A stretch of DNA of 64,000 nt. Source: a virus. Taxonomy: Duplodnaviria > Caudoviricetes. Positions within the stretch are counted from its first letter, which is position 1; every line of letters starts with the position of its first letter. Shown piece by piece: positions 1 to 64,000 of the stretch. The notes under the pieces were generated by a model. That model made no database searches, was not told the origin of the DNA, and was given only the letters and a program-made list of their open reading frames with translations. Position numbers and translations under genes: made by a program. The stretch lies in IMG/VR virus record IMGVR_UViG_3300018012_000099. One strand, given 5' to 3'.

Positions 1-1
1 T

Positions 2-553
2 GGTAATGTTAAAGTTCCCTTCGGAACAGTAGGTTTCTCCGCCTTTCAGGCTCAACCCTGGAGTGCCACTATTCCGTCGCGCACCTATACCGTGGATAAT
101 GTTATCGGTACGGATGAAAATCAGAGAAACTATGTATATAGTCAAGTCAACATTCAAACAAATGGCAAGACTTATACGGTGCCCATTGCCTCTTCTACCA
201 CTAAACAAGTGTATCCAACCGCTAAGTTTAGCTTCTGGAACCCAAGGCTCTTATTGGGTGCGGATGGTGGTATCAACCTCAATCATGTCAGGGGTGAGTT
301 TACTCCAAGCATTAACGTAGGTATCATGAGCTATGGACAGTATAAAACAACTCCCGATTGGTCCATTCTAGAGGTGGGTGCTGGTTGGCAAGCCGTTAAT
401 GGAAAACCATCTTTGGTAGTTACTCCAGTGGCTTACAACGTGGGTCGTAATGTCTTCTCGCCGCTAATGAATAATACCTATGTAGCTCCCTCTGTTTCGG
501 TCGCTTCTGATGCCACGTGGACCGTTAGTGGCGGTCTTAGGGTAGGTTTCTAA
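2..553 (+). CDS. 5'-truncated protein with a beta-strand-rich C-terminus ending in a beta-signal-like motif (possible outer-membrane beta-barrel)
   Basis: Frame is open from base 2. Amphipathic strands with aromatics; ends WTVSGGLRVGF (terminal Phe). Confidence 0.45.
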   Translation, partial: GNVKVPFGTVGFSAFQAQPWSATIPSRTYTVDNVIGTDENQRNYVYSQVNIQTNGKTYTVPIASSTTKQVYPTAKFSFWNPRLLLGADGGINLNHVRGEFTPSINVGIMSYGQYKTTPDWSILEVGAGWQAVNGKPSLVVTPVAYNVGRNVFSPLMNNTYVAPSVSVASDATWTVSGGLRVGF

Positions 554-1380
554 TGTTACATATCCTCACTCTCACTTGGAACGGTGTAGATAAATTAACT
601 AAATTGCATCAGTCCTTAATTCCAGCTCTAGGAAACTCTTCTTATACCTGGCATATCAAAGATAATGGATCTACAGACAATACAGTGGAAATAGTTAAGT
701 CCTGGGAAAGTAATATTAGAGTTCTTCCTTATAAGGATAATAGACAAAACTTTGCAGAAGGTATGAACTATCTTTTTCATGACGTTTCGCCGCCCGATAA
801 TGATTTAATAATGTTGCTCAATAATGATGTGATTTTTAATGACACTACCTCTATTGGTAACATGATGAATATCATTCAGAAAGATTCTACTGTTGGGGCT
901 GTGGGCGCCAGATTACTCTATACTAATACCGATAAGCTCCAGCATGCGGGTGTTGTCTTTGACAAACAGTACAAAACCCCCATGCACTTTCGTAGAGGGC
1001 AAGTTTCAGATGAAATAGCGGAGAAGAATAGATTATTTCAGGTAGTTACAGGTGCCGTTTTGATTACCCGCCCTAGTGCCTATCGTGAAGTATGCAAAAC
1101 CAACAAGTCAGGTTTGCCAGGTATGGATGAGAAATTTCATTGGGCATTTGATGATGTAGATTTATGTCTCTCTATCAACTACAAGCAGAAGAAAAAAATT
1201 GTCTACTGTGGCGACACTAATATTTTTCATGAAGAAAGTGCTACCCTTAAAAAACATCCAGCTAACAAACTTTTCCTTAATCACAATCTTTTGTATCTTT
1301 TTGAAAAGTGGCAAAAGACGTACACAATAGATGGGGATATATATGCTCACGACACTAGACACAATTTGTATCGTGGGTGA
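553..1380 (+). CDS. Glycosyltransferase family 2
   Basis: LTLTWNG, KDNGSTD, NFAEGMN, LLNNDV, VTGAVL and FDDVDLCL motifs typical of GT2 (rhamnosyltransferase-like). Confidence 0.9.
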   Translation: MLHILTLTWNGVDKLTKLHQSLIPALGNSSYTWHIKDNGSTDNTVEIVKSWESNIRVLPYKDNRQNFAEGMNYLFHDVSPPDNDLIMLLNNDVIFNDTTSIGNMMNIIQKDSTVGAVGARLLYTNTDKLQHAGVVFDKQYKTPMHFRRGQVSDEIAEKNRLFQVVTGAVLITRPSAYREVCKTNKSGLPGMDEKFHWAFDDVDLCLSINYKQKKKIVYCGDTNIFHEESATLKKHPANKLFLNHNLLYLFEKWQKTYTIDGDIYAHDTRHNLYRG

Positions 1381-1382
1381 GT

Positions 1383-2351
1383 ATGAGCAAGAAGATTCTC
1401 GTTACGGGTTCTTGTGGATTTATTTTAGGAAATTACGTTCGCAAAGCCATCTACAGTCAAAAGAAAGAAGCTGATAGGGATACCTTCATCAGTATCGATA
1501 GAGTTACAGCTAACAACTTGAACTCTATGTATTGGAACCAGAACCACAAGTTCTATCCAGCTGATATTCGTGATAATCATGTCATGGATATCATCTTTCA
1601 GCGCGAGCAACCCGAGATTGTTATTCATGGTGCTGCCGAAACCTTTGTCGATACATCGCTTAGTGATCCGAATTCTTTTGTTACCTCTAATGTATTGGGA
1701 ACTCAAGTAGTTATTAATTGCTGTCTTAAACATAATGTTAAGAAATTGGTTTACATCTCTACGGATGAGGTATATGGGCAACTGACCAGCGAGAAAGATA
1801 TTGCCTGGACCGAGGAGGCGCCGTTAGACCCTAGGAACCCCTATTCAGCTTCTAAAGCGGCTGGGGAGATGCTGGTCAAAGCAGCCAACGCCAGCCATGG
1901 GTTAATTTATAACATTACTAGAAGCTCCAACAACTATGGACCCCGCCAGCTCCCCGAGAAGCTGATTCCCAAGGCGATAAAGTGCATCCTGACTGGTCAA
2001 AAAATTCCTATTTATGGAGAAGGTAAACAGATTCGAGATTGGACCTACGTAGATGACAATTGTAGCGCCATTTCTACGATAGTGGAGAAGGGCGCTTCCA
2101 ATGAAACTTATAACATTTCTGCCCATCAGGAGTTCACTAATATTGAAGTCATCCAGGCAGTATGTAATGCTATGAATGAAGGGTATCAACTTATCTCCTT
2201 TATCCCAGATCCCCGTCCTGGTCACGATTTTCGCTACGCAGTAGATACTTCTAAGCTACAAGCTTTGGGGTGGAAACCTTCCTATAAGCTTAAGGGCGGG
2301 CTGGAGGAGACGGTGAATTGGTATAAGTTGAACCAGTGGTTTTTGAAGTGA
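1383..2351 (+). CDS. rmlB: dTDP-glucose 4,6-dehydratase (extended SDR)
   Basis: VTGSCGFILG, HGAAETFVD, ISTDEVYG, YSASK, NNYGP, RDWTYV, RPGHDFRY. Confidence 0.88.
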   Translation: MSKKILVTGSCGFILGNYVRKAIYSQKKEADRDTFISIDRVTANNLNSMYWNQNHKFYPADIRDNHVMDIIFQREQPEIVIHGAAETFVDTSLSDPNSFVTSNVLGTQVVINCCLKHNVKKLVYISTDEVYGQLTSEKDIAWTEEAPLDPRNPYSASKAAGEMLVKAANASHGLIYNITRSSNNYGPRQLPEKLIPKAIKCILTGQKIPIYGEGKQIRDWTYVDDNCSAISTIVEKGASNETYNISAHQEFTNIEVIQAVCNAMNEGYQLISFIPDPRPGHDFRYAVDTSKLQALGWKPSYKLKGGLEETVNWYKLNQWFLK

Positions 2352-2357
2352 TATAAT
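2349..2357 (+). promoter_or_regulatory. Extended -10 promoter (TG-n-TATAAT) upstream of the tubulin gene
   Basis: TGATATAAT overlaps the rmlB TGA stop; an AAGGAG SD follows at 2365-2370. Confidence 0.6.
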
Positions 2358-2377
2358 AGGACGCAAGGAGAAAGAGA

Positions 2378-3739
2378 ATGCCAGCAACATCAGTAACGGA
2401 ACAGGGAAAACCAGAAGAAATAGTAGATAACATGCCTAATACAGAAGTTAAAACAGAAGATAAAATGGATGCTAGCAAGTTGGCGGCGCTAAAAGCCAAA
2501 AGTGAAACCAAACAACAGGAGAGTAAGATGGCAGCTAAGATCGTATCAAGAAAAGAAAGAAGTATTGCTTTAGGTGTAGTAGGATCGGGTCAAGCCGGCT
2601 CTAGATTAGCTGAAGCTTTTTATCAGCTAGGCTACGATACAGTAGCTATCAATACTGCCATGCAAGATTTAAAATTTATTAACATTCCAGATGCCAACAA
2701 ACTATTGTTAGAGCACGGTTTGGGTGGAGCGGCTAAAGAAATTGAAATTGGTCGTGCGGCAGCCGAATCGCATCGTGGCGAAATTCTTCAAATGCTGAAC
2801 GATAAGTTAGCTGGTTCCCAGATTAATTTACTCTGCCTTTCTTTAGGGGGCGGTTCGGGAGCAGGTTCTTGTGAAACTTTGGTTGACGTTCTGTCTGGCA
2901 CAGGTAAGCCACTAGTAGTAATTACTGTGCTCCCGATGGATAATGAAGATGCTCAAACTAAGACTAACGCGTTAGAAACTCTTTCTAAGTTAGCTAGAAT
3001 GGCTCAAAATAAAAAGATTAATAACCTAATTGTAGTTGATAACGCTAAACTAGAAGTTATCTACCATAACGTTAGTCAAATGGAATTCTTCGGTGTTGCT
3101 AACAAGGCAATTGTAGAGCCTATCGATATTTTTAATACGCTCTCTTCCATGCCATCCTCCGTCAAAGGACTTGATCCTATGGAGTGGGGCAAGCTATTCA
3201 CTGATGGTGAAGGTTTGACGGTTTATGGGGAATTGACTGTGGATAACTTTTCTGAAGACACCGCTATTGCCGAAGCAGTGGTTAACAATTTGAATGGTAA
3301 TTTGTTAGCTGGTGGTTTTGATCTTAAACAATCGAGATATGTGGGCGTAATTATTGCTGCCAACAAAGAGGTTTGGGCAAAGATTCCAAGCTCTAGTATC
3401 ACTTATGCTATGGCTATGATCAATGATCAATGTGGTACTCCTAAGGGAGTTTTCAAAGGTATTTACACCGTAGAAACTCCTGACCCTGTTGTCAAAGTAT
3501 ACAGTATGTTCAGCGGTCTCGGTTTGCCAGAGTCCCGCGTCACTCAGCTCAAGAAGGAAGCTCACGAGCACACCACCGCTGTCAAGAACAAGGATGAAGC
3601 TCGTAACCTCAATCTACAATTGGAAACGGGCACTAACGAAACGGTTTCTGCGGCACAAAAGATCAAAGATAAGATGGCTGCCAAATCTTCTGCTTTTGGT
3701 AAACTGGTTGGAGGGGTGGTAGATAGGCGCAAACAATGA
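2378..3739 (+). CDS. Tubulin/FtsZ-family GTPase (TubZ/PhuZ-like)
   Basis: GVVGSGQAGSRLA (T1), AINTAMQDL, signature LGGGSGAG, IVVDN, T7-like GLDPME; charged C-terminal tail. Confidence 0.9.
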   Translation: MPATSVTEQGKPEEIVDNMPNTEVKTEDKMDASKLAALKAKSETKQQESKMAAKIVSRKERSIALGVVGSGQAGSRLAEAFYQLGYDTVAINTAMQDLKFINIPDANKLLLEHGLGGAAKEIEIGRAAAESHRGEILQMLNDKLAGSQINLLCLSLGGGSGAGSCETLVDVLSGTGKPLVVITVLPMDNEDAQTKTNALETLSKLARMAQNKKINNLIVVDNAKLEVIYHNVSQMEFFGVANKAIVEPIDIFNTLSSMPSSVKGLDPMEWGKLFTDGEGLTVYGELTVDNFSEDTAIAEAVVNNLNGNLLAGGFDLKQSRYVGVIIAANKEVWAKIPSSSITYAMAMINDQCGTPKGVFKGIYTVETPDPVVKVYSMFSGLGLPESRVTQLKKEAHEHTTAVKNKDEARNLNLQLETGTNETVSAAQKIKDKMAAKSSAFGKLVGGVVDRRKQ

Positions 3740-3799
3740 GTAGTCTATACTGGATTTATTGTCTAGAGAATAAAATCGATGAAAAATATAGGAAAAGTA

Positions 3800-4078
3800 A
3801 TGAATCAGGACAATAAACATAGAATGGTATCCCTTTTAGGTAGTTGCCTAAATAAACTAGTAACCGTTTATACAGATGCGGGAACCAACTATACTGGTGT
3901 GTTGAAAGAGATTAAACCAGAAATTATTGATAACTACATAATATTAAGCACCTGGGATTCTTCTTCTCAAAAAGTAGATGGTTCTAAAATAGTCTCTTTT
4001 TACTGTGGCGAAGATGGGCTTAACCTGGAAGTAAGAGAGCTTATTGGAAAGTTTTATGAGAATAGGAGAAAGTCATAA
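3800..4078 (+). CDS. Sm/Hfq-fold-like protein A
   Basis: LNKLVTVYTDAGTNYTGVLKEI..NYIILST..VDGSKIVSF fits the Sm1/Sm2 pattern; paralog of 4681. Confidence 0.55.
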   Translation: MNQDNKHRMVSLLGSCLNKLVTVYTDAGTNYTGVLKEIKPEIIDNYIILSTWDSSSQKVDGSKIVSFYCGEDGLNLEVRELIGKFYENRRKS

Positions 4079-4362
4079 TGGAAATTTTAGAATCGGACAA
4101 ATTCTATGATGTATTGGCTAAATTAGATGGTACGGAAGTTACCGTATACACTACCCACGGGAAAAATTTTAGTGGTCTTTTGCATTTTTCACGCAACAGT
4201 TTTGTGGTGGAACTTATTCCGACCGATAAATGGGAATTAAAGCGATATGGCTCTTCTTTTGTTCCAATTGGTGTTGTCTTTGCTGCACGCGAATTAAAAC
4301 CGTGCAGTTCTGATGAATCTAAAGATGATGGTTGTGATGACTGCGATGAAAGCAAAGGTTAA
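4078..4362 (+). CDS. Sm/Hfq-fold-like protein B with acidic tail
   Basis: LDGTEVTVYTTHGKNFSGLL; paralog of 4365 (LxP...xYG...V..A.R). Confidence 0.5.
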   Translation: MEILESDKFYDVLAKLDGTEVTVYTTHGKNFSGLLHFSRNSFVVELIPTDKWELKRYGSSFVPIGVVFAARELKPCSSDESKDDGCDDCDESKG

Positions 4363-4364
4363 AG

Positions 4365-4673
4365 ATGGAATCGGATATTCTTAAGAATTTTATCAAACAA
4401 GACGTGGAAATATTGGTGGGAGGCGTGTGGATCGAAGGTTATTTGCTCCCTATCGTCAAAAACATCGTGACATTAGTTCCAATTGGATTAGCTAAAGAAC
4501 ATTATGGACCTACCGCTTGCAAAATGGAAGTTATCCAGGCTATTAGGCAGGTGAGAAGACCAGCGCAGACCAATTCCGCCGTTCCCAACGATCCGTCCCC
4601 TCCGGCATCAGTTCGTTCCGGTTTTGAAGCAGCTCAACAAGGTCACCCCGGTAACCGATTTGTCCATAAATAA
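4365..4673 (+). CDS. Sm/Hfq-fold-like protein B' with Pro-rich tail
   Basis: LKNFIKQDVEILVGGVWIEGYL..IVTLVP..IQAIRQV. Confidence 0.5.
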   Translation: MESDILKNFIKQDVEILVGGVWIEGYLLPIVKNIVTLVPIGLAKEHYGPTACKMEVIQAIRQVRRPAQTNSAVPNDPSPPASVRSGFEAAQQGHPGNRFVHK

Positions 4674-4680
4674 GGAGAAA

Positions 4681-4905
4681 ATGATGAGACAGAATGAACA
4701 TAGGATGGTATCTCTAATTGGTAACTATTTAAGTAAAAATGTCAGCATAAATATAAGCGGTGGCACCGTGCTTTATGGCAAATTACTGGAAATAAAACCA
4801 GAAAAAATTGATAATTATTTAATTCTTGAAACAAGCTTTGGAACAAGATATGTGGATGCATCACGCATAGAATCTTTTGCAATTGATGAACACAAGCCGG
4901 AATAA
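4681..4905 (+). CDS. Sm/Hfq-fold-like protein A'
   Basis: AAGGAG SD; YLSKNVSINISGGTVLYGKLLEI..NYLILETSFGTRYVDASRIESF; shares HRMVSL and EIKPExIDNY with 3800. Confidence 0.6.
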   Translation: MMRQNEHRMVSLIGNYLSKNVSINISGGTVLYGKLLEIKPEKIDNYLILETSFGTRYVDASRIESFAIDEHKPE

Positions 4906-4919
4906 TTACACATTATTGT

Positions 4920-5492
4920 ATGTCTCAATGCACAATTTATCTACTTAAAAATACCATTAATTCTAAAGTTTACGTAGGTCAAACTTGGTATACTTTGCCA
5001 GAACGATGGAAAGGCGGTGCTGGTTACGTGCACTGTGCATATTTACATAATGCAATCAATAAATATGGTGCTGATAAATTTTGCTACGAAATTTTAGCTA
5101 CCACCTCTAATCAAGAAAATGCCGATTATCTCGAAGATTATTACATCAATTATTTTGACAGTCGTAACAAGGATAAAGGATATAATATTAGAGAAGGTGG
5201 CAGTCGTGGCAAAAATTCTGATGAAACTATAATTAAAATGTCCAAGGCGCAAATGGGTGAGAAAAATGCTATGTTTGGCAAACGTCACTCACCAGATACT
5301 AAAAAATTGATGTCGGAAAATAGAGAAGATAGTAGCGGTGAGAAAAATCCTAGAGCGGTTCTCACTGAAAAATTAGTAGAAGAAATTAGAATTGATACCA
5401 GATCTGAAAGAGTTATAGCAAAAGAATATGGCGTATCTCGATCTACCATTAACAGTATCAAACGTGGTATAAATTGGAGAAACAATGGCTAA
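4920..5492 (+). CDS. GIY-YIG homing endonuclease (free-standing)
   Basis: TIYLLKN..KVYVGQT, GYNIREGG, NUMOD3-like and C-terminal HTH segments. Confidence 0.9.
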   Translation: MSQCTIYLLKNTINSKVYVGQTWYTLPERWKGGAGYVHCAYLHNAINKYGADKFCYEILATTSNQENADYLEDYYINYFDSRNKDKGYNIREGGSRGKNSDETIIKMSKAQMGEKNAMFGKRHSPDTKKLMSENREDSSGEKNPRAVLTEKLVEEIRIDTRSERVIAKEYGVSRSTINSIKRGINWRNNG

Positions 5493-6339
5493 TTTAATTA
5501 AAGGGATAGATGTCAGTATTATTCAGGGCAATATTGATTGGCAGGCTGTGGTTGCATCTGGTATACAATTTTGTATAATGAGATGTGGGGTCGGCAACGG
5601 TGGAATAGATTCTAATTATGCTAAAAATGTTGCTGGGGCTAAGGCAGCAGGAATTAAAGTGGCATGTTATCATTTTATTTATCCTTTACCTACCATACCT
5701 TCACAGCCTTTACGCGATCCTATTAAACAGGCTCAATATCATTTTAACGCTTCTTTGGGCGAATTAACTTGTGTGGATTGTGAATGGCCCGCACCACAAG
5801 ATTGGAGTAAATGGGGCTGTAATTCTGCGCAGCTCAACCAGTGGATGTTAACCTATTTACAAGAATACGAGCGCCTTAGTGGTCGTAAGCCGCTTATTTA
5901 TACTTATCCAAATTGGGCTGATAATGTTGGTTTTCAAGCAGCATTTTCCCAGTATCCCTTGTGGATTGCCAGTTATCAAGCCAATCCGGACATTCCGCAC
6001 CCATGGTCCGATTGGGTGCTATGGCAGAACACAGGTGGAGGCGGACATTTACCAACCACAGGTGCACCCGTAGATACTGATTTAGCTAAAGATCTTTCAT
6101 TATGGGATACAACAGCAGCACCCACTAATGAGCCTATACCAGATCACCAACCTGATCCTCCTATCAATTCAAACCCAGTTCCAGCACCCATCACGCCACC
6201 CCCGGCTGTAACGCCAACTTCACCGCCTGTTATTATGGTGCCACCTACTACCAACACCGTGAGTAAGGATTTTAATATTGTGATGGGATTATTTCGTGCC
6301 TTATTGAATTTATTTAAAGAAGAGTTGCCCAAGCTATAA
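5485..6339 (+). CDS. GH25 lysozyme (endolysin) with Pro-rich linker and amphipathic C-terminal helix
   Basis: GIDVS..QGNIDW, YHF, DCE, IYT, LWIASY, WVLWQ, VDTD. Confidence 0.9.
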   Translation: MANLIKGIDVSIIQGNIDWQAVVASGIQFCIMRCGVGNGGIDSNYAKNVAGAKAAGIKVACYHFIYPLPTIPSQPLRDPIKQAQYHFNASLGELTCVDCEWPAPQDWSKWGCNSAQLNQWMLTYLQEYERLSGRKPLIYTYPNWADNVGFQAAFSQYPLWIASYQANPDIPHPWSDWVLWQNTGGGGHLPTTGAPVDTDLAKDLSLWDTTAAPTNEPIPDHQPDPPINSNPVPAPITPPPAVTPTSPPVIMVPPTTNTVSKDFNIVMGLFRALLNLFKEELPKL

Positions 6340-6385
6340 ACTATTAGAATGTCGAGAAAAAGGTGCCGGTTATATATGAATCAGC

Positions 6386-7909
6386 ATGGCTAAACTCGTC
6401 ATCAAGGGCAACACCTCACAGATTATGGAAGAGGCGGATGTGGGGCATATTCTTGCTCTAGATAAACATTTGTCTTTTTTCGTTCAGGGCGCGGAGCACA
6501 CTGCGGCTTATCGCGGTTTCATCAACCGCGATGGTGATTATGTCAAGTGGGATGGTTTTAAGAAATTACTTACACCCACCTTACAGTTAGCTACAGGTTT
6601 GGTAGATAGGGTCAAAGATTTCTATCAGGTGGCTGGTAAGCCATTGGAAATTGTGGATCGACGTCCCGCTAAATCAGTAGGAAAAGAGCGACATATTCTG
6701 TTTAATTTGCAAAAGATTAACAAACTTCCTTACCCTTACCAATTAGAAATTTTAGATGTCATTGACAAATATGATCGAGGAATTATAAAGGTAGCTACGG
6801 GTGGTGGCAAATCTTTGATCGCCGCTCTTATTGCTGCAAAATTAGGTAAAAAGACTATTATTTATGTTATTGGTAAAGATTTATTATACCAGTTTCACGC
6901 GTTTTTTTCACAGGTATTCGACGAACCTATCGGTATCATTGGTGATGGTCAGTGCGAGATACATGACATCAATATCGCTAGTATTTGGACAGTGGGTCAA
7001 GCCATTGGTATGAAGAAGAATGAGATTCTGTTAGATTCTGACGATGAGGAGGAGACTCTCAGTAAGAACAAATATGCTAATATTGAACGGATGATGAAGG
7101 ATGCTAAAGTCCATATCATTGACGAATGTCATATGTCAGCCTGCGAAACCGTTCAACAGATTTTCAAGCACTCTAAACCAGAACACCTATACGGCTTGAG
7201 TGGTAGTCCGTGGCGTGATGATGGCGCCGATCTATTAATTGAATCAGTGCTGGGTAAATATATTGTCAATATTCCAGCTTCTCGTTTGATTAGGGAGGGA
7301 TATTTAGCCAAAGCTATTATTCGATTTCGTGTTGTTCCTCCCTACCCATATGATATTGAAAAATCGTATCCTTCTATCTATAAGAAGTATGTGGTAGAAA
7401 ATGAAGTTCGCAACGGTTTAATTTTGGATGCTGCCAAAACGCTGGTAGGTAAAGGCTATCAAACATTAATCTTGTTCAGTAGTCTTAAACATGGCAGGAT
7501 TCTATACGATCTGTTTAAGCAACACATGAAGTGTGCTATTCTGGATGGTAGTAACGATAAAGATGAGCGACAGCAAGTTAAAAAGGATTTAGAAGATCGT
7601 AAGATCGATTGTATTCTAGCTTCCAAGATTTTTGATATCGGAGTAGATATTCCTAGTTTAGCAGGATTGGTTATCGCTTGTGGTGGCAAATCTACTGTCA
7701 AGGCGTTACAAAGGGTAGGGAGGGTCATCCGTAAATATCCTGGTAAAACATTTGCGGTAGTAATAGATTTCTGTGATCAAATAACCTATCTAGATAATCA
7801 TTCGCGCATTCGACACAAGATTTATACCTCAGAGGACGGTTTCGACGTCAATTGGCCCATCGAAGAAAAGAAAAAGAGAAAGTCAAAGAAACATGATAAA
7901 GAAGAGTGA
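6386..7909 (+). CDS. Superfamily 2 helicase (UvsW/Res-like)
   Basis: ATGGGKS (I), IIDECH (II), LSGSP (III), QRVGRVIR (VI). Confidence 0.9.
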   Translation: MAKLVIKGNTSQIMEEADVGHILALDKHLSFFVQGAEHTAAYRGFINRDGDYVKWDGFKKLLTPTLQLATGLVDRVKDFYQVAGKPLEIVDRRPAKSVGKERHILFNLQKINKLPYPYQLEILDVIDKYDRGIIKVATGGGKSLIAALIAAKLGKKTIIYVIGKDLLYQFHAFFSQVFDEPIGIIGDGQCEIHDINIASIWTVGQAIGMKKNEILLDSDDEEETLSKNKYANIERMMKDAKVHIIDECHMSACETVQQIFKHSKPEHLYGLSGSPWRDDGADLLIESVLGKYIVNIPASRLIREGYLAKAIIRFRVVPPYPYDIEKSYPSIYKKYVVENEVRNGLILDAAKTLVGKGYQTLILFSSLKHGRILYDLFKQHMKCAILDGSNDKDERQQVKKDLEDRKIDCILASKIFDIGVDIPSLAGLVIACGGKSTVKALQRVGRVIRKYPGKTFAVVIDFCDQITYLDNHSRIRHKIYTSEDGFDVNWPIEEKKKRKSKKHDKEE

Positions 7910-8486
7910 AGGGGAGCTTAATTCCATCCCTAACGAAAAATACGAGAAGTTCTTTGCTAAATTCGACGAGATCGAAACATTAGAGGTGTCACGATGGAAA
8001 ATTGCTCACCTCCTCGGCTATTTTTGTCAAAAATGGAAAGCTATCTATGGTAATGATTATCATTGGAAATTCAATAACCAAAACCCTAACAAGTGTTTCG
8101 AGGTGTGGCAGATGAACACGCTGGTGGCTAAACTATCAGCCAACCCACAAATCCTTAAAGATTATATTGATTGGGTTTTCGTCAATATCGTTCCCAAGAA
8201 GAGCAAACTGCGTTCTATTTCTTTTATGACCAATGATGATGTAGTCATTCCGTACAAGATGAACGTGTTATTAGGGGGTAAGAAGAATCTCAACGTGGAT
8301 CGTTCTACTCTTTTGCCCTTTGAATATCGTCATATTTTAGGTCATTGTGGATTATTATCTCTCGTTAGCTACGGAGATTTAGCTTTTGCTTATCAAATGG
8401 ATCCCCGTCCAGATAATCTTTCAGATGCCATTAATCAAATGGTCGAGGCTGGGTTCGATCCAGAAATTCTTAAAAGGATCGTATGA
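7893..8486 (+). CDS. Hypothetical protein in the replication block
   Basis: 197-aa ORF overlapping both neighbours; no recognisable motif. Confidence 0.6.
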   Translation: MIKKSEGELNSIPNEKYEKFFAKFDEIETLEVSRWKIAHLLGYFCQKWKAIYGNDYHWKFNNQNPNKCFEVWQMNTLVAKLSANPQILKDYIDWVFVNIVPKKSKLRSISFMTNDDVVIPYKMNVLLGGKKNLNVDRSTLLPFEYRHILGHCGLLSLVSYGDLAFAYQMDPRPDNLSDAINQMVEAGFDPEILKRIV

Positions 8487-8914
8487 TACCACAACCCGGA
8501 CAACATATTAAATGTTTTTTGCGCAGCGGCAATATAGTAGAGGGTATCGTAGAAGAGTGGACCCAAGAGCAAGCTGTATTGAAAACTTTAGATCACCAAA
8601 GTTTAATGATTATTCACAGTCCAGCCCAGGATATACTACTAACCAAAGTATTGCTCCACACGGGAATCGCCACTCACTCGAGAGCGCAAGAAATAGCCGA
8701 CAAAATTAGAGAAAAGGCAGCAGAGGAAGGTCAGCCTGAACCTGACGAACAATCTTTGGATGCAATGACCAAAGCACAATTACATATCGAGTTAGCTGAA
8801 CAAGAACGTCGTGTGGTTGCCGAGAAGATGAAGGATCACTATCCTGATTCACAGGCACCTAGAAAGAAAACCTATGGATACCCCGGATTTTTCAAAAAGC
8901 CAAGCACTTCGTAA
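8483..8914 (+). CDS. Hypothetical protein with Sm/Hfq-like N-terminus and coiled-coil C-terminus
   Basis: PGQHIKCFLRSGNIVEGIVEEW..AVLK; ATGA coupling. Confidence 0.5.
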   Translation: MIPQPGQHIKCFLRSGNIVEGIVEEWTQEQAVLKTLDHQSLMIIHSPAQDILLTKVLLHTGIATHSRAQEIADKIREKAAEEGQPEPDEQSLDAMTKAQLHIELAEQERRVVAEKMKDHYPDSQAPRKKTYGYPGFFKKPSTS

Positions 8915-9578
8915 TATTCCTAGCAAGAAGCTATCTGAAGCTATCACGGCTATTGAGAATAGTCAGGATACAGCCGATAACAAGTTTGTTAAGTTGACAG
9001 CAATTAATCGTTATGCGGAAAGCAACATTCCTATTGAATATTGGGGTCTCAAAATGGAGCGAGATTTCATAGGAGATCCTCGCCTTAAAATTAAATACGA
9101 AGAGTACATACAGGATCTAAAAGTTAGTTATAATAATGGTGTATCTATCCTCTTTGCTGGGGGACATGGTTTGGGTAAGACTATGACATCTACCTGTATT
9201 CTCAAGAAGGCTTGTCAAAAAGGATACACTTGTTTGTATACCAATTTGAGTGATATTGTGTCGGTACTAACCTCCGGTAGTGGAGAAGACAAATTCCTAG
9301 CTCGTCGCGAGTTAGTGTTGGTAGATTTCTTAGTGATCGATGAGTTTGACCCCCGCTTCATGCCTTCTGAGAACGCTGCCGATCTGTATGCTAGAAGTTT
9401 GGAAAGTGTCTTCAGAGCCCGTAGTCAAAACAAACTACCTACTTTGATGTGTACCAACAGTCCTAATGTTCTAGAGAGCTTCAAAGGTTCGTTGAGAGAT
9501 AGTATTGGCAGCCTGGTTAAAGGTTATTTGAAGATATTTGTAGTATCTCCTGGTGTTGATATGAGAGGACGGGAATAA
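8874..9578 (+). CDS. DnaC/IstB-like AAA+ ATPase (helicase loader)
   Basis: Walker A GGHGLGKT, Walker B LVIDEF, TLMCTN; lies directly before DnaB. Confidence 0.85.
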   Translation: MDTPDFSKSQALRNIPSKKLSEAITAIENSQDTADNKFVKLTAINRYAESNIPIEYWGLKMERDFIGDPRLKIKYEEYIQDLKVSYNNGVSILFAGGHGLGKTMTSTCILKKACQKGYTCLYTNLSDIVSVLTSGSGEDKFLARRELVLVDFLVIDEFDPRFMPSENAADLYARSLESVFRARSQNKLPTLMCTNSPNVLESFKGSLRDSIGSLVKGYLKIFVVSPGVDMRGRE

Positions 9579-10984
9579 TGAGTTACAACGAACTAGACCT
9601 AGCGGTTCTCAAAAGTATCATTACCAACAAGAAACACGGCTTAGATTTTGCCAATGAGCACGATCCTAAAATCTTTTCTAATGATGTATGGAACTTTGCC
9701 AATTTAGTAGTGGGATATATTCGTACTTACAAAGAGCTTCCCACACTGCGTGTCATTACGGAAAAATTGTCCAAGGGCAATAATGACAAACTAATTGAAA
9801 CCGTCAAGAATGTCTGGTCTCAGCTAGAAAAAACTCAAGTCAATGATAAAGAATACAAGCATGATTTAGAAAAGATCAAGAAAAGATTTGCTGAAAAGCA
9901 ATTGTTAGATACTAAAACCCTTATGTCCAAGCTGGAAGTGGGTAGTATTGATGTTAATAAAGTGGTCATCGAAATGCAGAAGACCGTCCAAAACATCAAA
10001 GCTCTGGATCAGGTCCGTACTTTCGAACGCAAAACACTTAAAGAAGCAGTACCTATCTTTCGCGAGGAATACAATGCTAAACTAGAGGATCCTAATTTTG
10101 ATTCTGGTATTAAATGTAACTACTCTTATCTAGATCACGTAACAGATGGATTACGTCCTGGAGAACTTTTGCTTATCGGTGGTGAATCGGGCGCTGGCAA
10201 ATCTATGTTGCTCATGAACATGGCAATTCAGATTTGGCTTAACAATAATAATATTGAAACCGTAGATAATTTTACTCCTGGACACAATGTGCTGTATTTT
10301 TCTTTAGAAATGCCCTTTAAGCCATGCCTTAATCGTGTCTTGGGCAGGTTGTCTAACAATCCCACTAAATTGATTCGCAGCGCTAAGCTCAATCCAATGG
10401 AAGCTGATAAATTAAAGAAATCCCTTCGTTTCATTAATAAATATCCTTACCAATTCGAAATCGTGGATATTCCTCGCGGCGCTACTATGGAAAGCCTAGA
10501 GCTGTTATATGAGGAAGCTAAGGTTTTGTACGATCCCAAGATTGTTGTCATCGATTATCTGGGTTTGATGGACTATGACAACGGAGAGATGGAAGACTGG
10601 CTTAAGTTGGGCAAGATCGCCGAGAAGATTCATGAGTTTGCCCGCGTGCATAACTGTACGGTGCTAAGCGCGGTACAGCTTAATCGTACTAAGGGCGCTA
10701 AGGAAGAGGATAAGATTGGTTTGCATCGCATCGGTCGTTCGGCTCTCATTATGCAGAATGCCAATATTGCTCTTCAGATTGAATCTCGTCCTAATGAAAA
10801 GAATCATCCTGATATGTTCTACCACATAATTAAGAATAGAGATGGCGAATTGGGGAAGGGAAGACTAATTAAGAATCTGGCATGCGGCACTTTGATTGAC
10901 GATAAAGTGGAAGAAGATCCGACTACTTTTGAAATGCGTGATCCGGATGATATTTCAGAAAGGATCGAACTGTTGGATGTATAA
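9578..10984 (+). CDS. dnaB: DnaB-like replicative helicase
   Basis: GGESGAGKS, FSLEM, VIDYLGL, SAVQLNR, IIKNRDG. Confidence 0.9.
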   Translation: MSYNELDLAVLKSIITNKKHGLDFANEHDPKIFSNDVWNFANLVVGYIRTYKELPTLRVITEKLSKGNNDKLIETVKNVWSQLEKTQVNDKEYKHDLEKIKKRFAEKQLLDTKTLMSKLEVGSIDVNKVVIEMQKTVQNIKALDQVRTFERKTLKEAVPIFREEYNAKLEDPNFDSGIKCNYSYLDHVTDGLRPGELLLIGGESGAGKSMLLMNMAIQIWLNNNNIETVDNFTPGHNVLYFSLEMPFKPCLNRVLGRLSNNPTKLIRSAKLNPMEADKLKKSLRFINKYPYQFEIVDIPRGATMESLELLYEEAKVLYDPKIVVIDYLGLMDYDNGEMEDWLKLGKIAEKIHEFARVHNCTVLSAVQLNRTKGAKEEDKIGLHRIGRSALIMQNANIALQIESRPNEKNHPDMFYHIIKNRDGELGKGRLIKNLACGTLIDDKVEEDPTTFEMRDPDDISERIELLDV

Positions 10985-11007
10985 TTTAGCATACAATAGA
11001 GGTCAAA

Positions 11008-11184
11008 ATGCAGGATAATGTTGTGGCAGAAGCTGTTAGAATTGAGTACGAAGAGCAAACAGGAAAATTGTATATTGTCTTCGAAGTTAAAGACGAAAAA
11101 TATAAGCAAGATATCAAAAAGAATTGGACCAAAGATATAGACTACCGCTTAGTGGATAGGTTTTTAGTTAAGGAAAATCAATGA
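11008..11184 (+). CDS. Small hypothetical protein (58 aa, MQDNVVAEAVRIEY...)
   Basis: Translated by hand (below the ORF-track cutoff); AGAGG SD. Confidence 0.6.
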   Translation: MQDNVVAEAVRIEYEEQTGKLYIVFEVKDEKYKQDIKKNWTKDIDYRLVDRFLVKENQ

Positions 11185-11310
11185 AAAGTGCTTATAATCT
11201 ATCAGCCAATGGAGGCTTACCCCAACTCAAAAAGAAGCTTCTCAAATCGCTCAAAAAGGGCAAAAGTTATAAATTGAGAAGCGCTTATCAACCCGGAAGG
11301 ATTCCATCCC

Positions 11311-11637
11311 ATGCCTACCTATGAATTCCAATGTCAAGAATGCAAACATGAATGGGAAGATTTCATGTCCATTAAGGCTCCTGATCCAGAAGAATGTCCA
11401 AGCTGCAAAGTTAAAGGAAAGACTCTTCGTTTGATCAGTGGTGGTTCTGGTAAGGGCACCGTAGAGTTATATGGTCGGGAACTGATCGACAAGCTGAAGG
11501 GTGATGCCAAGAAGATTCAACAAGATGCTTCTCAAAAGGAAAAGGTCTACGCTAATCTGTTAGGTGAAAGTAATTATCAAGCCCTACAAACCAGAATAGA
11601 TAGTCAGAAAAAAGAAGGAAAAGTCAGACGTCGATGA
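11311..11637 (+). CDS. FmdB-family zinc-ribbon protein
   Basis: MPTYEFQCQECKHEWE...CPSC. Confidence 0.8.
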   Translation: MPTYEFQCQECKHEWEDFMSIKAPDPEECPSCKVKGKTLRLISGGSGKGTVELYGRELIDKLKGDAKKIQQDASQKEKVYANLLGESNYQALQTRIDSQKKEGKVRRR

Positions 11638-11864
11638 AACATGAGTTTCTTACTGCTAATTTGAACATTAGACTAACTGTTGCATATCAAACCGTTAAAG
11701 ATTTGACAGTGGAACTAGATGGTATTGAGGCAGATACGAAAACCCCAGCAATAGAAAGACTTTCTCAAATAAAAAAGATTAGGGCAAAATTAGATAAAGT
11801 TGGGGCAGAAATTGACAATATAAAGAAGAGCATTAAGTTGTTAGTTGAGCATTCGATTAATTGA
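11634..11864 (+). CDS. Small coiled-coil hypothetical protein
   Basis: Heptad pattern; ATGA coupling. Confidence 0.55.
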   Translation: MKHEFLTANLNIRLTVAYQTVKDLTVELDGIEADTKTPAIERLSQIKKIRAKLDKVGAEIDNIKKSIKLLVEHSIN

Positions 11865-11871
11865 GGCAGTT

Positions 11872-12693
11872 GTGAAGAAAATATGTCGAAAATGTGGAGA
11901 TGAAAAAGATGTGGATAAATTCTATTTCATTACTAAATCACAAAAATATCGAAATACCTGCCTCGTCTGTGAAAAAGAGTATCAGCGAAAATACTATGTA
12001 GAAAATATAGATGAACTATCCGTCAAGAAAAGAACATACAATCACGAAAATTCACAATTCCTATCTGTCAAGCAAAAGGAATATTACGATAAAAATAAGG
12101 TAGAGATAGCAGAGTATCAAAAAGAATACTATTTGGAAAACAAGCAAGATATAGTTGAAAGACAGAAAGAATATCATAGGGAAAATAAAGATACTCGTAA
12201 TACTTATGCCAAATTACATTATCAGGAAAATCGAGAAACTATTCTGGAAACTCAAAAACAGTATCAGCAGGAAAATCGAAAAGCCAAAACAGATTATCAT
12301 AACGAATATGACAGAAAAAGACGAAAAACGGACCCCGCTTATAGACTAAGAAAAAATGTTTCTATAGCAGTCTATGTTGGACTGAAAACTGAAGGTTTTT
12401 CTAAAAAGGGTGAGTCAATACTTAAGTACCTCCCTTATTCAATAGATGAATTAAAGAAGCATTTAGAAAAACAATTTGAGTCCTGGATGAATTGGGATAA
12501 TCAGGGTATTCATAACGCCAAAATTTATGATGAAGCAAACCCTAAAACTTGGACGTGGAATATAGATCATATAATTCCACAGTCAAAATTACCTTATACA
12601 TCGATGGAAGATGATAATTTTAAGAAGTGCTGGGCTCTGGAGAATCTTCGACCAATCTTATCCAAGACTAATCTAGAAAAGGGTAATAAATAA
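11872..12693 (+). CDS. HNH-type homing endonuclease (CWALxNLRP group)
   Basis: GTG start after GAGG; CRKC Zn finger, YYxENK repeats, WNIDHIIPQS..CWALENLRP. Confidence 0.8.
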   Translation: MKKICRKCGDEKDVDKFYFITKSQKYRNTCLVCEKEYQRKYYVENIDELSVKKRTYNHENSQFLSVKQKEYYDKNKVEIAEYQKEYYLENKQDIVERQKEYHRENKDTRNTYAKLHYQENRETILETQKQYQQENRKAKTDYHNEYDRKRRKTDPAYRLRKNVSIAVYVGLKTEGFSKKGESILKYLPYSIDELKKHLEKQFESWMNWDNQGIHNAKIYDEANPKTWTWNIDHIIPQSKLPYTSMEDDNFKKCWALENLRPILSKTNLEKGNK

Positions 12694-12908
12694 TGCCAAC
12701 CTATCTTTATGAATGCCCGATTCACGGAGAATTTGAATATCAACATTCGATTAACGAAGAGCTAGAATACTGCCCACATTGTGAAGAAAAGGGAGAGTTA
12801 GACACTGGAGAGCGACATACCTTTCAAAAGGTCAAGAGACTTATTGCTGGTGGCACAAATTTTATTTTGACCGGTTCCGGCTGGGCCAAGGATAGTTATT
12901 CAAAATGA
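12693..12908 (+). CDS. FmdB-family zinc-ribbon protein
   Basis: MPTYLYECPIHG..CPHC..FILTGSGWAKDSY. Confidence 0.8.
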   Translation: MPTYLYECPIHGEFEYQHSINEELEYCPHCEEKGELDTGERHTFQKVKRLIAGGTNFILTGSGWAKDSYSK

Positions 12909-13615
12909 AAATTTGTAGGATATGTGGTGAAGGGAAATCAGAAATTGATTTCCCTTTCAGAGATAAAAAGAAGGGAATTCGTCGTACCGAGTGTAGCACT
13001 TGTATATCATTGTATAATAAACAATACAGAAAAGAAAATGAAAATTACATAACGCAACGAAGAAAAAAATTTTATGAGGATAACAAAGACCGATTATTAG
13101 ATGAAGCAAAAAGGTATCAACAAAATAACAAAAAAAGTATTTCACAGTCTAAAAAAGACTATTATTCCGCCAATAAAGAAAAATCAAGGATTTATCAACA
13201 ACAAAATCGTAAGCGTTTGAATGATTATATGGTGATACGACGAAAAAATGATCCACTCGTCAGGCTACGAGAAAATGTTTCAGCTTCAGTGTATAGATTA
13301 ATTAAGAGTGTTGGATATTCTAAATCTGAAAAATCAGTAATTAATTTTCTTCCTTATTCGTTTCAAGAATTAAAAGAACATATAGAAAAACAATTCGAAC
13401 CCTGGATGACCTGGGAGAATTATGGTAGATACGATATAAACATTTGGGATGATAACGATCCAACCACCTGGACTTGGCAGATTGATCATATCATCCCTCA
13501 AACTCAATTACCCTATGTTTCTATGAAGGATGATAATTTTCAGAAATGTTGGGCACTCCCTAATCTTCGTCCATATTCTGCTAAAATGAATATTAAGGAT
13601 GGAAATAGACGATAA
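12905..13615 (+). CDS. HNH-type homing endonuclease (CWALxNLRP group)
   Basis: CRIC..CSTC, WQIDHIIPQ..CWALPNLRP. Confidence 0.8.
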   Translation: MKICRICGEGKSEIDFPFRDKKKGIRRTECSTCISLYNKQYRKENENYITQRRKKFYEDNKDRLLDEAKRYQQNNKKSISQSKKDYYSANKEKSRIYQQQNRKRLNDYMVIRRKNDPLVRLRENVSASVYRLIKSVGYSKSEKSVINFLPYSFQELKEHIEKQFEPWMTWENYGRYDINIWDDNDPTTWTWQIDHIIPQTQLPYVSMKDDNFQKCWALPNLRPYSAKMNIKDGNRR

Positions 13616-13616
13616 T

Positions 13617-13778
13617 ATGACCAAAAAGAGCGATAAACAAGGTATTGACAAGTATAAATTAGAGCAGATTGTACAGCTGCTTAAATTCGCTCTTTCTTTG
13701 GAAGATCATGAGATTATCAAATCGACAGTTGAATCGGTCGTCGAAATTTTGGATGAGGAAATCAGTAAGTATCAATAA
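13617..13778 (+). CDS. Small hypothetical protein (53 aa, MTKKSDKQGIDKYKLEQ...)
   Basis: Translated by hand; fills the gap before the sigma gene. Confidence 0.5.
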   Translation: MTKKSDKQGIDKYKLEQIVQLLKFALSLEDHEIIKSTVESVVEILDEEISKYQ

Positions 13779-13833
13779 TGGAGTATTAAATTACTTTCGA
13801 CTGAGCTGGATAGTTTTAAGTGAGAAGAGAAAT

Positions 13834-14463
13834 ATGCTAACCGAACAAGAAGCAAACGAATTGATGAATAAATGGATCGATCTTAGAGATCGACTCAAGA
13901 CATCTGAGGATCCAAAACTCACCAGAGAATTCGACAAACATAACAGATTGTGCGTAGAAAAATTTCGCTATTTGGTGACCATGAAAACTGGTCGTTATAA
14001 GGCTTTCAGCAATTACGAAGATTTAAACCAAGAAGGACATGAAGCCCTCATTAAGGCTATGAAGACCTTCAAACCTAACAAAGGCTCTTTCTTTGCGTGG
14101 GCACATAACTATATTGGTACTCGTATTTCGCGCAGTGCTAATTTGCATACCACCATTAGATTTCCTTTGAAGGTAGCAAAAGCAAATACCCCTCACAAAG
14201 AGTCGGTAATGCCTTTGCTGATCGAGGAGCGTTATTGTCCTGATAAAGAGCTTGAGGAATCTCAAGTGAATCATGCGGTGCAGGATGCCCTCTCTATTCT
14301 CTCTAATGAACAGAAAGAGATAATCAGTTTGGCGTACGGTTTCGATGGTGATAAACCGATGTCAATTAATAAGATATGCAAGAAGTTAGGCATATCCCGA
14401 TTGAGCTGTATCAAAACGATCGACAGCGCTCTTTCTATGATGAAAGAGAACATTAAAATATAA
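13834..14463 (+). CDS. Sigma70-family RNA polymerase sigma factor
   Basis: Region 2 EDLNQEGHEALIKAMKTFKPNKGSFFAWA; region 4 LSNEQKEIISLAYG..SINKICKKLGISR. Start MLTEQ chosen. Confidence 0.88.
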   Translation: MLTEQEANELMNKWIDLRDRLKTSEDPKLTREFDKHNRLCVEKFRYLVTMKTGRYKAFSNYEDLNQEGHEALIKAMKTFKPNKGSFFAWAHNYIGTRISRSANLHTTIRFPLKVAKANTPHKESVMPLLIEERYCPDKELEESQVNHAVQDALSILSNEQKEIISLAYGFDGDKPMSINKICKKLGISRLSCIKTIDSALSMMKENIKI

Positions 14464-14517
14464 GTGTCTGATCAAAAATAATGATTGGATTTTAACTTAA
14501 TTCTCTTAAGGTGGATT

Positions 14518-17022
14518 ATGACAGGATATCTTTATGCTCAGGTTTATGAAGCGTCAATTGAATACTTTGGTGGTGATGAGTTCGCAGCGAAAGTATTTGT
14601 TGATAAATATGCTTTACAGACACCACAGGGTGAATATCTAGAGCTGACGCCAGCTGACATGCATCGTCGTTTGGCAAAAGAGTTTGCGCGTATTGAAAAT
14701 AAATACCCAAACCCAGTCTCTGAAGAAGTCATTTTTTCTCTGTTAGATCATTTTCGATTCGTCGTTCCACAAGGCAGCCCTATGTCTGCCATCGGAAACC
14801 CTTATCAACTACAGAGCCTCTCTAATTGTTTCGTCGTCCAAGGCGTCAATTCTAGTAAACTTGATTCCTATGGCGGTATCATGTTGGCTGATCAAGAGAT
14901 CGCCCAAATCATGAAGCGACGTGGAGGCGTAGGTCTCGATATCTCTGGTATCCGTCCTAAAGATGTAATCACTAACAATGCCGCCAAAACCACTGACGGC
15001 ATTGGCGTTTTTATGGAACGCTTTTCTAATACCTGTCGTGAGGTGGCACAGAATGGGAGGCGCGGCGCGTTGATGATCACTATTTCCATTAATCATCCCG
15101 AAATTGAAACCTTCATCAAGATTAAGCGCGATACCAAGAAAGTAACGGGCGCTAACATTTCCATTCGTTTCAATGATGAGTTTATGCGGGCAGTGAAGGG
15201 TAATGAAGAGTACACTCTTCGTTGGCCAGTAGAAGCCCCTTTAGAAGAAGCTAGGGTAACCAAGAAAGTTAGCGCTAGGGAGATTTGGGATCAGGTGATT
15301 GATTCTGCTTGGGCTTCTGCCGAGCCAGGTTTGCTCTTTTGGGATACTGTCAAACGCAACACACCATCCGATCTGTATGCTGCTTTTGGTCATAATTCTA
15401 TCTGTACTAATCCCTGTGGGGAAATTGTATTACCCGCCTATGATGCCTGCCGTCTTTTGGTCTTGAACCTATCTTCTTACGTCAAGAATTCCTTTACCAA
15501 GGAAGCCGCCTTCGATTTTAAGAAATTCAACCAGCACACCCAGGTGGCGCAGCGCCTGATGGATGATATTATTGATTTAGAAATTGAATGTGTGGACAGA
15601 ATTATCGCCAAGGTCAAGGCGGACCCCGAGCCTCCGGAAGCTAAACAGACCGAACAAAACCTATGGAAAAAGATCCGAGAAATGAACATCAGCGGTCGTC
15701 GTACAGGACTGGGTATTACAGCTTTAGGCGACACTTTAGCTATGTTAGGTATCAAGTATGGTTCTAAGGAATCCATCGAAGTAACTCGTAAGATTTATCG
15801 TGCTCTAGCTGTTGCTGCCCACACCTCTTCGTGCATTATGGCAAAGGAAAGAGGAGCCTTCCCTATTTTTGATTATCAGTTGGAAAAGGATCACGAGTAC
15901 CTTGGTAGCATTTTTCAGGACTGCTCACCAGCCGTACGGAAGATGTGGAAGACATCAGGTCGTCGTAACATTGCTTTAACCACTACCGCTCCAACCGGAT
16001 CGGTGTCTTCACAAACTCAAACTACATCCGGTATTGAACCAGTTTATTCTTTGTCTTACATGCGCCGCAAGAAGCATAACCCTTCTGATAAAAATGCACG
16101 TGTAGATTTTGTAGACGCCATGGGTGATTCCTGGCAAGAGTTTACTGTCTACCATCATGGTGTACAGAAGTGGATGGACGCTACCGGGGAGACGGATATT
16201 ACTAAGTCCCCGTACCATGGTGCTACCTCTAACGACATCGACTGGGTAGCTTCAGTAGATCTACAAGCTGCGGCTCAAGAATCTATTGACCATAGCATTA
16301 GCAAGACTTGTAATCTTCCAGAAAATATCAGTAGAGATATTGTCTCTCAAGTTTACATGCGTGCTTGGGAAAAGGGTTGCAAGGGCTTTACTGTCTATCG
16401 TGATAAGTGCCGTGATGGTGTGCTCATTCAGAAGGATACGTCCAAGCCCAAGGCGGACGGTCGTCCAGGAGAGATTGAAGCTTCCATGGCACCCAAGCGT
16501 CCTATTGAATTACCTTGCGATATTAGGAAGGCAAAAATTCAAGGCGAACAATGGACTATCTTTGTGGGTTTGTTTAACGGTAAACCGTATGAAATCTTTG
16601 GTGGACTATCTAAATATGTAGATATTCCTAATAAATATAAGATGGGCAAAATTGTCAAGAACGGTAAGGTGGACGATATTACTACATACAACTTAGTTCT
16701 TGGTGAAGGTGATGATCAAATGATAATCAAAGACATTGCTAATGTTTTTGAGAATGGTAATTTTGGTGCGTTCACTAGAACTATCTCGCTGGCTATGAGA
16801 CACGGTACTCCGGTTCAATATGTAGTAGAACAACTACAGAAGGACAAACACTCTGATATTACTTCTTTTTCTAAGGTGGTAGCACGTGTGTTAAAAAACT
16901 ATATTGTGGATGGTACTAAATCTACAGCGGAAAGAAAGTGTCCATCTTGTAATAAAGAGAATTCCTTTGCTTATCAAGAAAAGTGTTTAACGTGTACTAA
17001 TTGTGGATGGAGTAAATGCTAA
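14518..17022 (+). CDS. nrdJ: Class II (B12-dependent) ribonucleotide reductase
   Basis: SLSNCFV, RRGGVG, TNPCGEI, CRL, APTGS; C-terminal TSCPD-like domain and Zn ribbon; no beta subunit adjacent. Confidence 0.85.
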   Translation: MTGYLYAQVYEASIEYFGGDEFAAKVFVDKYALQTPQGEYLELTPADMHRRLAKEFARIENKYPNPVSEEVIFSLLDHFRFVVPQGSPMSAIGNPYQLQSLSNCFVVQGVNSSKLDSYGGIMLADQEIAQIMKRRGGVGLDISGIRPKDVITNNAAKTTDGIGVFMERFSNTCREVAQNGRRGALMITISINHPEIETFIKIKRDTKKVTGANISIRFNDEFMRAVKGNEEYTLRWPVEAPLEEARVTKKVSAREIWDQVIDSAWASAEPGLLFWDTVKRNTPSDLYAAFGHNSICTNPCGEIVLPAYDACRLLVLNLSSYVKNSFTKEAAFDFKKFNQHTQVAQRLMDDIIDLEIECVDRIIAKVKADPEPPEAKQTEQNLWKKIREMNISGRRTGLGITALGDTLAMLGIKYGSKESIEVTRKIYRALAVAAHTSSCIMAKERGAFPIFDYQLEKDHEYLGSIFQDCSPAVRKMWKTSGRRNIALTTTAPTGSVSSQTQTTSGIEPVYSLSYMRRKKHNPSDKNARVDFVDAMGDSWQEFTVYHHGVQKWMDATGETDITKSPYHGATSNDIDWVASVDLQAAAQESIDHSISKTCNLPENISRDIVSQVYMRAWEKGCKGFTVYRDKCRDGVLIQKDTSKPKADGRPGEIEASMAPKRPIELPCDIRKAKIQGEQWTIFVGLFNGKPYEIFGGLSKYVDIPNKYKMGKIVKNGKVDDITTYNLVLGEGDDQMIIKDIANVFENGNFGAFTRTISLAMRHGTPVQYVVEQLQKDKHSDITSFSKVVARVLKNYIVDGTKSTAERKCPSCNKENSFAYQEKCLTCTNCGWSKC

Positions 17023-17026
17023 GTAT

Positions 17027-17042
17027 CAATAGACTAGCATTT
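17027..17042 (+). promoter_or_regulatory. Putative late-promoter motif YAATA-N5-GYAT
   Basis: CAATA-gacta-GCATTT; recurs upstream of several genes. Confidence 0.4.
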
Positions 17043-17050
17043 GTTATGAG

Positions 17051-17452
17051 ATGAAAGGCACAATACTTCTCAATCATTCTGATAATACCCACCTGGTGGA
17101 AGACGAGGAGAAAGCTCGATTCCTTCGTGGCTTGCTGGAACAAATGTTCGAGGAAGTTCCTGAAGTCATGACCAAAATTGCAGAAATTTGGTCAGAAGAC
17201 GGCACCCTATCACCAGAGCAAAAAATAAAAATGAGACAATTTATGAACATCTATGGCATCCAAGTCATCGATGATCTGGATGGTCACATGAAAATATACT
17301 TGGATGGTCAAGTAGTGGGTGAATGGTTTAAGTGCAAATATAAACTGAAGCGAGATTTATCACAAATCGATCGTAGAAGACAGTTCTATTTGGAGATGGA
17401 AGTAAATTGTTGGAGCGTATTCGAATCCACTGAAGAGACACAAGAGACATAA
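17051..17452 (+). CDS. Hypothetical protein
   Basis: 133-aa ORF, TAATG-coupled to phoH. Confidence 0.6.
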   Translation: MKGTILLNHSDNTHLVEDEEKARFLRGLLEQMFEEVPEVMTKIAEIWSEDGTLSPEQKIKMRQFMNIYGIQVIDDLDGHMKIYLDGQVVGEWFKCKYKLKRDLSQIDRRRQFYLEMEVNCWSVFESTEETQET

Positions 17453-18756
17453 TGAACACAAAATACATTTTGGATACATCGACTTTGGTTTATGATCCAT
17501 GTGCTTACAAGCAGTTCCCGGATAGTACTGTAATTTTACCCATCACTGTTCTGAATGAATTAGATAAGTTAAAGAAAGGTTCATCAGAAGCTGCTCGTAA
17601 TGCTAGGGTAGCGATTAGATTGCTCGATGAAATTTGTGAGCGCGGCGATATTAGTACAGGTATCCTACTTGAAGATAACGTCATGTTGAAAGTAGATGTT
17701 AATTATATTGATCTTGGTGATATTGACTTTCGCACCTTCGGTGATCCCACTTACGGTGACACGCAAATTCTAGCCTGTGCTTATTCCAATTGGTTAAATG
17801 ACCATGAAACAGTGTTGGTCAGCAATGATATTAACCTACGTGTCAAAGCTAAATCTCGCGGTATGGATGCCGAAGCTCACGAGGGCACCAGATTCTCGTT
17901 GACTGATTTGTACTCTGGTAGTCAAGTGATTCGCGATGAAGAGGCTGGTTTAGATTTGCAACAGCAAGGATTTATTGATCCTCGTTGCTATGGTCTTAAG
18001 CTTAACCCACACGAATGTGTTTTGTTTGAATCTGACAATGGTGACGGTATCGCCATAGGTCGTCAGGTGGCTCCTGATAAACTCAAAATAATCAAGAAAC
18101 ATTATCCGTGGAATATTGCTGCGCGTAACAAGGAACAATCTTTTGCTATCGATCTAATTATGGATCCTGCTGTAAACTTGGTGACCCTCATCGGTCGCGC
18201 CGGTACTGGTAAAAGCTTAATCGTTTTAGCCACGGCTCTTGAATTAGTCCTTAATAAGAGAGAATATGACAAATTCATTATCTATCGTCCAGTTCAACCT
18301 GTTGGGAACGATATCGGTTTCTTGCCCGGTACTATGGAAGAGAAGTTGGCTCCTTGGTTCCAGGCTATTATGGACAATTTCGAAATGCTTTTCCACTCAA
18401 AAAACGGTGGTGACTGGAGAAGAGAATTAGAAATGTATCAGAAGAAGGGTAGAATTGAAATGGAGGCTATTACCTACATTCGTGGTCGTAGCATTCCTAA
18501 TGCTATTATTCTAATTGATGAGTGTCAAAACCTCAGTAAAGAAGATGTAAAAACTATCCTCACTCGTGCGGGTGAGAATACAAAAATCATCTTAACTGGT
18601 GATATAGAGCAAATTGACAATTCGGTGTTGGATGCTACCAGCAACGGACTGACCCATGTTATTGAGAAATTTAAAGACTCGGATATGGCTGGGCATATTA
18701 CCTTTATCCAGGGTGAGCGTAGCAAGCTTGCCTCCCGAGCTGCCGAGATTTTGTAA
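17452..18756 (+). CDS. phoH: PIN-PhoH protein (PhoH2/YlaK-like)
   Basis: PIN YILDTS..ELDKLK..DTQIL..SND; PhoH GRAGTGKS, RGRS, IDECQN, GDIEQID. Confidence 0.92.
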   Translation: MNTKYILDTSTLVYDPCAYKQFPDSTVILPITVLNELDKLKKGSSEAARNARVAIRLLDEICERGDISTGILLEDNVMLKVDVNYIDLGDIDFRTFGDPTYGDTQILACAYSNWLNDHETVLVSNDINLRVKAKSRGMDAEAHEGTRFSLTDLYSGSQVIRDEEAGLDLQQQGFIDPRCYGLKLNPHECVLFESDNGDGIAIGRQVAPDKLKIIKKHYPWNIAARNKEQSFAIDLIMDPAVNLVTLIGRAGTGKSLIVLATALELVLNKREYDKFIIYRPVQPVGNDIGFLPGTMEEKLAPWFQAIMDNFEMLFHSKNGGDWRRELEMYQKKGRIEMEAITYIRGRSIPNAIILIDECQNLSKEDVKTILTRAGENTKIILTGDIEQIDNSVLDATSNGLTHVIEKFKDSDMAGHITFIQGERSKLASRAAEIL

Positions 18757-18765
18757 GGAGTCCTG

Positions 18766-19089
18766 ATGAGTAAAGAAAAGAAAGTTGTTCAAGCTGAAGC
18801 TACCCCTAGTGCTCCAGCACAAACCCCCGTTCCTCCGGCACCAGCTCTTGGTTCGGAAAGACTTTCCGAAGTGGATAAGTTGAGTTTGGATTTGGCTCGA
18901 ACCAAGCGTCAAACCGCTTTAGCTGAAGCTAAAACCGCTCTAGCCAATAACGAAAATGCGGAACTAACTTATAAGTATTTGATACTACAATTATATATGA
19001 AGTATGGATTAACAGCGCAAGACGCAATTTCAGAAGCCGGTGATATCATTCGTGGGGGCGCTATTCCACAACCTCCTCACAAGGAATGA
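18766..19089 (+). CDS. Coiled-coil hypothetical protein
   Basis: AAGGAG SD; Pro/Ala-rich N-terminus followed by heptads. Confidence 0.6.
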   Translation: MSKEKKVVQAEATPSAPAQTPVPPAPALGSERLSEVDKLSLDLARTKRQTALAEAKTALANNENAELTYKYLILQLYMKYGLTAQDAISEAGDIIRGGAIPQPPHKE

Positions 19090-19337
19090 TGATGGATTTG
19101 CAAGAACTATTAGATTTGATTGCTATTCGCAGCTATGTGGTCAATGCGGTCGCTAACCCTATTTTTGATAGAACAATTGTCAGAGACTTAGACGGTATTC
19201 TGATCCTTTTGGATAAGAAAATTGCCAGCATTCTAACTGGCAAGGACTTTAAAGAGTATATCGGTTACGCTAACGTCAGAAAAGCGATTGAAGACGTTGT
19301 TCGTGTCACCAACATCAAATCTGGTATTAAAAAATAA
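19086..19337 (+). CDS. Hypothetical protein
   Basis: 83-aa ORF, ATGA coupling. Confidence 0.55.
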   Translation: MMMDLQELLDLIAIRSYVVNAVANPIFDRTIVRDLDGILILLDKKIASILTGKDFKEYIGYANVRKAIEDVVRVTNIKSGIKK

Positions 19338-19358
19338 TTTCTCGTAAAGGTAAGTTGC

Positions 19359-20168
19359 ATGAGAACTGACAGAAAAAACCCTTTTGCTTCCAACATGCTT
19401 GTGTCTTTGAAAGACGATAAGTGGCTTAATTATCAACGTATAGCAGGACGCATTGCCTCTGATGCGTTAATTGCTTTGGAGCAAGAAGTCGAAAAAAGAA
19501 CTCAACTGTCGTTAATTGATCTCAACGCTTATGCAGAAGAGATTATTACTAAGGCGGGCGGCATTCCCACTTTCAAAGGATATGGTAAACCGCCCTTTCC
19601 TGCCGGAGTTTGTATTTCTGTGGGAAAAAAGTTAGTACACGGCATTCCTACCGGTTATCGCTTGCAGGAAGGAGATGTTGTCAGTTTTGATTTAGGCGTT
19701 ACTATTGAAGGCGCTATTGCGGATACGGCTATTACCTGTATTTATGGTCAGGCCAAATCGGAGCAACACGTTAAATTAGTGCGGGCTACAGAAGAGGCTT
19801 TAACACAAGGCATCCGAGCTATCCAAGTAGGTAAACGATTGGGATGTATTGGTGAAGCTATTTATAAATCTGCTAGAAATAGCAATTTCTCGGTCATTAA
19901 TAACTATGGTGGACATGGTCTTTCATGGAATACTCCGCACGATAGTCCATTTGTGGCAAATAAGTCAACAAGTAGCGAGGGTATAAGAATACAAAATAAT
20001 TTGACTCTTGCTATAGAGCCTATGCTGACAACCGGATCGGTTAAAACTTGGACAGACAAAGATGGTTGGACGGTATGGTGCGAGGCAGAAATGTCCTCGC
20101 ATTTTGAACATACCATATACGTTCATGAAGATTGTGTAGAAATTATCACGGATAGGAGTAGGTTATGA
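19359..20168 (+). CDS. map: Methionine aminopeptidase type I
   Basis: All five metal ligands present: SFDLG, IADTA, GGHG, AIEPM, HFEHT. Confidence 0.93.
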   Translation: MRTDRKNPFASNMLVSLKDDKWLNYQRIAGRIASDALIALEQEVEKRTQLSLIDLNAYAEEIITKAGGIPTFKGYGKPPFPAGVCISVGKKLVHGIPTGYRLQEGDVVSFDLGVTIEGAIADTAITCIYGQAKSEQHVKLVRATEEALTQGIRAIQVGKRLGCIGEAIYKSARNSNFSVINNYGGHGLSWNTPHDSPFVANKSTSSEGIRIQNNLTLAIEPMLTTGSVKTWTDKDGWTVWCEAEMSSHFEHTIYVHEDCVEIITDRSRL

Positions 20169-20362
20169 AAAAATTGTTTGGTTATACTTGGGTAGGATGG
20201 TTGAACATCATCGTTTTGCAATGGTTATTCGTTCGACTTTACTATGCAGAGAGTGATAGTGGTAGCGTTGAAAATTATGGCATCATTTTTCCGATTGTTC
20301 CTTTGACCGGCTGGTGGAGTGATTATCTCCCGTTATCCAAGTACTGGAATATAAAATTATGA
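20165..20362 (+). CDS. Small membrane protein
   Basis: Trp-rich hydrophobic segments; ATGA coupling. Confidence 0.5.
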   Translation: MKKLFGYTWVGWLNIIVLQWLFVRLYYAESDSGSVENYGIIFPIVPLTGWWSDYLPLSKYWNIKL

Positions 20363-20535
20363 AGATTACTTTTGAGGACAAGAGTTACGTGGATTGCTAT
20401 AAATCAGATTCTCCAGGTAAAATAGTGCTAGTTATTTCTGCTAAAGACGGTTCAGATCCGTTAAAAAAAATTACCAACGCAGTAGAATTAACTATTGACG
20501 AGTTCAAGAAGCTTATTTCCAATGTTCAGGTGTAA
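20359..20535 (+). CDS. Small hypothetical protein (58 aa, MKITFEDKSYVDCYK...)
   Basis: Translated by hand; ATGA-coupled to 20165. Confidence 0.55.
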   Translation: MKITFEDKSYVDCYKSDSPGKIVLVISAKDGSDPLKKITNAVELTIDEFKKLISNVQV

Positions 20536-20536
20536 A

Positions 20537-21085
20537 ATGAAAGTGTATTTTGTGGGAAGTCATTCGGTTGGTAAAACGACTTTGGCACGCCATGTTTCGG
20601 AAACTTACAATTTGCCCATGATTACCGAGGTGGCCCGTATGGTTCTATCGGAAAAAGAATTACACCTCGATTCACTTCGCCACGATATCAAATTAGTGAA
20701 CGACTATCAGACACAAATTTTCTATCGACAACTTAAAGAAGAGGAAAAGGAAGAAAAATTTGTTTCCGATAGGAGTTTTGATTGTCTCGCTTATGCTGCC
20801 CAACATACCTATATTCTACCCGATCTACTATATTCTCCCGATTTAACTACCTATCTAGAAAAGCTCCGAGAGCCAGACACCTTTATCTTTTTCGTTCGAC
20901 CCAGTAAAGCTACCCTCAGATCTGATGGCGTTAGGGAGCAAATTAGCTGGGACGGTATTATCGCTATCGATGCCTATATCAAGTTTATGCTCCAGATGTG
21001 GCAATTAAGGCATTTTCAAATTAATATGGACAATATGCAAGAGAGAGTACAAATGATTAATGCCGTCCTATCTTTAAAGAAGTAA
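20537..21085 (+). CDS. P-loop nucleotide kinase/AAA_28-like ATPase
   Basis: VYFVGSHSVGKTTLA, FVSDRSFDCLAYA. Confidence 0.8.
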   Translation: MKVYFVGSHSVGKTTLARHVSETYNLPMITEVARMVLSEKELHLDSLRHDIKLVNDYQTQIFYRQLKEEEKEEKFVSDRSFDCLAYAAQHTYILPDLLYSPDLTTYLEKLREPDTFIFFVRPSKATLRSDGVREQISWDGIIAIDAYIKFMLQMWQLRHFQINMDNMQERVQMINAVLSLKK

Positions 21086-21100
21086 TGCTACTAATTTGAT

Positions 21101-21127
21101 ATTCTCTTGAGAATAACTCAAGAGGAT
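21101..21127 (+). promoter_or_regulatory. Hairpin covering the SD of the 21130 ORF
   Basis: attCTCTTGAG-aataa-CTCAAGAGgat: 8-bp perfect stem, 11 bp with one G-U pair, containing AGAGGA. Confidence 0.5.
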
Positions 21128-21129
21128 AC

Positions 21130-21273
21130 ATGGGTAGCATTTTAGTTCCGGGATATTTGCGTTGGGACGGTTTCAAGTACGTGCTTGATCCAAACATAAC
21201 GCATGCAATGTCTTTTAATAGCTCTTTCTATGTATATTTTGATGGTTTTAAGTTTATAAAGATTAGCGTATGA
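21130..21273 (+). CDS. Small protein (47 aa, MGSILVPGYLRWDGFKYV...)
   Basis: Translated by hand; AGAGG SD; internal repeat WDGFKY/FDGFKF. Confidence 0.45.
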   Translation: MGSILVPGYLRWDGFKYVLDPNITHAMSFNSSFYVYFDGFKFIKISV

Positions 21274-21325
21274 TCATATACTAACATTTTTGCATAGTCT
21301 TTGACTCTATTTGTGTCGGAGATTT

Positions 21326-22021
21326 ATGAGCAACTATCCTAATAGTATAGATGATTCTACTACATTGCCGCCTGCTTCGGGTGATGACGCCGTGTCAGTT
21401 AATGCTGCGATAGGTGCCATAGAAGCTATAGAAAATGAGTTAGGGCTAGTTCCGTCAGGAGTATATGCTGATGTCAGAACTCGATTAGATATTTTAGAAG
21501 CTCGTATCAATAACCCTTTTGCTCCCGCGCCCGACGTACTTAATCCTTTTTTTATAGGAAATACCGGCGTTACCGTCCAGGCGGGATTTGGAGATCCCAA
21601 TCTTGCTTTGGCTATTCCACCTCCTAAGACTGGATCTTTATTTCTTCGCGAGGATGGCTATCAAAATGTCTATGTATTTAGACCAGATGGATATTGGCAC
21701 GATATTGATTCCGCTAGTTTTGCTGCCCCCATCATAGTAACCACTAAAATAATCACTGGCAATTACGTATTCGATACCCCACTTCCTGACTATGTAATTT
21801 TTTGCAACGGCACCGCCCCAATCATCATTAACTTACCATCAGCAACAACGGGAAGACAAATTATTATTAAAGATATTTCGGGAAACGCCGCCGCTAATCC
21901 TATCACCCTATCCCCCGTAGCCGGTGCCACAATTGATGGAAGTTCTTCATTTGTCATACAGTCTAATAGAGCATCTCTAACGCTGACTGCCGCCAGTAAT
22001 TCTAATTGGTACATCCTGTAA
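21326..22021 (+). CDS. Putative virion fibre/structural protein
   Basis: N-terminus SNYPNSID..LP is shared with 32387; the C-terminal INLP..IIIKD..N.ITL..IDG..W.IL domain is shared with 22063. Confidence 0.6.
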   Translation: MSNYPNSIDDSTTLPPASGDDAVSVNAAIGAIEAIENELGLVPSGVYADVRTRLDILEARINNPFAPAPDVLNPFFIGNTGVTVQAGFGDPNLALAIPPPKTGSLFLREDGYQNVYVFRPDGYWHDIDSASFAAPIIVTTKIITGNYVFDTPLPDYVIFCNGTAPIIINLPSATTGRQIIIKDISGNAAANPITLSPVAGATIDGSSSFVIQSNRASLTLTAASNSNWYIL

Positions 22022-22030
22022 TGTGATGGG

Positions 22031-22046
22031 TAATAAATGTGCATTT
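22031..22046 (+). promoter_or_regulatory. Putative late-promoter motif
   Basis: TAATA-aatgt-GCATTT upstream of the fibre gene. Confidence 0.45.
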
Positions 22047-22062
22047 ATTCTGTGAGGACTAG

Positions 22063-24714
22063 ATGACACAACAGTATTATATGCGAGGTTACAACACTGC
22101 TGCTCCTGGGACGGTGGGATATGTGGACTGGGTAGTTAATGACGCCCCCGACTCCACCGCAGCATTTGTGCCTTCTCCTTATAATCCGTCACATATTTCT
22201 AATATCGTCGTCAACAGGGTTGTTACTTCCAAAGTTAATAATTTTTTTAACCCTACTATTTTACCTTCCTTCGTATCGCCCAATTATACTAACCCGGTCG
22301 ATGGATATTTTTTACATCTAAACAGTTATGATTGGTTGAATCCAATTCCTCCCAATTTAACTCAAACATTACCTCCGCCATCTCAACCTATTGGTTTAGC
22401 GGTGGTGCGAGGCACCAGTGACGGCACCCATCTTAATCCATATTCTGCTTTATTTTGGAGCGAAGGATCTCAATCCTGGTCATTTGCTCAAATAAATGCT
22501 AACGGCACTATAGGCTCTTCTCAGACCATATCTATGGGATCCTTAATAATTGATGGTTATTTGGGTGTACAGCCGACCAATTCATCGCCAGCTATTTTTT
22601 CTTCCACTGGTTTGATTAGAATAGCTAATAATCAATCTGATGCAACTGGTAATACCGGAGCCATTAAATCTCGTAACCACACCAGTTCCGGTGATATTAG
22701 TATAGCTTTTACTGATAATGTCGATAACGTGGTCATAGGTGATGCTACTCATAATGTAATTATTGGTGGTACCGCTGCCAATACTATTGGTTTTCCCGCT
22801 ACTAGCCTGACCACCGTAGCAGGTAATTTATTGGTGTTAGGCACTTCTACTACCGTAGAAAGTACTGTCATAGATATAGTAGGTCGAGTTATCCACGCCA
22901 ATTGGAGCGTGGTCCCTAATGTGGCACCACCCACTCAAGTAGTGGGTTATACCGTTCACCGTGGGGCAGGTGCTACCAATCAAAATGATGGTGCCGCTAT
23001 TATTTGGACCGAGGGCACACAAACGGTCACCGGCTCTGACGGTTATTGGAGATTCGTTACCTTACCGCAAGATAATGATGGATATACTATTACTTCTAGC
23101 CCCAATATCCTTAATATTATGGCAGCGGGTCTTTCTGTGGCAGCCACACCCAATCCGGTCAGTACTACTTTGCCAGCAGTGGGCGGTCTTAGAACACAAA
23201 CTAATACAACTGCCGTTTCTGCCAGAAATGCTGCGGGCACCTCTGATCACCTATTATTGGGCACGGATAATGCCGATCACATCACCCTAGGGGCTACCTC
23301 CTCTCCTCATAATGCAGGATTTATTTTTAATACTACCACGGGCAGCATATACGATTTCTGGGTCAATTCAGCTTCTCAAGTACAAATTGGAGCTAATGCT
23401 ATCACCTTTACCGGTACCGATACTTCGCCAACTTTATCACAAGCTTTAGTATCTACTGCCTCTGCCACCGGACAAACCCTTACTATTCAATCCCAAAATG
23501 CTACTGGCACCACCTCTATCGGTGGCAATCTCAATTTGACATCAGGAACCGGAACTTCTGTTGATGGATATGTTAATTTACAATTTGGTGGTACCACAGT
23601 CCTCACCGTATCATCAACTACCTTAGTCACTATGAGCGGCACTACTTTCCAGTTCACTTCAGGCGTGGTTGCCCCCACCATCAATCAAGCTACCACCGGT
23701 AGCGCTAGCGGACAAGCACTCACCCTACAAGCACAAAATGCTGCTACCACGGGTGGTGGTTTAACTCTTACTTCTGGTACCGGAAGCAGTTCTGCCAATG
23801 CAGGTATTGTTAATATTCAAACGGGCACAGCTACTAGAGTATCTGTTAATCCAACATTTACTTCATTTAGTGATACGACAGAAGCATTACGCGTTACTCC
23901 GGTATCTGCTGGTACTACACAAATTACTTATGCTGCGACCGTGACTGCCGCCTCTATCAATCAAACCACTACGGGTAGTGCCACCGGTGCCAATATGACA
24001 TTACAGGCACAAAATGCCGCAACAACTGGTGGTAATACTGTCATTACTTCTGGTACGGGTACTACTGCTGGTAATGTGCAATTGCAAACTGGAACAGTAG
24101 ATCGTATAATTGTACATCCAACCTTTACTGAATATCGAGATTCTGCTGAAGCCTATCGTGTTACTCCGGTGTCTGCCGGAACGACTACCCTACAAGCAGC
24201 CAGCACGGTCACTGCCGTCATCTATAAACAAGCTGACTTAACCACCAATAGTGGAGTCGGTGCCGCCACCACAGTGCAAGCACAAAATGAAACGGGCACC
24301 ACCTCTACAGGCGGTAATTTAGTTCTTACTTCTGGTACTGGCACTTCCACTAACGGAACCGTTAATCTGCAGGTAGGTGGTGTGACTACTGCCTCGCTGG
24401 TAACTAACAAGTTTGTTACCAATAAGGGTCGTCGTCGAAATGTCACCCCAATTACAGCCAATTATCCTGTAGTAACTTCCGATGATATTATTGCAGTTGG
24501 AACCTTATCAGCAGGCATTACGGTCACCCTGCCCTCTTCCCCCACAACTGGCGACTCTTATGATATCAAAGATACAGTAGGGGGTGCTGCTACCAATAGT
24601 ATCACAGTATCGGGTAATGGAAATAATATTGATGGAGCGGCTAATTTTACCATAAATACCAATTACGGTTCTGTAACCGTTGTATTCACGGGTACTGTCT
24701 GGAGTATTTTGTAA
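22063..24714 (+). CDS. Long Thr/Gly-rich tail-fibre-like protein with internal repeats
   Basis: Four QAQNA..GG.L.LTSGTG..G.V.LQ.G repeats; fibre-tip-type C-terminal domain ending VWSIL. Confidence 0.7.
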   Translation: MTQQYYMRGYNTAAPGTVGYVDWVVNDAPDSTAAFVPSPYNPSHISNIVVNRVVTSKVNNFFNPTILPSFVSPNYTNPVDGYFLHLNSYDWLNPIPPNLTQTLPPPSQPIGLAVVRGTSDGTHLNPYSALFWSEGSQSWSFAQINANGTIGSSQTISMGSLIIDGYLGVQPTNSSPAIFSSTGLIRIANNQSDATGNTGAIKSRNHTSSGDISIAFTDNVDNVVIGDATHNVIIGGTAANTIGFPATSLTTVAGNLLVLGTSTTVESTVIDIVGRVIHANWSVVPNVAPPTQVVGYTVHRGAGATNQNDGAAIIWTEGTQTVTGSDGYWRFVTLPQDNDGYTITSSPNILNIMAAGLSVAATPNPVSTTLPAVGGLRTQTNTTAVSARNAAGTSDHLLLGTDNADHITLGATSSPHNAGFIFNTTTGSIYDFWVNSASQVQIGANAITFTGTDTSPTLSQALVSTASATGQTLTIQSQNATGTTSIGGNLNLTSGTGTSVDGYVNLQFGGTTVLTVSSTTLVTMSGTTFQFTSGVVAPTINQATTGSASGQALTLQAQNAATTGGGLTLTSGTGSSSANAGIVNIQTGTATRVSVNPTFTSFSDTTEALRVTPVSAGTTQITYAATVTAASINQTTTGSATGANMTLQAQNAATTGGNTVITSGTGTTAGNVQLQTGTVDRIIVHPTFTEYRDSAEAYRVTPVSAGTTTLQAASTVTAVIYKQADLTTNSGVGAATTVQAQNETGTTSTGGNLVLTSGTGTSTNGTVNLQVGGVTTASLVTNKFVTNKGRRRNVTPITANYPVVTSDDIIAVGTLSAGITVTLPSSPTTGDSYDIKDTVGGAATNSITVSGNGNNIDGAANFTINTNYGSVTVVFTGTVWSIL
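23470..24390 (+). repeat. Four degenerate coding repeats (about 45-70 aa each) in the fibre gene; a fifth copy is at about 26465-26590
   Basis: The 23-nt stretch ttagttcttacttctggtactgg is identical at 24319-24341 and 26518-26540. Confidence 0.75.
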
Positions 24715-24753
24715 TTCGGAAACAGCTGATATATAGTATTTCGGAGGTCAGAA

Positions 24754-25575
24754 ATGACAAACGAAATACCTGAGCAAATATGGTCGTTGTATCGAATTAT
24801 AAACAAAATCAACGGAAAAATCTATATCGGTCAAGCTGCCGAAGTATCCAAGCGCTGGTATGATCATCGCAGAGCAGTTAAACTAAATAAACCAACTCAA
24901 ATCGTTCACCGTGCCATGATAAAATATGGTTTAGATAACTTTGAATTCGAAGTTATAGCGTCCTGTAAAACTCAAGAGGATGCTAATGAGACCGAAACAG
25001 AATTAGTTAGACAATACGATAGTTTTGTTAAAAATGGCAAAGGATATAATGCTACCTTTGGCGGTATGAATGCCCCAAAAACCGAAGAGTGGAAACAAAT
25101 AATGCGAGATATTAAGGCAGATCCAATTTTCAAAAATAAAATGTCAACACTTTTAAAACAGTCTTGGAACGAAAGTCCAGAAAGAAAACAACAACTGTCA
25201 GAGCACAATAAAAATCTATGGCAAGACACAGAATACAGAAAAAATATGTTGTCCATCACTGAAAAAACTCAATTCAAAAGAGGCAGAATTGTTCCTGAAG
25301 AAATAAAAGAAGCTATTTCAAAAGCTAATTCAGGTAAAGTTGCATGGAATAAGAATATTAAAGGAATAATGAAACCAAACAAAACCTCTTTTAAGGTGGG
25401 TCAAAATATAGGGGAAAATAACGTAAACAGCAAGTTGAATTGGTCAATTGTGTCTAGTATTAGAAAAGATAGAAATGATGGTTTATCTTACAAACAACTC
25501 GCTGATAAATATCAGATAAGTAAATCTGTCATCGCTCAAGTTGTTACGTTTAGAACTTGGAAAGTTAAAAGCTAA
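24754..25575 (+). CDS. GIY-YIG homing endonuclease (free-standing)
   Basis: SLYRIINKINGKIYIGQA, GYNATFGG, C-terminal HTH. Confidence 0.9.
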   Translation: MTNEIPEQIWSLYRIINKINGKIYIGQAAEVSKRWYDHRRAVKLNKPTQIVHRAMIKYGLDNFEFEVIASCKTQEDANETETELVRQYDSFVKNGKGYNATFGGMNAPKTEEWKQIMRDIKADPIFKNKMSTLLKQSWNESPERKQQLSEHNKNLWQDTEYRKNMLSITEKTQFKRGRIVPEEIKEAISKANSGKVAWNKNIKGIMKPNKTSFKVGQNIGENNVNSKLNWSIVSSIRKDRNDGLSYKQLADKYQISKSVIAQVVTFRTWKVKS

Positions 25576-25599
25576 CTACCAATTATTAGGAATATACGT

Positions 25600-27009
25600 A
25601 TGACTTACAAAGAACCCTCTGCCACCGGCTCAGAACCAGGACTAATTACTCTAACGAATGATTTAGGAGGTTCGGCTACCTCTCCGTCAGTAATTACTCT
25701 GACGGGATCTGCTGTTAATAAAATAGCAGGATATCCTGGAGCTACCACTACCCGAGGTGCTCTCTGGATGGGCAGCACTAACGTCGCCTCTCCCAGCAAC
25801 GTCAACTTCACACTTTCCACCGATGCCAGCGCCAATACTTACTTGGGTGCCTTGGGTGCCAGTAACGGCAACTTCTTCTTCTACGCCGCACCGGGTGGCA
25901 CACTAACCCAGTTGGCACTGTGGGGTGGTCAAAGTGGAGATAACCTGTTATTGGGGGCTCCAGCTACTGACCAACTTAATATCACGCCTGCTGGTTTGTC
26001 TATTACCACTCCAACAGCAGATACCGCCACCAACAATATCACACTGACACCACAAGCTCCTAACGGCAGCGCTACCTCGCATAAGACCCCCGGTAGCGTG
26101 GTGGTTAATGCTCCTCTACCTATCAGTGGTGGTGGAGAAGGTACTTTCCAATATCAAAGAAATGGACAACCATATTTTACCGTGCAAGGTTTGGTAGGTG
26201 GTCCCACTTCCTATGCCGGCATCTACCTGGGACCTAACCTAACGCCCAACACCAGCAATCATTGTTTAGTTTCTGATAATACCAACGTGTTCGTTAATTC
26301 ACCTGGAGCCGGTGCTGTCCAACTACAGGTCAATGGTATTGTACAGGAGAACATTACCTCTTCTTCTATAGCAATCACTCCAGTTTCTTTAAGTTGGGTA
26401 ACTGGAACCACTTCTCCTAAACTAGCTCAAGCCGACAACACTACCAGTTCGGCTACTGCCACCAATTTGACCGTCCAAGCTCAAAATGCTACTGGAACTA
26501 CCTCCGTGGGTGGAAACTTAGTTCTTACTTCTGGTACTGGTACTTCCACCAATGGAACTGTTAATGTGCAAGCAGGAGGTAGTACCAAGTTAGCTGTTAC
26601 ACCAAGCCAAGTGCAAGTAACTGAACAATTTCTATTACAAAGCATTATTCTCAATGATGGTTACTCGGGAGCTACTACTACAGATGGTGGTACATACACC
26701 ATTTATACGGAACCTGCCCAAGCTACTTCTACCAGCTATGATTATGTAGTGACTGTGGTGGGTCAAGAGGCTTCGGATGGGGATTTGTATCGTGCTGACT
26801 TTTCTTTTAACTACCAAAGAATTGCATCCGCTGGTCCTACGGTAGCCGGTGCTGCACCTACAGCGCTTAATGTTAGAACCACCGGAGATGGTAGCAGCTG
26901 GAGTGCAGCTATTTCTACTGCCGGAAATAGTGTGATAGTAAATGTAACAGGTCAAGTAGGTAATACGGTAAACTGGGTAGTAGCTTTTAATAGAATTACT
27001 TGCGCCTAA
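25600..27009 (+). CDS. Tail-fibre-like virion protein
   Basis: LTNDLGGSATSPSV anchor motif; carries one copy of the 22063 repeat; Gly/Thr-rich. Confidence 0.65.
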   Translation: MTYKEPSATGSEPGLITLTNDLGGSATSPSVITLTGSAVNKIAGYPGATTTRGALWMGSTNVASPSNVNFTLSTDASANTYLGALGASNGNFFFYAAPGGTLTQLALWGGQSGDNLLLGAPATDQLNITPAGLSITTPTADTATNNITLTPQAPNGSATSHKTPGSVVVNAPLPISGGGEGTFQYQRNGQPYFTVQGLVGGPTSYAGIYLGPNLTPNTSNHCLVSDNTNVFVNSPGAGAVQLQVNGIVQENITSSSIAITPVSLSWVTGTTSPKLAQADNTTSSATATNLTVQAQNATGTTSVGGNLVLTSGTGTSTNGTVNVQAGGSTKLAVTPSQVQVTEQFLLQSIILNDGYSGATTTDGGTYTIYTEPAQATSTSYDYVVTVVGQEASDGDLYRADFSFNYQRIASAGPTVAGAAPTALNVRTTGDGSSWSAAISTAGNSVIVNVTGQVGNTVNWVVAFNRITCA

Positions 27010-27017
27010 GGGATAAA

Positions 27018-27743
27018 ATGGTTGGATTTAATGTAACAAAGGTACTACCCTCCAATTTTCAGCCCAACTGGTTGTCTGGATCTCCTAATGTTCTATGGGT
27101 ACGTGGTGATAAGGGGGTTACTCTTAATTCTACTACCATTAGCGCGTGGGCCGATCAAAGCGGTAATGGTCATAATTTATCTCAAGGTACACCCAGTACA
27201 CAACCCACTTTTGTTAGTTCCAGTATTAATAGTCGTCCAGCCGCACAATTTGTATCTGGTAGCCATCAAGTATTAACCAATAGTGGTGGCTGTCCGGGAG
27301 GAAATGCTGCGCACACAATTCTCGTTGCTGGTGCATTTACTGCTACCCCCGCCACTTTCCAAGGTTTGGTAGGCTATGGAGGATCGAACACCGGCTACGG
27401 ATCTTCTACAGTGGGTCAAGAAGGAAAATATTGGTTTGGTGGTTCCAACAATGTAAGTCCGATGAGCAGTGGTAATGCTGATACTTCATCTCACGTTTTT
27501 ACAAAGACTTTCGATGGATCTCATATTGACGGTTATATTGATGGCACTAGTGTGGCTACACTTAGCAGCGTCACTATGGCACTAAGTACCGGCATACAAG
27601 TGGGTGCCTATGCTGACCCCGCCAATACTTATTGCAGTGCTAACATCGCCGAAGTCATTATTTACAATCGCATATTAACTGCCGGGGAACAAACCCAGGT
27701 ACAAAGATATCTAGGAAATAGATATGCTATTACTGTTCCGTAA
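27018..27743 (+). CDS. LamG/concanavalin A-like lectin-domain protein
   Basis: LWVRGDKGV..WADQSGNGHNL..IAEVIIYNRILTAGE..YL. Confidence 0.75.
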   Translation: MVGFNVTKVLPSNFQPNWLSGSPNVLWVRGDKGVTLNSTTISAWADQSGNGHNLSQGTPSTQPTFVSSSINSRPAAQFVSGSHQVLTNSGGCPGGNAAHTILVAGAFTATPATFQGLVGYGGSNTGYGSSTVGQEGKYWFGGSNNVSPMSSGNADTSSHVFTKTFDGSHIDGYIDGTSVATLSSVTMALSTGIQVGAYADPANTYCSANIAEVIIYNRILTAGEQTQVQRYLGNRYAITVP

Positions 27744-30700
27744 TTAAGGATTAAATCCAGGTAATACTTCGAACATTACATAAATATCTAGATTACCTTG
27801 AGTTAAAGCACTTAAATTAGCCACTGTAGATCTAAAAGTGGCGCTTAAAACCCACTGTTCGGTAGTAGTTGGGTTTCCGTCTGTGGTTCCCCACACCAAA
27901 GCCGCTCCTTGAACGGTAGTAGCCAAATCGGCTCCTAAATCTCCTGAGGAGGCACCAATGGGTGTAGTGGTAGTAACCGCAGATTTGACATCCGTAGCCA
28001 GAATATAAGAGTTAGTAACCGCTGATCCTGATACTGGAACTTGTTTACCCACTTCTACTGTACAAGTAGCGATAGAGCCTCCAGAAAAAGTTGTGTTAAT
28101 ATTAACATACACAGCTTTAATTCTAGTTTTATTCCATGGATAAGATAAAGCCAATGTATTGGTTAATCCTCCAGTGTGCACTGCTGTAAAAGGAATGGTA
28201 AATTTGGCACACGCCCCTACCATAGATCCCAGAGTTGGAGTTAGAACACCAGAGGCTAGTGAGGCGCCAGGCTGTGCTGGTAATACTTGGCGGGCAATAT
28301 GCAAATCTTGTCCATCAAAGCGTTGAATGGGGACATTGGTTCCTCCTTCAGAAGGAACGAAAAAATCCCCGTCTGATGACACACGGAATTGTAATCCTCC
28401 GCCACCGTACCCAGAATAGTATTGTTTAGTACCAGAAATATAAGCATTAGTGTTGCTATCAAATACTGGAAAAAATAATTCACCAGTGTATGAACTATTG
28501 AAAATATAGGTAGTACCTCTAGAACGTAGGGAGCCCGCTTCGCTAGTCGCTCCAGTATTGGCTCCCGCTGCTATGACCAAGGGAAAATTGTTGGTGGAAT
28601 CTAGCCATTCGCATCCTTCGAAAGACATGCTGCCACCGAAACGAATAAAGGCATCACCCGTACCATAATTTGTGAAATCTCCCCTATTTGGTGTATTACC
28701 GCTCCACGTACAGGCAATAAAACTACACTGGGCAGCTGCGGCGGTTCCTATATTACCTTGCAGCAAGTAACCAGAACCTTCTGATTCAAAACCATTTACT
28801 ACCATAGCAGTACCAGCACATCGAAGATCACACTGATTATCAGCGGCGGTACAAGCGTTGAGAGTAAAACAATCACTTCCATAAATAGCATCTAGTCCAG
28901 TACCGAGTGAAATAAAAATACACCCATCAAATCCAAACTGTTTGACATTGGCGCCAGACAAGCAACGCCATCCTGCATAGGTGGAAATACCAGCTACGTA
29001 AAAATTAGTAGTAGAATAGGTTCCGGCTGCAAAATGAGCTGTTAGTCCAGTAGAGCCAAGTACAAAGGAAGCGGCTGTTGATTGACCAGTTTGTTGAACC
29101 ACGCTATTTAAAGTCCAAGTAAATTGTGCTACACCTAGCGTTCCTCCAAAGGTAATAATAATACCTATGTTGTTGGCTGCGCTGGTATTGCCGACACCAG
29201 TAAAAGTAACAGCTGGCGGAGATGTTCCGTAGGAAGTAACGGCAAAACCCGCTCCTTGAAAATAACAATCTCGGAAATTAGAAGTATCTACCTGCGCACC
29301 TACAAATGCACCAGTTAGATCTCCGGCAGCAAAACAAGCAGGAGAAGGTCCCTCTTCAGTCCAGGTAACACCGCCATCGGTAACAGTGCCACCAGCCGTT
29401 TGTGGGAAAACGGGAGCACTAGCACCACTGGTGCCTCCCGTGGTAGCTTTATATAAGTGTCCATTATCTTGAAAAAATCCACTATCTGAAGCAATTACGT
29501 AGGTATTTTGAGGATACGGAGCTCCGGGTTGCCAGACTGGCACTGAAATGGTATTGATAAATGCACAGTTGGTCCATTTTGTTCCGGTAGAAAAGGCTCG
29601 AAGATTAACACAAATAGCTGCGTTGGCCCCACCGTCGAAATTGATACCAGAGATGCGAACACTGCGAGCATTACTGATGGAAAACATAGTGCCATACTGA
29701 GCACCGTTCCATCTTATAGTAGTACCCGGATATGCTCCATGGCCACCCATTTCACCTTGCCAGACGAAATAATTAGTATGACCTGAACCCGGACCTCCTG
29801 AATCGACTACTATTGTAGAACTAATGAGGTATGTTCCCATGGGGAAAAACAAAGTAGGAGGATCAGTAGCTAGAGCGGTATTTTGTGTAATTGATGCGGC
29901 TATAGCGGCATTGATAGCTGCCGTATCATCAGTGACACCATCACCCACTGCGCCATATTGTGGATCTTTAACATTGATCACAGTGTGCACGTTAGTAACA
30001 GTACCTAGACGAGCGTAACCGCTAGCTGATCCAAAATTCCCACTATCGAAGATTACGTTATTGGTACCTGGATCCGTGATAGATGTAAAACCAGATGCAT
30101 ACACTAGGCAATTATGTGAATAGCTGGGTAGATCAAGCGTAACTCCGACCATCAGACAGGTGGTGAAGTTAGTGGTTACATAAGTTGATGCTGATTGTGG
30201 CGTGCTTCTGAGGTACTGTAGTGGTCCCGAGCTTCCACAGTGACAATTGTTAAAAGTAACTTGGTTAATAGCAGTAGGTTGTGTTGGTGTTTCAGTGGTG
30301 ACGTCAAAGACAATATCTCCCAAGCTGCTACCATTAACTCCACCATTATTGCCCTCGAACCACCAACCATCGATATTTATTGTCTCTACAGCATTAATAC
30401 CAGATAGTTGCAGACGAGGTTTAATTCTCATACCTATTTGATAATTGCCCTGAGCAATACCACCGAAAAATGATAAATTAGCTCCAACTTGAATATCCAT
30501 TCCGATATTGTTATTTTGACAATTAACATTATAAAAGAAATTATTATTAAAAGAGAATGAGTTGACTGTTCCATTAATTAAAATACCGGTACCATTACTA
30601 GTGGCATAAATATCTCTATAAACGCATTCTTCTCCATCACCAGGGTTCAAACCTACAAAAAATCCTTCCAACCAAACATTTTCTACATTGGAAAGTGTAA

Positions 30701-31361
30701 ATCCTTGATTAACGGTTGGACGCATGGACAGACCAGTGGTGGTATTGCCATGTGAGCCACTCAGAGGATTGTATGGAGATGCCGAAACAATAGCTAAATC
30801 TCTAATAACAATTCCCTGGACAACAGTGGAGCCAGAAGAACCATTTTCTCCTACGGTAAACGCATTGCCGGTAGTTAGGGTGCTGTAGAGAAAGGATCCG
30901 TGATTATCAGCCAGCACCGTTGGATCGTTACTAGCCCAACCATCACCTTTGATAATGCAGGCAGCCAAGCCAAAATCTACCTGACTGGTACATTTGTAAG
31001 AGCCGGCTGGAAAATAAACCACACCACCATTTGCGGCATCTTTAGCAGTAACGGCGGCTAGCACGGCGGCGGTGTCGTCGGCAATACCATCACCTATGGC
31101 TCCAAAGCTTCTAACATTGAAATTAATGTTACCACCCAAATTAGCTACGTTCCAGGTCACTAAATCACTGGCTAGCTGATAGAAAGTAGTATCAGCCGTG
31201 ACATAGACAAGCATTCCTACTTTTCTATTCTGAGATGGAATGGCATCCATAGCCGCCACGGACGATTGGACTTGAAACCCACCCGCTACGTTAATATCTG
31301 TAACAACTGGAAACGCCCCGCCATTTTTGGGAACAATGGTATCGATAACATTAACTGGCAT
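27744..31361 (-). CDS. Tailspike/depolymerase with two pectate-lyase-like beta-helix modules
   Basis: Two beta-helix entry motifs, NVRSFGAIGDGIADDT and NVKDPQYGAVGDGVTDDT; a CBM-like insert (WQPG..Y..GGT..DGGVTW). Confidence 0.75.
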   Translation of the reverse strand: MPVNVIDTIVPKNGGAFPVVTDINVAGGFQVQSSVAAMDAIPSQNRKVGMLVYVTADTTFYQLASDLVTWNVANLGGNINFNVRSFGAIGDGIADDTAAVLAAVTAKDAANGGVVYFPAGSYKCTSQVDFGLAACIIKGDGWASNDPTVLADNHGSFLYSTLTTGNAFTVGENGSSGSTVVQGIVIRDLAIVSASPYNPLSGSHGNTTTGLSMRPTVNQGFTLSNVENVWLEGFFVGLNPGDGEECVYRDIYATSNGTGILINGTVNSFSFNNNFFYNVNCQNNNIGMDIQVGANLSFFGGIAQGNYQIGMRIKPRLQLSGINAVETINIDGWWFEGNNGGVNGSSLGDIVFDVTTETPTQPTAINQVTFNNCHCGSSGPLQYLRSTPQSASTYVTTNFTTCLMVGVTLDLPSYSHNCLVYASGFTSITDPGTNNVIFDSGNFGSASGYARLGTVTNVHTVINVKDPQYGAVGDGVTDDTAAINAAIAASITQNTALATDPPTLFFPMGTYLISSTIVVDSGGPGSGHTNYFVWQGEMGGHGAYPGTTIRWNGAQYGTMFSISNARSVRISGINFDGGANAAICVNLRAFSTGTKWTNCAFINTISVPVWQPGAPYPQNTYVIASDSGFFQDNGHLYKATTGGTSGASAPVFPQTAGGTVTDGGVTWTEEGPSPACFAAGDLTGAFVGAQVDTSNFRDCYFQGAGFAVTSYGTSPPAVTFTGVGNTSAANNIGIIITFGGTLGVAQFTWTLNSVVQQTGQSTAASFVLGSTGLTAHFAAGTYSTTNFYVAGISTYAGWRCLSGANVKQFGFDGCIFISLGTGLDAIYGSDCFTLNACTAADNQCDLRCAGTAMVVNGFESEGSGYLLQGNIGTAAAAQCSFIACTWSGNTPNRGDFTNYGTGDAFIRFGGSMSFEGCEWLDSTNNFPLVIAAGANTGATSEAGSLRSRGTTYIFNSSYTGELFFPVFDSNTNAYISGTKQYYSGYGGGGLQFRVSSDGDFFVPSEGGTNVPIQRFDGQDLHIARQVLPAQPGASLASGVLTPTLGSMVGACAKFTIPFTAVHTGGLTNTLALSYPWNKTRIKAVYVNINTTFSGGSIATCTVEVGKQVPVSGSAVTNSYILATDVKSAVTTTTPIGASSGDLGADLATTVQGAALVWGTTDGNPTTTEQWVLSATFRSTVANLSALTQGNLDIYVMFEVLPGFNP

Positions 31362-31390
31362 AATAATTCCTCGAGAGTAAACTGCTATTG

Positions 31391-31406
31391 ATATACAAAG
31401 TTATTG
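31391..31406 (-). promoter_or_regulatory. Putative late-promoter motif
   Basis: Minus strand CAATA-acttt-GTATAT, upstream of the tailspike gene. Confidence 0.4.
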
Positions 31407-31409
31407 ACA

Positions 31410-32387
31410 TCAAAATACACTAACCATAGTGATGCCCAAATTAACCTGGGAACTTTGATACAAGGTATAATTTTCTGTAAATCCGTGAGCATTGGTCACT
31501 GCTATGGTGGTAGATACTAAATTAAAACCACCCTCAAATCCATCTGTCCAAAAATCAGCGGTTCCATAAGCAGAACGATAAGCAAAATAAATAGCTTGTC
31601 CTGCACCGGCATTAATGGTGAAACTGGTTACTTTGGTAGTACTCAAAGGATTATTAGCTAAAGCTTGTATAAAGGCGGCCGTATTGCCTCCCGGAGCTCC
31701 CACACCATAGTATAATCTCTGTGTCCAAGTAGTAGTGGTAGTTGCGGTCGTAGTTGAAATACCATCACTAGAAGTAAGTGTGAAAGTTACAGAAAATGGA
31801 ACGACCGGATAAGAATTGAATTCATAACTTTCGTTGTAAGCAAAAATATCCGGAGGAATGGAAGGCGGTGGTGCAGTAAAGACATCTTGCGTGGGGCTGC
31901 CCACACTATCTGAAATAGTGGCAGTCACTGGCGTTTGGCTGTAGGTAGCATTAAAAATAGGATTAACTAGGGCTTGGCTTATTTCTACAAATGTAGAGGG
32001 TCCGGATAAAGTAATAGTATACCCTACATTTTGTGGAAACTCCGGAAGCCAAGCTACCCCATTCCAAGTCATTACCTGCCCAGTATCGGGCGCGACTGGG
32101 GAAATGGGTCTTCCCTGCAATCCTACTACCAGAGGATGTACAGAATTTCCTCCCAAATCTCCTGTCAAGGTAATTACTTCTAAATTGTTAATTGTATTTT
32201 CTATAGCATTTAATCTGTTACCAACAGTTCCATAAAAACTAGCTGGATTGACACCTAGTGTTCTTTCAATAGCTAATATTGCATCTCTTAATTGATTAAT
32301 AAAAACGCCAGATATTGGAGTGAAATTGTCTACTACAGTTGGCAAACTGTTAGTATTATCAATGCTAGCGGGATAGGTGGTTGACAT
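31410..32387 (-). CDS. Putative virion structural/fibre-anchor protein
   Basis: MSTTYPASIDNTNSLP and LTGDLGG motifs shared with 21326 and 25600; ACGAGG SD. Confidence 0.6.
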   Translation of the reverse strand: MSTTYPASIDNTNSLPTVVDNFTPISGVFINQLRDAILAIERTLGVNPASFYGTVGNRLNAIENTINNLEVITLTGDLGGNSVHPLVVGLQGRPISPVAPDTGQVMTWNGVAWLPEFPQNVGYTITLSGPSTFVEISQALVNPIFNATYSQTPVTATISDSVGSPTQDVFTAPPPSIPPDIFAYNESYEFNSYPVVPFSVTFTLTSSDGISTTTATTTTTWTQRLYYGVGAPGGNTAAFIQALANNPLSTTKVTSFTINAGAGQAIYFAYRSAYGTADFWTDGFEGGFNLVSTTIAVTNAHGFTENYTLYQSSQVNLGITMVSVF

Positions 32388-32508
32388 AAATCCTCGTTAA
32401 AATACCAGATATTTAGTAGGCATTTATTTGTTTGTGTGAAACGGGGCGTAGTCTAACACAATATTAGGATTTATGACCGATATATAATAATGTATCATCG
32501 GAGGTTTC

Positions 32509-33012
32509 ATGGCTTACAAAGACAAAGAAAAACAAAAAGAGTATCATAAAAAATATCAAAAAATACATCGACAACAAAATAATATTGCCGTCCGCAAGTA
32601 CAGGAGCAAAAATAGAGAAAAGATAAAAGCGTATGACAAAGAATATTGTGCTCGCGGTGAAGTAAAATTACAACGCAGAGCCTATAGAATGACACCACGT
32701 GGCAGATATGCTACATTAATAAGTGCGGCAAAACAACGTCAAATCAATTGCGACATTACATTTGAACAATATTGCGACCTGATCAAAAACCAATGTCACT
32801 ACTGTAAAGGGGTTTTTAGAAAAATAGAGGATCATGAAGGTTATTTTCTCGATCGTATCAACAATGATATCGGTTATGTGTTAGAGAATTGTATAACCTG
32901 CTGTTTCATTTGTAATAAAATAAAAGGTGATAGTTTCACATATGAAGAAACGAAGGCGGCTGTCGATGCTATTTTAATGTATAGGAGCAAAAAATGTCAT
33001 TTGATAATTTGA
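32509..33012 (+). CDS. HNH-type endonuclease (LDR group)
   Basis: CHYC..LDRINNDIGYVLENCITCCFICNKIKG. Confidence 0.8.
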   Translation: MAYKDKEKQKEYHKKYQKIHRQQNNIAVRKYRSKNREKIKAYDKEYCARGEVKLQRRAYRMTPRGRYATLISAAKQRQINCDITFEQYCDLIKNQCHYCKGVFRKIEDHEGYFLDRINNDIGYVLENCITCCFICNKIKGDSFTYEETKAAVDAILMYRSKKCHLII

Positions 33013-33650
33013 TAAGCGGAGCTAAAACATATTTCCCAGAATTGCAGGTTAAATATAAAGACAGCAGTCTGCTTATGAAAATAATTGGAACAATAATGTT
33101 TTTTAGTCCTTCATTCATGTCAAATTACATCACTACTATTGGCAATACTATCTATATTCCTAATCAGAATTACATCACCTCACGCCCCGTCTCTGCTGCT
33201 GTTGTTTTTATGCATGAGGTAGTTCATCTCTATGATCATAGAAGGTTGGGCACTTTTTGGTTCCAATTATCTTATGTTATGCCACAGATTTTTGCGTTGC
33301 CCGCCTTGCTACTTTTTTTACTGAGTTGGAAAATTGCGTTACCCGTCGTATTATTCTTTTTACTTCCACTACCATCCTATTTTAGAATGAAGTACGAAAG
33401 AAGAGCTTACTACGCCTCTATCTATATTATTCAAAAACTGAGCGAAAAACTCAACTTCGATCCTCATTTAGAAAGTCAAAATACTTATTTTGTAGAATGC
33501 TTTGCGGATTCTACCTATTATTTTATGTGGCCATTTAGTAGTATCATAGCCGATGACTTTACTACTGCCAGGCAGCTAGTACAAGCCGGTAAGCGCCCAT
33601 ACGAGGACCCAGTCTTTGACATATTGGATGATTTAGTCACCAAAGTGTAA
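32994..33650 (+). CDS. Membrane-associated zincin-like (HExxH) protein
   Basis: FMHEVVH, hydrophobic span, YERRAY. Confidence 0.6.
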   Translation: MSFDNLISGAKTYFPELQVKYKDSSLLMKIIGTIMFFSPSFMSNYITTIGNTIYIPNQNYITSRPVSAAVVFMHEVVHLYDHRRLGTFWFQLSYVMPQIFALPALLLFLLSWKIALPVVLFFLLPLPSYFRMKYERRAYYASIYIIQKLSEKLNFDPHLESQNTYFVECFADSTYYFMWPFSSIIADDFTTARQLVQAGKRPYEDPVFDILDDLVTKV

Positions 33651-33655
33651 TGCCC

Positions 33656-33664
33656 TGATATAAT
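33656..33664 (+). promoter_or_regulatory. Extended -10 promoter, probably leaderless
   Basis: TGATATAAT ends 8 nt before the ATG at 33673. Confidence 0.5.
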
Positions 33665-33672
33665 TAAGATGC

Positions 33673-34884
33673 ATGAACCACTATGATGTTGGAATAATAG
33701 GAGCCGGCATTGCGGGCGCCTTTGCTACTTTAAAATTGGCTAAAGATCACAAAAATACCAAAGTAATTTTATTTGATATTGGTCGACCACCGCAGAAACG
33801 CAGGCGTCAACTTGAGGGCTGGCTGGGCTGCCTTCCTAACAGTGATGGCAAATTGTATTTAAGCGATTTGAACAAAATCATTGATGTGACAGGTCTCCGA
33901 AAGGCTAAAACTGCTTATAATTGGTTGGATAAATATTTATCTAATGTAAATACTTTCAAGATAATTGCGGATAGGCCCATTTCCTCCAGTTTAGACAAGA
34001 AATTTAAGAAGTGCGGATATGAAGTTTCTCTAAATAATTACATTCAAGTTTACCCGAAAGATATTCATACTCTGTCTAAATTAATGGCGGAAACCGTTGA
34101 AACCAATAAAAATATTACTTTTAAATTTGATAGCGAAGTGATGCGTGTTCACAAACAAAAGAATATGTTTATAGTAGCGACGGAAGATCAGGAATATCGT
34201 TGTAAAAAACTTATTATCGCCGTAGGTCGTAGTGGGTGGCGTTGGGCTAGTCAGCTGTTTGCACATTTTGATATCGTGGAAAATAACGATGTGGCTCGTT
34301 TCGGTATTCGCATCGAAACCAATTCAGCTAATATGAAAGAGTTTAATCGTTCTAACTGTACTATTGTTAAGGGAAGTGAGCTAGAGTTAGGACCATTCTC
34401 TTGGTATGGTACAGTTATTCCTGAAGACCATTTAGATATGGCTATTTCGGCTTTTCGTTCTAATGAGAACAGATGGAAAAGTGATAAAGTATCTTTTAAC
34501 TTAATTGGCAATAGAATATTTCCAGGCACTGGATTTGAGCAAACTAATCGAATTGGTGGATTGTCTTTTGTTCTATCTAATGATCGAATTATTAAAGAGC
34601 GTGTGTCAACCATTATGACTGGCAAGAGTAAAATATCCCCGATCCATGAATATGATTGGTTAAAGGAAACTTTGAACGAATTAGGCACCATCATTCCCGA
34701 AATTACTACTAAAGCTTATTTTCACGTGCCCACTATCTTACCAATGGCTCCCAAAATTAATATTGGTAATAATTTAGCGTCGGAGATAGAAGGCATGTTT
34801 GTTGTTGGAGAATCAGCCGGCATTTCTGGCATACTTGCTGCCGCTACCATGGGAATAATTGCTGGAGACAGCGTTTGTAAATAA
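33673..34884 (+). CDS. FAD/NAD-binding oxidoreductase-like protein
   Basis: DVGIIGAGIAG Rossmann motif, LIIAVGRSG, GMFVVGESAG..GILAA. Confidence 0.7.
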   Translation: MNHYDVGIIGAGIAGAFATLKLAKDHKNTKVILFDIGRPPQKRRRQLEGWLGCLPNSDGKLYLSDLNKIIDVTGLRKAKTAYNWLDKYLSNVNTFKIIADRPISSSLDKKFKKCGYEVSLNNYIQVYPKDIHTLSKLMAETVETNKNITFKFDSEVMRVHKQKNMFIVATEDQEYRCKKLIIAVGRSGWRWASQLFAHFDIVENNDVARFGIRIETNSANMKEFNRSNCTIVKGSELELGPFSWYGTVIPEDHLDMAISAFRSNENRWKSDKVSFNLIGNRIFPGTGFEQTNRIGGLSFVLSNDRIIKERVSTIMTGKSKISPIHEYDWLKETLNELGTIIPEITTKAYFHVPTILPMAPKINIGNNLASEIEGMFVVGESAGISGILAAATMGIIAGDSVCK

Positions 34885-34897
34885 TATTGAGAATATC

Positions 34898-35353
34898 ATG
34901 TCTAACAAGCCAAATAATACAGAGACCACGTCCAATATTCCAACCTTATCAGAAGAGGGCAAGGATCGGAATCAACATTATAACTTGAGCAAATTCGAAT
35001 ATGATTTGTACCATGAAGAAGACGATATAGCAGAAAAAGTTATTCGAGTTAAACGTGTATCGCTGCCCAATAAAGGTGAACGTTGGAAAGTATTTAGTGA
35101 TAACAAAATAATATTTACAATAGAAGGAAATAAGCTATCAAAAAAGGAAAAAGAGTTCTTACAGACGATTGACGGTGTCAATTTTATATTGACGCATGCT
35201 AAGTCCGGTTTTACCTCTTTTAATAAGTTTCGTGTGGAATTGAAAAATAAAGTTGATAACAAATTATCAGACAAGGTAACAAGTACAGCGGTACAAAAAC
35301 CAGTTAAACGTACCAAAAAACCAAGAAAAAGTGCTAGCAAAACAAATAAATAA
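34898..35353 (+). CDS. Hypothetical protein with basic C-terminal tail
   Basis: ORF with a Lys-rich end. Confidence 0.55.
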   Translation: MSNKPNNTETTSNIPTLSEEGKDRNQHYNLSKFEYDLYHEEDDIAEKVIRVKRVSLPNKGERWKVFSDNKIIFTIEGNKLSKKEKEFLQTIDGVNFILTHAKSGFTSFNKFRVELKNKVDNKLSDKVTSTAVQKPVKRTKKPRKSASKTNK

Positions 35354-35421
35354 TACAGACACTTGATGCTCTGACGGCTGATGCTTAACTTGTAGATACG
35401 TACGGCGCCTAGGAGTATTTT

Positions 35422-36024
35422 ATGAATTTTTCTTTTTATGTGATCGATATCGAAACCACCGGATTGGACTCGCATCGGCATGACGTGATTGAGTTGTCCA
35501 TTCATCGTCTAGGTATGGAAGGCGAAGAAGCACAGAAAACATGGTGTCTCAAACCGCTCACGCCCGACACCATGGATCCGGTAGCTTTGCGAATTAATGG
35601 TCATAAGGCTGACGATCTATTGCATCGCACCAAGGAAGGTCGCGAGCGTTATCAAGAAGCTGCCCAAGTTATTATTGAAGTGGAAAACTGGCTAGCAGAA
35701 GATGGCATGCCAGCCGAAAAGAGATTTCTAATTGGTCAGAACGTCGCTTTCGATCGTGAACGTTTGGAACAACTATGGGTTAAATTAAACTCTAGAGACA
35801 GTTTTCCTTTTGGTCGTCGCTATATGGACACCATGGTCGTTGAACTGTTCCTAGATTACTGTAAGGGTCAATTTGCTGACGCCTATAATCTTGGCACTCT
35901 GGTCAAGAAGTATGGCATTACTAATAGCAAAGCACATACGGCAGCCGCAGACACTCTGGCAACAAAACAAGTATTTGAGAAACAGGTAGAGTTTTTCAAA
36001 AAGATTCTACTAAAAAGTGAATAA
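35422..36024 (+). CDS. DEDDh 3'-5' exonuclease (DnaQ/RNase T-like)
   Basis: VIDIETTGL, IGQNVAFD, AHTAAADT. Confidence 0.88.
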   Translation: MNFSFYVIDIETTGLDSHRHDVIELSIHRLGMEGEEAQKTWCLKPLTPDTMDPVALRINGHKADDLLHRTKEGRERYQEAAQVIIEVENWLAEDGMPAEKRFLIGQNVAFDRERLEQLWVKLNSRDSFPFGRRYMDTMVVELFLDYCKGQFADAYNLGTLVKKYGITNSKAHTAAADTLATKQVFEKQVEFFKKILLKSE

Positions 36025-36746
36025 TGAAGATTTGTACGAAATGTGGTCTTGAAAAAGATGATAGTGATTTTCCTCTTAGAAATAAAGATAAGAGGACCCG
36101 CCGTAATGAATGTAGACAGTGTACCAAAAAATATAGAGAAAATTATTACGAACAAAATAAGCAAGTTCTGTTGGAAGGCGCCAAACAATATTACGCTGAC
36201 AACAGGGATAAAATTATAAAAGATGTTAAAAATTATCGTGAAGAAAATAAAGACGCTATCGGTGAATACAAAAAAGAATATTATCAAGAAAATAAAGATC
36301 GAATAAAAGAATACCAAATTGTTAACAAAGATAAAATACAAAAATCTGCAAATGAACAAAGAAAAGAACGCAGAAAGAACGATCCCTCATTTAAAATGAG
36401 AACATATGTATCTAATTCTATCCGTGATGTTTTAAAAGGTAGAAAAAATAGTGGTACCTGGAAAAATCTTCACTATACCCCACAACAATTAAAAGAACAT
36501 CTCGAACGACAGTTTGAACCATGGATGACCTGGCAAAATCACGGTAAATTTGATCCGACAACTTGGAATGATAATGATTCGAGGACTTGGACTTGGCAAA
36601 TTGACCATATCATTCCTCAATCGGATCTTCCATATACATCAATGGAAGACGATAATTTTAAGAAATGCTGGGCATTAGAAAATCTCAGACCGCTATCTGC
36701 TAAACAAAATGTGGTAGAAGGTGCTGATAGGATAAGGCACAAATGA
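36024..36746 (+). CDS. HNH-type homing endonuclease (CWALxNLRP group)
   Basis: CTKC..CRQC, WQIDHIIPQS..CWALENLRP. Confidence 0.8.
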   Translation: MKICTKCGLEKDDSDFPLRNKDKRTRRNECRQCTKKYRENYYEQNKQVLLEGAKQYYADNRDKIIKDVKNYREENKDAIGEYKKEYYQENKDRIKEYQIVNKDKIQKSANEQRKERRKNDPSFKMRTYVSNSIRDVLKGRKNSGTWKNLHYTPQQLKEHLERQFEPWMTWQNHGKFDPTTWNDNDSRTWTWQIDHIIPQSDLPYTSMEDDNFKKCWALENLRPLSAKQNVVEGADRIRHK

Positions 36747-37098
36747 TTTCAATTACAGATATGCACGGAACTATTCATAACTCTTGCCCCAGATGTGGCG
36801 GGAATTGGAGAAGAACTGTTGATGGTTATAGTTGTATAAATAATGAAAATTCCTTCGAAGCAAAAAACATTGTATGGCTGCATTAACTGGTGTTGATCTT
36901 CCTATGAATCATTATATGTTGATTTCACTTCTGAAATGTGATGAAAATTTCTATATGATCTCATGGGAAGCTGAAAAGTGTGTGGTAGTTAAGCGCAAAA
37001 ATGGAATATGGGACACTGAGGGGCAAGTAGAATTACCGCTAATAATTCCATTTACGATGGATTGTAAAAAGCTCAAGACGTATATCCTGTTTTCCTAA
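36743..37098 (+). CDS. Zn-ribbon/C-terminal-motif family member split by a -1 frameshift at A_AAA_AAC (36862-36868)
   Basis: Frame 0 (36743-36886) encodes CPRC; the -1 frame ends KLKTYILFS; fusion gives about 118 aa, like other members. Confidence 0.65.
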
Positions 37099-37099
37099 A

Positions 37100-38077
37100 A
37101 TGAAGATACTCTACGCAGCTTCTAACAATCAGAATGCCAAGATCCAACTGGTTCGCTTTCTAAAAGCGATGGAAGGATCTACCCATCAGATTAAAGTGGC
37201 TGCTTATAAACGATCCAGTCCTAGAGATGTGAACGTAGATTGGACTCTTGATTGTTTGCTTAATATTTACAAGCCCGAAGTACTTAGTTTAGATAATGAT
37301 AACCTGAAAATCTATTTTGACCAGGTCAAGTATTATGCCCCCGATCTTATCATCAGTGATTTAGAATATTTTACTAGTTACATCGCTAGCGTACTCAATA
37401 TTACTATCTGGCAATGCAGTTCCTCCTTAATCAATTATGCTTTAACCAAGACAGAGAAGTATAATATGGGAGCCTTTAAATACTACGCTCATTCCATGAG
37501 TCGTGAAATCAAGAATAGTCAACGAACTCTCAATTTATTGGATAATTCTAATGGTAACTTTGTCTATTCCCATTTTGGCGACGTAGCCGACCCGCCACAG
37601 TTATCCAACGGTTTTGAGTGGGTGCGCCCCTACCATCAGGTGGGAAAATCTACTATTCCTTGCCAACATTTTGTGGTAGCTGGGCTCGCCTCTAACAATA
37701 AACAGTTATTAGGCACACTTGGACGTAACCCCGATAGCGTGGCTTTTTTGGACAGTTGTGCAGAGACTTATCGAAACCTTCAGGTCAAGGATATAAAGAA
37801 CCAGGAAGAGTACTTTTGCAACCTCAAAAATTCAGCGATTTTTGTGTGTCAGGGGCAAACCAGTTTTCTAGCAGATGCGTTCTATAATGGTAAATATTCC
37901 TGGATTTATCCAGATTATCAAGATTCTGAAACTTTACTCAATAGTTGTGTGTCTCAGCATTTAGAACTAGGTCGCATTACTAATTTGTATGATGAATTTG
38001 AGAGCCGTATGTATATAGTTTCTCCGCAATACAATGCATCTATTAAATATTTGCATGAGAGGATCGAAGAATTATGA
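37100..38077 (+). CDS. Glycosyltransferase-like protein (GT-B, MJ1255-like), possibly degenerate
   Basis: MKILYAAS, LIISDLE, FVCQGQTSFLADAFYNGK. Confidence 0.55.
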   Translation: MKILYAASNNQNAKIQLVRFLKAMEGSTHQIKVAAYKRSSPRDVNVDWTLDCLLNIYKPEVLSLDNDNLKIYFDQVKYYAPDLIISDLEYFTSYIASVLNITIWQCSSSLINYALTKTEKYNMGAFKYYAHSMSREIKNSQRTLNLLDNSNGNFVYSHFGDVADPPQLSNGFEWVRPYHQVGKSTIPCQHFVVAGLASNNKQLLGTLGRNPDSVAFLDSCAETYRNLQVKDIKNQEEYFCNLKNSAIFVCQGQTSFLADAFYNGKYSWIYPDYQDSETLLNSCVSQHLELGRITNLYDEFESRMYIVSPQYNASIKYLHERIEEL

Positions 38078-38080
38078 ATT

Positions 38081-38707
38081 ATGAATTATGTTGCGTTAGA
38101 TGTAGGTAATGTACTGGTGCACGTAGACTTCTCAATTTTTGTGCGAGAATTATCTAGGCAACTTAACATTACTCTGGAAGAGGCTGAATACTTTATGAAT
38201 CGTACTCATGCTTTACATGATATGGGATTAACTAGGATGGAAGATGAATTGAGAGACCATTTTAAAATCAAATCTCCACTTATTATGATAGATTTGTTGA
38301 AGTCTTGGGATAGCGTTATCGATCCTAATTTTGTTATCATGGAAAAGTTGTTAGTAATGTCAGAGAAGCACAATATGCAAATTGCACTTCTCTCCAATGT
38401 AGGTTTAGAACATGCTGTACAAATGAAGAAGATATTAAGGTGGGGCGGCTTCTTTGACAAATCTGTTAAACATCTTAGTTGCTATGTGGGGGCTAGAAAA
38501 CCCACTAAGCTGTACTATCAAAGTTTTCTCTCTCAACATCCAGAATTCCAGGGTTGCGCTTATTTGGACGATTTACAAGAGAACCTGGATATGGGTGCCG
38601 AATTTGAATTTCGTCCATTTCGCTTTAGTTTGGCGGAGGAGCCTATTAAAAATTCAGTTCAAGACTTCAAGCTTCAAGAAATTGAGAGCTTTATTCTAGG
38701 AGCATAG
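38081..38707 (+). CDS. HAD-like phosphatase
   Basis: VALDVGNVL, LLSN, RKP, YLDD. Confidence 0.75.
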   Translation: MNYVALDVGNVLVHVDFSIFVRELSRQLNITLEEAEYFMNRTHALHDMGLTRMEDELRDHFKIKSPLIMIDLLKSWDSVIDPNFVIMEKLLVMSEKHNMQIALLSNVGLEHAVQMKKILRWGGFFDKSVKHLSCYVGARKPTKLYYQSFLSQHPEFQGCAYLDDLQENLDMGAEFEFRPFRFSLAEEPIKNSVQDFKLQEIESFILGA

Positions 38708-38767
38708 TAAAAATAGCTATCGGCACTGATATATTTATTCTGAGAGCCGAATATAAAGGATATAATT

Positions 38768-39265
38768 ATGACCGAGACAAAAAAGAATCCATTTCAGCAA
38801 CCAGGCAGAGTGAAAGTTATCCAAGGCAGTATTCTGGCTCCGGAGAACGCGGGCTTACGTTTCGTTCTCAACGTTCACAATATGAAGGGTCAAGCCGAAG
38901 GACCGCTCTACCCACTCTTTGAAAAGAAATGGAAGCAAGTCAAAGCAGATGTTAAGGGTTGGTACAACACTCGTACCGGACTAGGACATCACCCATATAA
39001 GTTGGGTTCTATCAATACTACAGCTACCCAGTCTGACACATGGGTTGTTCACTTGCTGTGCCAAGATGAAGAGTTGAACACTGACAGTGCCGCGCTATCT
39101 AACTGCCTTAAGGAAGTTTGTAAGATGGCTAAATATGAACGTGCCACTGTGCATGTCTCTACACTATTAACTGCTGTGGTTCCAGAATTGGTAGATGCTC
39201 TCAATACCGAATTAGTCGAACAGGGCATATCCGTATGCTTTTATGAAGAACCTGACATTCAATAA
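38768..39265 (+). CDS. Macrodomain-like protein (TARG1/DarG-like, divergent)
   Basis: VKVIQGSIL, FVLNVHN, VVHLLCQ, ALSNCLKEV, TVHV. Confidence 0.55.
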   Translation: MTETKKNPFQQPGRVKVIQGSILAPENAGLRFVLNVHNMKGQAEGPLYPLFEKKWKQVKADVKGWYNTRTGLGHHPYKLGSINTTATQSDTWVVHLLCQDEELNTDSAALSNCLKEVCKMAKYERATVHVSTLLTAVVPELVDALNTELVEQGISVCFYEEPDIQ

Positions 39266-39266
39266 A

Positions 39267-39470
39267 ATGACCGTCAGCGGACCTTTCAGCAAATCAATGC
39301 CGAATCCCACTTTCAAAATGCTCAACGATGATCCTATCTTTGACGCCATTTGGGAAGTGATCAAAGATTGGGATATTAACGTGCCAGAATACTACCACGG
39401 TTACTCTGGGGCGACGGGCAGCCACGTTACGTTGATCTATCAGGCTATTATGAAGGCGCCTCTAAAATAA
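39267..39470 (+). CDS. Small phage hypothetical protein
   Basis: DPIFDAIWEVIKDWDI..GATGSHV; coupled to neighbours. Confidence 0.55.
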   Translation: MTVSGPFSKSMPNPTFKMLNDDPIFDAIWEVIKDWDINVPEYYHGYSGATGSHVTLIYQAIMKAPLK

Positions 39471-39724
39471 TGATTTGGCTTTTACTATTAACCTTTATTT
39501 GCGGCGCCGCTTATGAGTGTGGCTGCGTCTTCTGGGTACATTATTCGGAAAAAGGCAATAGTAAATTATCCGCAGTATGGTCTATGTTTAACGCTTTAGT
39601 AACCTGTATTGGTTTGGGCGAGGCGTTACATCAACCCCTGTTTATTATCGTGTACATGCTTGGCTTTGGTGCCGGAACCTATCTGGCTGTTAGTATTAAA
39701 TCTTATTTACTCAATAAGGCGTGA
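39470..39724 (+). CDS. Small multi-pass membrane protein
   Basis: Three hydrophobic spans; GFGAGTY. Confidence 0.6.
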   Translation: MIWLLLLTFICGAAYECGCVFWVHYSEKGNSKLSAVWSMFNALVTCIGLGEALHQPLFIIVYMLGFGAGTYLAVSIKSYLLNKA

Positions 39725-39741
39725 TAATCTAGCATTTCTCT

Positions 39742-40125
39742 ATGGTAACGCTTAAACCAGGGGATCGTGTCAACTGTCATATCAAAGACAGCGAAATCGT
39801 CGGTGCTTACAAGGAGCATGACGAGACCAAAACCTTTGAAGTGGTGGCGGTGGGAGATTATGGTTATTATCTCTTCGTGCCGCAGTATTATAGTCTCAAA
39901 AACACCATTCCGATAGACCATTATCGTCTTAAGAAAATGTGTATTGATTCGCGTTTTCTGGATGAAGAGATGATCCATATTACTGAAAATATGGTATGTG
40001 GTGTAGCGCAACAGTTGGACGGAACATCCTGCGCAGTATGTCAGGAGTTCTTTCCCATGGCTGCAACAAACCAAGAAAATGGTACGTTCATCTGCTGGTC
40101 CTGCCGCGAGAACCCCTATCACTGA
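39742..40125 (+). CDS. Hypothetical protein with C-terminal Zn finger
   Basis: CAVC..CWSC. Confidence 0.6.
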   Translation: MVTLKPGDRVNCHIKDSEIVGAYKEHDETKTFEVVAVGDYGYYLFVPQYYSLKNTIPIDHYRLKKMCIDSRFLDEEMIHITENMVCGVAQQLDGTSCAVCQEFFPMAATNQENGTFICWSCRENPYH

Positions 40126-40146
40126 AATTTATAGATTGTCTCCAGC

Positions 40147-40812
40147 TTACATGCCTACGTAAATGCGTTCGTGAGTCCAGCCGAAAGCGTTAAGAGACAG
40201 CGTGAATTGTTTAGTTTCAGCTACCTGTACTAACATTTGTTGAGCTATATCTCTAATTTCTTTTTGAGCATGTTCACTATTTCTGAGGTTAGAGAAATTC
40301 ATGAAAGCTCTAAAATTCATCATAACATCAGCGGTTAATTGGTTGGCGTATGGCAGATAAAAACGAGCGCTTTCTTTGGCACGTTTTTTTGGTACCCCCG
40401 ACGCGATGAGGCGAGCTAGACATTCATGATATTTGCGTAGAGACTCTTCACAGTGTCGAACTAGTAAGACTTGCTCATCGTTAGACCAGTCATCTGGAAT
40501 GTAGAACTTATCGTCTTTTAGCTCTTTATATCGGGCAGATTCGGCATTTATTGAGGCAATTCGATGCTTCAGAAGATGTACATGGGAAGCTAAATCCGAA
40601 GTTATCAACCAGTGCATGGAACTTTTTTCGAAGGGCGTTCCGTGACCATTTTCTGCCAACATTTTGAGTAATTTATCTATTCTGCCTCTTTTTTCTTCAG
40701 TTAACTCACGCAAGGTAGAAGTCCAGGCACTTAATGCATGCGTTTCGTCTCCACCATATGTACCTATCAACTCTACTTTGTTAGTGTGTTCATTTGCAAT
40801 ATTCATTTTCAA
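40147..40812 (-). CDS. thyX: Flavin-dependent thymidylate synthase
   Basis: GHGTPFE, KHRIASINAESARY (variant of RHRx7SxR), ARFYLP, LRNSEHAQKEIR. Confidence 0.9.
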   Translation of the reverse strand: MKMNIANEHTNKVELIGTYGGDETHALSAWTSTLRELTEEKRGRIDKLLKMLAENGHGTPFEKSSMHWLITSDLASHVHLLKHRIASINAESARYKELKDDKFYIPDDWSNDEQVLLVRHCEESLRKYHECLARLIASGVPKKRAKESARFYLPYANQLTADVMMNFRAFMNFSNLRNSEHAQKEIRDIAQQMLVQVAETKQFTLSLNAFGWTHERIYVGM

Positions 40813-40814
40813 CC

Positions 40815-41852
40815 TTATTTAGTAATGACATCATGTGGATGAGATTCTTTTAATCCCGCATTGGTTATTCTGATGAATGTCGGGTTATCTTTGAGTTCAG
40901 ATAAAGAATTTACACCTTGATAACTCATTCCGGATCGAAGACCTTCTAAAAGCTTGGTTAGCACAGTTTCATAATTTCCAGTACATGGGACCCAAGCACA
41001 TACGCCCTCAACATGATTAGTTTTATGAGTAGAACTGCCTAGATATTCTTTGTGAGGAACATTGTTGATGTAATGTGTTTGTCCCGGTGCTTCTTGGCAA
41101 CCAGCAAATAGATTACCTATCATTACCATATCAGCGAAGCACAGAGCTTTGACCACATCTCCGACACTTTTGATTCCACCATCCGCGATAAAGGGATATT
41201 GACGTTGTTCGTTGGGATAACGGGTAGCTCTATCCCGTTCTAGCAGGAACTGCTGTGTTTTCTGTACATCCATCAAAGCAGTTAGTTGCGGTACTCCATT
41301 GCCCGTTTCGATACGCGTGGTACACAAGCTGCCCGGTCCCACCCCCACCTTGACTATATCGGCTCCCGCTTCCCATAAACGGCGTGCGCCGTCACCAGTC
41401 GCTACATTGCCGGCGATAATGGTAACATCGACCAATTGTCTGATTTCTTGAATCATGCGAACACAGTGAGCTGAATTGCCATGTGCAATATCTACACAAA
41501 AAATGCGTACGCCCACGTTGTAGAATTCATAAAGGTTTCCGCTATCCTCGCTTTTAACCCCTACTGAGACGGCAAAGTGCCTGGAACCCCAATCATCGAT
41601 TATATCTTCTGCGATAGCGAACTGCTGGGATGGGCTCGTGAAGCGATGTAGAATAGCTAGTCCTCCGCTGCGAGCCACTTGTATTGCCATTTCCTGTCCA
41701 GTGACAGTTTGCATATTGGCGGGTACAATAGGGTGTTTAAAAGTGAGTTTACCCAATTTAACTGAAATATCTACGTCGGAGCGACTTACAATCTCTGAAT
41801 ATTGTGGAACTAACAACACGTCGTCGTAGCACAATCCTTCACGAATTTCCAT
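40815..41852 (-). CDS. IMP dehydrogenase/GMP reductase family (CBS-less)
   Basis: [41 protein letters not shown]. Confidence 0.88.
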
Positions 41853-41920
41853 TATCATCTCTCCTGTCACACGCCGAACTATCTATAACATCGTTATATT
41901 TTCGCATATTATCGTTGATA

Positions 41921-41949
41921 ATTATAACCACAAATTTTAGTAAGGTCAA
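41921..41949 (-). promoter_or_regulatory. Sigma70-type promoter for the IMPDH-thyX unit
   Basis: Minus strand TTGACC-17 nt-TATAAT. Confidence 0.7.
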
Positions 41950-42007
41950 GGATATTAGTAAATGTATAATTTTGTTGATGAAAACAAAATAATTGAAGGA
42001 ATTTAAA

Positions 42008-42265
42008 ATGAAAGAGTTCAAAATTATTGTAGGTGCCGACGCAGCCAACACGCACATTTATGTAGATAATCAGCCCATCGGTATGGTGCAAGATATTAAG
42101 TTCCACGTGGGAGTGGGCACAACTCCCGCTGTTGAGATTGTGTTTCCGGATCTTCGCGCTTTCAGTAATAGTGCAGCTAAAAAAGTGTCAGATCAAGTCG
42201 AATTATTGAAAGATTTGCCTCAGGTAAAGGTAACTTTGGCAAAGGTTGAGTTTTCTAAAATATAA
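42008..42265 (+). CDS. Hypothetical protein
   Basis: GAAGGA SD; beta-rich, about 85 aa. Confidence 0.55.
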   Translation: MKEFKIIVGADAANTHIYVDNQPIGMVQDIKFHVGVGTTPAVEIVFPDLRAFSNSAAKKVSDQVELLKDLPQVKVTLAKVEFSKI

Positions 42266-42274
42266 AGGACAATT

Positions 42275-43066
42275 ATGAGTATAGACATCTTTAGTGTATT
42301 GAATGGTTCTTCTGGTAATTCCCTGATTCCATCCAGAGATCCGGGTGCCATTACCGGATCTGCTTTTATTCAAGCTAACATGGATTTGATTGGCGTGCCG
42401 CGTGAAGCCAACATACTCAACGAATTCTTGCACGGCAACATTCCTGATTTTTTGAGAAAATTGGTTCCCCTCACGGTTTCTGATGGAACCAACTCCATCA
42501 CCTATTTGGTAACACCAGATGTTCTATGCCTAGGATCTGATGCCGATTACGTCAGAATGCCTATGAATCCTCATACCGCCCAGTCTATCGCCAACCAATA
42601 CGACTGTACTTTGCCCACCACTAAGATAGCCAATTGTATTTGGCAAGCGGCAGTTAATAGATTACCGCCAGCACCCTGGGGACCACCTTATGATGGTGAT
42701 ATGCAAAAGACTTATCGCATTGGTGTGCATCACACCACTATCAATAATCAGCTAATAGGCAAAGATCCACATGCCCTGATTTCAGGACATAAGAAAGATA
42801 TTGTGCTCACTAATCATTTGTATCCCAATAACCCTAACAGACGAGTGGCTATCTATGGTTGGTTCATGCTAACCGGTACGCCAATTCAAGGGTTAAATCC
42901 TACTAGCCATGAAGATACCTATGAAGATTATAGTCATGGTGTACGCTTAATTGCCAACGATGTGACGATTAATGGAAATCCGGCACGCATGTCAGATATC
43001 TTCAACAGTAGTAGCCTATGTCATTTAGTGAGTGATGAAGGTTGTCTATTGTTTCAGAAATACTAA
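42275..43066 (+). CDS. Conserved-looking protein of unknown function
   Basis: Motif-like DYVRMPM.P..AQ.IA, GHKKD, VAIYGW, Y.DYSHG.RL. Confidence 0.6.
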   Translation: MSIDIFSVLNGSSGNSLIPSRDPGAITGSAFIQANMDLIGVPREANILNEFLHGNIPDFLRKLVPLTVSDGTNSITYLVTPDVLCLGSDADYVRMPMNPHTAQSIANQYDCTLPTTKIANCIWQAAVNRLPPAPWGPPYDGDMQKTYRIGVHHTTINNQLIGKDPHALISGHKKDIVLTNHLYPNNPNRRVAIYGWFMLTGTPIQGLNPTSHEDTYEDYSHGVRLIANDVTINGNPARMSDIFNSSSLCHLVSDEGCLLFQKY

Positions 43067-43284
43067 GCACTTTTGTGTCTGTAGACAATACGTCCCTTGG
43101 AAGTATCATATTCACTTACTTCAACAGTCACTTTGTCACCAACTAAAATTTTTACCGAGTTCATTCTTATTTTGCCACTTAAAGTAGCTCGGACGGTCAT
43201 GGTTTCATTTATTTTAACCGTAAATTGTCCTTTGTTAGCTTCGAGGACGATTCCGTCCAGTTCGATCCTGTCTCTCTCAACCAT
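43063..43284 (-). CDS. infA: Translation initiation factor IF-1
   Basis: IELDGIVLEA..LSGKIRMNSVKILVGDKVTVEVSEYD..GRIVYR. Confidence 0.92.
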   Translation of the reverse strand: MVERDRIELDGIVLEANKGQFTVKINETMTVRATLSGKIRMNSVKILVGDKVTVEVSEYDTSKGRIVYRHKSA

Positions 43285-43925
43285 TATACTTTTCTCCTGT
43301 ATGTTTTATTTCTTAGTATTTTCCAAATTACATTTCTTCTTACATTAAATTTTAGCGCCAGCTCACTCATAGAAATGCCGCCAGCGTTCCATTCCGATCT
43401 AATATTTTCAGCCTGATCGTTGGTAAATTTGGCACGTGGATTATTTTCTCCAAGATAAATATTTTGTTTCTTCTTACTCATAATTTGTTTAGTTTCGTCG
43501 GAAAAGTGTTTTCCAAAGTTAGCGTTCAATGCACCACTTCTCTGGGCACTCATTTTTGCCTTTACTTCTGGAGAGTGTGTTTTTCCAAACATTGGATTGA
43601 GTGCGCCTGATTTGGCGCCACGCCCGCCGGCATTTACGTTGTAACCAGCTTCCTTTCCAAATTTACTGACGTCAGTACGAAAAAATTCAATCCAAAACTC
43701 TTCGGCATTATAAGAATCTTGTTCATTTTCCCATTCTTCTATGACTGAGAATATAAAATTATCGATACCATATTTTTTGATAGCGGCATGAATTAGGCTA
43801 TATTCACGAGGTTTAGCACCATTAGCTATGCCTCTGTGCTCGGCATATCTACGAATCGGATTAGATGTTTTACCAACGTAAATTTTATTGTTCAGTTTAT
43901 TTTGTATGACATATATGTGGAACAT
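43284..43925 (-). CDS. GIY-YIG homing endonuclease
   Basis: HIYVIQN..KIYVGKT, GYNVNAGG, NUMOD3 NPMFGKTHS. Confidence 0.9.
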   Translation of the reverse strand: MFHIYVIQNKLNNKIYVGKTSNPIRRYAEHRGIANGAKPREYSLIHAAIKKYGIDNFIFSVIEEWENEQDSYNAEEFWIEFFRTDVSKFGKEAGYNVNAGGRGAKSGALNPMFGKTHSPEVKAKMSAQRSGALNANFGKHFSDETKQIMSKKKQNIYLGENNPRAKFTNDQAENIRSEWNAGGISMSELALKFNVRRNVIWKILRNKTYRRKV

Positions 43926-44179
43926 TATAAAAATGCCTTATTATCCAAAGCTTTCTTTAATTGTTTTCCACTATCAAATTCATGATCCATAATCGCAAAT
44001 ACTATGCTATGTATAATGTTCGATGGATTACCGTGAATGTCGGAACGATTTTTTATTGTTACCGAAACAAAAATACCCGTCTCCATGCTAATTTGGGCAG
44101 CGATGTGGTTTGCAGCCTCCACATATTTACGACCCTCTGGACCATTTTCAATTATAAACCAGTCATCGGGTATCTTCAT
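43925..44179 (-). CDS. Hypothetical protein
   Basis: TAATG-coupled; ends KALDNKAFL. Confidence 0.5.
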   Translation of the reverse strand: MKIPDDWFIIENGPEGRKYVEAANHIAAQISMETGIFVSVTIKNRSDIHGNPSNIIHSIVFAIMDHEFDSGKQLKKALDNKAFL

Positions 44180-44831
44180 TGGGCTCTCCAAAAATAGGCA
44201 ACAGCTCTTCGTATTGCTTACTAATTACGGCTAAAAACTCTTTGCTGGGTGGCAAGAAAGATAAGTACGTCTGTCCGGACACGCAAGGGATGGGTAAATT
44301 TTCCGATTTGGTTAGCTGTCGAAAACGCTTGATGTCCGCATTATCAGCTAACAGCTTTATATGTTTTATTCCCATCACTAGCGGAGAAACTTGCTGCCAT
44401 TCGCCATACCAATATAGATAAGTACGGAAGTAATTATCCACACCTAGAAAAGTAAGAAGATAGCAATCCTGGTACAAGTCCTCGTCTTTACCGGCACATA
44501 GATAAGCTAGTTTGCTCATCTTAGCGACACGATCCAAAGACAACCCATAATACAAATCGGTGCTAACTAATTTACTTCGATCGATACGCAAATCCCCGTA
44601 AGTCAATTTAATTCTTTTGTTCTTGATGATATTCAATGAATTACCATATTCATCAAACCACCAACGATGTAAAACCATTCTTTCACTGTGTTCCTGGAAG
44701 ACATAGTCATATGGTTTAAGACGGCAGGCTCTGATAATAAATCCTAAATGTTTGTTCTCGGTGTAAGATTGAGCTAGCTCAATTAGCTTATTGATTTTGC
44801 CATAGAAGAATTCTAGACTGTGACTTTTCAT
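44163..44831 (-). CDS. Hypothetical protein
   Basis: 222-aa ORF in a coupled minus-strand operon. Confidence 0.6.
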   Translation of the reverse strand: MKSHSLEFFYGKINKLIELAQSYTENKHLGFIIRACRLKPYDYVFQEHSERMVLHRWWFDEYGNSLNIIKNKRIKLTYGDLRIDRSKLVSTDLYYGLSLDRVAKMSKLAYLCAGKDEDLYQDCYLLTFLGVDNYFRTYLYWYGEWQQVSPLVMGIKHIKLLADNADIKRFRQLTKSENLPIPCVSGQTYLSFLPPSKEFLAVISKQYEELLPIFGEPNEDTR

Positions 44832-45478
44832 AAATCTAACAACGCGGGGTCCAGTCCACCATCCGTATCATCATCAGAGGTTGCAACGCTGATTGTATGA
44901 ATAGCTGTCTTAATGAAGGGTAGGTAGTCTACTTTTTTGTCTTCTATTAGATTTTTCCAAAGAAGATAACTGTTGCGTGAGTCCACTTTTGCGTTGTGAC
45001 TTTCAGAGATCTTTTTTACACCAACGATGTCACAAGCAGCGTGCAAATTAACTTTGGGCTTCACTAATCCAATTTGTTTAGCATATGATTTAGTCATTGG
45101 AATAGTATCTAACCACAAATGGGCTGGAAATTCTTTTCCACATCGTTCCCACATGGCGTGCAAAAATCTTTTATCAAAAGAAAAGATATTATGACCAACA
45201 ATGCATCTGTGAGCGGGCGTTAAGCTGTCTTCATCGAAGAATTTATTACACTCTTCTATTACTTGTTCTACCGTAAATCCCTTTTCTAAATCTGAAAGAG
45301 TCTTCTTCGTTACAGCTAGAGCATCGTACGAGGCTCTTTCGGGGTATTCACATTTTATATTTCTCCATAGTTGCACTCGATCGGTAGCACGAATTATTCC
45401 TATTTCAGTGGGTTCGTGATAGGCTGCCTTTAGGCCCGTTGTTTCTAAATCTATAATGTAATAAACTATACCAGACAT
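44828..45478 (-). CDS. DEDDh 3'-5' exonuclease, paralog of 35422
   Basis: IIDLETTGL, VGHNIFSFD, SHNAKVDS. Confidence 0.88.
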   Translation of the reverse strand: MSGIVYYIIDLETTGLKAAYHEPTEIGIIRATDRVQLWRNIKCEYPERASYDALAVTKKTLSDLEKGFTVEQVIEECNKFFDEDSLTPAHRCIVGHNIFSFDKRFLHAMWERCGKEFPAHLWLDTIPMTKSYAKQIGLVKPKVNLHAACDIVGVKKISESHNAKVDSRNSYLLWKNLIEDKKVDYLPFIKTAIHTISVATSDDDTDGGLDPALLDL

Positions 45479-45480
45479 TA

Positions 45481-46056
45481 TTAATCCTTATTCAAAATAA
45501 AGTTATTGTAAACGCGTTTCAACCAATTTCTAAACTCTTCTATCGTCATGTTAGATTTGGCTATATTACAATCTACGCAGCAAGGAACGATATTATCCTC
45601 CGAATGATTTTTTGATGAATCAATTCTATCCAAACCATTATATTCATACCAACACTGATCAAACCATTCTTGTGACACATGCCCTGTTTTAACTGAGTTA
45701 GTGTGTGGATTATACTTGTTAGATTTGATAACTCCACAATAGAAACAAGGAAGTTGTGATAATTCTAAAAACTTTTCAAAACTGCACCCATCTTTATAAT
45801 TAGATCGCCATAATCCTTTGGCAGCCATAAGTTGAGGATCATCCACTCTAAGGGTTTTGAGTTGTTCCGCATGTAAGCATCCACAACTTTTTGTGTTTTT
45901 ATTAGTTCTTTTTAAATTAATACCAGAAATTATTTTTTCATTACCGCATTCGCACAAACAAAGATAAAAACTAATACTTCTTGAATTACTATGTGAATAT
46001 TTCACTACTGTTAATTTCCCAAATATTTGTCCAGTTAAATCTTGTTTTGCCGGCAT
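45481..46056 (-). CDS. HNH-type endonuclease (LDR group)
   Basis: DLTGQIFGKLTV, CECG..SCGC, CFYC..NGLDRIDSS..VPCC..CN.AK. Confidence 0.8.
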   Translation of the reverse strand: MPAKQDLTGQIFGKLTVVKYSHSNSRSISFYLCLCECGNEKIISGINLKRTNKNTKSCGCLHAEQLKTLRVDDPQLMAAKGLWRSNYKDGCSFEKFLELSQLPCFYCGVIKSNKYNPHTNSVKTGHVSQEWFDQCWYEYNGLDRIDSSKNHSEDNIVPCCVDCNIAKSNMTIEEFRNWLKRVYNNFILNKD

Positions 46057-46060
46057 ATTA

Positions 46061-46546
46061 TCATCTTTTTTGAAAAACAGGGAATGTGATAAACAAAGGT
46101 ATCATTCCCTTTTTCTTGTATTCTTCTTGCAGTGGTGGATCCAAGTATTGGTATCCGCTGATAATTTTACGACACTTGTTGGATCCACAAGTGCAATCCA
46201 TCTTCCACATCTCGTAGGTATCAGTGGCACTGGTAGAATAATCAAAGGTTAACTCTGTCCCAGCTGGTATTACATATAATGAGTGTAGAATGGCTCTATT
46301 GCCCACTATATGAAAATAGCAATTAGGATCGCAACTGTGGTTGAGAAACCTTAGATTACCAGAAATATTTAAATAGTCGTTGGGACCAATCTGTAAGACA
46401 CTAGAATCTTTAGGGTCCAATAGCTCTTGCAGAGTGCAGATATTACCATGTGGCTCATCGATGGGGGTACCGGCTGGAATTTCGATAGTAGTAAAAACGC
46501 CATCTCCAAATTTGCTTTTAGCTACTTTTAGATATTGAGTAAACAT
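46061..46546 (-). CDS. SET-domain protein-lysine methyltransferase with post-SET
   Basis: GDGVF, FLNHSCDPN, ELTFDY, CTCGSNKCR. Confidence 0.9.
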   Translation of the reverse strand: MFTQYLKVAKSKFGDGVFTTIEIPAGTPIDEPHGNICTLQELLDPKDSSVLQIGPNDYLNISGNLRFLNHSCDPNCYFHIVGNRAILHSLYVIPAGTELTFDYSTSATDTYEMWKMDCTCGSNKCRKIISGYQYLDPPLQEEYKKKGMIPLFITFPVFQKR

Positions 46547-46547
46547 G

Positions 46548-46784
46548 TTAACCCACTAATCTTTTCATCCATCGAATCATATTACTTCCAGCGTCGTAGA
46601 CCGTTAGCTTGATATCCTTCTTGCCAATTAGGCGGTGTTGTACTGAATTAGGTTGGATACCTCGAATCTTGTCTGAAGCCTGTTGTGCATCCTCTGCTAG
46701 GACACGATAGGTGAGTGTGGCAGGTAGCATGGTCTCAACTTTAACGTCATAATATTTTAATTCTGGTACTGTTTTTTCTGTCAT
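46548..46784 (-). CDS. Small hypothetical protein
   Basis: 78-aa ORF in operon. Confidence 0.55.
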   Translation of the reverse strand: MTEKTVPELKYYDVKVETMLPATLTYRVLAEDAQQASDKIRGIQPNSVQHRLIGKKDIKLTVYDAGSNMIRWMKRLVG

Positions 46785-46790
46785 TGATAT

Positions 46791-47396
46791 TTACCATTTT
46801 GTTTCTATGAGATGTGTATGCACTCTTTTAATCCACTCTCTAAATTCTTCCAAAGACATAGTAGATTTAGCATAATTGCAAATGGAACAACAAGGAACAA
46901 TATTATCAACATTATGGGGTAAATTAGAGTCAAGACGATCAAGCCCATTATACCTGAACCAGGACTGATTAGCCCATTCCTCACTAACACCTTTCTTTAT
47001 TTGACCATTTTTATTTATATAGATATTAAATGTGTTTGATAATAACGTTCCGCAATAAAAACATGGTTCTTGAGAAAATTTCATAAATGTATCAAAAGTA
47101 CATCCGTCAGAATAACTATTTTTCCACATAGTCTTCGCGGACATAATTTTACCATCTGTTCTAGTACTCTTACCCAATCTAGATATGTGTTCCAAAAAGG
47201 CGCAACCACAGCTAATTGTATTGCCGTGCAAAAGTGCATCAGAAGCAACAATTTTTTCATTTCCACATTCACACTTACACAAGTAATAAGGTCTACTCCT
47301 CGAACCATTAAGGCTACGATGATCAAATTTGATAACAGTTAATCTGCCAAATATTTTACCTGCCAGATTATTTTTAGGTACGCTATTTGTATCCAT
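46791..47396 (-). CDS. HNH-type endonuclease (LDR group), paralog of 45481
   Basis: LAGKIFGRLTV, CECG..SCGC, NGLDRLDS..VPCCSICN.AK. Confidence 0.8.
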   Translation of the reverse strand: MDTNSVPKNNLAGKIFGRLTVIKFDHRSLNGSRSRPYYLCKCECGNEKIVASDALLHGNTISCGCAFLEHISRLGKSTRTDGKIMSAKTMWKNSYSDGCTFDTFMKFSQEPCFYCGTLLSNTFNIYINKNGQIKKGVSEEWANQSWFRYNGLDRLDSNLPHNVDNIVPCCSICNYAKSTMSLEEFREWIKRVHTHLIETKW

Positions 47397-47408
47397 AATC
47401 AATCTATA

Positions 47409-48353
47409 TCATTTAGAATGGAGAGATGTCAATTCGGTGAATCTTTTCAAGAAATTATCTTTTGCTTGTTGTGGGCTCCAAGATTCAATCTTGAAAGGTA
47501 ATGGTTCCGCCGGTTGCTTCCAGTCGGGATGTCGAGGAGACATTAGATCCCTAGCTTCAGTAGCGAGAAGGATGGTATCAGCCCTCTTGACATCAGGCGG
47601 CTCTTTCTCCGGTAAACCGAAGCGTTTGCAAACCGCCTCTTGTACCTTGTGTTCAAACTCAATGAAGGCATCCAGTTTACCAGACCTCTTCAAAGGACGG
47701 GGCATATCTACTAAATATGCTTCAGAGGCGTCGTGGAGTAAACCCCACAATGCATTCTCAAAACCACAGATATGACTTACCAAGACTGAATGTTGAGCTA
47801 CTGAATAGAACTCGCGACAGTGACCGCTGAAACGACACTGCATGGATAGAGCATGAGCAATATCCTGAATGACAATAGCTTCTGGGTTAGGATTAGTGGG
47901 ATTGAAACGTCTACCCGAATAGGTTTGGATCCAAGGGGCGTCTTTATCAAAACCATCAGTTAATCCTGAACCTTTAGTATAATTGCTGGTATCATTATTT
48001 AATACGGGGTTATAAGCGTACAATCTATTAATAGCAGCTTCTTGTTCGGGAGTAGCAATAGGTTCCCAATCGGGGAAATCTGAACCACCAAACTGGTCCT
48101 CGTCGCCTTTCATGGACACTGGATCAATGACAAAGTTCTGTGTTTCTTTCTTAGACATTATTTCATTCACTTTCTGCAAAATAATCGATTCGTCGGGGGT
48201 AAAGCCACTTTTGGCTAGCAGTAAGAAAGCCATTTCGGAATTTTCCGAGATTTCCTTAGCTAGAACGGCTCTCAGCCTATCTCGTTCTTGACGAGATGTG
48301 CCCGTACCTATCTTTCTTTTGATGTAATCACTTAACTCGTAAATTGTATTCAT
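47409..48353 (-). CDS. HD-domain phosphohydrolase (YfbR/YfdR-like) with N-terminal extension
   Basis: IQTYSG, IAHALSMQCRFSGH, YSVAQHS, LLHDASEAY. Confidence 0.85.
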   Translation of the reverse strand: MNTIYELSDYIKRKIGTGTSRQERDRLRAVLAKEISENSEMAFLLLAKSGFTPDESIILQKVNEIMSKKETQNFVIDPVSMKGDEDQFGGSDFPDWEPIATPEQEAAINRLYAYNPVLNNDTSNYTKGSGLTDGFDKDAPWIQTYSGRRFNPTNPNPEAIVIQDIAHALSMQCRFSGHCREFYSVAQHSVLVSHICGFENALWGLLHDASEAYLVDMPRPLKRSGKLDAFIEFEHKVQEAVCKRFGLPEKEPPDVKRADTILLATEARDLMSPRHPDWKQPAEPLPFKIESWSPQQAKDNFLKRFTELTSLHSK

Positions 48354-48859
48354 TTTTTATCCGTGGAACCAAATCCACCGGCTCCTCGATTGAATTTACG
48401 TGTAGCCACTAACTTTTGGTATTCCTCTTCCGTGATGGCTTCTACGATCATTTCTTGCCTTCTCACAGGAACAATCTGACCAATGGCTTCACCAAATTCG
48501 ATTTTTAAATCATTGCCTAGGGTGCAAATGTCTGGAATATACTGGCAGGCAAATAAGCATTCTCCTTCGTAGTCCTCATCTATAACACCATATAAGGAGT
48601 GTAGACGTTTCTTAGCGAAAGTGGAGGAGCGTGGGCGTAGTTCCATCCACCAACCTTCGGGCGCAAACATACGGAAACCGAGAGGAATCTTAGTATATTG
48701 CCCGGCACGCAAACTGATATGATCAGCGGCACGCACATCCCAGCCAGTAGCCTTTTCCGATCCTTTTTTGGGGAGAAAGTCTTGAGGATTCAATGGGGAA
48801 CCCATTCCTCTAAACATATCAGTTCTTACTGCAAATTTAAATATCGGTATTTCGATCAT
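48350..48859 (-). CDS. dut: Trimeric dUTPase
   Basis: ATGWDV, RPRSS, GVIDEDYEGE, GQIV, RGAGGFGST. Confidence 0.92.
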   Translation of the reverse strand: MIEIPIFKFAVRTDMFRGMGSPLNPQDFLPKKGSEKATGWDVRAADHISLRAGQYTKIPLGFRMFAPEGWWMELRPRSSTFAKKRLHSLYGVIDEDYEGECLFACQYIPDICTLGNDLKIEFGEAIGQIVPVRRQEMIVEAITEEEYQKLVATRKFNRGAGGFGSTDKK

Positions 48860-49157
48860 CAGTTTGATCCTTTTTAATAGTAGTCAACTCAATAATTACT
48901 TCAGTGGCTGGAGTATTTCCATCAAAATGTTTGGCACACATAAAACATTCGGTAGGTGTCCCTAATTCAGCGCGCGGATATCTACAGGTACAAATCATAC
49001 AGAAGTTATCCTTAAACTGCTTGGGGATGCCACATTCTTGGCACAGATAAATCTCTAATAAATCGCCGGTATGGCGTCCGTTACTGGGAATGAATAATAA
49101 TCGCATAAAGCGAAACTTAACCACCAGATTCTGGCTGTCAAGTGAATAAAACATCAT
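48837..49157 (-). CDS. Cys-rich hypothetical protein (start uncertain)
   Basis: CQEC, CMICTC and CFMC clusters; fills the gap before dut. Confidence 0.4.
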   Translation of the reverse strand: MMFYSLDSQNLVVKFRFMRLLFIPSNGRHTGDLLEIYLCQECGIPKQFKDNFCMICTCRYPRAELGTPTECFMCAKHFDGNTPATEVIIELTTIKKDQTDDRNTDI

Positions 49158-49163
49158 AAATAC

Positions 49164-49823
49164 ATGAACCCGCCCCCGGCAATTGTTTTTATTAATGGAG
49201 ATATTACCTATCCTCCAAGCCCACCAATTTTCATTGGGGCGCAACCATCTAACCCTGCTTCAGATGCTTCCGTTAGTGAACTAACCAATCTACAAATTCA
49301 ATTGTTCATCGATGATACTATGACCAAGGCGGAGTTTGATGCTAGGGTGGCAGCAGATCCAAATTACCCTACCATCGTTCATTTGCAAAATTTGAGAATT
49401 TTGGTCATCCTCCCCACCTTCCAAGACGGCTATAACCGTGAATATGCCGACGTGGTAATTTTTCTTCATCAAGGACTTGCGGATGTTGAGCACAATCACT
49501 TTGGTCCTCCCTGCCAAAATTTCCCCATTCAAAGACTTACTATCTATGAATTACTGCGAGCAGTGCATTCGCCCAACGTCGTCATTTTACCTTTTGGTTT
49601 CGGTGGCTCTCAGGGTTCTTGTTGCAGTAATTGTCATTATCCATTCTTTTGTGATAGATGTCACACCTTTTCTGGCATTCGAAAGTGTAGAAAATGTGGT
49701 TGCGACTGTCAATGTGGTTGTACTTGTGGTTTGATAGATAATCAGGGCATCGTCAGTAGTGCAGTTCATGCCCCGAATTGCGATAATATTTACCACAACC
49801 CCGCGTTTTTACATAGAAAATGA
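49164..49823 (+). CDS. Hypothetical protein with metallothionein-like Cys cluster
   Basis: CCSNCH..CDRCH..CRKCGCDCQCGCTC. Confidence 0.6.
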   Translation: MNPPPAIVFINGDITYPPSPPIFIGAQPSNPASDASVSELTNLQIQLFIDDTMTKAEFDARVAADPNYPTIVHLQNLRILVILPTFQDGYNREYADVVIFLHQGLADVEHNHFGPPCQNFPIQRLTIYELLRAVHSPNVVILPFGFGGSQGSCCSNCHYPFFCDRCHTFSGIRKCRKCGCDCQCGCTCGLIDNQGIVSSAVHAPNCDNIYHNPAFLHRK

Positions 49824-49836
49824 TATATAATAACAT

Positions 49837-50520
49837 ATGAAGCGATGTTCTAAATGTAAAATTGAAAAAGATGAAAATTGTTTTAGTAAGTCTCGCGGTG
49901 GATTGCGTTCCGAATGCAAAGCGTGTGTAAAAATACGAAGTGCTATCTACTATTTAGATAACAAAGAAAAAATAAATAAAAACACTCAAAAGTATTGGAA
50001 TGAAAATAAGGAAACGTTAAATGATTGGCAAAAACGGTACTATTCCGAGCATAAAGATGAAAAATTGGAATACTGTGTTATCAACAGGGAGCGTATCGCT
50101 GAGAGCAGGCGAATCAGGGAAAATGAAAAGTTAAAAACAGATACTATGTTCAAATTGAGGAAGAATATTGCCACTTCGATAAGACATTTTATTAGGAGTG
50201 GTGGTAAAAATAAAGGTGGCGCCTCTATTACGAACTACTTACCATACTCCTTAGAAGAATTAAAACAACATCTCGAACAGCAATTCGAACCTTGGATGAC
50301 ATGGAATAATTGGGGTAAGTATGATGCAAAAGCTTGGAACGACAACGATCCTACCACCTGGACCTGGCAAATTGATCATATTGTTCCGCACTCTAGTTTT
50401 GTTTACCTGTCTATGAGTGACGAAGATTTTCAGAAATGTTGGGCACTCTCCAATTTACGTCCTTTATCATCCAAACAAAACTTATTAGATGGTATTACAA
50501 GAATTAGACACGGAAAGTGA
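49837..50520 (+). CDS. HNH-type homing endonuclease (CWALxNLRP group)
   Basis: CSKC..CKAC, WQIDHIVP..CWALSNLRP. Confidence 0.8.
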   Translation: MKRCSKCKIEKDENCFSKSRGGLRSECKACVKIRSAIYYLDNKEKINKNTQKYWNENKETLNDWQKRYYSEHKDEKLEYCVINRERIAESRRIRENEKLKTDTMFKLRKNIATSIRHFIRSGGKNKGGASITNYLPYSLEELKQHLEQQFEPWMTWNNWGKYDAKAWNDNDPTTWTWQIDHIVPHSSFVYLSMSDEDFQKCWALSNLRPLSSKQNLLDGITRIRHGK

Positions 50521-50532
50521 TGATTTCTATGG

Positions 50533-50548
50533 TAATATTGAAGTATGT
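50533..50548 (+). promoter_or_regulatory. Putative late-promoter motif
   Basis: TAATA-ttgaa-GTATGT. Confidence 0.4.
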
Positions 50549-50576
50549 CTAACAGTATCCACACAAAGGTGCCCTG

Positions 50577-51218
50577 ATGTCTTTTAAAGCCGATACGTTA
50601 CTCAAAAAAGCCACTACCTTCGAAAGATTAGCCCTATATGGGGATCGTCGATCTTTCTTGCAGGCATTAGCCCAAGAGTCGCCCGTTACCGATCCAGCAC
50701 CATGGCGTATTTATGATGAACCAAATGATCCCAGAGGAAATGAAAAAAATTGGGTGCCGAATATTCAACCAGGCGGCACTAGACAATATGTTTACATGGG
50801 TCCAAACGTTCCCGCTGGAGGCGTGCAACACACCCCAAGTTTGTGGGACAAGTATTTTAGACCGCAAGAATCTAATGTGTTACCTCGCACCATAATGCCT
50901 CCAACTAATGATGCAGCGCCAGTAGATAGAGATCAATCGATCTTGATGTCAAAGGAATTAAATGCCCCCGCTGTCCAAGAAAAAGGTGCTCCAGCGCCAG
51001 CCGCTTACACTCCAGATTCCAATACTGTTAACATGTTACAAAGATTTTTGAATACCGCTTTTAGACCAGAAATAGAGAGTGGACAATTAGGTCCAATTGC
51101 CCAAGATGGTCAACTAGGAAGAGATACTTTAAGCAGGTTACAACAATGGGCTCGTCAAAATCATGTAAACGTGGGTAACCTTCAAGAATTAGTAAATGCC
51201 GCTCTGGGCAGAAAATAA
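50577..51218 (+). CDS. Protein with N-terminal LLxxAxxFExLA helix and C-terminal peptidoglycan-binding-like domain
   Basis: LLKKATTFERLA; VNMLQRFLN..QDGQLGRDT..LQQW. Confidence 0.55.
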   Translation: MSFKADTLLKKATTFERLALYGDRRSFLQALAQESPVTDPAPWRIYDEPNDPRGNEKNWVPNIQPGGTRQYVYMGPNVPAGGVQHTPSLWDKYFRPQESNVLPRTIMPPTNDAAPVDRDQSILMSKELNAPAVQEKGAPAPAAYTPDSNTVNMLQRFLNTAFRPEIESGQLGPIAQDGQLGRDTLSRLQQWARQNHVNVGNLQELVNAALGRK

Positions 51219-51300
51219 AACAACTTAAGTTCATGAGGTAGTGATGCAAGCACCTCTCGTCAGGTGAGTGTAAATTCGACGAAATTGAACACCTTCGCTT

Positions 51301-51336
51301 ATGACCGTGGATCACAATTCACGGTCATTTTATTTT
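51301..51336 (+). terminator. Rho-independent terminator
   Basis: ATGACCGTG..CACGGTCAT 9-bp stem followed by TTTATTTT. Confidence 0.65.
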
Positions 51337-51339
51337 GGC

Positions 51340-51367
51340 TTGCATCGAGAATGATGGTGGTTATAAT
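51340..51367 (+). promoter_or_regulatory. Sigma70-type promoter
   Basis: TTGCAT-16 nt-TATAAT, then AGAGG SD. Confidence 0.55.
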
Positions 51368-51392
51368 GGTTTGTTAGAGGTAGTACACAACC

Positions 51393-52214
51393 ATGAAAAT
51401 TGTCTCATCAATTCTAACCGTTTTATTTGCAGGAATAATTAGCGCCACATCATCCGCCCAATCTACAGAAAATGAAAGTGATGCTGGGGTGGCACAGAAT
51501 TTGCAGCGCATCAACGCCTGTCCCAGTGACATGGTGGAGATAGAGGGCGACTATTGTCCCGACGTGGAGCAAAAGTGTCTCTATAACGTGGACATGAGCG
51601 GTAAGCGCGAGAATAAACCAGCCGACCCCACCTGGGCTTGCGGGGAATTTCAAGCCCCCACCCTGTGTAAATCAGACAAAAAAGTGCATATGCATTTTTG
51701 TATGGATAAATACGAATGGCCCAATAAAGAAGGTCAAATCCCCCAAGACTGGATGTCTTTTTTCGATGTGAAAAGAGCATGTGAAAGTGTCGGAAAGAGA
51801 ATGTGTTTTTCGCACGAATGGACGCTGGCGGCCGAAGGACCAAATATGCACCCATTACCATATGGAGATGGATTCCATCGTGATAATAATATATGTAATT
51901 TTGATCGTCACATACCTGGTGGTATTGATGTTTTTAAAGCTAAAAAACCAGATGATGAAACGGCAAAAAAACTTCGCAGTTTACTTGTACCCTCTGGTTC
52001 CAAATCAGAGTGTCATAGCGACTATGGAGTTTATGATATGGCAGGAAATGTAGACGAATTTGTTATTAATGAAAGTGGTAGTCCTTATGTATCAGGTCTA
52101 AAGGGAGGACATATTTGGCATGTACGAAATGCTTCGCGCCCAATGACAACTGCTCACGGACCAACCTTTAGTTGGTACGAGACTTCGGGGCGTTGTTGTG
52201 CTAACAACAAATAA
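51393..52214 (+). CDS. Secreted FGE-sulfatase (SUMF1/CLec-fold) protein
   Basis: Signal peptide; CPSDMVEI, FCMDKYE, RMCFSHEW, GVYDMAGNVDE, GRCC. Confidence 0.85.
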   Translation: MKIVSSILTVLFAGIISATSSAQSTENESDAGVAQNLQRINACPSDMVEIEGDYCPDVEQKCLYNVDMSGKRENKPADPTWACGEFQAPTLCKSDKKVHMHFCMDKYEWPNKEGQIPQDWMSFFDVKRACESVGKRMCFSHEWTLAAEGPNMHPLPYGDGFHRDNNICNFDRHIPGGIDVFKAKKPDDETAKKLRSLLVPSGSKSECHSDYGVYDMAGNVDEFVINESGSPYVSGLKGGHIWHVRNASRPMTTAHGPTFSWYETSGRCCANNK

Positions 52215-52654
52215 TCCGCTCCCGCTTTCATTAGCTCTGGATTATCGTTAAAATGACCGATTCCTTTATTGCATTGCTGACATAATATGCCTCTTACTAT
52301 ATTAGTTTTGTGACAATGATCTATACAAGCTCGAGTAACGCTTGTACCGCTAAGAGTTAATTTTATTTTGCATATTTTACAGGCACCATTTTGTGAGCTT
52401 AAGATATTATCAAACTCTCGTTGTGTTATACCGTAAATGCGAAATCTATTTGCCGTGATAATTTTTTCAGCATTCTGTTGCTTATACTGTTTTTTCTTGT
52501 CTTTGATTTTCGCAGCGTAATTTTTACGATAATATTTTTTGGAATATTCGGAAACACAAGACCGACATCGTTTGTTTAGACCATCCGAGTTATACTTATC
52601 CTTGCTGAATGGACCAGCTGAACCGCATTTTACGCATCTTTTTTCGTGTATCAT
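52154..52654 (-). CDS. Endonuclease VII-family homing endonuclease
   Basis: YGIT..QNGACKIC..IDHCHKTNIVRGILCQQCNKGIG; convergent 61-nt overlap with the FGE gene. Confidence 0.88.
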   Translation of the reverse strand: MIHEKRCVKCGSAGPFSKDKYNSDGLNKRCRSCVSEYSKKYYRKNYAAKIKDKKKQYKQQNAEKIITANRFRIYGITQREFDNILSSQNGACKICKIKLTLSGTSVTRACIDHCHKTNIVRGILCQQCNKGIGHFNDNPELMKAGADYLLLAQQRPEVSYQLKVGP

Positions 52655-52701
52655 ACCGTTTATATATCCGTGATTACTAGCTTTTTAATTTTAGGAATTG
52701 A

Positions 52702-53358
52702 ATGAATCTGGGAGATTTTTTTTCTTACAAAACTTTTTGCCCTTTGTGCGATGCTAGAATGAAAATTAATTTTCACTCCAGTCGTAAACAATTTATTGAA
52801 ATTGATAACGATTGTCTGTTTGTTAGTTTCGACTTGCTACCACTTAAACCCACTGTAGATAAAACCTACAAAGTAAAATATTGTTTCAAACTAGAACAAC
52901 CCGAGTTTCATGTAGAATTTTATACCAAAGGGGGAACTCATTTTGAGAATATTATTTCTTGTGATCTGATTTCGCGTTGTGTAGCTTTACACAACAGTTT
53001 AAGGATATTTGAATTTTACAAAACATGTTCTAGGTGCGTTAGATATGCATATTATTCGAAAAAATTTAATCTAATTTTGGGGCGGCAGGTGCAACCTATA
53101 ATATTTGATTACGAAATTTATTGTTTACAACACACTTTGAATAACGAACACACTAATATTAGATCCTATCAGTTGATTAATAATATGTCTACCGGTAGAA
53201 CACTACTAGGTTTTTGGAAAGAAGATGGATTGTCTGAGTCTTTTAATTACGCTCATCAACGTAATGTGCGTGGTACTTATATAAATCTTCCGTTGATTCC
53301 TTTTGTCTCTAAAGAAGAAACCACTAAGAGGCTTAATAATTTGATTATCTTCACCTAA
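52702..53358 (+). CDS. Zn-ribbon/C-terminal-motif family, long class
   Basis: CPLC..CSRC; ends RLNNLIIFT. Confidence 0.75.
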   Translation: MNLGDFFSYKTFCPLCDARMKINFHSSRKQFIEIDNDCLFVSFDLLPLKPTVDKTYKVKYCFKLEQPEFHVEFYTKGGTHFENIISCDLISRCVALHNSLRIFEFYKTCSRCVRYAYYSKKFNLILGRQVQPIIFDYEIYCLQHTLNNEHTNIRSYQLINNMSTGRTLLGFWKEDGLSESFNYAHQRNVRGTYINLPLIPFVSKEETTKRLNNLIIFT

Positions 53359-53371
53359 TAAGTTTGTATTT
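53356..53371 (+). promoter_or_regulatory. Putative late-promoter motif, ATG 4 nt after it
   Basis: TAATA-agttt-GTATTT-tacc-ATG. Confidence 0.4.
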
Positions 53372-53375
53372 TACC

Positions 53376-54050
53376 ATGCACCCCAATAAGTTGTTAAGAT
53401 TCGCTAATATGTTCCATTCTTTGGCTACTTCGGAGGAATTGCCCGCCGATTCCAAGGAACTTAAGACAGTTTTATCTAACTTAGCAAAACTTGAAACCTA
53501 TAATGCTCGTAAGCAGTATGCGGAGAAAAACCTCACGCACTTGAGTTCCGGTTCTTCGCGCATCGTCTACTTGACACCGGGTAAGACCATCGTTAAAGTA
53601 GCTAAAAACGATAAGGGCATCGCTCAGAACAAAGCCGAAGCTAACCCCGAGATGAAATCTAAATTTCTTAATGAGATTCTGGGACATGCCACTAATTATG
53701 CTTGGATAGAAACCTGTTATTTGGATAAGATTACCACCAAGCAGTTTGAAGAAATGACTGGCATCCCGTTTTCTGATTTTGATGAGGCAATTCGTTTTGG
53801 ATTGAAAAACGTGTCGGATAATAAAGATTTAACTAAACCTAAGAATTTTGATAGAGTATCAGATTCAGAAGTATACAAAGAGATGAAAAGAGTTGGGGAA
53901 CGTTTCAAGCTGATGCCGGGCGATATCGCCAGAATTTCCTCTTGGGGAACCAAAGATGATCGCCCGATTTTGATTGATGCTGGTTTAACTGCCCAAGTGT
54001 TTGCTGATTTTTATGAAGATGATTCTTCCAACAGTAGTAGTACGACCTGA
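53376..54050 (+). CDS. Protein-kinase-like fold protein
   Basis: SSGSSRIVY, VKVAK, QNKAE, GDIARISSWG, IDAG; N-terminal LLRFANMFHSLA. Confidence 0.6.
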   Translation: MHPNKLLRFANMFHSLATSEELPADSKELKTVLSNLAKLETYNARKQYAEKNLTHLSSGSSRIVYLTPGKTIVKVAKNDKGIAQNKAEANPEMKSKFLNEILGHATNYAWIETCYLDKITTKQFEEMTGIPFSDFDEAIRFGLKNVSDNKDLTKPKNFDRVSDSEVYKEMKRVGERFKLMPGDIARISSWGTKDDRPILIDAGLTAQVFADFYEDDSSNSSSTT

Positions 54051-54706
54051 TGTTTGATAAATTTCGTTGCATTCAAGAAGCGTTCGATCATATTCCCAGA
54101 TGCTTATTGTGTAATTACGGTATGGCAACTTTGGACAATTTAGATACCTCACCAACTTACGGTGCCGGGTTGTCATTTGAATATGATAGGTATGCTGAAG
54201 ACCATGGTTATTCTACCATTACTTATACTCTGAGAGGGGCAGGGTATGCAGATATTTTTCGAATCAATACACAAACTAACCATGTTGAAAGAGAAATTAA
54301 TATTGAAAATGATAACCAAACAGTAACCTCAAGTCTTGGTTATACCAGTGCGGGATCGCCACCGCCACTTTCGGGACATCGGTATTTGTCATTGACAGCT
54401 AAATGTAGGGCGTGCCAGAAATATGATTATACGCTGCAGCTTATTGTTGCTTTACAACCTGTAGCTATGAAAGAAATTATTCTCAACTCGGAGAGGGTAA
54501 TTTTCCAGGCTGACCGTATGAGCGAGGCATGGGAATTGAAAAATATCTACACTACCAAGCTGACGGTATATTCTCGTTTTTCTCCACCCGTGATTGGCGC
54601 CAACGCTGTCCGCCAGATTACACAACAATTTCCTCTTCTCCCACTAGACCGAAATGATCCCACCAAAACTCTGAAACGTGTCAAAAATCTATTGATCTTC
54701 ACTTAA
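54050..54706 (+). CDS. Zn-ribbon/C-terminal-motif family, long class
   Basis: CLLC..CRAC; ends RVKNLLIFT. Confidence 0.75.
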   Translation: MFDKFRCIQEAFDHIPRCLLCNYGMATLDNLDTSPTYGAGLSFEYDRYAEDHGYSTITYTLRGAGYADIFRINTQTNHVEREINIENDNQTVTSSLGYTSAGSPPPLSGHRYLSLTAKCRACQKYDYTLQLIVALQPVAMKEIILNSERVIFQADRMSEAWELKNIYTTKLTVYSRFSPPVIGANAVRQITQQFPLLPLDRNDPTKTLKRVKNLLIFT

Positions 54707-54709
54707 GAT

Positions 54710-55339
54710 ATGTCAAATTTTTATTCAAATATTGCAGATTTTCTGGATTGCAGAAAGGTTTGTTTTTTCTGTGGCGAACCTTTGTGTTATCGCGTAACAC
54801 AGTTTCTGGGTTCTTTTAACGAATTGCCTGTGGTCAGCGCCCCAATTAAAGATGATACGGTAGATTTTTCTTTTCAACATACTACTGCTATATTTGACTT
54901 ACAAGTTAAAGCCAGGATAAACGTGAATACCAATGTCTTGACTTTTTCTGTCCCCGAGAATAGTGATACGCCTAGTATTGACAACATGTTAGCTAAAAAT
55001 GTTTTCTTATCCCTATTTCCTCATGTGCAGCTATATTGTAAGTGTAAGTATAGTTACACGGTAGTGAGTGAGGCTTTCCAGGTAGTTGAACCAGAGTCTA
55101 AAAAATATGTGACTGAACTAGAGTCTACAGAATATGTGATCAAACCACTCGAGTTATTTTATGAGAGTTTTGTGATGGGTAGCTTATGGATACAAAATGA
55201 TTACATATGGGAAAAAACTAACATTTATACACGTGATAATGAAGGTGCACTTCCTATTACCTATCCTCTTTTGGATTGGAATGCTATGGGGCAGAAAAAG
55301 TTGCTAACTAGAATTAAAACCCTAGTTGTTTGGAGTTAA
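54710..55339 (+). CDS. Zn-ribbon/C-terminal-motif family, long class
   Basis: CFFC..CKC; ends RIKTLVVWS. Confidence 0.75.
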   Translation: MSNFYSNIADFLDCRKVCFFCGEPLCYRVTQFLGSFNELPVVSAPIKDDTVDFSFQHTTAIFDLQVKARINVNTNVLTFSVPENSDTPSIDNMLAKNVFLSLFPHVQLYCKCKYSYTVVSEAFQVVEPESKKYVTELESTEYVIKPLELFYESFVMGSLWIQNDYIWEKTNIYTRDNEGALPITYPLLDWNAMGQKKLLTRIKTLVVWS

Positions 55340-55374
55340 AACAGCATCTCGGTTTGTCGGATTAGTGAGAACTT

Positions 55375-56463
55375 ATGGATACACTGCAAACACTACAAGC
55401 CTGCCAGGAAAAACTGGTTGTCCTGGAAGGGATGATACCCCTTATCCAGTATCAAAAGCGTTTGTCAGAAATTGATGAACAGCTTAACGGTCCTGGTCTG
55501 TGGTCTGATCCTCGTGGGGCTGCTGCTATCATGAGAGAGCGCAGTAAGTTATCTGAACTGATCAAGATCATGACTCAGTTCAGAGATCAGATACAGTTTT
55601 ATACTGAACTGGCGGAGATAGATGTTGCCGAAATAGAGAAGGAAGGCACTACTCTCTTTATATTACATTCTCAATTATCCGATTTAGAGTTTAAGCAGAT
55701 GATGAAGGATCCGATAGATGATAGTGCTGCCATCCTTAGTATCAGTGCGGGAGCAGGCGGTTTAGAAGCTGCTAACTGGGTGAGTATGTTGCTACGCATG
55801 TATGTTCGTTATGCCGACGCTCGTGGCTACAAGACAGAAATATTGGATGAAAAACGTTCGGAAGAACATAGTTCTATTTGTATTGATTCGGTGTCTATTC
55901 GTATGGAAGGTCCTTACGCTTATGGTTTCCTTAAAGGCGAATCGGGCGTGCATCGCTTGATTCGCAACTCACCTTTCAATGCAGGTGATGCTCGACAAAC
56001 TTCTTTTGCGGCAGTCGCAGTCACTCCTGATATTGAGGATACTATTGATATTAGGGTAGAAGAAAAAGATATTGAATTTACGGCTCAGACCGCTGGTGGT
56101 CCGGGTGGTCAGAATCAAAATAAAGTGGCTAGCGCTGTCAGACTCAAACATTTTCCTACCGGTATAGCTATCTTCGTGCGCACGGAGCGTGATCAGCATG
56201 CCAACCGTCGTACCGCTATGAAAATGTTAAAGGCTAAATTATACGAAATTGAAATGAAAAAGAAACAGGCTGAAAAAGAGAAACTGGTTTCTTCCTTTTC
56301 TGATGTCTCTTTCGGCTCGCAGATCCGCACGGTAACACTCACTCCGTATTTTTTAGTAAAAGATCATAGAACCAGGTACGAAAGCCATGACGCTAACGCC
56401 ATATTAGATGGTGATATTCAAGAATTTATATTAGCATATTTGAGGCGGAATGCGAGCGAATGA
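55375..56463 (+). CDS. prfB: Peptide chain release factor 2, uninterrupted ORF
   Basis: [26 protein letters not shown] (SPF), [16 protein letters not shown]. Confidence 0.93.
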
Positions 56464-57173
56464 TGTTTTGCGTTTACAAAATAAAAAATTTAGTCAATGG
56501 CAAATTGTATATCGGTAAAACGTGTAATCCTGACGAAAGGTGGCACGATCACTTAACGGCTGCCAAATATAAAAAAGATTCGTGTCCTATCCACAGAGCT
56601 ATTAATAAATATGGTGAGGATAATTTTGAATTTTCTATCATTGAAGAGTATGAATCGGACGAAAAAGCTTTGAGCGGGGAAGTATTTTGGATAGCTGAGC
56701 ATAAAACCAATATTTCTAAATACGGAAACCAATTTGGTTACAATCTCACAGATGGTGGTGAAGGCGTGGCAGGACTTATTCATACAGAGGAGTCTAAAAG
56801 AAAAATGTCTGAAGCTGTAATGGGCGAAAAAAATCACAATTATGGAAAACCTAAAAGTGACGAGATTAAAAGGAAAATTTCCGATTCCAACAAAGGACAA
56901 AAGCGCACACCAGAAACTAAAGCAAAAATATCAGCAGTCCAACTTGGTAAAGAAATTTCGGAAAATACCAAGAGTAAAATGTCTGCTGCACATACTGGCA
57001 AACATGTAGGAGAAAATAATAACAGCGCTAAATTAACTGAAAATGATGTCAGAGAAATTAAAATATTGTTGTCGGGCGGAGTCAGTACCTGGGATATAGC
57101 TCTAAAATATAATGTCAAAGAAAGGGCTATCAGGAATATACGAGCCGGACGAAGTTGGAGCCATATTAAATAA
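56460..57173 (+). CDS. GIY-YIG homing endonuclease
   Basis: [29 protein letters not shown]3 repeats. Confidence 0.9.
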
Positions 57174-57778
57174 TGGAACACAAAAAATTCTTTGTCAAGG
57201 ATTTTATCCATTACTGTAGTCCATGTTTCGTGTGCGGTTATACTATGACCTTCAAATTTGGATTTAACGGAAACGGTCAAGATGCCCTATTTCCCGATTG
57301 CACTTGGGCTAATACAGCTATGACTATCGTGACTGATAAATATACAGAAGTAGATTTAAGCATCCGATATCGTGCTAATCTCAAAATATATATTTACCAC
57401 CGTAACAACAAATTAGTTACTTCAGATAACGTTAGCTTCTCAGACTATCTCGCTAAAAGAAAATTATTTCTCATTTGTTACTGTGTTGGCTGTGATTCTA
57501 GTATTTCTAGTAGAAATTTAGATTTTCAAACATTTAATGGTGTGGTCAGTCCCACCACCATTCGTTATGAAAATTTTCTTATCTCTCATAAAAACCGACG
57601 CTACCAATTAAGATCAGATTTCGATAAGCAAAAATCTATTGGTACGGTGCGTACCTACACCGCCCCCAATGTTTCGGGACCAGATTTGGTTTTTGAGATG
57701 AAACTACTACCCAAGTATAAGCTGGGAAACAAACAAAAATTGATCGATAAATTGAACACCTACGCACTTTTTTCATAA
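57173..57778 (+). CDS. Zn-ribbon/C-terminal-motif family, long class
   Basis: CFVC..CVGC; ends KLNTYALFS. Confidence 0.75.
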   Translation: MEHKKFFVKDFIHYCSPCFVCGYTMTFKFGFNGNGQDALFPDCTWANTAMTIVTDKYTEVDLSIRYRANLKIYIYHRNNKLVTSDNVSFSDYLAKRKLFLICYCVGCDSSISSRNLDFQTFNGVVSPTTIRYENFLISHKNRRYQLRSDFDKQKSIGTVRTYTAPNVSGPDLVFEMKLLPKYKLGNKQKLIDKLNTYALFS

Positions 57779-57790
57779 CCTGGATTTAAA

Positions 57791-58438
57791 ATGAACTTTC
57801 AAGAATTACTTGATTATCGTAAAATCTGTCTCATTCATGATTTGCCTATGGAAAGCTTAGTGTATACCGCAGACCTTCCTAAGGGTGGTAGGACTAAGAT
57901 GAGTATCAAGACTTTGCCGGCAGGCGTCTTTCTACATTTGAGAGGTCAGGCACCCGACCAGGGAGCTGTCTTTCTGCATGATGGCACTTATCTCATCGAT
58001 GATAGCCAAAAGGCTTTGAGGAAGATATTGGACAATACGGTTCACATTTTACGCCGATGTTCAGAATGCGCGAAAAGTAAAAATATTCCAGTCGAAATTG
58101 AAACGACTGCCACCACCATAAGTATGGTGCGAGAATCAATTCATTTCTATAATTTTTACTTATTTCCAGTAATTGACACTGAAGTAAGTCAGACATACAT
58201 GATGGGTCCAGGTAGAGAAAATATTAGATACCTACGTAATGATAAATTTTATCACATGTCAGCTAGGATAGGAGGCGGCGAAGCGACTTTCAGATTGGGA
58301 CGTTGCGCCGGCACTGATCTGCTAGAGCAACTATTGGATAGTTTGATGAACCTCAAAGTGCCTCAGTTTGATCCTATTAGAATTCAGAGCGTCGATGCTT
58401 TAGTCGAAAAAATTAAAATATATAACTTATTCAGCTGA
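57791..58438 (+). CDS. Zn-ribbon/C-terminal-motif family, long class
   Basis: CLIH..CSEC; ends KIKIYNLFS. Confidence 0.75.
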   Translation: MNFQELLDYRKICLIHDLPMESLVYTADLPKGGRTKMSIKTLPAGVFLHLRGQAPDQGAVFLHDGTYLIDDSQKALRKILDNTVHILRRCSECAKSKNIPVEIETTATTISMVRESIHFYNFYLFPVIDTEVSQTYMMGPGRENIRYLRNDKFYHMSARIGGGEATFRLGRCAGTDLLEQLLDSLMNLKVPQFDPIRIQSVDALVEKIKIYNLFS

Positions 58439-58473
58439 TGTGAATAATCTGATATATAGTATACGGAGGTTCT

Positions 58474-59328
58474 ATGGAACACAAAATATACTATTTGTAT
58501 AAAATCATTAACATGCTCGACAATAAAGTTTATATTGGACAGACAGTACGTCCCAAGGAACGTTGGTCACAGCACCGAGCCTATGCAAAATTAGAAAAAC
58601 CAATTCAATACATACACCGAGCCATGGCTAGGCACGGAATTGATAATTTTTCTTATGACGTGATTGCGTCTTCCTGGACACAAAACGGTGCCGATGAAGC
58701 TGAAAAATTATTGATTGCACAATATGATAGTCGCAATTCGGAAAAGGGATATAATATTGCTCCCGGAGGCGATCCTGCCTGGAATAGAGGTCTTCCCAAA
58801 GAACGGCAACCCATGTATGGTAAGAAACAATCGGAGTTTCAAAAACAAAGGTGTGCTGAAATTCATACCGGACTAACTTTTAATCATACTGAAGAAACAA
58901 AATTGAAAATGTCTAAAACACGAACCGGTATGGTTAAAAACGATGAGTGGAAGAAAAAGATAGGAGAAGCCCACAAGGGTAAAAAGTACACTGACGAAAC
59001 TAGACAAAAAATGTCTGCAGCGCATATAGGTAAAGAAGTTAGCCCAGAAACCAGAGAAAAAATGTCCGCGGCACACACCGGTAAACCTAAAAAACCTTTT
59101 ACTAAAGAGCACAGATTGAATTTATCACTTGCTAATTTAGGAAAATCTTTAACAGAAGAGCACAAGAACAAAATTGCTAACACATTAACTGGCAAACTAC
59201 GTGTGAAATTAACTGCGGAGCAGATATTAGAAATACAGCAAAGCGTCTTGAGTAGCAGAAAACTTGCTAATGTATATGGTGTCAGTGCTAATACCATTAG
59301 AAATATAAAAAATCGTAAGGTTAAATAA
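58474..59328 (+). CDS. GIY-YIG homing endonuclease inside the array
   Basis: YLYKIIN..KVYIGQT, GYNIAPGG, several KMS.A(H)xGK NUMOD3 repeats. Confidence 0.9.
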   Translation: MEHKIYYLYKIINMLDNKVYIGQTVRPKERWSQHRAYAKLEKPIQYIHRAMARHGIDNFSYDVIASSWTQNGADEAEKLLIAQYDSRNSEKGYNIAPGGDPAWNRGLPKERQPMYGKKQSEFQKQRCAEIHTGLTFNHTEETKLKMSKTRTGMVKNDEWKKKIGEAHKGKKYTDETRQKMSAAHIGKEVSPETREKMSAAHTGKPKKPFTKEHRLNLSLANLGKSLTEEHKNKIANTLTGKLRVKLTAEQILEIQQSVLSSRKLANVYGVSANTIRNIKNRKVK

Positions 59329-59348
59329 TCAAATTTACTTTTTAGCTA

Positions 59349-59729
59349 ATGAACATGGAAATACCTATTAATTGTCCTATCTGTAATCATCCGTTGCAAA
59401 ATACCTTCAACGCCGCCACAAATGACGTAGTCTATAAAAATTGTCGTCTCCGTCCAGATCACATTTTTAGTTGTGCCGTCTTCTTAAACAACTTTAATGG
59501 ACCCGGAACCGGAGATGTAGTGGATAGGGTGGCTTTTACATTGTCCATGTCGCCACTGCTCTCTGTGGAAATTCATCCTGAAGGTAAGTTTATGAGTGTT
59601 GATAGATCGGCGTCGGACAATAGAGCACTTCTAAATGATCCTGAAGAAGTGCCATTTTACGTGGAGCCCGACTTCTCCGATTATCCTAAATTATGTAACA
59701 AGATTAAGATTTATCTACTTTTTAGTTAA
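59349..59729 (+). CDS. Zn-ribbon/C-terminal-motif family, short class
   Basis: CPIC..C..H; ends KIKIYLLFS. Confidence 0.8.
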   Translation: MNMEIPINCPICNHPLQNTFNAATNDVVYKNCRLRPDHIFSCAVFLNNFNGPGTGDVVDRVAFTLSMSPLLSVEIHPEGKFMSVDRSASDNRALLNDPEEVPFYVEPDFSDYPKLCNKIKIYLLFS

Positions 59730-59730
59730 A

Positions 59731-60099
59731 ATGAACGTACCTATTAATTGTCCCATCTGTGGTGACCCACTGACTAATACATTCAACCAATACAACAGCG
59801 TAATTATGTACAAAAATTGTCGTCTCCGCGCAGATCATATTTTCAGTTGCATGGTGGATTTAAATCATCCTGTGTTCAAAAAGGACATATTGTCAAGAGT
59901 AGCGTTCACCCTGTCGATGTCGCCTTTACTATCTGTCGGGCTGTTCCTAAACAATAAGTATATGAGTATTGGAAAATCAGCGCCAGATGAACTAGCAGCC
60001 ATAGTAGACCCCCAAAGACTGCCGTTTTATTTTGAGCCTGACTTTTCCGATTATCCTAAACTGTGTAACAAGATTAAAATTTACCTTTTGTTCTCCTAA
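59731..60099 (+). CDS. Zn-ribbon/C-terminal-motif family, short class
   Basis: True start MNVPINCPIC; ends KIKIYLLFS. Confidence 0.8.
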   Translation: MNVPINCPICGDPLTNTFNQYNSVIMYKNCRLRADHIFSCMVDLNHPVFKKDILSRVAFTLSMSPLLSVGLFLNNKYMSIGKSAPDELAAIVDPQRLPFYFEPDFSDYPKLCNKIKIYLLFS

Positions 60100-60160
60100 A
60101 AAGAAAATCGGCTCAAACTCCGCAGAATTCAAGCCGATAAGAAATGACTGTTAACTTTAT

Positions 60161-60340
60161 TTAACGCTTCAATAGGGTGGATAGCTTCTTCATTCTATTC
60201 TTGGCAGAAGTACGACGCTCCAGCTGTTGAGTAGTATATTCTTCAATAGTTTCAGCATCTTGAGCCATACCCTCTTCAAGTTGGTCAGCTAGCTCGTTTG
60301 CCATTTTTTCGAATTGATCAATTTTCTCAAACAAGTCCAT
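60161..60340 (-). CDS. Small helical protein (59 aa, MDLFEKIDQFEKMA...) antisense to the array
   Basis: Translated by hand; open frame of 60 codons; upstream TAATA-tcaac-GCATAT (60379-60394, minus strand). Confidence 0.65.
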   Translation of the reverse strand: MDLFEKIDQFEKMANELADQLEEGMAQDAETIEEYTTQQLERRTSAKNRMKKLSTLLKR

Positions 60341-60424
60341 GGGTCACCCATTCTCTGCGTAGGTAAAAGAACTAAAAGATATGCGTTGATATTACTACAT
60401 TTTCCAGACGTTATATATTTCTGT

Positions 60425-60787
60425 ATGGACGACTCCCTAACTTGTCCCATGTGTGGCAACAAGCTGACCAACCTTCGCCTTAATGATCGATATCTGGCTA
60501 TGCTGGATAAAAAGTCTAACTACATCGATAGAAACTGTTCTAGCGGCATTAGTCACAGTTTTAACCATATCGTCGATGAAATGACCGGCAAGGTAGATTG
60601 GATCAAGCTTTCCTACGAACCCGGCAAGAGGTGGATAGAAATTAACTATGTTACTCATAAGTCTCGTATTGTGTGTTTGAAAGATGGAGTGCCGGAGTAC
60701 ATCGATATCGATAAACGGTTGGAGCCGGACTTTCCCGCCTTGACGAGACTTCGAGAAAAAATCAGCATTTTCGTGCTGTTCTCATGA
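60425..60787 (+). CDS. Zn-ribbon/C-terminal-motif family, short class
   Basis: MDDSLTCPMC..C...H; EPDF; ends KISIFVLFS. Confidence 0.78.
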   Translation: MDDSLTCPMCGNKLTNLRLNDRYLAMLDKKSNYIDRNCSSGISHSFNHIVDEMTGKVDWIKLSYEPGKRWIEINYVTHKSRIVCLKDGVPEYIDIDKRLEPDFPALTRLREKISIFVLFS

Positions 60788-61101
60788 ACTGTCCTTTCTG
60801 TCACCAAGAGTTGGCGCCCCGGGAGGGTAACCAAAGATGCGATAAATGGGAATGTTGGTATCATACTATGCCTCGCTATATTCGTTACCATAATAGTTTA
60901 GGGATGCTAATAGTAGAGAAGATTGTTCTCACCGATACGATTTATGTGGTTATTGACCACGTTGAAAATACCACTACCATTTCCAAATTAGATGTAGTAG
61001 TAATTAGCGATCATGTCAAGCTGTCCCGCGCCCTCAAGCTGGATTTGGAAAAATATCAAGCGGTGGTTGACAAGATAAAAACCCTGCTTATTTTAAGTTA
61101 A
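60784..61101 (+). CDS. Zn-ribbon/C-terminal-motif family, short class
   Basis: CPFC..CDKWEC; ends KIKTLLILS. Confidence 0.78.
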   Translation: MNCPFCHQELAPREGNQRCDKWECWYHTMPRYIRYHNSLGMLIVEKIVLTDTIYVVIDHVENTTTISKLDVVVISDHVKLSRALKLDLEKYQAVVDKIKTLLILS

Positions 61102-61102
61102 T

Positions 61103-61480
61103 ATGGAAACACCGGCACGCCAAGTTATTTGTCGATTTTGTCAGCACCCAACTCCTCATTCTCCGCTGGAAGAAATGGATAGAATGGGAGTGGATGTATA
61201 TTGGTGCGAAACCTGTCACGCCGAGTATTTATATTTTAAGGATTCCAATTACTGTAATAGTTGCTCTTTGTATACTCAGTTAAACGATAAGCATTATCGC
61301 TGGACTACTTCCGCCACCGGCTATGCTTTTCTGTGGTATATTAGAGAGCTGGGTATTCCTGGCAAACTGGTCAATAGAGACATGAACGTTTTATTCAGTT
61401 TGAGTGCGGGAGATAACCAACCAGACATCACGCCCGACAATGTGGCTCGGAAGATTAAAACTATGTTAATATTTCTATGA
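61103..61480 (+). CDS. Zn-ribbon/C-terminal-motif family, short class
   Basis: CRFC..CETC; ends KIKTMLIFL. Confidence 0.78.
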   Translation: METPARQVICRFCQHPTPHSPLEEMDRMGVDVYWCETCHAEYLYFKDSNYCNSCSLYTQLNDKHYRWTTSATGYAFLWYIRELGIPGKLVNRDMNVLFSLSAGDNQPDITPDNVARKIKTMLIFL

Positions 61481-61833
61481 TCCCTCGACCTAAAAGTTTT
61501 AATATCAAAAACTGTCCCATCTGCAATTGTCTACTTAACGTGCAGTATGTAAATGGACACACAGTATTGTATAAATGTCCTACTACCTACACTAGCATGG
61601 TGGCGAACCTACCACATTACGTCATTCAGGTAATGGATGGGAAGATTGAGCAACGTTCTATTATTCCGCCCTATACACTCACTAGTGAGGTAGGTTCGGG
61701 TAGAACCTCTATCTACAATACCGAACATAAAGGTGAAGGTAATGGTTTTATTATGAACGTTCCCACCATATTACCTACCAACGACCCGGAAAAACTAGCT
61801 CAACGTATCAAGACCTTGATCCTGTTCTCTTAA
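61477..61833 (+). CDS. Zn-ribbon/C-terminal-motif family, short class
   Basis: CPIC..CP..H; ends RIKTLILFS. Confidence 0.78.
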   Translation: MIPRPKSFNIKNCPICNCLLNVQYVNGHTVLYKCPTTYTSMVANLPHYVIQVMDGKIEQRSIIPPYTLTSEVGSGRTSIYNTEHKGEGNGFIMNVPTILPTNDPEKLAQRIKTLILFS

Positions 61834-61853
61834 TCATATCTGGGCATTATATT

Positions 61854-62201
61854 ATGCAATGCCCCTTTTGTCAGCAAGAAATGAAATCAATCGATAATGG
61901 TCAAGCACCCAGATTGGTAATGATTTGGATTTGTAAGTCTTGCATAAATGAAGTTCGTGTAATAGCAGAGAAAAATGTAGATACAGAAGTGTGGACGACT
62001 AATCATATGGCTATCTTCGTTGAGCATCGTGAGATAGAATATTGTTTGCACTGGGATTATGTTAACAAATGGTTTGATATCAGAGATACCGCCAAGTCCA
62101 GTGGACAGGATAGTTATATTTTTCGAACCACCGTCATGCCCAGCAAAATTACTCCCGATAATGCATTAGAAAAGTTAAAAACCTATTTGGTATTCTTATG
62201 A
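61854..62201 (+). CDS. Zn-ribbon/C-terminal-motif family, short class
   Basis: CPFC..CKSC; ends KLKTYLVFL. Confidence 0.78.
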   Translation: MQCPFCQQEMKSIDNGQAPRLVMIWICKSCINEVRVIAEKNVDTEVWTTNHMAIFVEHREIEYCLHWDYVNKWFDIRDTAKSSGQDSYIFRTTVMPSKITPDNALEKLKTYLVFL

Positions 62202-62557
62202 AGAGTAAATGTTATTTTTGTCAGCAAGAGATGGAAATCAATAAATTGTCCGACGGCTTATGTCATGGCGTCTGCCCTGACTGTCCAGAAATAGCGCGCA
62301 CTATTTTTGATTTAGCACCCGACATGAAAACTTTAAGAGTGTGGTGCGCAATTATCTCGTTCAAAGATAACGATAAGGAGTATGAAGCTGTCTATTGCCC
62401 ACCGTCCGACTTTTACCTTAATGAGATTAAATATGCTGAGGCGGATAACTTCAATATAGCACCACGTGTTCGAGTGATGCAGCTAACTTTCTGTCCCAAA
62501 AACATCACGCCTCACAATATTAAGCAGAAGTTTCCCACCCTGAAAGTTTGGTCATGA
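62198..62557 (+). CDS. Zn-ribbon/C-terminal-motif family, short class
   Basis: CYFC..CPDC; ends KFPTLKVWS. Confidence 0.78.
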   Translation: MKSKCYFCQQEMEINKLSDGLCHGVCPDCPEIARTIFDLAPDMKTLRVWCAIISFKDNDKEYEAVYCPPSDFYLNEIKYAEADNFNIAPRVRVMQLTFCPKNITPHNIKQKFPTLKVWS

Positions 62558-62931
62558 AGCCACTAACCCACTGTCCATATTGTAAAGCTCCTTTGATCAA
62601 GAAAACTATTCCAGAAGAATTTAACCCCTTTAAGTATGAGAATTGTAACAAGCGTTGTACGGTAGATTATTTTCAATACTACACTCAATCTTATGATGAA
62701 CCGGAGTTGTATTACATTACCTTCTATACTCCCAAAGATCTATTCCACATCTATACTTACTTTAAACCTTCTTTCAGTATCAAAGCAGGCACCACTAACA
62801 TCTACTCTAATGCGATTACAGAGAAGCATGGTACCTCACTGCCCGTTTTTACTTTCCAAGACTTTAAATATGATTTAAATAATTTAGAAAAATTGGAAGA
62901 GAAACTCAACATTTGGATGCTATTCTCATGA
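62554..62931 (+). CDS. Zn-ribbon/C-terminal-motif family, short class
   Basis: CPYC..CNKRC; ends KLNIWMLFS. Confidence 0.78.
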   Translation: MKPLTHCPYCKAPLIKKTIPEEFNPFKYENCNKRCTVDYFQYYTQSYDEPELYYITFYTPKDLFHIYTYFKPSFSIKAGTTNIYSNAITEKHGTSLPVFTFQDFKYDLNNLEKLEEKLNIWMLFS

Positions 62932-63262
62932 AGTGCCCTATCTGTCATGGAGAGTTGGATCCAGTTTACGGCGATACCTATCCCGGAGATACTAGAAGAT
63001 TTAAGCAAAACGAACCTCTGCCTAAACCTATCGGTTATAACTGCCCCACTCAAACCGACTTGCCAGCCGGTGCCCAAACCCCTCACTACACTATAAGGGG
63101 ACTCAATGAAATAGTGACCATATTCCCCTATCGAGTTAGCACCTGGCATATCATCTCACCGCCCCACCAGATATTGATATCACCGTGACGCATATCAACT
63201 TTCCATTCTTCAATGAAATGAGAATGCGTCATAAACTCAAACTATATTTGCCTTTCCTATGA
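62928..63262 (+). pseudogene. Frameshifted Zn-ribbon/C-terminal-motif family member
   Basis: Frame 0 MKCPIC.. stops at 63188; the -1 frame (63140-63262) ends MRHKLKLYLPFL with a TGA overlapping the next ATG. Confidence 0.7.
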
Positions 63263-63615
63263 ATTGCTTCTTTTGTCAAAATGAATGCCGAAAGGAGAAC
63301 GATGAAGGACGGTGGTCCTGCAGTCATCATGCCGTTACAGTACATTTGAGGCGCTACGATTATCATGAAGGTGATGGTCTGCCAGATTTTCTATACTTCA
63401 CTCATGACCACAAGGATAAAGAATATACCGTCTGGTTTATTTTTCGCCCTTATGATTCGGGATCTTATAAAGAACCTAATTATGTTTCCTGTCATATCGA
63501 TTACTATCCCCACAATTTTAATGCAGATGGGCGCCTGATTCAGTTCGATTTCATTCCCAATTTAACCCCGGATAACTTCTTGCAAAAACTTCCTACCATT
63601 TTAGTCTTCCTATGA
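63259..63615 (+). CDS. Zn-ribbon/C-terminal-motif family, short class
   Basis: CFFC..CSHH; ends KLPTILVFL. Confidence 0.78.
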   Translation: MNCFFCQNECRKENDEGRWSCSHHAVTVHLRRYDYHEGDGLPDFLYFTHDHKDKEYTVWFIFRPYDSGSYKEPNYVSCHIDYYPHNFNADGRLIQFDFIPNLTPDNFLQKLPTILVFL

Positions 63616-64000
63616 ACTGCCCTTACTGCCAACAACCCTTTATAGATGCTTCATATTTAATAAAGAAAATTAATATTATTTATGGATCATCTTCAATAAA
63701 TGATTTACAAGACTATCAATTATTACAGTGCGATAATCATCAATCAGTAGTATTTAGAAAGTCCATTAATCTTGATACTAATTTGGAAGTCTATCGCTTA
63801 TTTATGGTATTCCACAAACAAATGTGGTATGGTATTATGATTGTTGGTAAATCAGATGCCTTTGAGATTAGAAAATATTCTCAAGATATCAATGATCCTA
63901 ACATATTCACTCAGCACGAATTTGTAGCTGGTTTTCCAACCTCCGCCTCTGCCATCACCGCCAACAATGTTCTATCTAAACTACAAACTATCCTAACCTT
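63612..64000 (+). CDS. Zn-ribbon/C-terminal-motif family, cut by the window end
   Basis: Translated by hand: MNCPYC..CDNH..ITANNVLSKLQTILT(F); no stop within the window. Confidence 0.75.
   Translation, partial: MNCPYCQQPFIDASYLIKKINIIYGSSSINDLQDYQLLQCDNHQSVVFRKSINLDTNLEVYRLFMVFHKQMWYGIMIVGKSDAFEIRKYSQDINDPNIFTQHEFVAGFPTSASAITANNVLSKLQTILT

Follow-up and report, generated by a model that had tools for sequence, protein, structure and literature searches.

Four small genes that lie directly behind a phage tubulin gene encode diverged paralogs of common ancestry, and together these form one new Sm/Hfq-fold family, which Pfam leaves uncaptured and which was found only in one lineage of uncultivated wetland jumbo phages. 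The genes, here named A, B, B', and A', were studied in a stretch of 64,000 nt (hereafter the window) and in relatives that share the same gene backbone. Our overall reading, whose chance of being correct falls slightly short of even, is that this is a lineage-specific accessory Sm-fold family whose members act as oligomers, in the binding of single-stranded nucleic acid or as a scaffold.

Gene Organization and Transcription Context

All four genes are located on the + strand. Gene A (3800-4078) encodes a protein of 92 aa with a predicted Sm-fold core in residues 1-70, which is followed by a low-confidence C-terminal helix. Gene B (4078-4362; 94 aa) encodes a predicted Sm-fold core and an acidic C-terminal tail with a CxxC pair. 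The product of B' (4365-4673; 102 aa) is the best conserved of the four, and consists of a predicted Sm-fold core (residues 1-62), a Pro/Gln-rich linker, and a C-terminal motif. Gene A' (4681-4905; 74 aa) is a paralog of A, and its start is preceded by AAGGAG. A preliminary description of this DNA had listed four tandem open reading frames of 74-102 aa behind a phage tubulin, and their coordinates, lengths, and strand were confirmed. A Shine-Dalgarno-like site precedes each gene, and TAA serves as the stop codon of all four. None of them contains an internal stop codon, and a reading in an alternative genetic code was rejected. The stop codon of A overlaps the start codon of B (TAATG), and only 2 nt separate B from B'. 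The start of A was set at 3800 rather than at 3779, in agreement with the N-terminus of A'. When B' was compared with its orthologue in the relative L001, 75 of 306 bases differed, and the changed codons comprised 52 synonymous and 11 non-synonymous ones, which indicates purifying selection. A, B, B', and A' are thus real genes that are under selection. The locus occurred in 14 sequencing runs, all of them wetland DNA metagenomes and none from RNA, and no isolated phage matched the region 2378-6400 at the DNA level. The phage itself is an uncultivated wetland jumbo phage, for which no cultivated relative was found.

The upstream neighbor (2378-3739, + strand) encodes a TubZ/PhuZ-like GTPase of 453 aa, whose C-terminal tail is basic and conserved. 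It matched Pfam Tubulin (4e-14), TubZ-like_C (5e-8), and the PHROG tubulin PhuZ (5.6e-8), and the placement of the small genes directly behind a phage tubulin was therefore correct. The tail, which ends in FGK..VDRRK, is kept in all relatives. The nearest tubulin from an isolate, and the sole isolate relative detectable, is that of Bacillus phage G, at 24% identity. A sigma-70-like promoter match (TTGAAC, an 18 nt spacer, and TG-TATAAT) is located before the tubulin gene at 2328-2357 on the + strand; it is the best promoter-like match in 2200-6500 (10/12), as a pattern match only. No terminator-like sites were found between the tubulin gene and 5878. Co-transcription with tubulin is thus plausible, and the four small genes probably share a predicted transcript with it.

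Kinship and Extent of the Family

A and A' share 50% identity (BLASTP, E 9e-19), and are indeed the clear paralogs that they had been taken for. The kinship that had been proposed for B and B' was borne out at the profile level, where the B family (48 sequences) and the B' family (23 sequences) aligned with an hhalign probability of 98.4% (E 4e-15), but not in the pairwise comparison, in which nothing was detectable (E 0.36). The remaining links ran through intermediates, which came from relatives fetched via their tubulin (L001-L011, tubulin identity 69-94%). A was connected to B with E-values of 3.5e-5 (A to a B orthologue) and 5e-4. The link from B to a third type, C, had an E-value of 8.5e-5, and that between orthologues of B and B' one of 2e-5. 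The pattern of a helix, V-x-V, an invariant Gly-x-Leu, and short strands, which had been noticed by eye in the four proteins, is real and is common to an alignment of 12 sequences.

A family-profile search of 1.84 billion representative proteins returned just 118 matches at E <= 1e-3. These fell into about 50 B-type clusters, about 20 B'-type clusters, and a few of C-type, with A and A' standing alone. B-type proteins are very divergent (25-40% identity across about 50 clusters), and B' proteins are well conserved (45-89%). A word-based protein search with A recovered self-matches only, on eight contigs, and the A and A' types were, by sequence comparison, found only in this phage. Furthermore, a family HMM run over the 64,000 nt of the window detected no copies beyond the four. 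Weaker profile matches were proteins of 250-570 aa that carry two to four tandem copies of the domain and are annotated as DUF6897 or DUF2642. One additional match (record G002, E 0.002), a 106-aa open reading frame adjoining a RecA-like gene, was weak and was not accepted as a family member.

Evidence for an Sm Fold

The Sm fold of these proteins is very likely. The combined family profile gave 16 matches to PDB sequences, all of which were of the Sm/LSm/Hfq type except for the unnamed small archaeal protein 1ycy; the best was archaeal Sm (1m8v/1h64) with an E-value of 1e-3 over the full domain. The profile of the B family matched SmAP3 (1m5q) with an E-value of 1.2e-5 and archaeal Sm with one of 4e-4, and the profile of the B' family alone found nothing significant in the PDB. 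The glycine of strand 2 (G33 in A numbering) shows no variation across the 83 aligned sequences, and every one of the 23 B' and 48 B sequences has a glycine at profile position 32. This strand-2 glycine is strictly conserved across Sm proteins (PMC3710371).

The AF2 model of A has a core pLDDT of 80-89, with a helix at residues 3-16 and strands at 20-25, 30-40, 45-50, 56-60, and 64-69. The model of B' reaches a pLDDT of 95-97 over residues 1-60, and contains a helix at residues 3-9 plus five strands. A Foldseek search of the PDB with the model of A gave E-values from 1.7e-4, with mostly SmG, SmF, SmE, Gemin6/7, and SmAP at the top, and the model of B' matched mostly Sm/LSm chains (E from 3.9e-3, probability 1.00). 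A Foldseek comparison had been proposed as a check on the suspected fold, and for both models it pointed to Sm-type proteins. MnxE and Gemin6/7 were also among the top Foldseek matches of both. An independent aligner, VIA, placed the Hfq proteins of Methanococcus and Synechocystis (2qtx and 3hfo) first for the B' model, followed in close ties by Staphylococcus aureus Hfq (1kq1), YaeO/Rof (Z 7.7), RimP, and LSm. The three Hfq matches had Z-scores of 8.2, 8.2, and 7.8, with an rmsd of 1.6-2.2 Å over 53-57 residues. Foldseek and VIA scores were modest, as is expected of a 60-residue barrel. In the ESM Atlas, the neighbors of B' were DUF6897, DUF2642, and RimP_C.

None of the four proteins reached a Pfam gathering threshold. 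SM-ATX (PF14438) scored at best 16.8 bits against a cut-off of 29.8 (E 0.0077-0.037), and LSM (PF01423) at best 13.2 bits against 23.4 (E 0.074), both below threshold; no match of the four proteins to Hfq (PF17209) was listed. For DUF6897 (PF21838; cut-off 23.9 bits), A' scored 15.6 bits (E 0.013), and A, B, and B' were not listed. A' also gave sub-threshold hints of ROF and DUF2642. The C-type paralog of L006 passes the DUF6897 threshold, with 25.6 vs. 23.9 bits. The Sm/Hfq-like fold put forward for these genes was supported by the PDB profile matches and the AF2 models, and we accept it for all four proteins, for A and B' as predicted by their models and for B and A' by homology.

A further Hfq-like gene is located in the replication module, outside the cassette (8483-8914, + strand). 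It encodes a protein of 143 aa, of which approximately 58 N-terminal residues are Hfq-like. The profile of this N-terminal domain matched Hfq in the PDB, with E-values of 1.7e-3 for 3ahu and 5.5e-3 for 1kq1, and Hfq or LSm proteins made up most of the match list. Orthologues occur in all ten distinct relatives that extend that far, which makes it a core gene. Its kinship with the cassette family was rejected, as hhalign gave only 25%.

Comparison with Known Sm-Fold Families

Archaeal SmAP proteins (1m8v/1h64 and 1m5q) resemble the phage family in providing the best full-domain profile matches, in the strand-2 glycine, in a K-R-Y-G motif before strand 4, and in topology (a helix plus five strands). 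On the other hand, E-values reach only 1e-3 to 1e-5, the phage proteins lack the His/Asn/Arg pocket, B and B' have conserved tails of their own, and the genes are viral and belong to a variable cassette. Hfq proteins (2qtx, 3hfo, and 1kq1) are the top structural matches of the B' model, tied with many small barrels, and the acidic disordered C-terminal tail described for Escherichia coli Hfq (PMC5606850) has a counterpart in phage B; however, the phage proteins have no significant Pfam Hfq match. By sequence, the cellular proteins nearest to the family profile are DUF6897 and DUF2642, small barrels that are numerous in Bacillota and often occur as two to four tandem copies per protein, whereas the phage copies are separate genes and the four window proteins stay below the Pfam threshold. 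A literature search on phage Sm/Hfq-like proteins, DUF2642/DUF6897, and Sm-like genes combined with PhuZ found no such cassettes.

RNA Pocket, Tails, and Oligomers

The uridine pocket of RNA-binding Sm proteins is formed by an aromatic residue or His and an Asn in loop 3 together with an Arg in loop 5 (His37, Asn39, and Arg63 in archaeal Sm of Pyrococcus abyssi), and its positions were mapped onto the phage proteins through the alignment of the combined profile to archaeal Sm. In the order loop 3 His, loop 3 Asn, and loop 5 Arg, A and A' carry I/N/D, B of the window N/F/P, and B' of the window V/N/K. Across the families, the majority pattern is V/G/K in B', and in B the two loop 3 positions vary and D predominates in loop 5. 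The canonical pocket residues are therefore kept neither in the four proteins nor across the families, and the cores are near neutral rather than basic (pI 6 to 8). The proposal that the four proteins control RNA is weakened as far as the classical Sm manner is concerned, since the pocket residues are replaced in all four; from their sequences, such a function appears doubtful. Binding of RNA or single-stranded DNA via another surface is possible.

The tails differ between the types. The acidic tail of B in the window has a net charge of -6 over 20 residues, and most of the 48 members of the B family have acidic, Cys-bearing tails, usually with CxxC or CC. The tail of B' consists, in 23 sequences, of a variable Pro/Gln-rich linker followed by [RK]-S-x-[FL]-[ED] ... 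P-G-x-R-F-[VI]-x-K. In every context seen, B' is accompanied by one or more other small genes, and such a neighbor has at least sub-threshold Sm-like support in seven of the eight distinct contexts. Neighboring cassette genes overlap by one base in several loci. The tails, the neighbors of B', and the gene overlaps fit oligomers with a partner, in which the tails would carry specificity. A complex prediction for full-length B and B' with family alignments scored 0.05, a value that counts neither way.

By analogy, the oligomers of this family probably bind single-stranded nucleic acid or serve as scaffolds. The four paralogs lie in an accessory cassette that is prone to recombination, with the tubulin gene on one side and the endolysin and helicase genes on the other. 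As in other Sm proteins, their products may pair via the beta4-beta5 edges and so build small rings, from one paralog only or together with a neighboring one, and the chances for and against ring formation appear evenly balanced. In early or middle infection, such rings would act as hubs or would bind single-stranded nucleic acid, of which RNA is the likeliest kind. Nucleic-acid binding is more tentative than ring formation, and we put it at appreciably below even. Contact with the nucleic acid would be made through a non-canonical surface, and specificity would reside in the tails. In B, the acidic CxxC tail could be an auto-inhibitory mimic of nucleic acid, comparable with the acidic C-terminal domain of Hfq, or a metal site, and the linker-tethered motif of B' could be a docking peptide for a partner. 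The acidic C-terminal tail of E. coli Hfq, which is reported to auto-regulate RNA binding (PMC5606850), is the nearest precedent for B.

Variation of the Cassette among Relatives

The backbone common to the relatives comprises a glycosyltransferase, an epimerase, tubulin, the cassette, a GH25 lysozyme, a helicase, orf197, and orf143, and the cassette ranges from zero to five small genes among 14 relatives with this backbone, with a different composition in nearly every one of them. In the window (tubulin 100%), it contains A, B, B', A', and a homing endonuclease gene. L001 (tubulin identity 94%) and L018/19 (88-91%) have B and B', and L020 (88%) has B', a basic protein of 74 aa, and B. An unclassified protein of 92 aa precedes B' in L002 (85%), a C fragment precedes B and B' in L005 (83%), and C and B are followed by the contig end in L006 (82%). 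L008 (73%) has C only; L017 (72%) has B', a 77-aa protein (LSM, E 0.0065), and a basic protein of 51 aa; and L009 (71%) has a helical protein of 79 aa. The cassette of L012-15 (67-68%) contains a 97-aa protein, a basic protein of 44 aa, B', a 72-aa protein (DUF6897, E 0.039), and a 75-aa protein. No genes of the cassette follow tubulin in L003/4 (81%), L007 (80%), and L010/11 (69%). In four relatives, the cassette includes a small, very basic protein of 44-107 aa.

Identity between the window and L001 is 94% for tubulin and 89% for B', but only 40% for B, which points to allele swapping. The homing endonuclease gene (4920-5492, + strand; GIY-YIG/NUMOD3) is located between A' and the lysozyme gene, and matched NUMOD3 (1.3e-12), GIY-YIG (3.4e-6), and a PHROG homing endonuclease (5e-31). 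Homing endonuclease genes are found at other places around tubulin in the relatives, and the local mosaicism is likely driven by the one at 4920-5492. Downstream, the cassette is bordered by the gene for the GH25 endolysin (5485-6339, + strand; Glyco_hydro_25, 2e-35), which is a syntenic border in most relatives.

In every locus that contains the family, including more distant ones reached via homologues of B and B', the family is found directly after tubulin. These loci share one backbone; therefore, the adjacency was inherited once and did not recur independently. The family is missing beside tubulin in L003/4, L007, L009, and L010/11, about a third of the relatives. The record of L009 (447,763 bp, rated 100% complete) contains no family member anywhere, although its tubulin (71% identity) has the same conserved C-terminal tail. 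A synteny comparison suggested in the preliminary description thus revealed no conserved co-occurrence with tubulin. The instability of the cassette, together with a tubulin in L009 that persists without the family, indicates that the family is no obligate partner of tubulin; it is likely an accessory one, without an obligatory tie to tubulin. Rapid turnover of the cassette fits a role in host interaction as well as an RNA role.

Alternative Explanations

The paralogs might instead form a single heteromeric Sm-like ring that controls RNA in the eukaryotic style. Four tandem paralogs with coupled starts, the constant presence of another small and usually Sm-like gene beside B', and the fusion of two to four copies per chain in the distant DUF6897/DUF2642 relatives are consistent with this, and mixed rings of Sm paralogs are known (PMC3710371). 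However, the set of paralogs is not fixed among the relatives (B with B', C with B, only C, or B' alongside other types), as would not be expected of a ring of defined composition; moreover, A and A' are confined to this phage and the canonical RNA-pocket residues are missing, so that a ring of this kind appears unlikely. An equally unlikely explanation is that the proteins are small, fast-evolving accessory barrels directed at the host, which would bind a host protein, such as a defence factor or a transcription or termination factor, and inhibit or divert it. Rof (YaeO) is an Sm-fold protein that binds Rho, and such a role would agree with its presence among the top structural matches of B' (Z 7.7), with the gain and loss of genes and the exchange of alleles in a hot spot that adjoins a homing endonuclease gene, with the strong divergence of B, with the dispensability of the family in a complete relative, and with an acidic tail that could mimic nucleic acid. 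Nevertheless, the sequence match to Rof is insignificant (E 0.12), the structural rows at Z 7 to 8 are tied, and the conservation of B' (45-89% identity) is unlike that of typical arms-race genes.

A cargo adaptor for the filament had also been proposed. In this reading, one or more of the Sm-fold proteins would tie cargo (DNA, RNA, or capsids) to the tubulin filament in the role of TubR or TubY. Like TubR and TubY, the phage genes are small and adjoin a TubZ-like tubulin, and the family is placed directly after tubulin wherever it is found. No winged-helix, TubR-like gene flanks the tubulin of the window, whereas in Bacillus phage G the gene immediately upstream of tubulin looks winged-helix-like (by eye only). 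The start of the B' tail, [RK]-S-[SGA]-F, loosely resembles K-S-S-A-F of the tubulin tail, a resemblance that may well be due to chance. TubR is a winged helix, whereas the fold of the phage family is different from that of the known tubulin adaptors and its genes are not conserved with tubulin. Furthermore, the loci that carry the family all come from a single lineage whose gene order was inherited, so that the adjacency amounts to a single observation; the 447-kb relative, which is rated 100% complete, keeps tubulin and its tail with zero family members; L003/4, L007, and L010/11 likewise lack the family beside tubulin; and none of the seven small genes near the tubulin of Bacillus phage G encodes a family member. 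The proposal thus comes down to gene position, and such an adaptor is improbable. More improbable still is that B' and the neighboring paralog form a virus-encoded heteromeric ring that docks on the tubulin filament or on a partner that binds its tail. In such a ring, several linker-tethered peptides would be displayed, and because these resemble the C-terminal tail of tubulin, the ring could dock there and couple RNA or other cargo to the cytoskeleton.

Significance

Rings of Sm, LSm, and Hfq proteins have a central part in the handling of RNA. Eukaryotes are marked by sets of multiple Sm paralogs, and the number in archaea is one to three (PMC3710371). A phage lineage in which diverged Sm-fold genes, two to four in number, stand side by side with conserved tails of their own constitutes a compact natural system, and the cassette bears on the specialization of Sm paralogs, on mixed rings outside eukaryotes, and on the use that jumbo phages make of this fold. 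The analysis also removes a tempting but unsupported link to tubulin, and directs attention to a core gene of the replication module, separate from the cassette, that has an Hfq-like domain.

Hfq-Like Core Gene and Other Small Proteins

The replication module contained a core gene (8483-8914, + strand) encoding a 143-aa protein whose N-terminal domain was Hfq-like in profile comparison with the PDB, with the domain profile of the first ~58 residues matching Hfq and LSm chains (3ahu, 1.7e-3; 1kq1, 5.5e-3). This gene was preceded by the helicase gene and orf197, followed by DnaC-like and DnaB-like genes, and shared by every relative, among them the complete 447-kb one. The C-terminus of its product carried a conserved Y-G-Y-P-G-F-F-K-K-P, which loosely resembled P-G-x-R-F-V-x-K in the tail of the Sm-fold protein B' (4600-4673; [RK]-S-[SGA]-F-[ED] ... 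R-F-V-x-K). The B' tail and the highly conserved C-terminal tail of the tubulin (3680-3739; K-S-S-A-F-G-K ... D-R-R-K) also shared a similar short opening motif and a basic ending; this likeness may be due to chance.

Small (44-107 aa), very basic, Lys/Arg-rich proteins were encoded within the Sm-like cassette of four relatives (L012 1790-1924, L017 4591-4746, L020 1235-1459, and L016 87-410), had a common F-S-L..Y-L motif, and often adjoined the acidic-tailed B type. The window's own cassette contained no copy of this type. In L002, the place of B was occupied by a 92-aa protein (7359-7637) that matched neither Pfam nor the family HMM. Because it contains an I-D-N-Y-I motif resembling that of A and A', this protein may represent an A-type barrel that has diverged strongly.

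Mosaic Tubulin Neighborhood

The GH25 endolysin (5485-6339, + strand) harbored a long Pro-rich C-terminal extension that terminated in a short hydrophobic/basic segment. The style of this extension was conserved across the relatives, and no holin was found in the vicinity of the gene. Upstream of tubulin, the RmlB-like epimerase gene of L010 and L011 matched as two pieces ~1.1 kb apart (3878-4255 and 5378-5971), thus suggesting an inserted element or intron. GIY-YIG/NUMOD3 homing endonuclease genes were located in the window (4920-5492, + strand) and in relatives (L003 and L004, 5291-5944; L005, 768-1421; L007, 571-1134 and 4194-4763), and their intergenic site around tubulin differed from relative to relative. 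These scattered sites are consistent with the mosaic state of the tubulin neighborhood.

Follow-up and report, generated by a model that had tools for sequence, protein, structure and literature searches.

A candidate lineage-specific expansion, in huge phages, of small, predicted zinc-binding proteins that are constant at both ends and variable in between

Several percent of the genes of jumbo and huge phages belong to expanded families of small proteins, and to our knowledge almost none of these families has a known role. Other systems in which divergent proteins carry one short terminal element provide conceptual parallels for the array described here. These include the T4-type internal proteins, which in T4 are polymorphic and carry a common capsid-targeting sequence, the poxvirus ankyrin/PRANC proteins, and the F-box/SOCS-box families. 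In all of them the element is a portable signal or a separate domain on unrelated bodies, whereas in the array it is modelled as the closing helix of a single fold and comes together with a zinc knuckle in 96% of cases. Known C-terminal docking and degradation tags (ssrA, SspB XB, the SSB tail, QL[SD]LF, HbYX) are flexible peptides behind a linker. Like the array tail, they have a hydrophobic or aromatic -2 position at a fixed spacing from the free carboxylate. In Bacillus phage G, zinc ribbons have undergone a lineage-specific expansion to roughly 35 copies, for which a role like that of transcription or translation factors has been suggested (Iyer et al. 2021, PMC7824862). The phage G expansion and the array are alike in belonging to jumbo phages and in comprising tens of small zinc-ribbon-based genes whose function is not known. 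A tblastn search with a core member of the family found no match in 50,697 phage records, including phage G. Unlike the array proteins, phage G gp32 has its ribbon in the middle of the protein, ends in a helical C-terminus and lacks the KxKTYLxFS tail, and phage G gp166 has a weak structural resemblance to the array model (TM 0.34-0.38, BFVD).

The window analysed here is a stretch of 64,000 nucleotides of viral DNA (IMGVR_UViG_3300018012_000099). A first-pass annotation had reported 17 ORFs sharing a C-terminal tag between 52702 and 64000, plus an outlier at 36743. All were present, the 17 on the same strand, as were the two size classes (five long members of 201-218 aa, and short members of 105-126 aa), and the tail 9-mers had been quoted correctly. 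The ORFs combine an N-terminal Cys knuckle with the tail pattern [KR]-[LIV]-x-x-x-x-x-[FW]-[STL]-stop. As claimed, every tail has K/R at -9 followed by a hydrophobic residue at -8, and only the gene at 60784 (..LLILS) lacks F/W at -2. The CxxC assigned to every N-terminus holds in general, except in the member at 57791, which has CxxH there.

The long class, on the plus strand like all array members, consists of L1 (52702..53358, 218 aa, tail RLNNLIIFT), whose orthologs in related phages hold the same array position, L2 (54050..54706, 218 aa, RVKNLLIFT), L3 (54710..55339, 209 aa, RIKTLVVWS), L4 (57173..57778, 201 aa, KLNTYALFS) and the CxxH member L5 (57791..58438, 215 aa, KIKIYNLFS). The short class begins with the member nearest to the family core (59349..59729, 126 aa) and its recent duplicate (59731..60099, 122 aa), which is 64% identical to it and has the same tail written in other codons. 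Further short members lie at 60425..60787 (120 aa, KISIFVLFS), 60784..61101 (105 aa, KIKTLLILS, with L at -2), 61103..61480 (125 aa, KIKTMLIFL), 61477..61833 (118 aa, RIKTLILFS), 61854..62201 (115 aa, KLKTYLVFL), 62198..62557 (119 aa, KFPTLKVWS), 62554..62931 (125 aa from the ATG, KLNIWMLFS), 63259..63615 (118 aa, KLPTILVFL) and 63612..64000, the last running off the window end. Two members are frameshifted. In the outlier (36743..37098), which is broken at an A6 run (36861-36866), the N-terminal CxxC part and the tail ..KLKTYILFS are in different frames; in 62928..63262 the CPxC N-terminal part is in one frame and the tail KLKLYLPFL in another, the site probably being a C4 run near 63163, and this gene is frameshifted alike in near-identical contigs of other samples. 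In one contig near-identical to the window (L014, 1 mismatch in 10,389 nt) the member at 63612 is whole (131 aa, ending ..TILTFL) and the array is closed by two further members of 120 and 164 aa, which, with the outlier, brings the family total to about 20 copies. Seven ATGA overlaps join array genes, suggesting translational coupling.

Among the array genes lie several that do not belong to the family. A protein-kinase-like gene resembling the phage T7 kinase (53364..54050, plus strand) is always found between L1 and L2, with 59-75% identity across the clade, and an RF2-like release factor gene with PCRF and RF-1 domains (55375..56463, plus strand) lies within the array in all relatives. Two GIY-YIG homing endonuclease genes are inserted in the array (56460..57173 and 58474..59328, both plus strand). 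The minus strand carries a small acidic helical ORF of 59 aa (60161..60340), called at the equivalent place in related contigs and followed by a terminator-like hairpin with a 14-bp stem (60138-60107). The order FGE-like, L1, kinase-like, L2, L3, RF2, L4, L5, short array is kept in relatives, and family members and GIY-YIG endonucleases are gained and lost at strain level. The neighbours of the array are replication, nucleotide-metabolism and host-takeover-type genes and not head genes, which argues against the idea that the proteins are packaged in the virion and injected, with the C-terminal module as a capsid- or scaffold-targeting signal. That idea would fit many divergent proteins with one short common terminal signal, and T4 IPI leads us to infer that injected anti-restriction proteins typically evolve fast, as this family does. 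However, the supposed signal is modelled as a folded C-terminal helix and no adjoining protease cleavage motif was seen, making a packaged role highly improbable.

Searched with a profile, 1.84 billion representatives yielded 622 clusters (50% identity) at E<=1e-3. Among the best 150 of these 622 clusters, nearly all proteins were of 104-133 aa and matched the full profile, and the match mostly reached the protein's last residue. The family loci are on huge-phage contigs of 178-485 kb (IMG/VR, ENA) and on shorter viral contigs. A genome has about 20-26 copies, arranged in a syntenic array, and in related phages 18-24 ORFs per 20 kb satisfy the strict tail-plus-zinc pattern. A search of 185,579 cellular genomes returned a single match, on a 7-kb contig bearing the phage array; the family is essentially absent from cellular genomes. 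In Pfam-A, PHROGs v4 and NCBIfam the window members and consensus-like members all scored below the curated cut-offs, and a profile search of PDB sequences gave a best E of 0.15. None of the databases or literature searched describes the array family, in agreement with the first-pass annotation, which had not recognised a described system. We regard the array as one hitherto undescribed family of small, predicted zinc-binding proteins that has undergone lineage-specific expansion and is confined to one clade of uncultivated huge phages.

The proposal that the middles of these proteins are unrelated was refuted for the short class, whose members form one family alignable end to end; the 61854 subgroup aligned with the family core over its whole length (hhalign 97.5%, E 5.6e-12). 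Between the long and short classes, significant alignment covered the last 33 columns only. Measured against the best counterpart in relatives, identity averaged 41% over the first 22 aa, 28% over the middle and 49% over the last 25 aa (n=71), and in the same genomes the kinase-like gene and RF2 showed 50-75% identity. The beta-sheet between the knuckle and the terminal helix thus appears, from these alignments, to be the fast-evolving part. The comparisons support the view, already put forward in the first-pass annotation, that the array genes are paralogs diversified into a repertoire, their ends staying constant while the middle varies.

The putative zinc ligands of the 59349 member (C9, C12, C32, H38) are invariant across 148 short members. 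Invariant positions are C3, C6, C27 and C30 in the 61854 subgroup and C18, C21, C110 and C112 in the L3 long group, the latter four being the putative ligands of L3. The long class appears to have 70-90 extra residues between both knuckles, which are flanked by strands in the models of the short member and L3. As in generic zinc ribbons, whose knuckles each sit on a beta-turn, two Cys/His knuckles lie about 15-30 residues apart or are split by an insert, as judged from sequences and models. The restriction alleviation protein Lar and small phage zinc ribbons likewise have an N-terminal CP[FI]C knuckle, and a Lar-like protein overlaps the array model over 38 residues (BFVD, rank 45). However, scores for Pfam zinc-ribbon families all stay below their cut-offs, and the beta-sheet and terminal helix of the array proteins have no counterpart in Lar-type or Pfam zinc ribbons. 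An N-terminal zinc ribbon, a basic tail segment (median pI 9.6 over the last 16 residues), the RF2 gene within the array and the precedent proposed for phage G (PMC7824862) would suit sequence-specific nucleic-acid-binding regulators, that is, transcription or translation factors with differing specificities. Yet the pI of the whole proteins ranges from 5.0 to 9.3, with a body that is often acidic, and so wide a range speaks against a nucleic-acid ligand common to all; moreover, no DNA- or RNA-binding family or fold was matched in sequence-family, PDB and structure searches, and the phage G example gp32 differs in architecture and tail. We consider such regulators improbable.

The conserved C-terminal part had been described as a 9-mer; it actually spans about 25-33 residues, predicted to run from a strand through a Pro-Asp turn into an amphipathic helix, with the tail consensus K-[IL]-K-T-Y-[LI]-x-F-S. 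In the wider family the most conserved positions include P-20 (95%), D-19 (83%), L-12 (85%), K-9 (95%), Y-5 (88%) and F-2 (94%), and polar helix residues are also conserved (K-13 71%, K-7 82%, T-6 79%). A heptad-like hydrophobic stripe runs through -15, -12, -11, -8, -5, -4 and -2, and only -14 and -10 vary freely. The strict tail pattern was found in 14 window ORFs and in none of the ORFs of each of 20 shuffles, so it is not due to chance. The same tail residues are written in mixed codons (TTT/TTC for Phe; AGT, AGC, TCA, TCC and TCT for Ser; AAA, AAG, AGA, AGG and CGT for Lys/Arg), indicating that there is no DNA-level signal and that the tail is selected as protein. The N-terminal knuckle accompanies the tail in 119/124 tail-bearing ORFs (96%). 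A look-alike tail occurs in one other case, a 149-aa family on the opposite strand, which shows no profile similarity.

AlphaFold2 modelled the short member at 59349 with a pLDDT of 95 and a pTM of 0.87, the tail corresponding to helix 109-125, and the long member L3 as a beta-rich protein (pLDDT 87.8, pTM 0.84) with a terminal helix at 195-208. The tail block had a pLDDT of 95-96 in the short member and 93-96 in the long one, and these values and the sequence periodicity suggest that the helix is buried. Foldseek found nothing in the PDB at E<=0.001, VIA-align gave best Z scores of 5.5 and 5.4, under its stated noise level of 7-8, and matches in AlphaFold DB clusters had TM<0.5. In BFVD the short model resembled uncultured-phage proteins of roughly 200 aa (TM 0.49-0.56 by query), the sole matches being uncharacterised phage proteins of the same family. 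The predicted fold is confident and without a recognisable relative.

These models bear on the proposal that the tail is a free, register-fixed peptide on unrelated domains. Because the two independent models both show an ordered terminal helix, and because of the hydrophobic stripe and the 96% coupling to the knuckle, we predict that the shared "tag" is no free docking peptide but the helix that closes a common fold; the end-to-end homology of the short class also counters the free-tag reading. The first-pass annotation had itself named the opposite outcome, alignable middles with the tail packed in the core, and in the predicted models this largely holds. A flexible, separable tag of the ssrA, XB, SSB-tail or clamp-binding kind is not supported, since the tail is predicted to be a high-confidence helix (pLDDT about 95), unlike the flexible known tags. 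A portable tag on unrelated bodies is likewise not supported, given the knuckle coupling, the homologous short class and the lack of profile similarity in the 149-aa look-alike, and the tail consensus, having no conserved Gln, does not match the beta-clamp motif (QL[SD]LF / QLxLxL).

The exact C-terminal register, with F-2 in 94%, is nevertheless unusually fixed in the alignments for a merely structural helix, and the polar residues K-13, K-9, K-7 and T-6 go beyond purely structural need and would fit a shared binding surface. They would accord with a hub adaptor, in which the zinc knuckle and the C-terminal helix, through its Lys/Thr face and fixed terminus, dock the paralogs on one machine while the variable sheet picks differing targets, as in the F-box or PRANC families. 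The last 25-33 residues, including these exposed-type positions, are the best conserved, and the C-terminal segment alone has significant long-short profile similarity. But the models make the tail an ordered helix within the fold and not a flexible peptide, other scaffolds were not found to carry it, and the window revealed no gene for a protease, clamp or RNA polymerase; we therefore think a hub adaptor unlikely, and at least as unlikely the specific claim that, through knuckle and helix, the 20-26 variable binders of a genome plug into the same phage or host machine. If true, bacteriophages would have, in such hub-docked binders, an equivalent of the F-box/PRANC-type adaptor repertoires that rests on a fold without known relative. 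The constant module might instead be an oligomerisation interface that lets paralogs form homo- or hetero-oligomers and combinatorial assemblies; the amphipathic helix is conserved round most of its circumference and the genes are translationally coupled, but the helix lacks coiled-coil length and the monomer models reach high confidence with no partner present, so we hold this to be very unlikely.

Overall, with slightly better than even confidence, we lean towards a single-fold scaffold with a variable sheet, a repertoire of small binders for which a shared hub would not be required. Each protein would be one fold in which the N-terminal CPxC knuckle and a second knuckle (Cx5H or CxxC) bind zinc, followed by a beta-meander and a conserved module of about 30 residues in which a strand and a Pro-Asp turn lead into an amphipathic helix reaching the last residue. 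Knuckle and terminal helix would form the constant scaffold around the fast-evolving sheet, through which each copy would recognise a different host or defence protein. The copies may be co-produced from a tightly packed operon beside the T7-like kinase and RF2, probably early in infection, to judge timing and targets from the neighbouring genes, and the array probably serves as a repertoire for early interaction with the host. If, as is most likely, the "tag" is a structural helix, attention shifts from peptide docking to the fold and to paralog-specific partners. The family is large, with its 622 clusters in one huge-phage clade, and its confidently predicted fold without a recognisable relative and its constant/variable layout make it amenable to study as a candidate binder scaffold or counter-defence toolkit made by phages.

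The family studied here consists of small, putatively zinc-binding proteins with an N-terminal Cys knuckle and a C-terminal tail of the form [KR]-[LIV]-x-x-x-x-x-[FW]-[STL]-stop. An ORF listing over 52000-64000, together with a six-frame scan of the entire window for the tail pattern, recovered the genes and tails as the first-pass annotation had described them, all on the + strand. Five genes make up the long class (201-218 aa; starts at 52702, 54050, 54710, 57173 and 57791, called L1 to L5 in array order), and ten are complete members of the short class (105-126 aa; starts at 59349, 59731, 60425, 60784, 61103, 61477, 61854, 62198, 62554 and 63259). A further short gene (62928-63262, +) is frameshifted, the break being probably at a C4 run near 63163 (about 63160-63170), and other samples have near-identical contigs with the same frameshift; the other broken copy (36743-37098, +) stands apart from the array and is frameshifted at an A6 run (36861-36866). 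Changing one base would restore an open frame in the A6 copy and probably in the C4 copy as well, and these copies, broken at or near homopolymer runs, could be recent pseudogenes, assembly errors or slippage sites. The gene that starts at 63612 (+) is cut by the window end. In L014, a related contig with 1 mismatch to the window in 10,389 nt, this gene is complete as a 131-aa member and is followed by two further members (120 and 164 aa) that end the array, so that the phage carries about 20 family copies. Seven junctions between array genes are ATGA overlaps, which indicates that the genes are translationally coupled, and all four Leu-ending genes of the window are located in such overlaps. 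The stop codons of the 17 family genes are TAA (9) or TGA (8), never TAG.

A short-class profile retrieved 30 relatives from a word-indexed search; run exhaustively over 1.84 billion representatives, it matched 622 clusters (E<=1e-3). Among the best 150 of these 622 clusters, nearly all proteins are 104-133 aa long and aligned over the whole profile, and the match nearly always reaches the last residue of the protein. The consensus begins with M-K-x-P-I-N-C-P-x-C-x-D-P-L-L-N, contains a second knuckle, K-x-C-x5-H, and a conserved Trp mid-protein, and ends with L-P-[YFW]-F-E-P-D-[FL]-S-[ND]-Y-x-K-L-[ILV]-x-K-[IL]-K-T-Y-[LI]-x-F-S; C9, C12, C32 and H38 occur without exception in 148 sequences. 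Neither the window members nor consensus-like relatives scored above the cut-off in Pfam, PHROGs or NCBIfam, a sequence search of the PDB gave no match to the family, and none of the members looked up bears, in any source, a name beyond 'hypothetical protein'. The related loci are found on IMG/VR and ENA contigs, 178-485 kb in length, and on shorter viral contigs, and six uncharacterised 'uncultured Caudovirales phage' proteins in BFVD match the short-member model. No relative was detected in cultured phages by tblastn with a core member and megablast with the region (50,697 phage records). The one match among 185,579 species genomes is a 7-kb contig in a Paceibacterota bin; since it bears the same phage array, including the release factor RF2, mis-binning of a phage fragment is the most likely explanation.

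The tail is not a product of chance composition: 14 window ORFs carry the strict pattern, which never appeared when the window was shuffled 20 times. In an alignment of the 20 terminal codons from every gene, Phe at -2 (counting back from the C-terminus) was encoded by TTT or TTC, Ser at -1 by AGT, AGC, TCA, TCC or TCT, and Lys/Arg at -9 by five different codons. This synonymous variation shows that selection acts on the protein and rules out that the tail is a DNA signal, such as a promoter or ribosome-binding site serving the following gene, a reading also excluded by the tails that precede long gaps or unrelated genes. Rfam reported no RNA family in 52000-64000, and scans for promoters and terminators performed no better than on shuffled sequence.

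What, then, is the tail? The first-pass annotation had proposed a free docking tag attached to unrelated target-binding domains. The AlphaFold2 model of the 59349 protein, based on the 148-sequence alignment (pLDDT 95, pTM 0.87), instead predicts short strands around the zinc site followed by a beta-meander (strands 17-20, 27-32, 40-45, 57-67, 70-76 and 81-85), an ordered loop that holds the F-x-E-P-D-F-S block, and a helix, 109-125, that corresponds to the tail. An independent model of the long member L3, built from 18 sequences (pLDDT 87.8, pTM 0.84), likewise places a C-terminal helix at 195-208, in a block with pLDDT 93-96. Across 173 family sequences the hydrophobic tail positions are -15, -12, -11, -8, -5, -4 and -2, a spacing that, as read from the alignment, is that of an amphipathic helix, and only -14 and -10 vary freely.

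The tail is also coupled to the rest of the protein, the N-terminal knuckle being present in 119 of 124 tail-bearing ORFs. The short-class subgroup of 61854 aligns with the family core across 104 columns that take in the middle region (hhalign probability 97.5%, E 5.6e-12). For the L3 group, significant alignment with the short core is limited to the last 33 columns (probability 92%, E 5e-7), and in BFVD the short model matches proteins of ~200 aa from the same uncultured phages with a TM of 0.49-0.56 by query. The two zinc knuckles are ~90 residues apart in the long class versus ~20 in the short class, and therefore the extra length of the long class looks like an insert between them. APC-corrected mutual information over 262 sequences, in which contacts between helix and sheet were sought, was dominated by subfamily signal. 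Taken as modelled, the tail is most plausibly the helix that closes a single domain and that, with the zinc knuckle, makes up a constant scaffold, and we regard it as very probable that there is a single family in which the tail is a helix of the family's own fold. Thus, the idea of a diversified and undescribed repertoire stands, but the modelled helix, the coupling to the knuckle and the homology of the short class speak against a free tag on unrelated domains.

A shared partner, or hub, that docks all paralogs could in principle use such a helix. The conserved polar residues of the tail (K-13 in 71%, K-9 in 95%, K-7 in 82% and T-6 in 79% of the 173 sequences) form a Lys/Thr face that, with the fixed terminus, exceeds the needs of a purely structural helix; however, no protease, clamp or polymerase subunit was found in the window, and we consider a hub unlikely. 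Of the conserved genes outside the family, the kinase-like one (see below) was the candidate for a hub encoded by the phage. The tails of ssrA, XB, SSB and clamp-binding proteins are analogies only, as are the T4 internal-protein targeting sequence, PRANC and the F-box adaptors: terminal signals are typically flexible, portable peptides with a motif consensus, and, judging from the models and alignments, the present tail would be neither flexible nor portable and does not show their motif consensus.

The predicted fold itself brought no relatives. Foldseek against the PDB gave none at E<=0.001, two wide VIA-align runs gave best Z scores of 5.5 and 5.4, under the tool's noise level of Z 7-8, all matches in two runs against AlphaFold DB clusters had TM <0.5, and the ESM Atlas, searched by shape, returned generic sheets only (the Atlas models this protein poorly, with pLDDT 0.40, and its language-model look-up yielded nothing of use). 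The best VIA-align scores were for LolB, p32-like, BLIP-like and TCP-type sheets, which were discarded as fold relatives, their matches being at background level. At the least, no characterised protein is recognisably akin to the fold as modelled.

We used tblastn of the window proteins against the related loci to establish the array order. It is kept from a secreted FGE-sulfatase-like protein through L1, a protein-kinase-like protein, L2 and L3 to an RF2-like release factor, L4, L5 and the short-class array. The relatives, with 18-24 strict tail-plus-zinc ORFs per 20 kb, add a 232-aa long variant ending ..ILMS between L3 and RF2, and a 149-aa opposite-strand gene between L5 and the short array. 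The latter belongs to a family of 138-157 aa (- strand; L002:7677-8126, L003:8963-9400, L005:9211-9627, L008:9191-9640 and L012:3860-4333 in five related loci) that has no zinc knuckle and is absent from the window, where a GIY-YIG gene holds its position. Its end, R-L-x-K-L-K-x-F-[LSV], resembles the zinc-family tail, but kinship was rejected as there is no profile similarity. Between phages, identity is 50-75% for the kinase-like protein and RF2 but only 20-45% for orthologs of the zinc family; in 71 pairs of best counterparts, mean identity is higher at the ends (41% for the 22 N-terminal residues, 49% for the 25 C-terminal ones) than in the middle (28%). Contigs sharing one identical member differ in its neighbours and in the GIY-YIG endonucleases present, revealing strain-level turnover of the array.

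The window contains at least five GIY-YIG homing-endonuclease paralogs in its 64 kb (4920-5492, 24754-25575, 43284-43925 on the - strand, 56460-57173 and 58474-59328), two of them within the array, and their positions differ among closely related contigs. The array is interrupted by a 59-aa acidic helical ORF (60161-60340, -), behind which lies a terminator-like hairpin with a 14-bp stem (60107-60138); gene calls in related contigs put a 59-aa gene at this position too. RF2 (55375-56463, +; PCRF and RF-1 domains) lies inside the array in every related phage locus. Reading TAG as Gln did not improve gene structure in the window, and no tRNA gene was found there. The conserved kinase-like protein (53364-54050, +; 224-228 aa) has a Gly-rich loop of kinase type, together with the lysine of a VKxAK motif and GD..R / IDAGL motifs; its Atlas neighbours are phage T7-kinase-like clusters and protein-kinase folds, it matches phrog_4301 (function unknown; E 8e-10), and it has relatives with 28% identity in the Xanthomonas jumbo phages XacN1 and Xoo-sp13. 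Predicted exported proteins flank the array on both sides: upstream the FGE-sulfatase-like protein (51393-52214, +), which carries a signal peptide and is conserved in relatives, and downstream, adjoining the array end in L014 on the opposite strand, two secreted-protease-like genes for an M10-like metallopeptidase, with HExxH and a lipoprotein-like leader, and a trypsin-like protease (L014:11254-11979 and 12003-12962, -).

The array is a tightly coupled same-strand operon, and its setting includes endonuclease VII and several homing endonucleases, with nucleotide-metabolism and replication genes upstream. Together with the T7-kinase-like gene and RF2, these features make the setting fit an early host-takeover region, on circumstantial grounds. 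A SET-domain gene (46061-46546, -; Pfam SET, E 3.9e-13) lies near genes for dUTPase, ThyX, a GMP reductase/IMPDH-like protein and two RNase T-like exonucleases. The isoelectric points of the window members range from 5.0 to 9.3, which argues against one shared nucleic-acid ligand. We propose that the family may be a repertoire of small zinc-stabilised binders, in which the variable sheet of each would recognise a different host or defence protein; this package as a whole we hold to be somewhat favoured.

Among described systems, the closest parallel is in Bacillus phage G, where Iyer et al. (2021, PMC7824862) noted an expansion of zinc-ribbon proteins to ~35 copies and suggested transcription-factor or DNA-binding roles for them. 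Both are lineage-specific expansions of small zinc proteins in a very large phage, but the phage G proteins are not related to the present ones in sequence or layout, and the present family goes beyond theirs in its constant ends and variable middle, its two size classes and its unmatched fold. The array represents a sizeable and previously undescribed protein family of huge phages.
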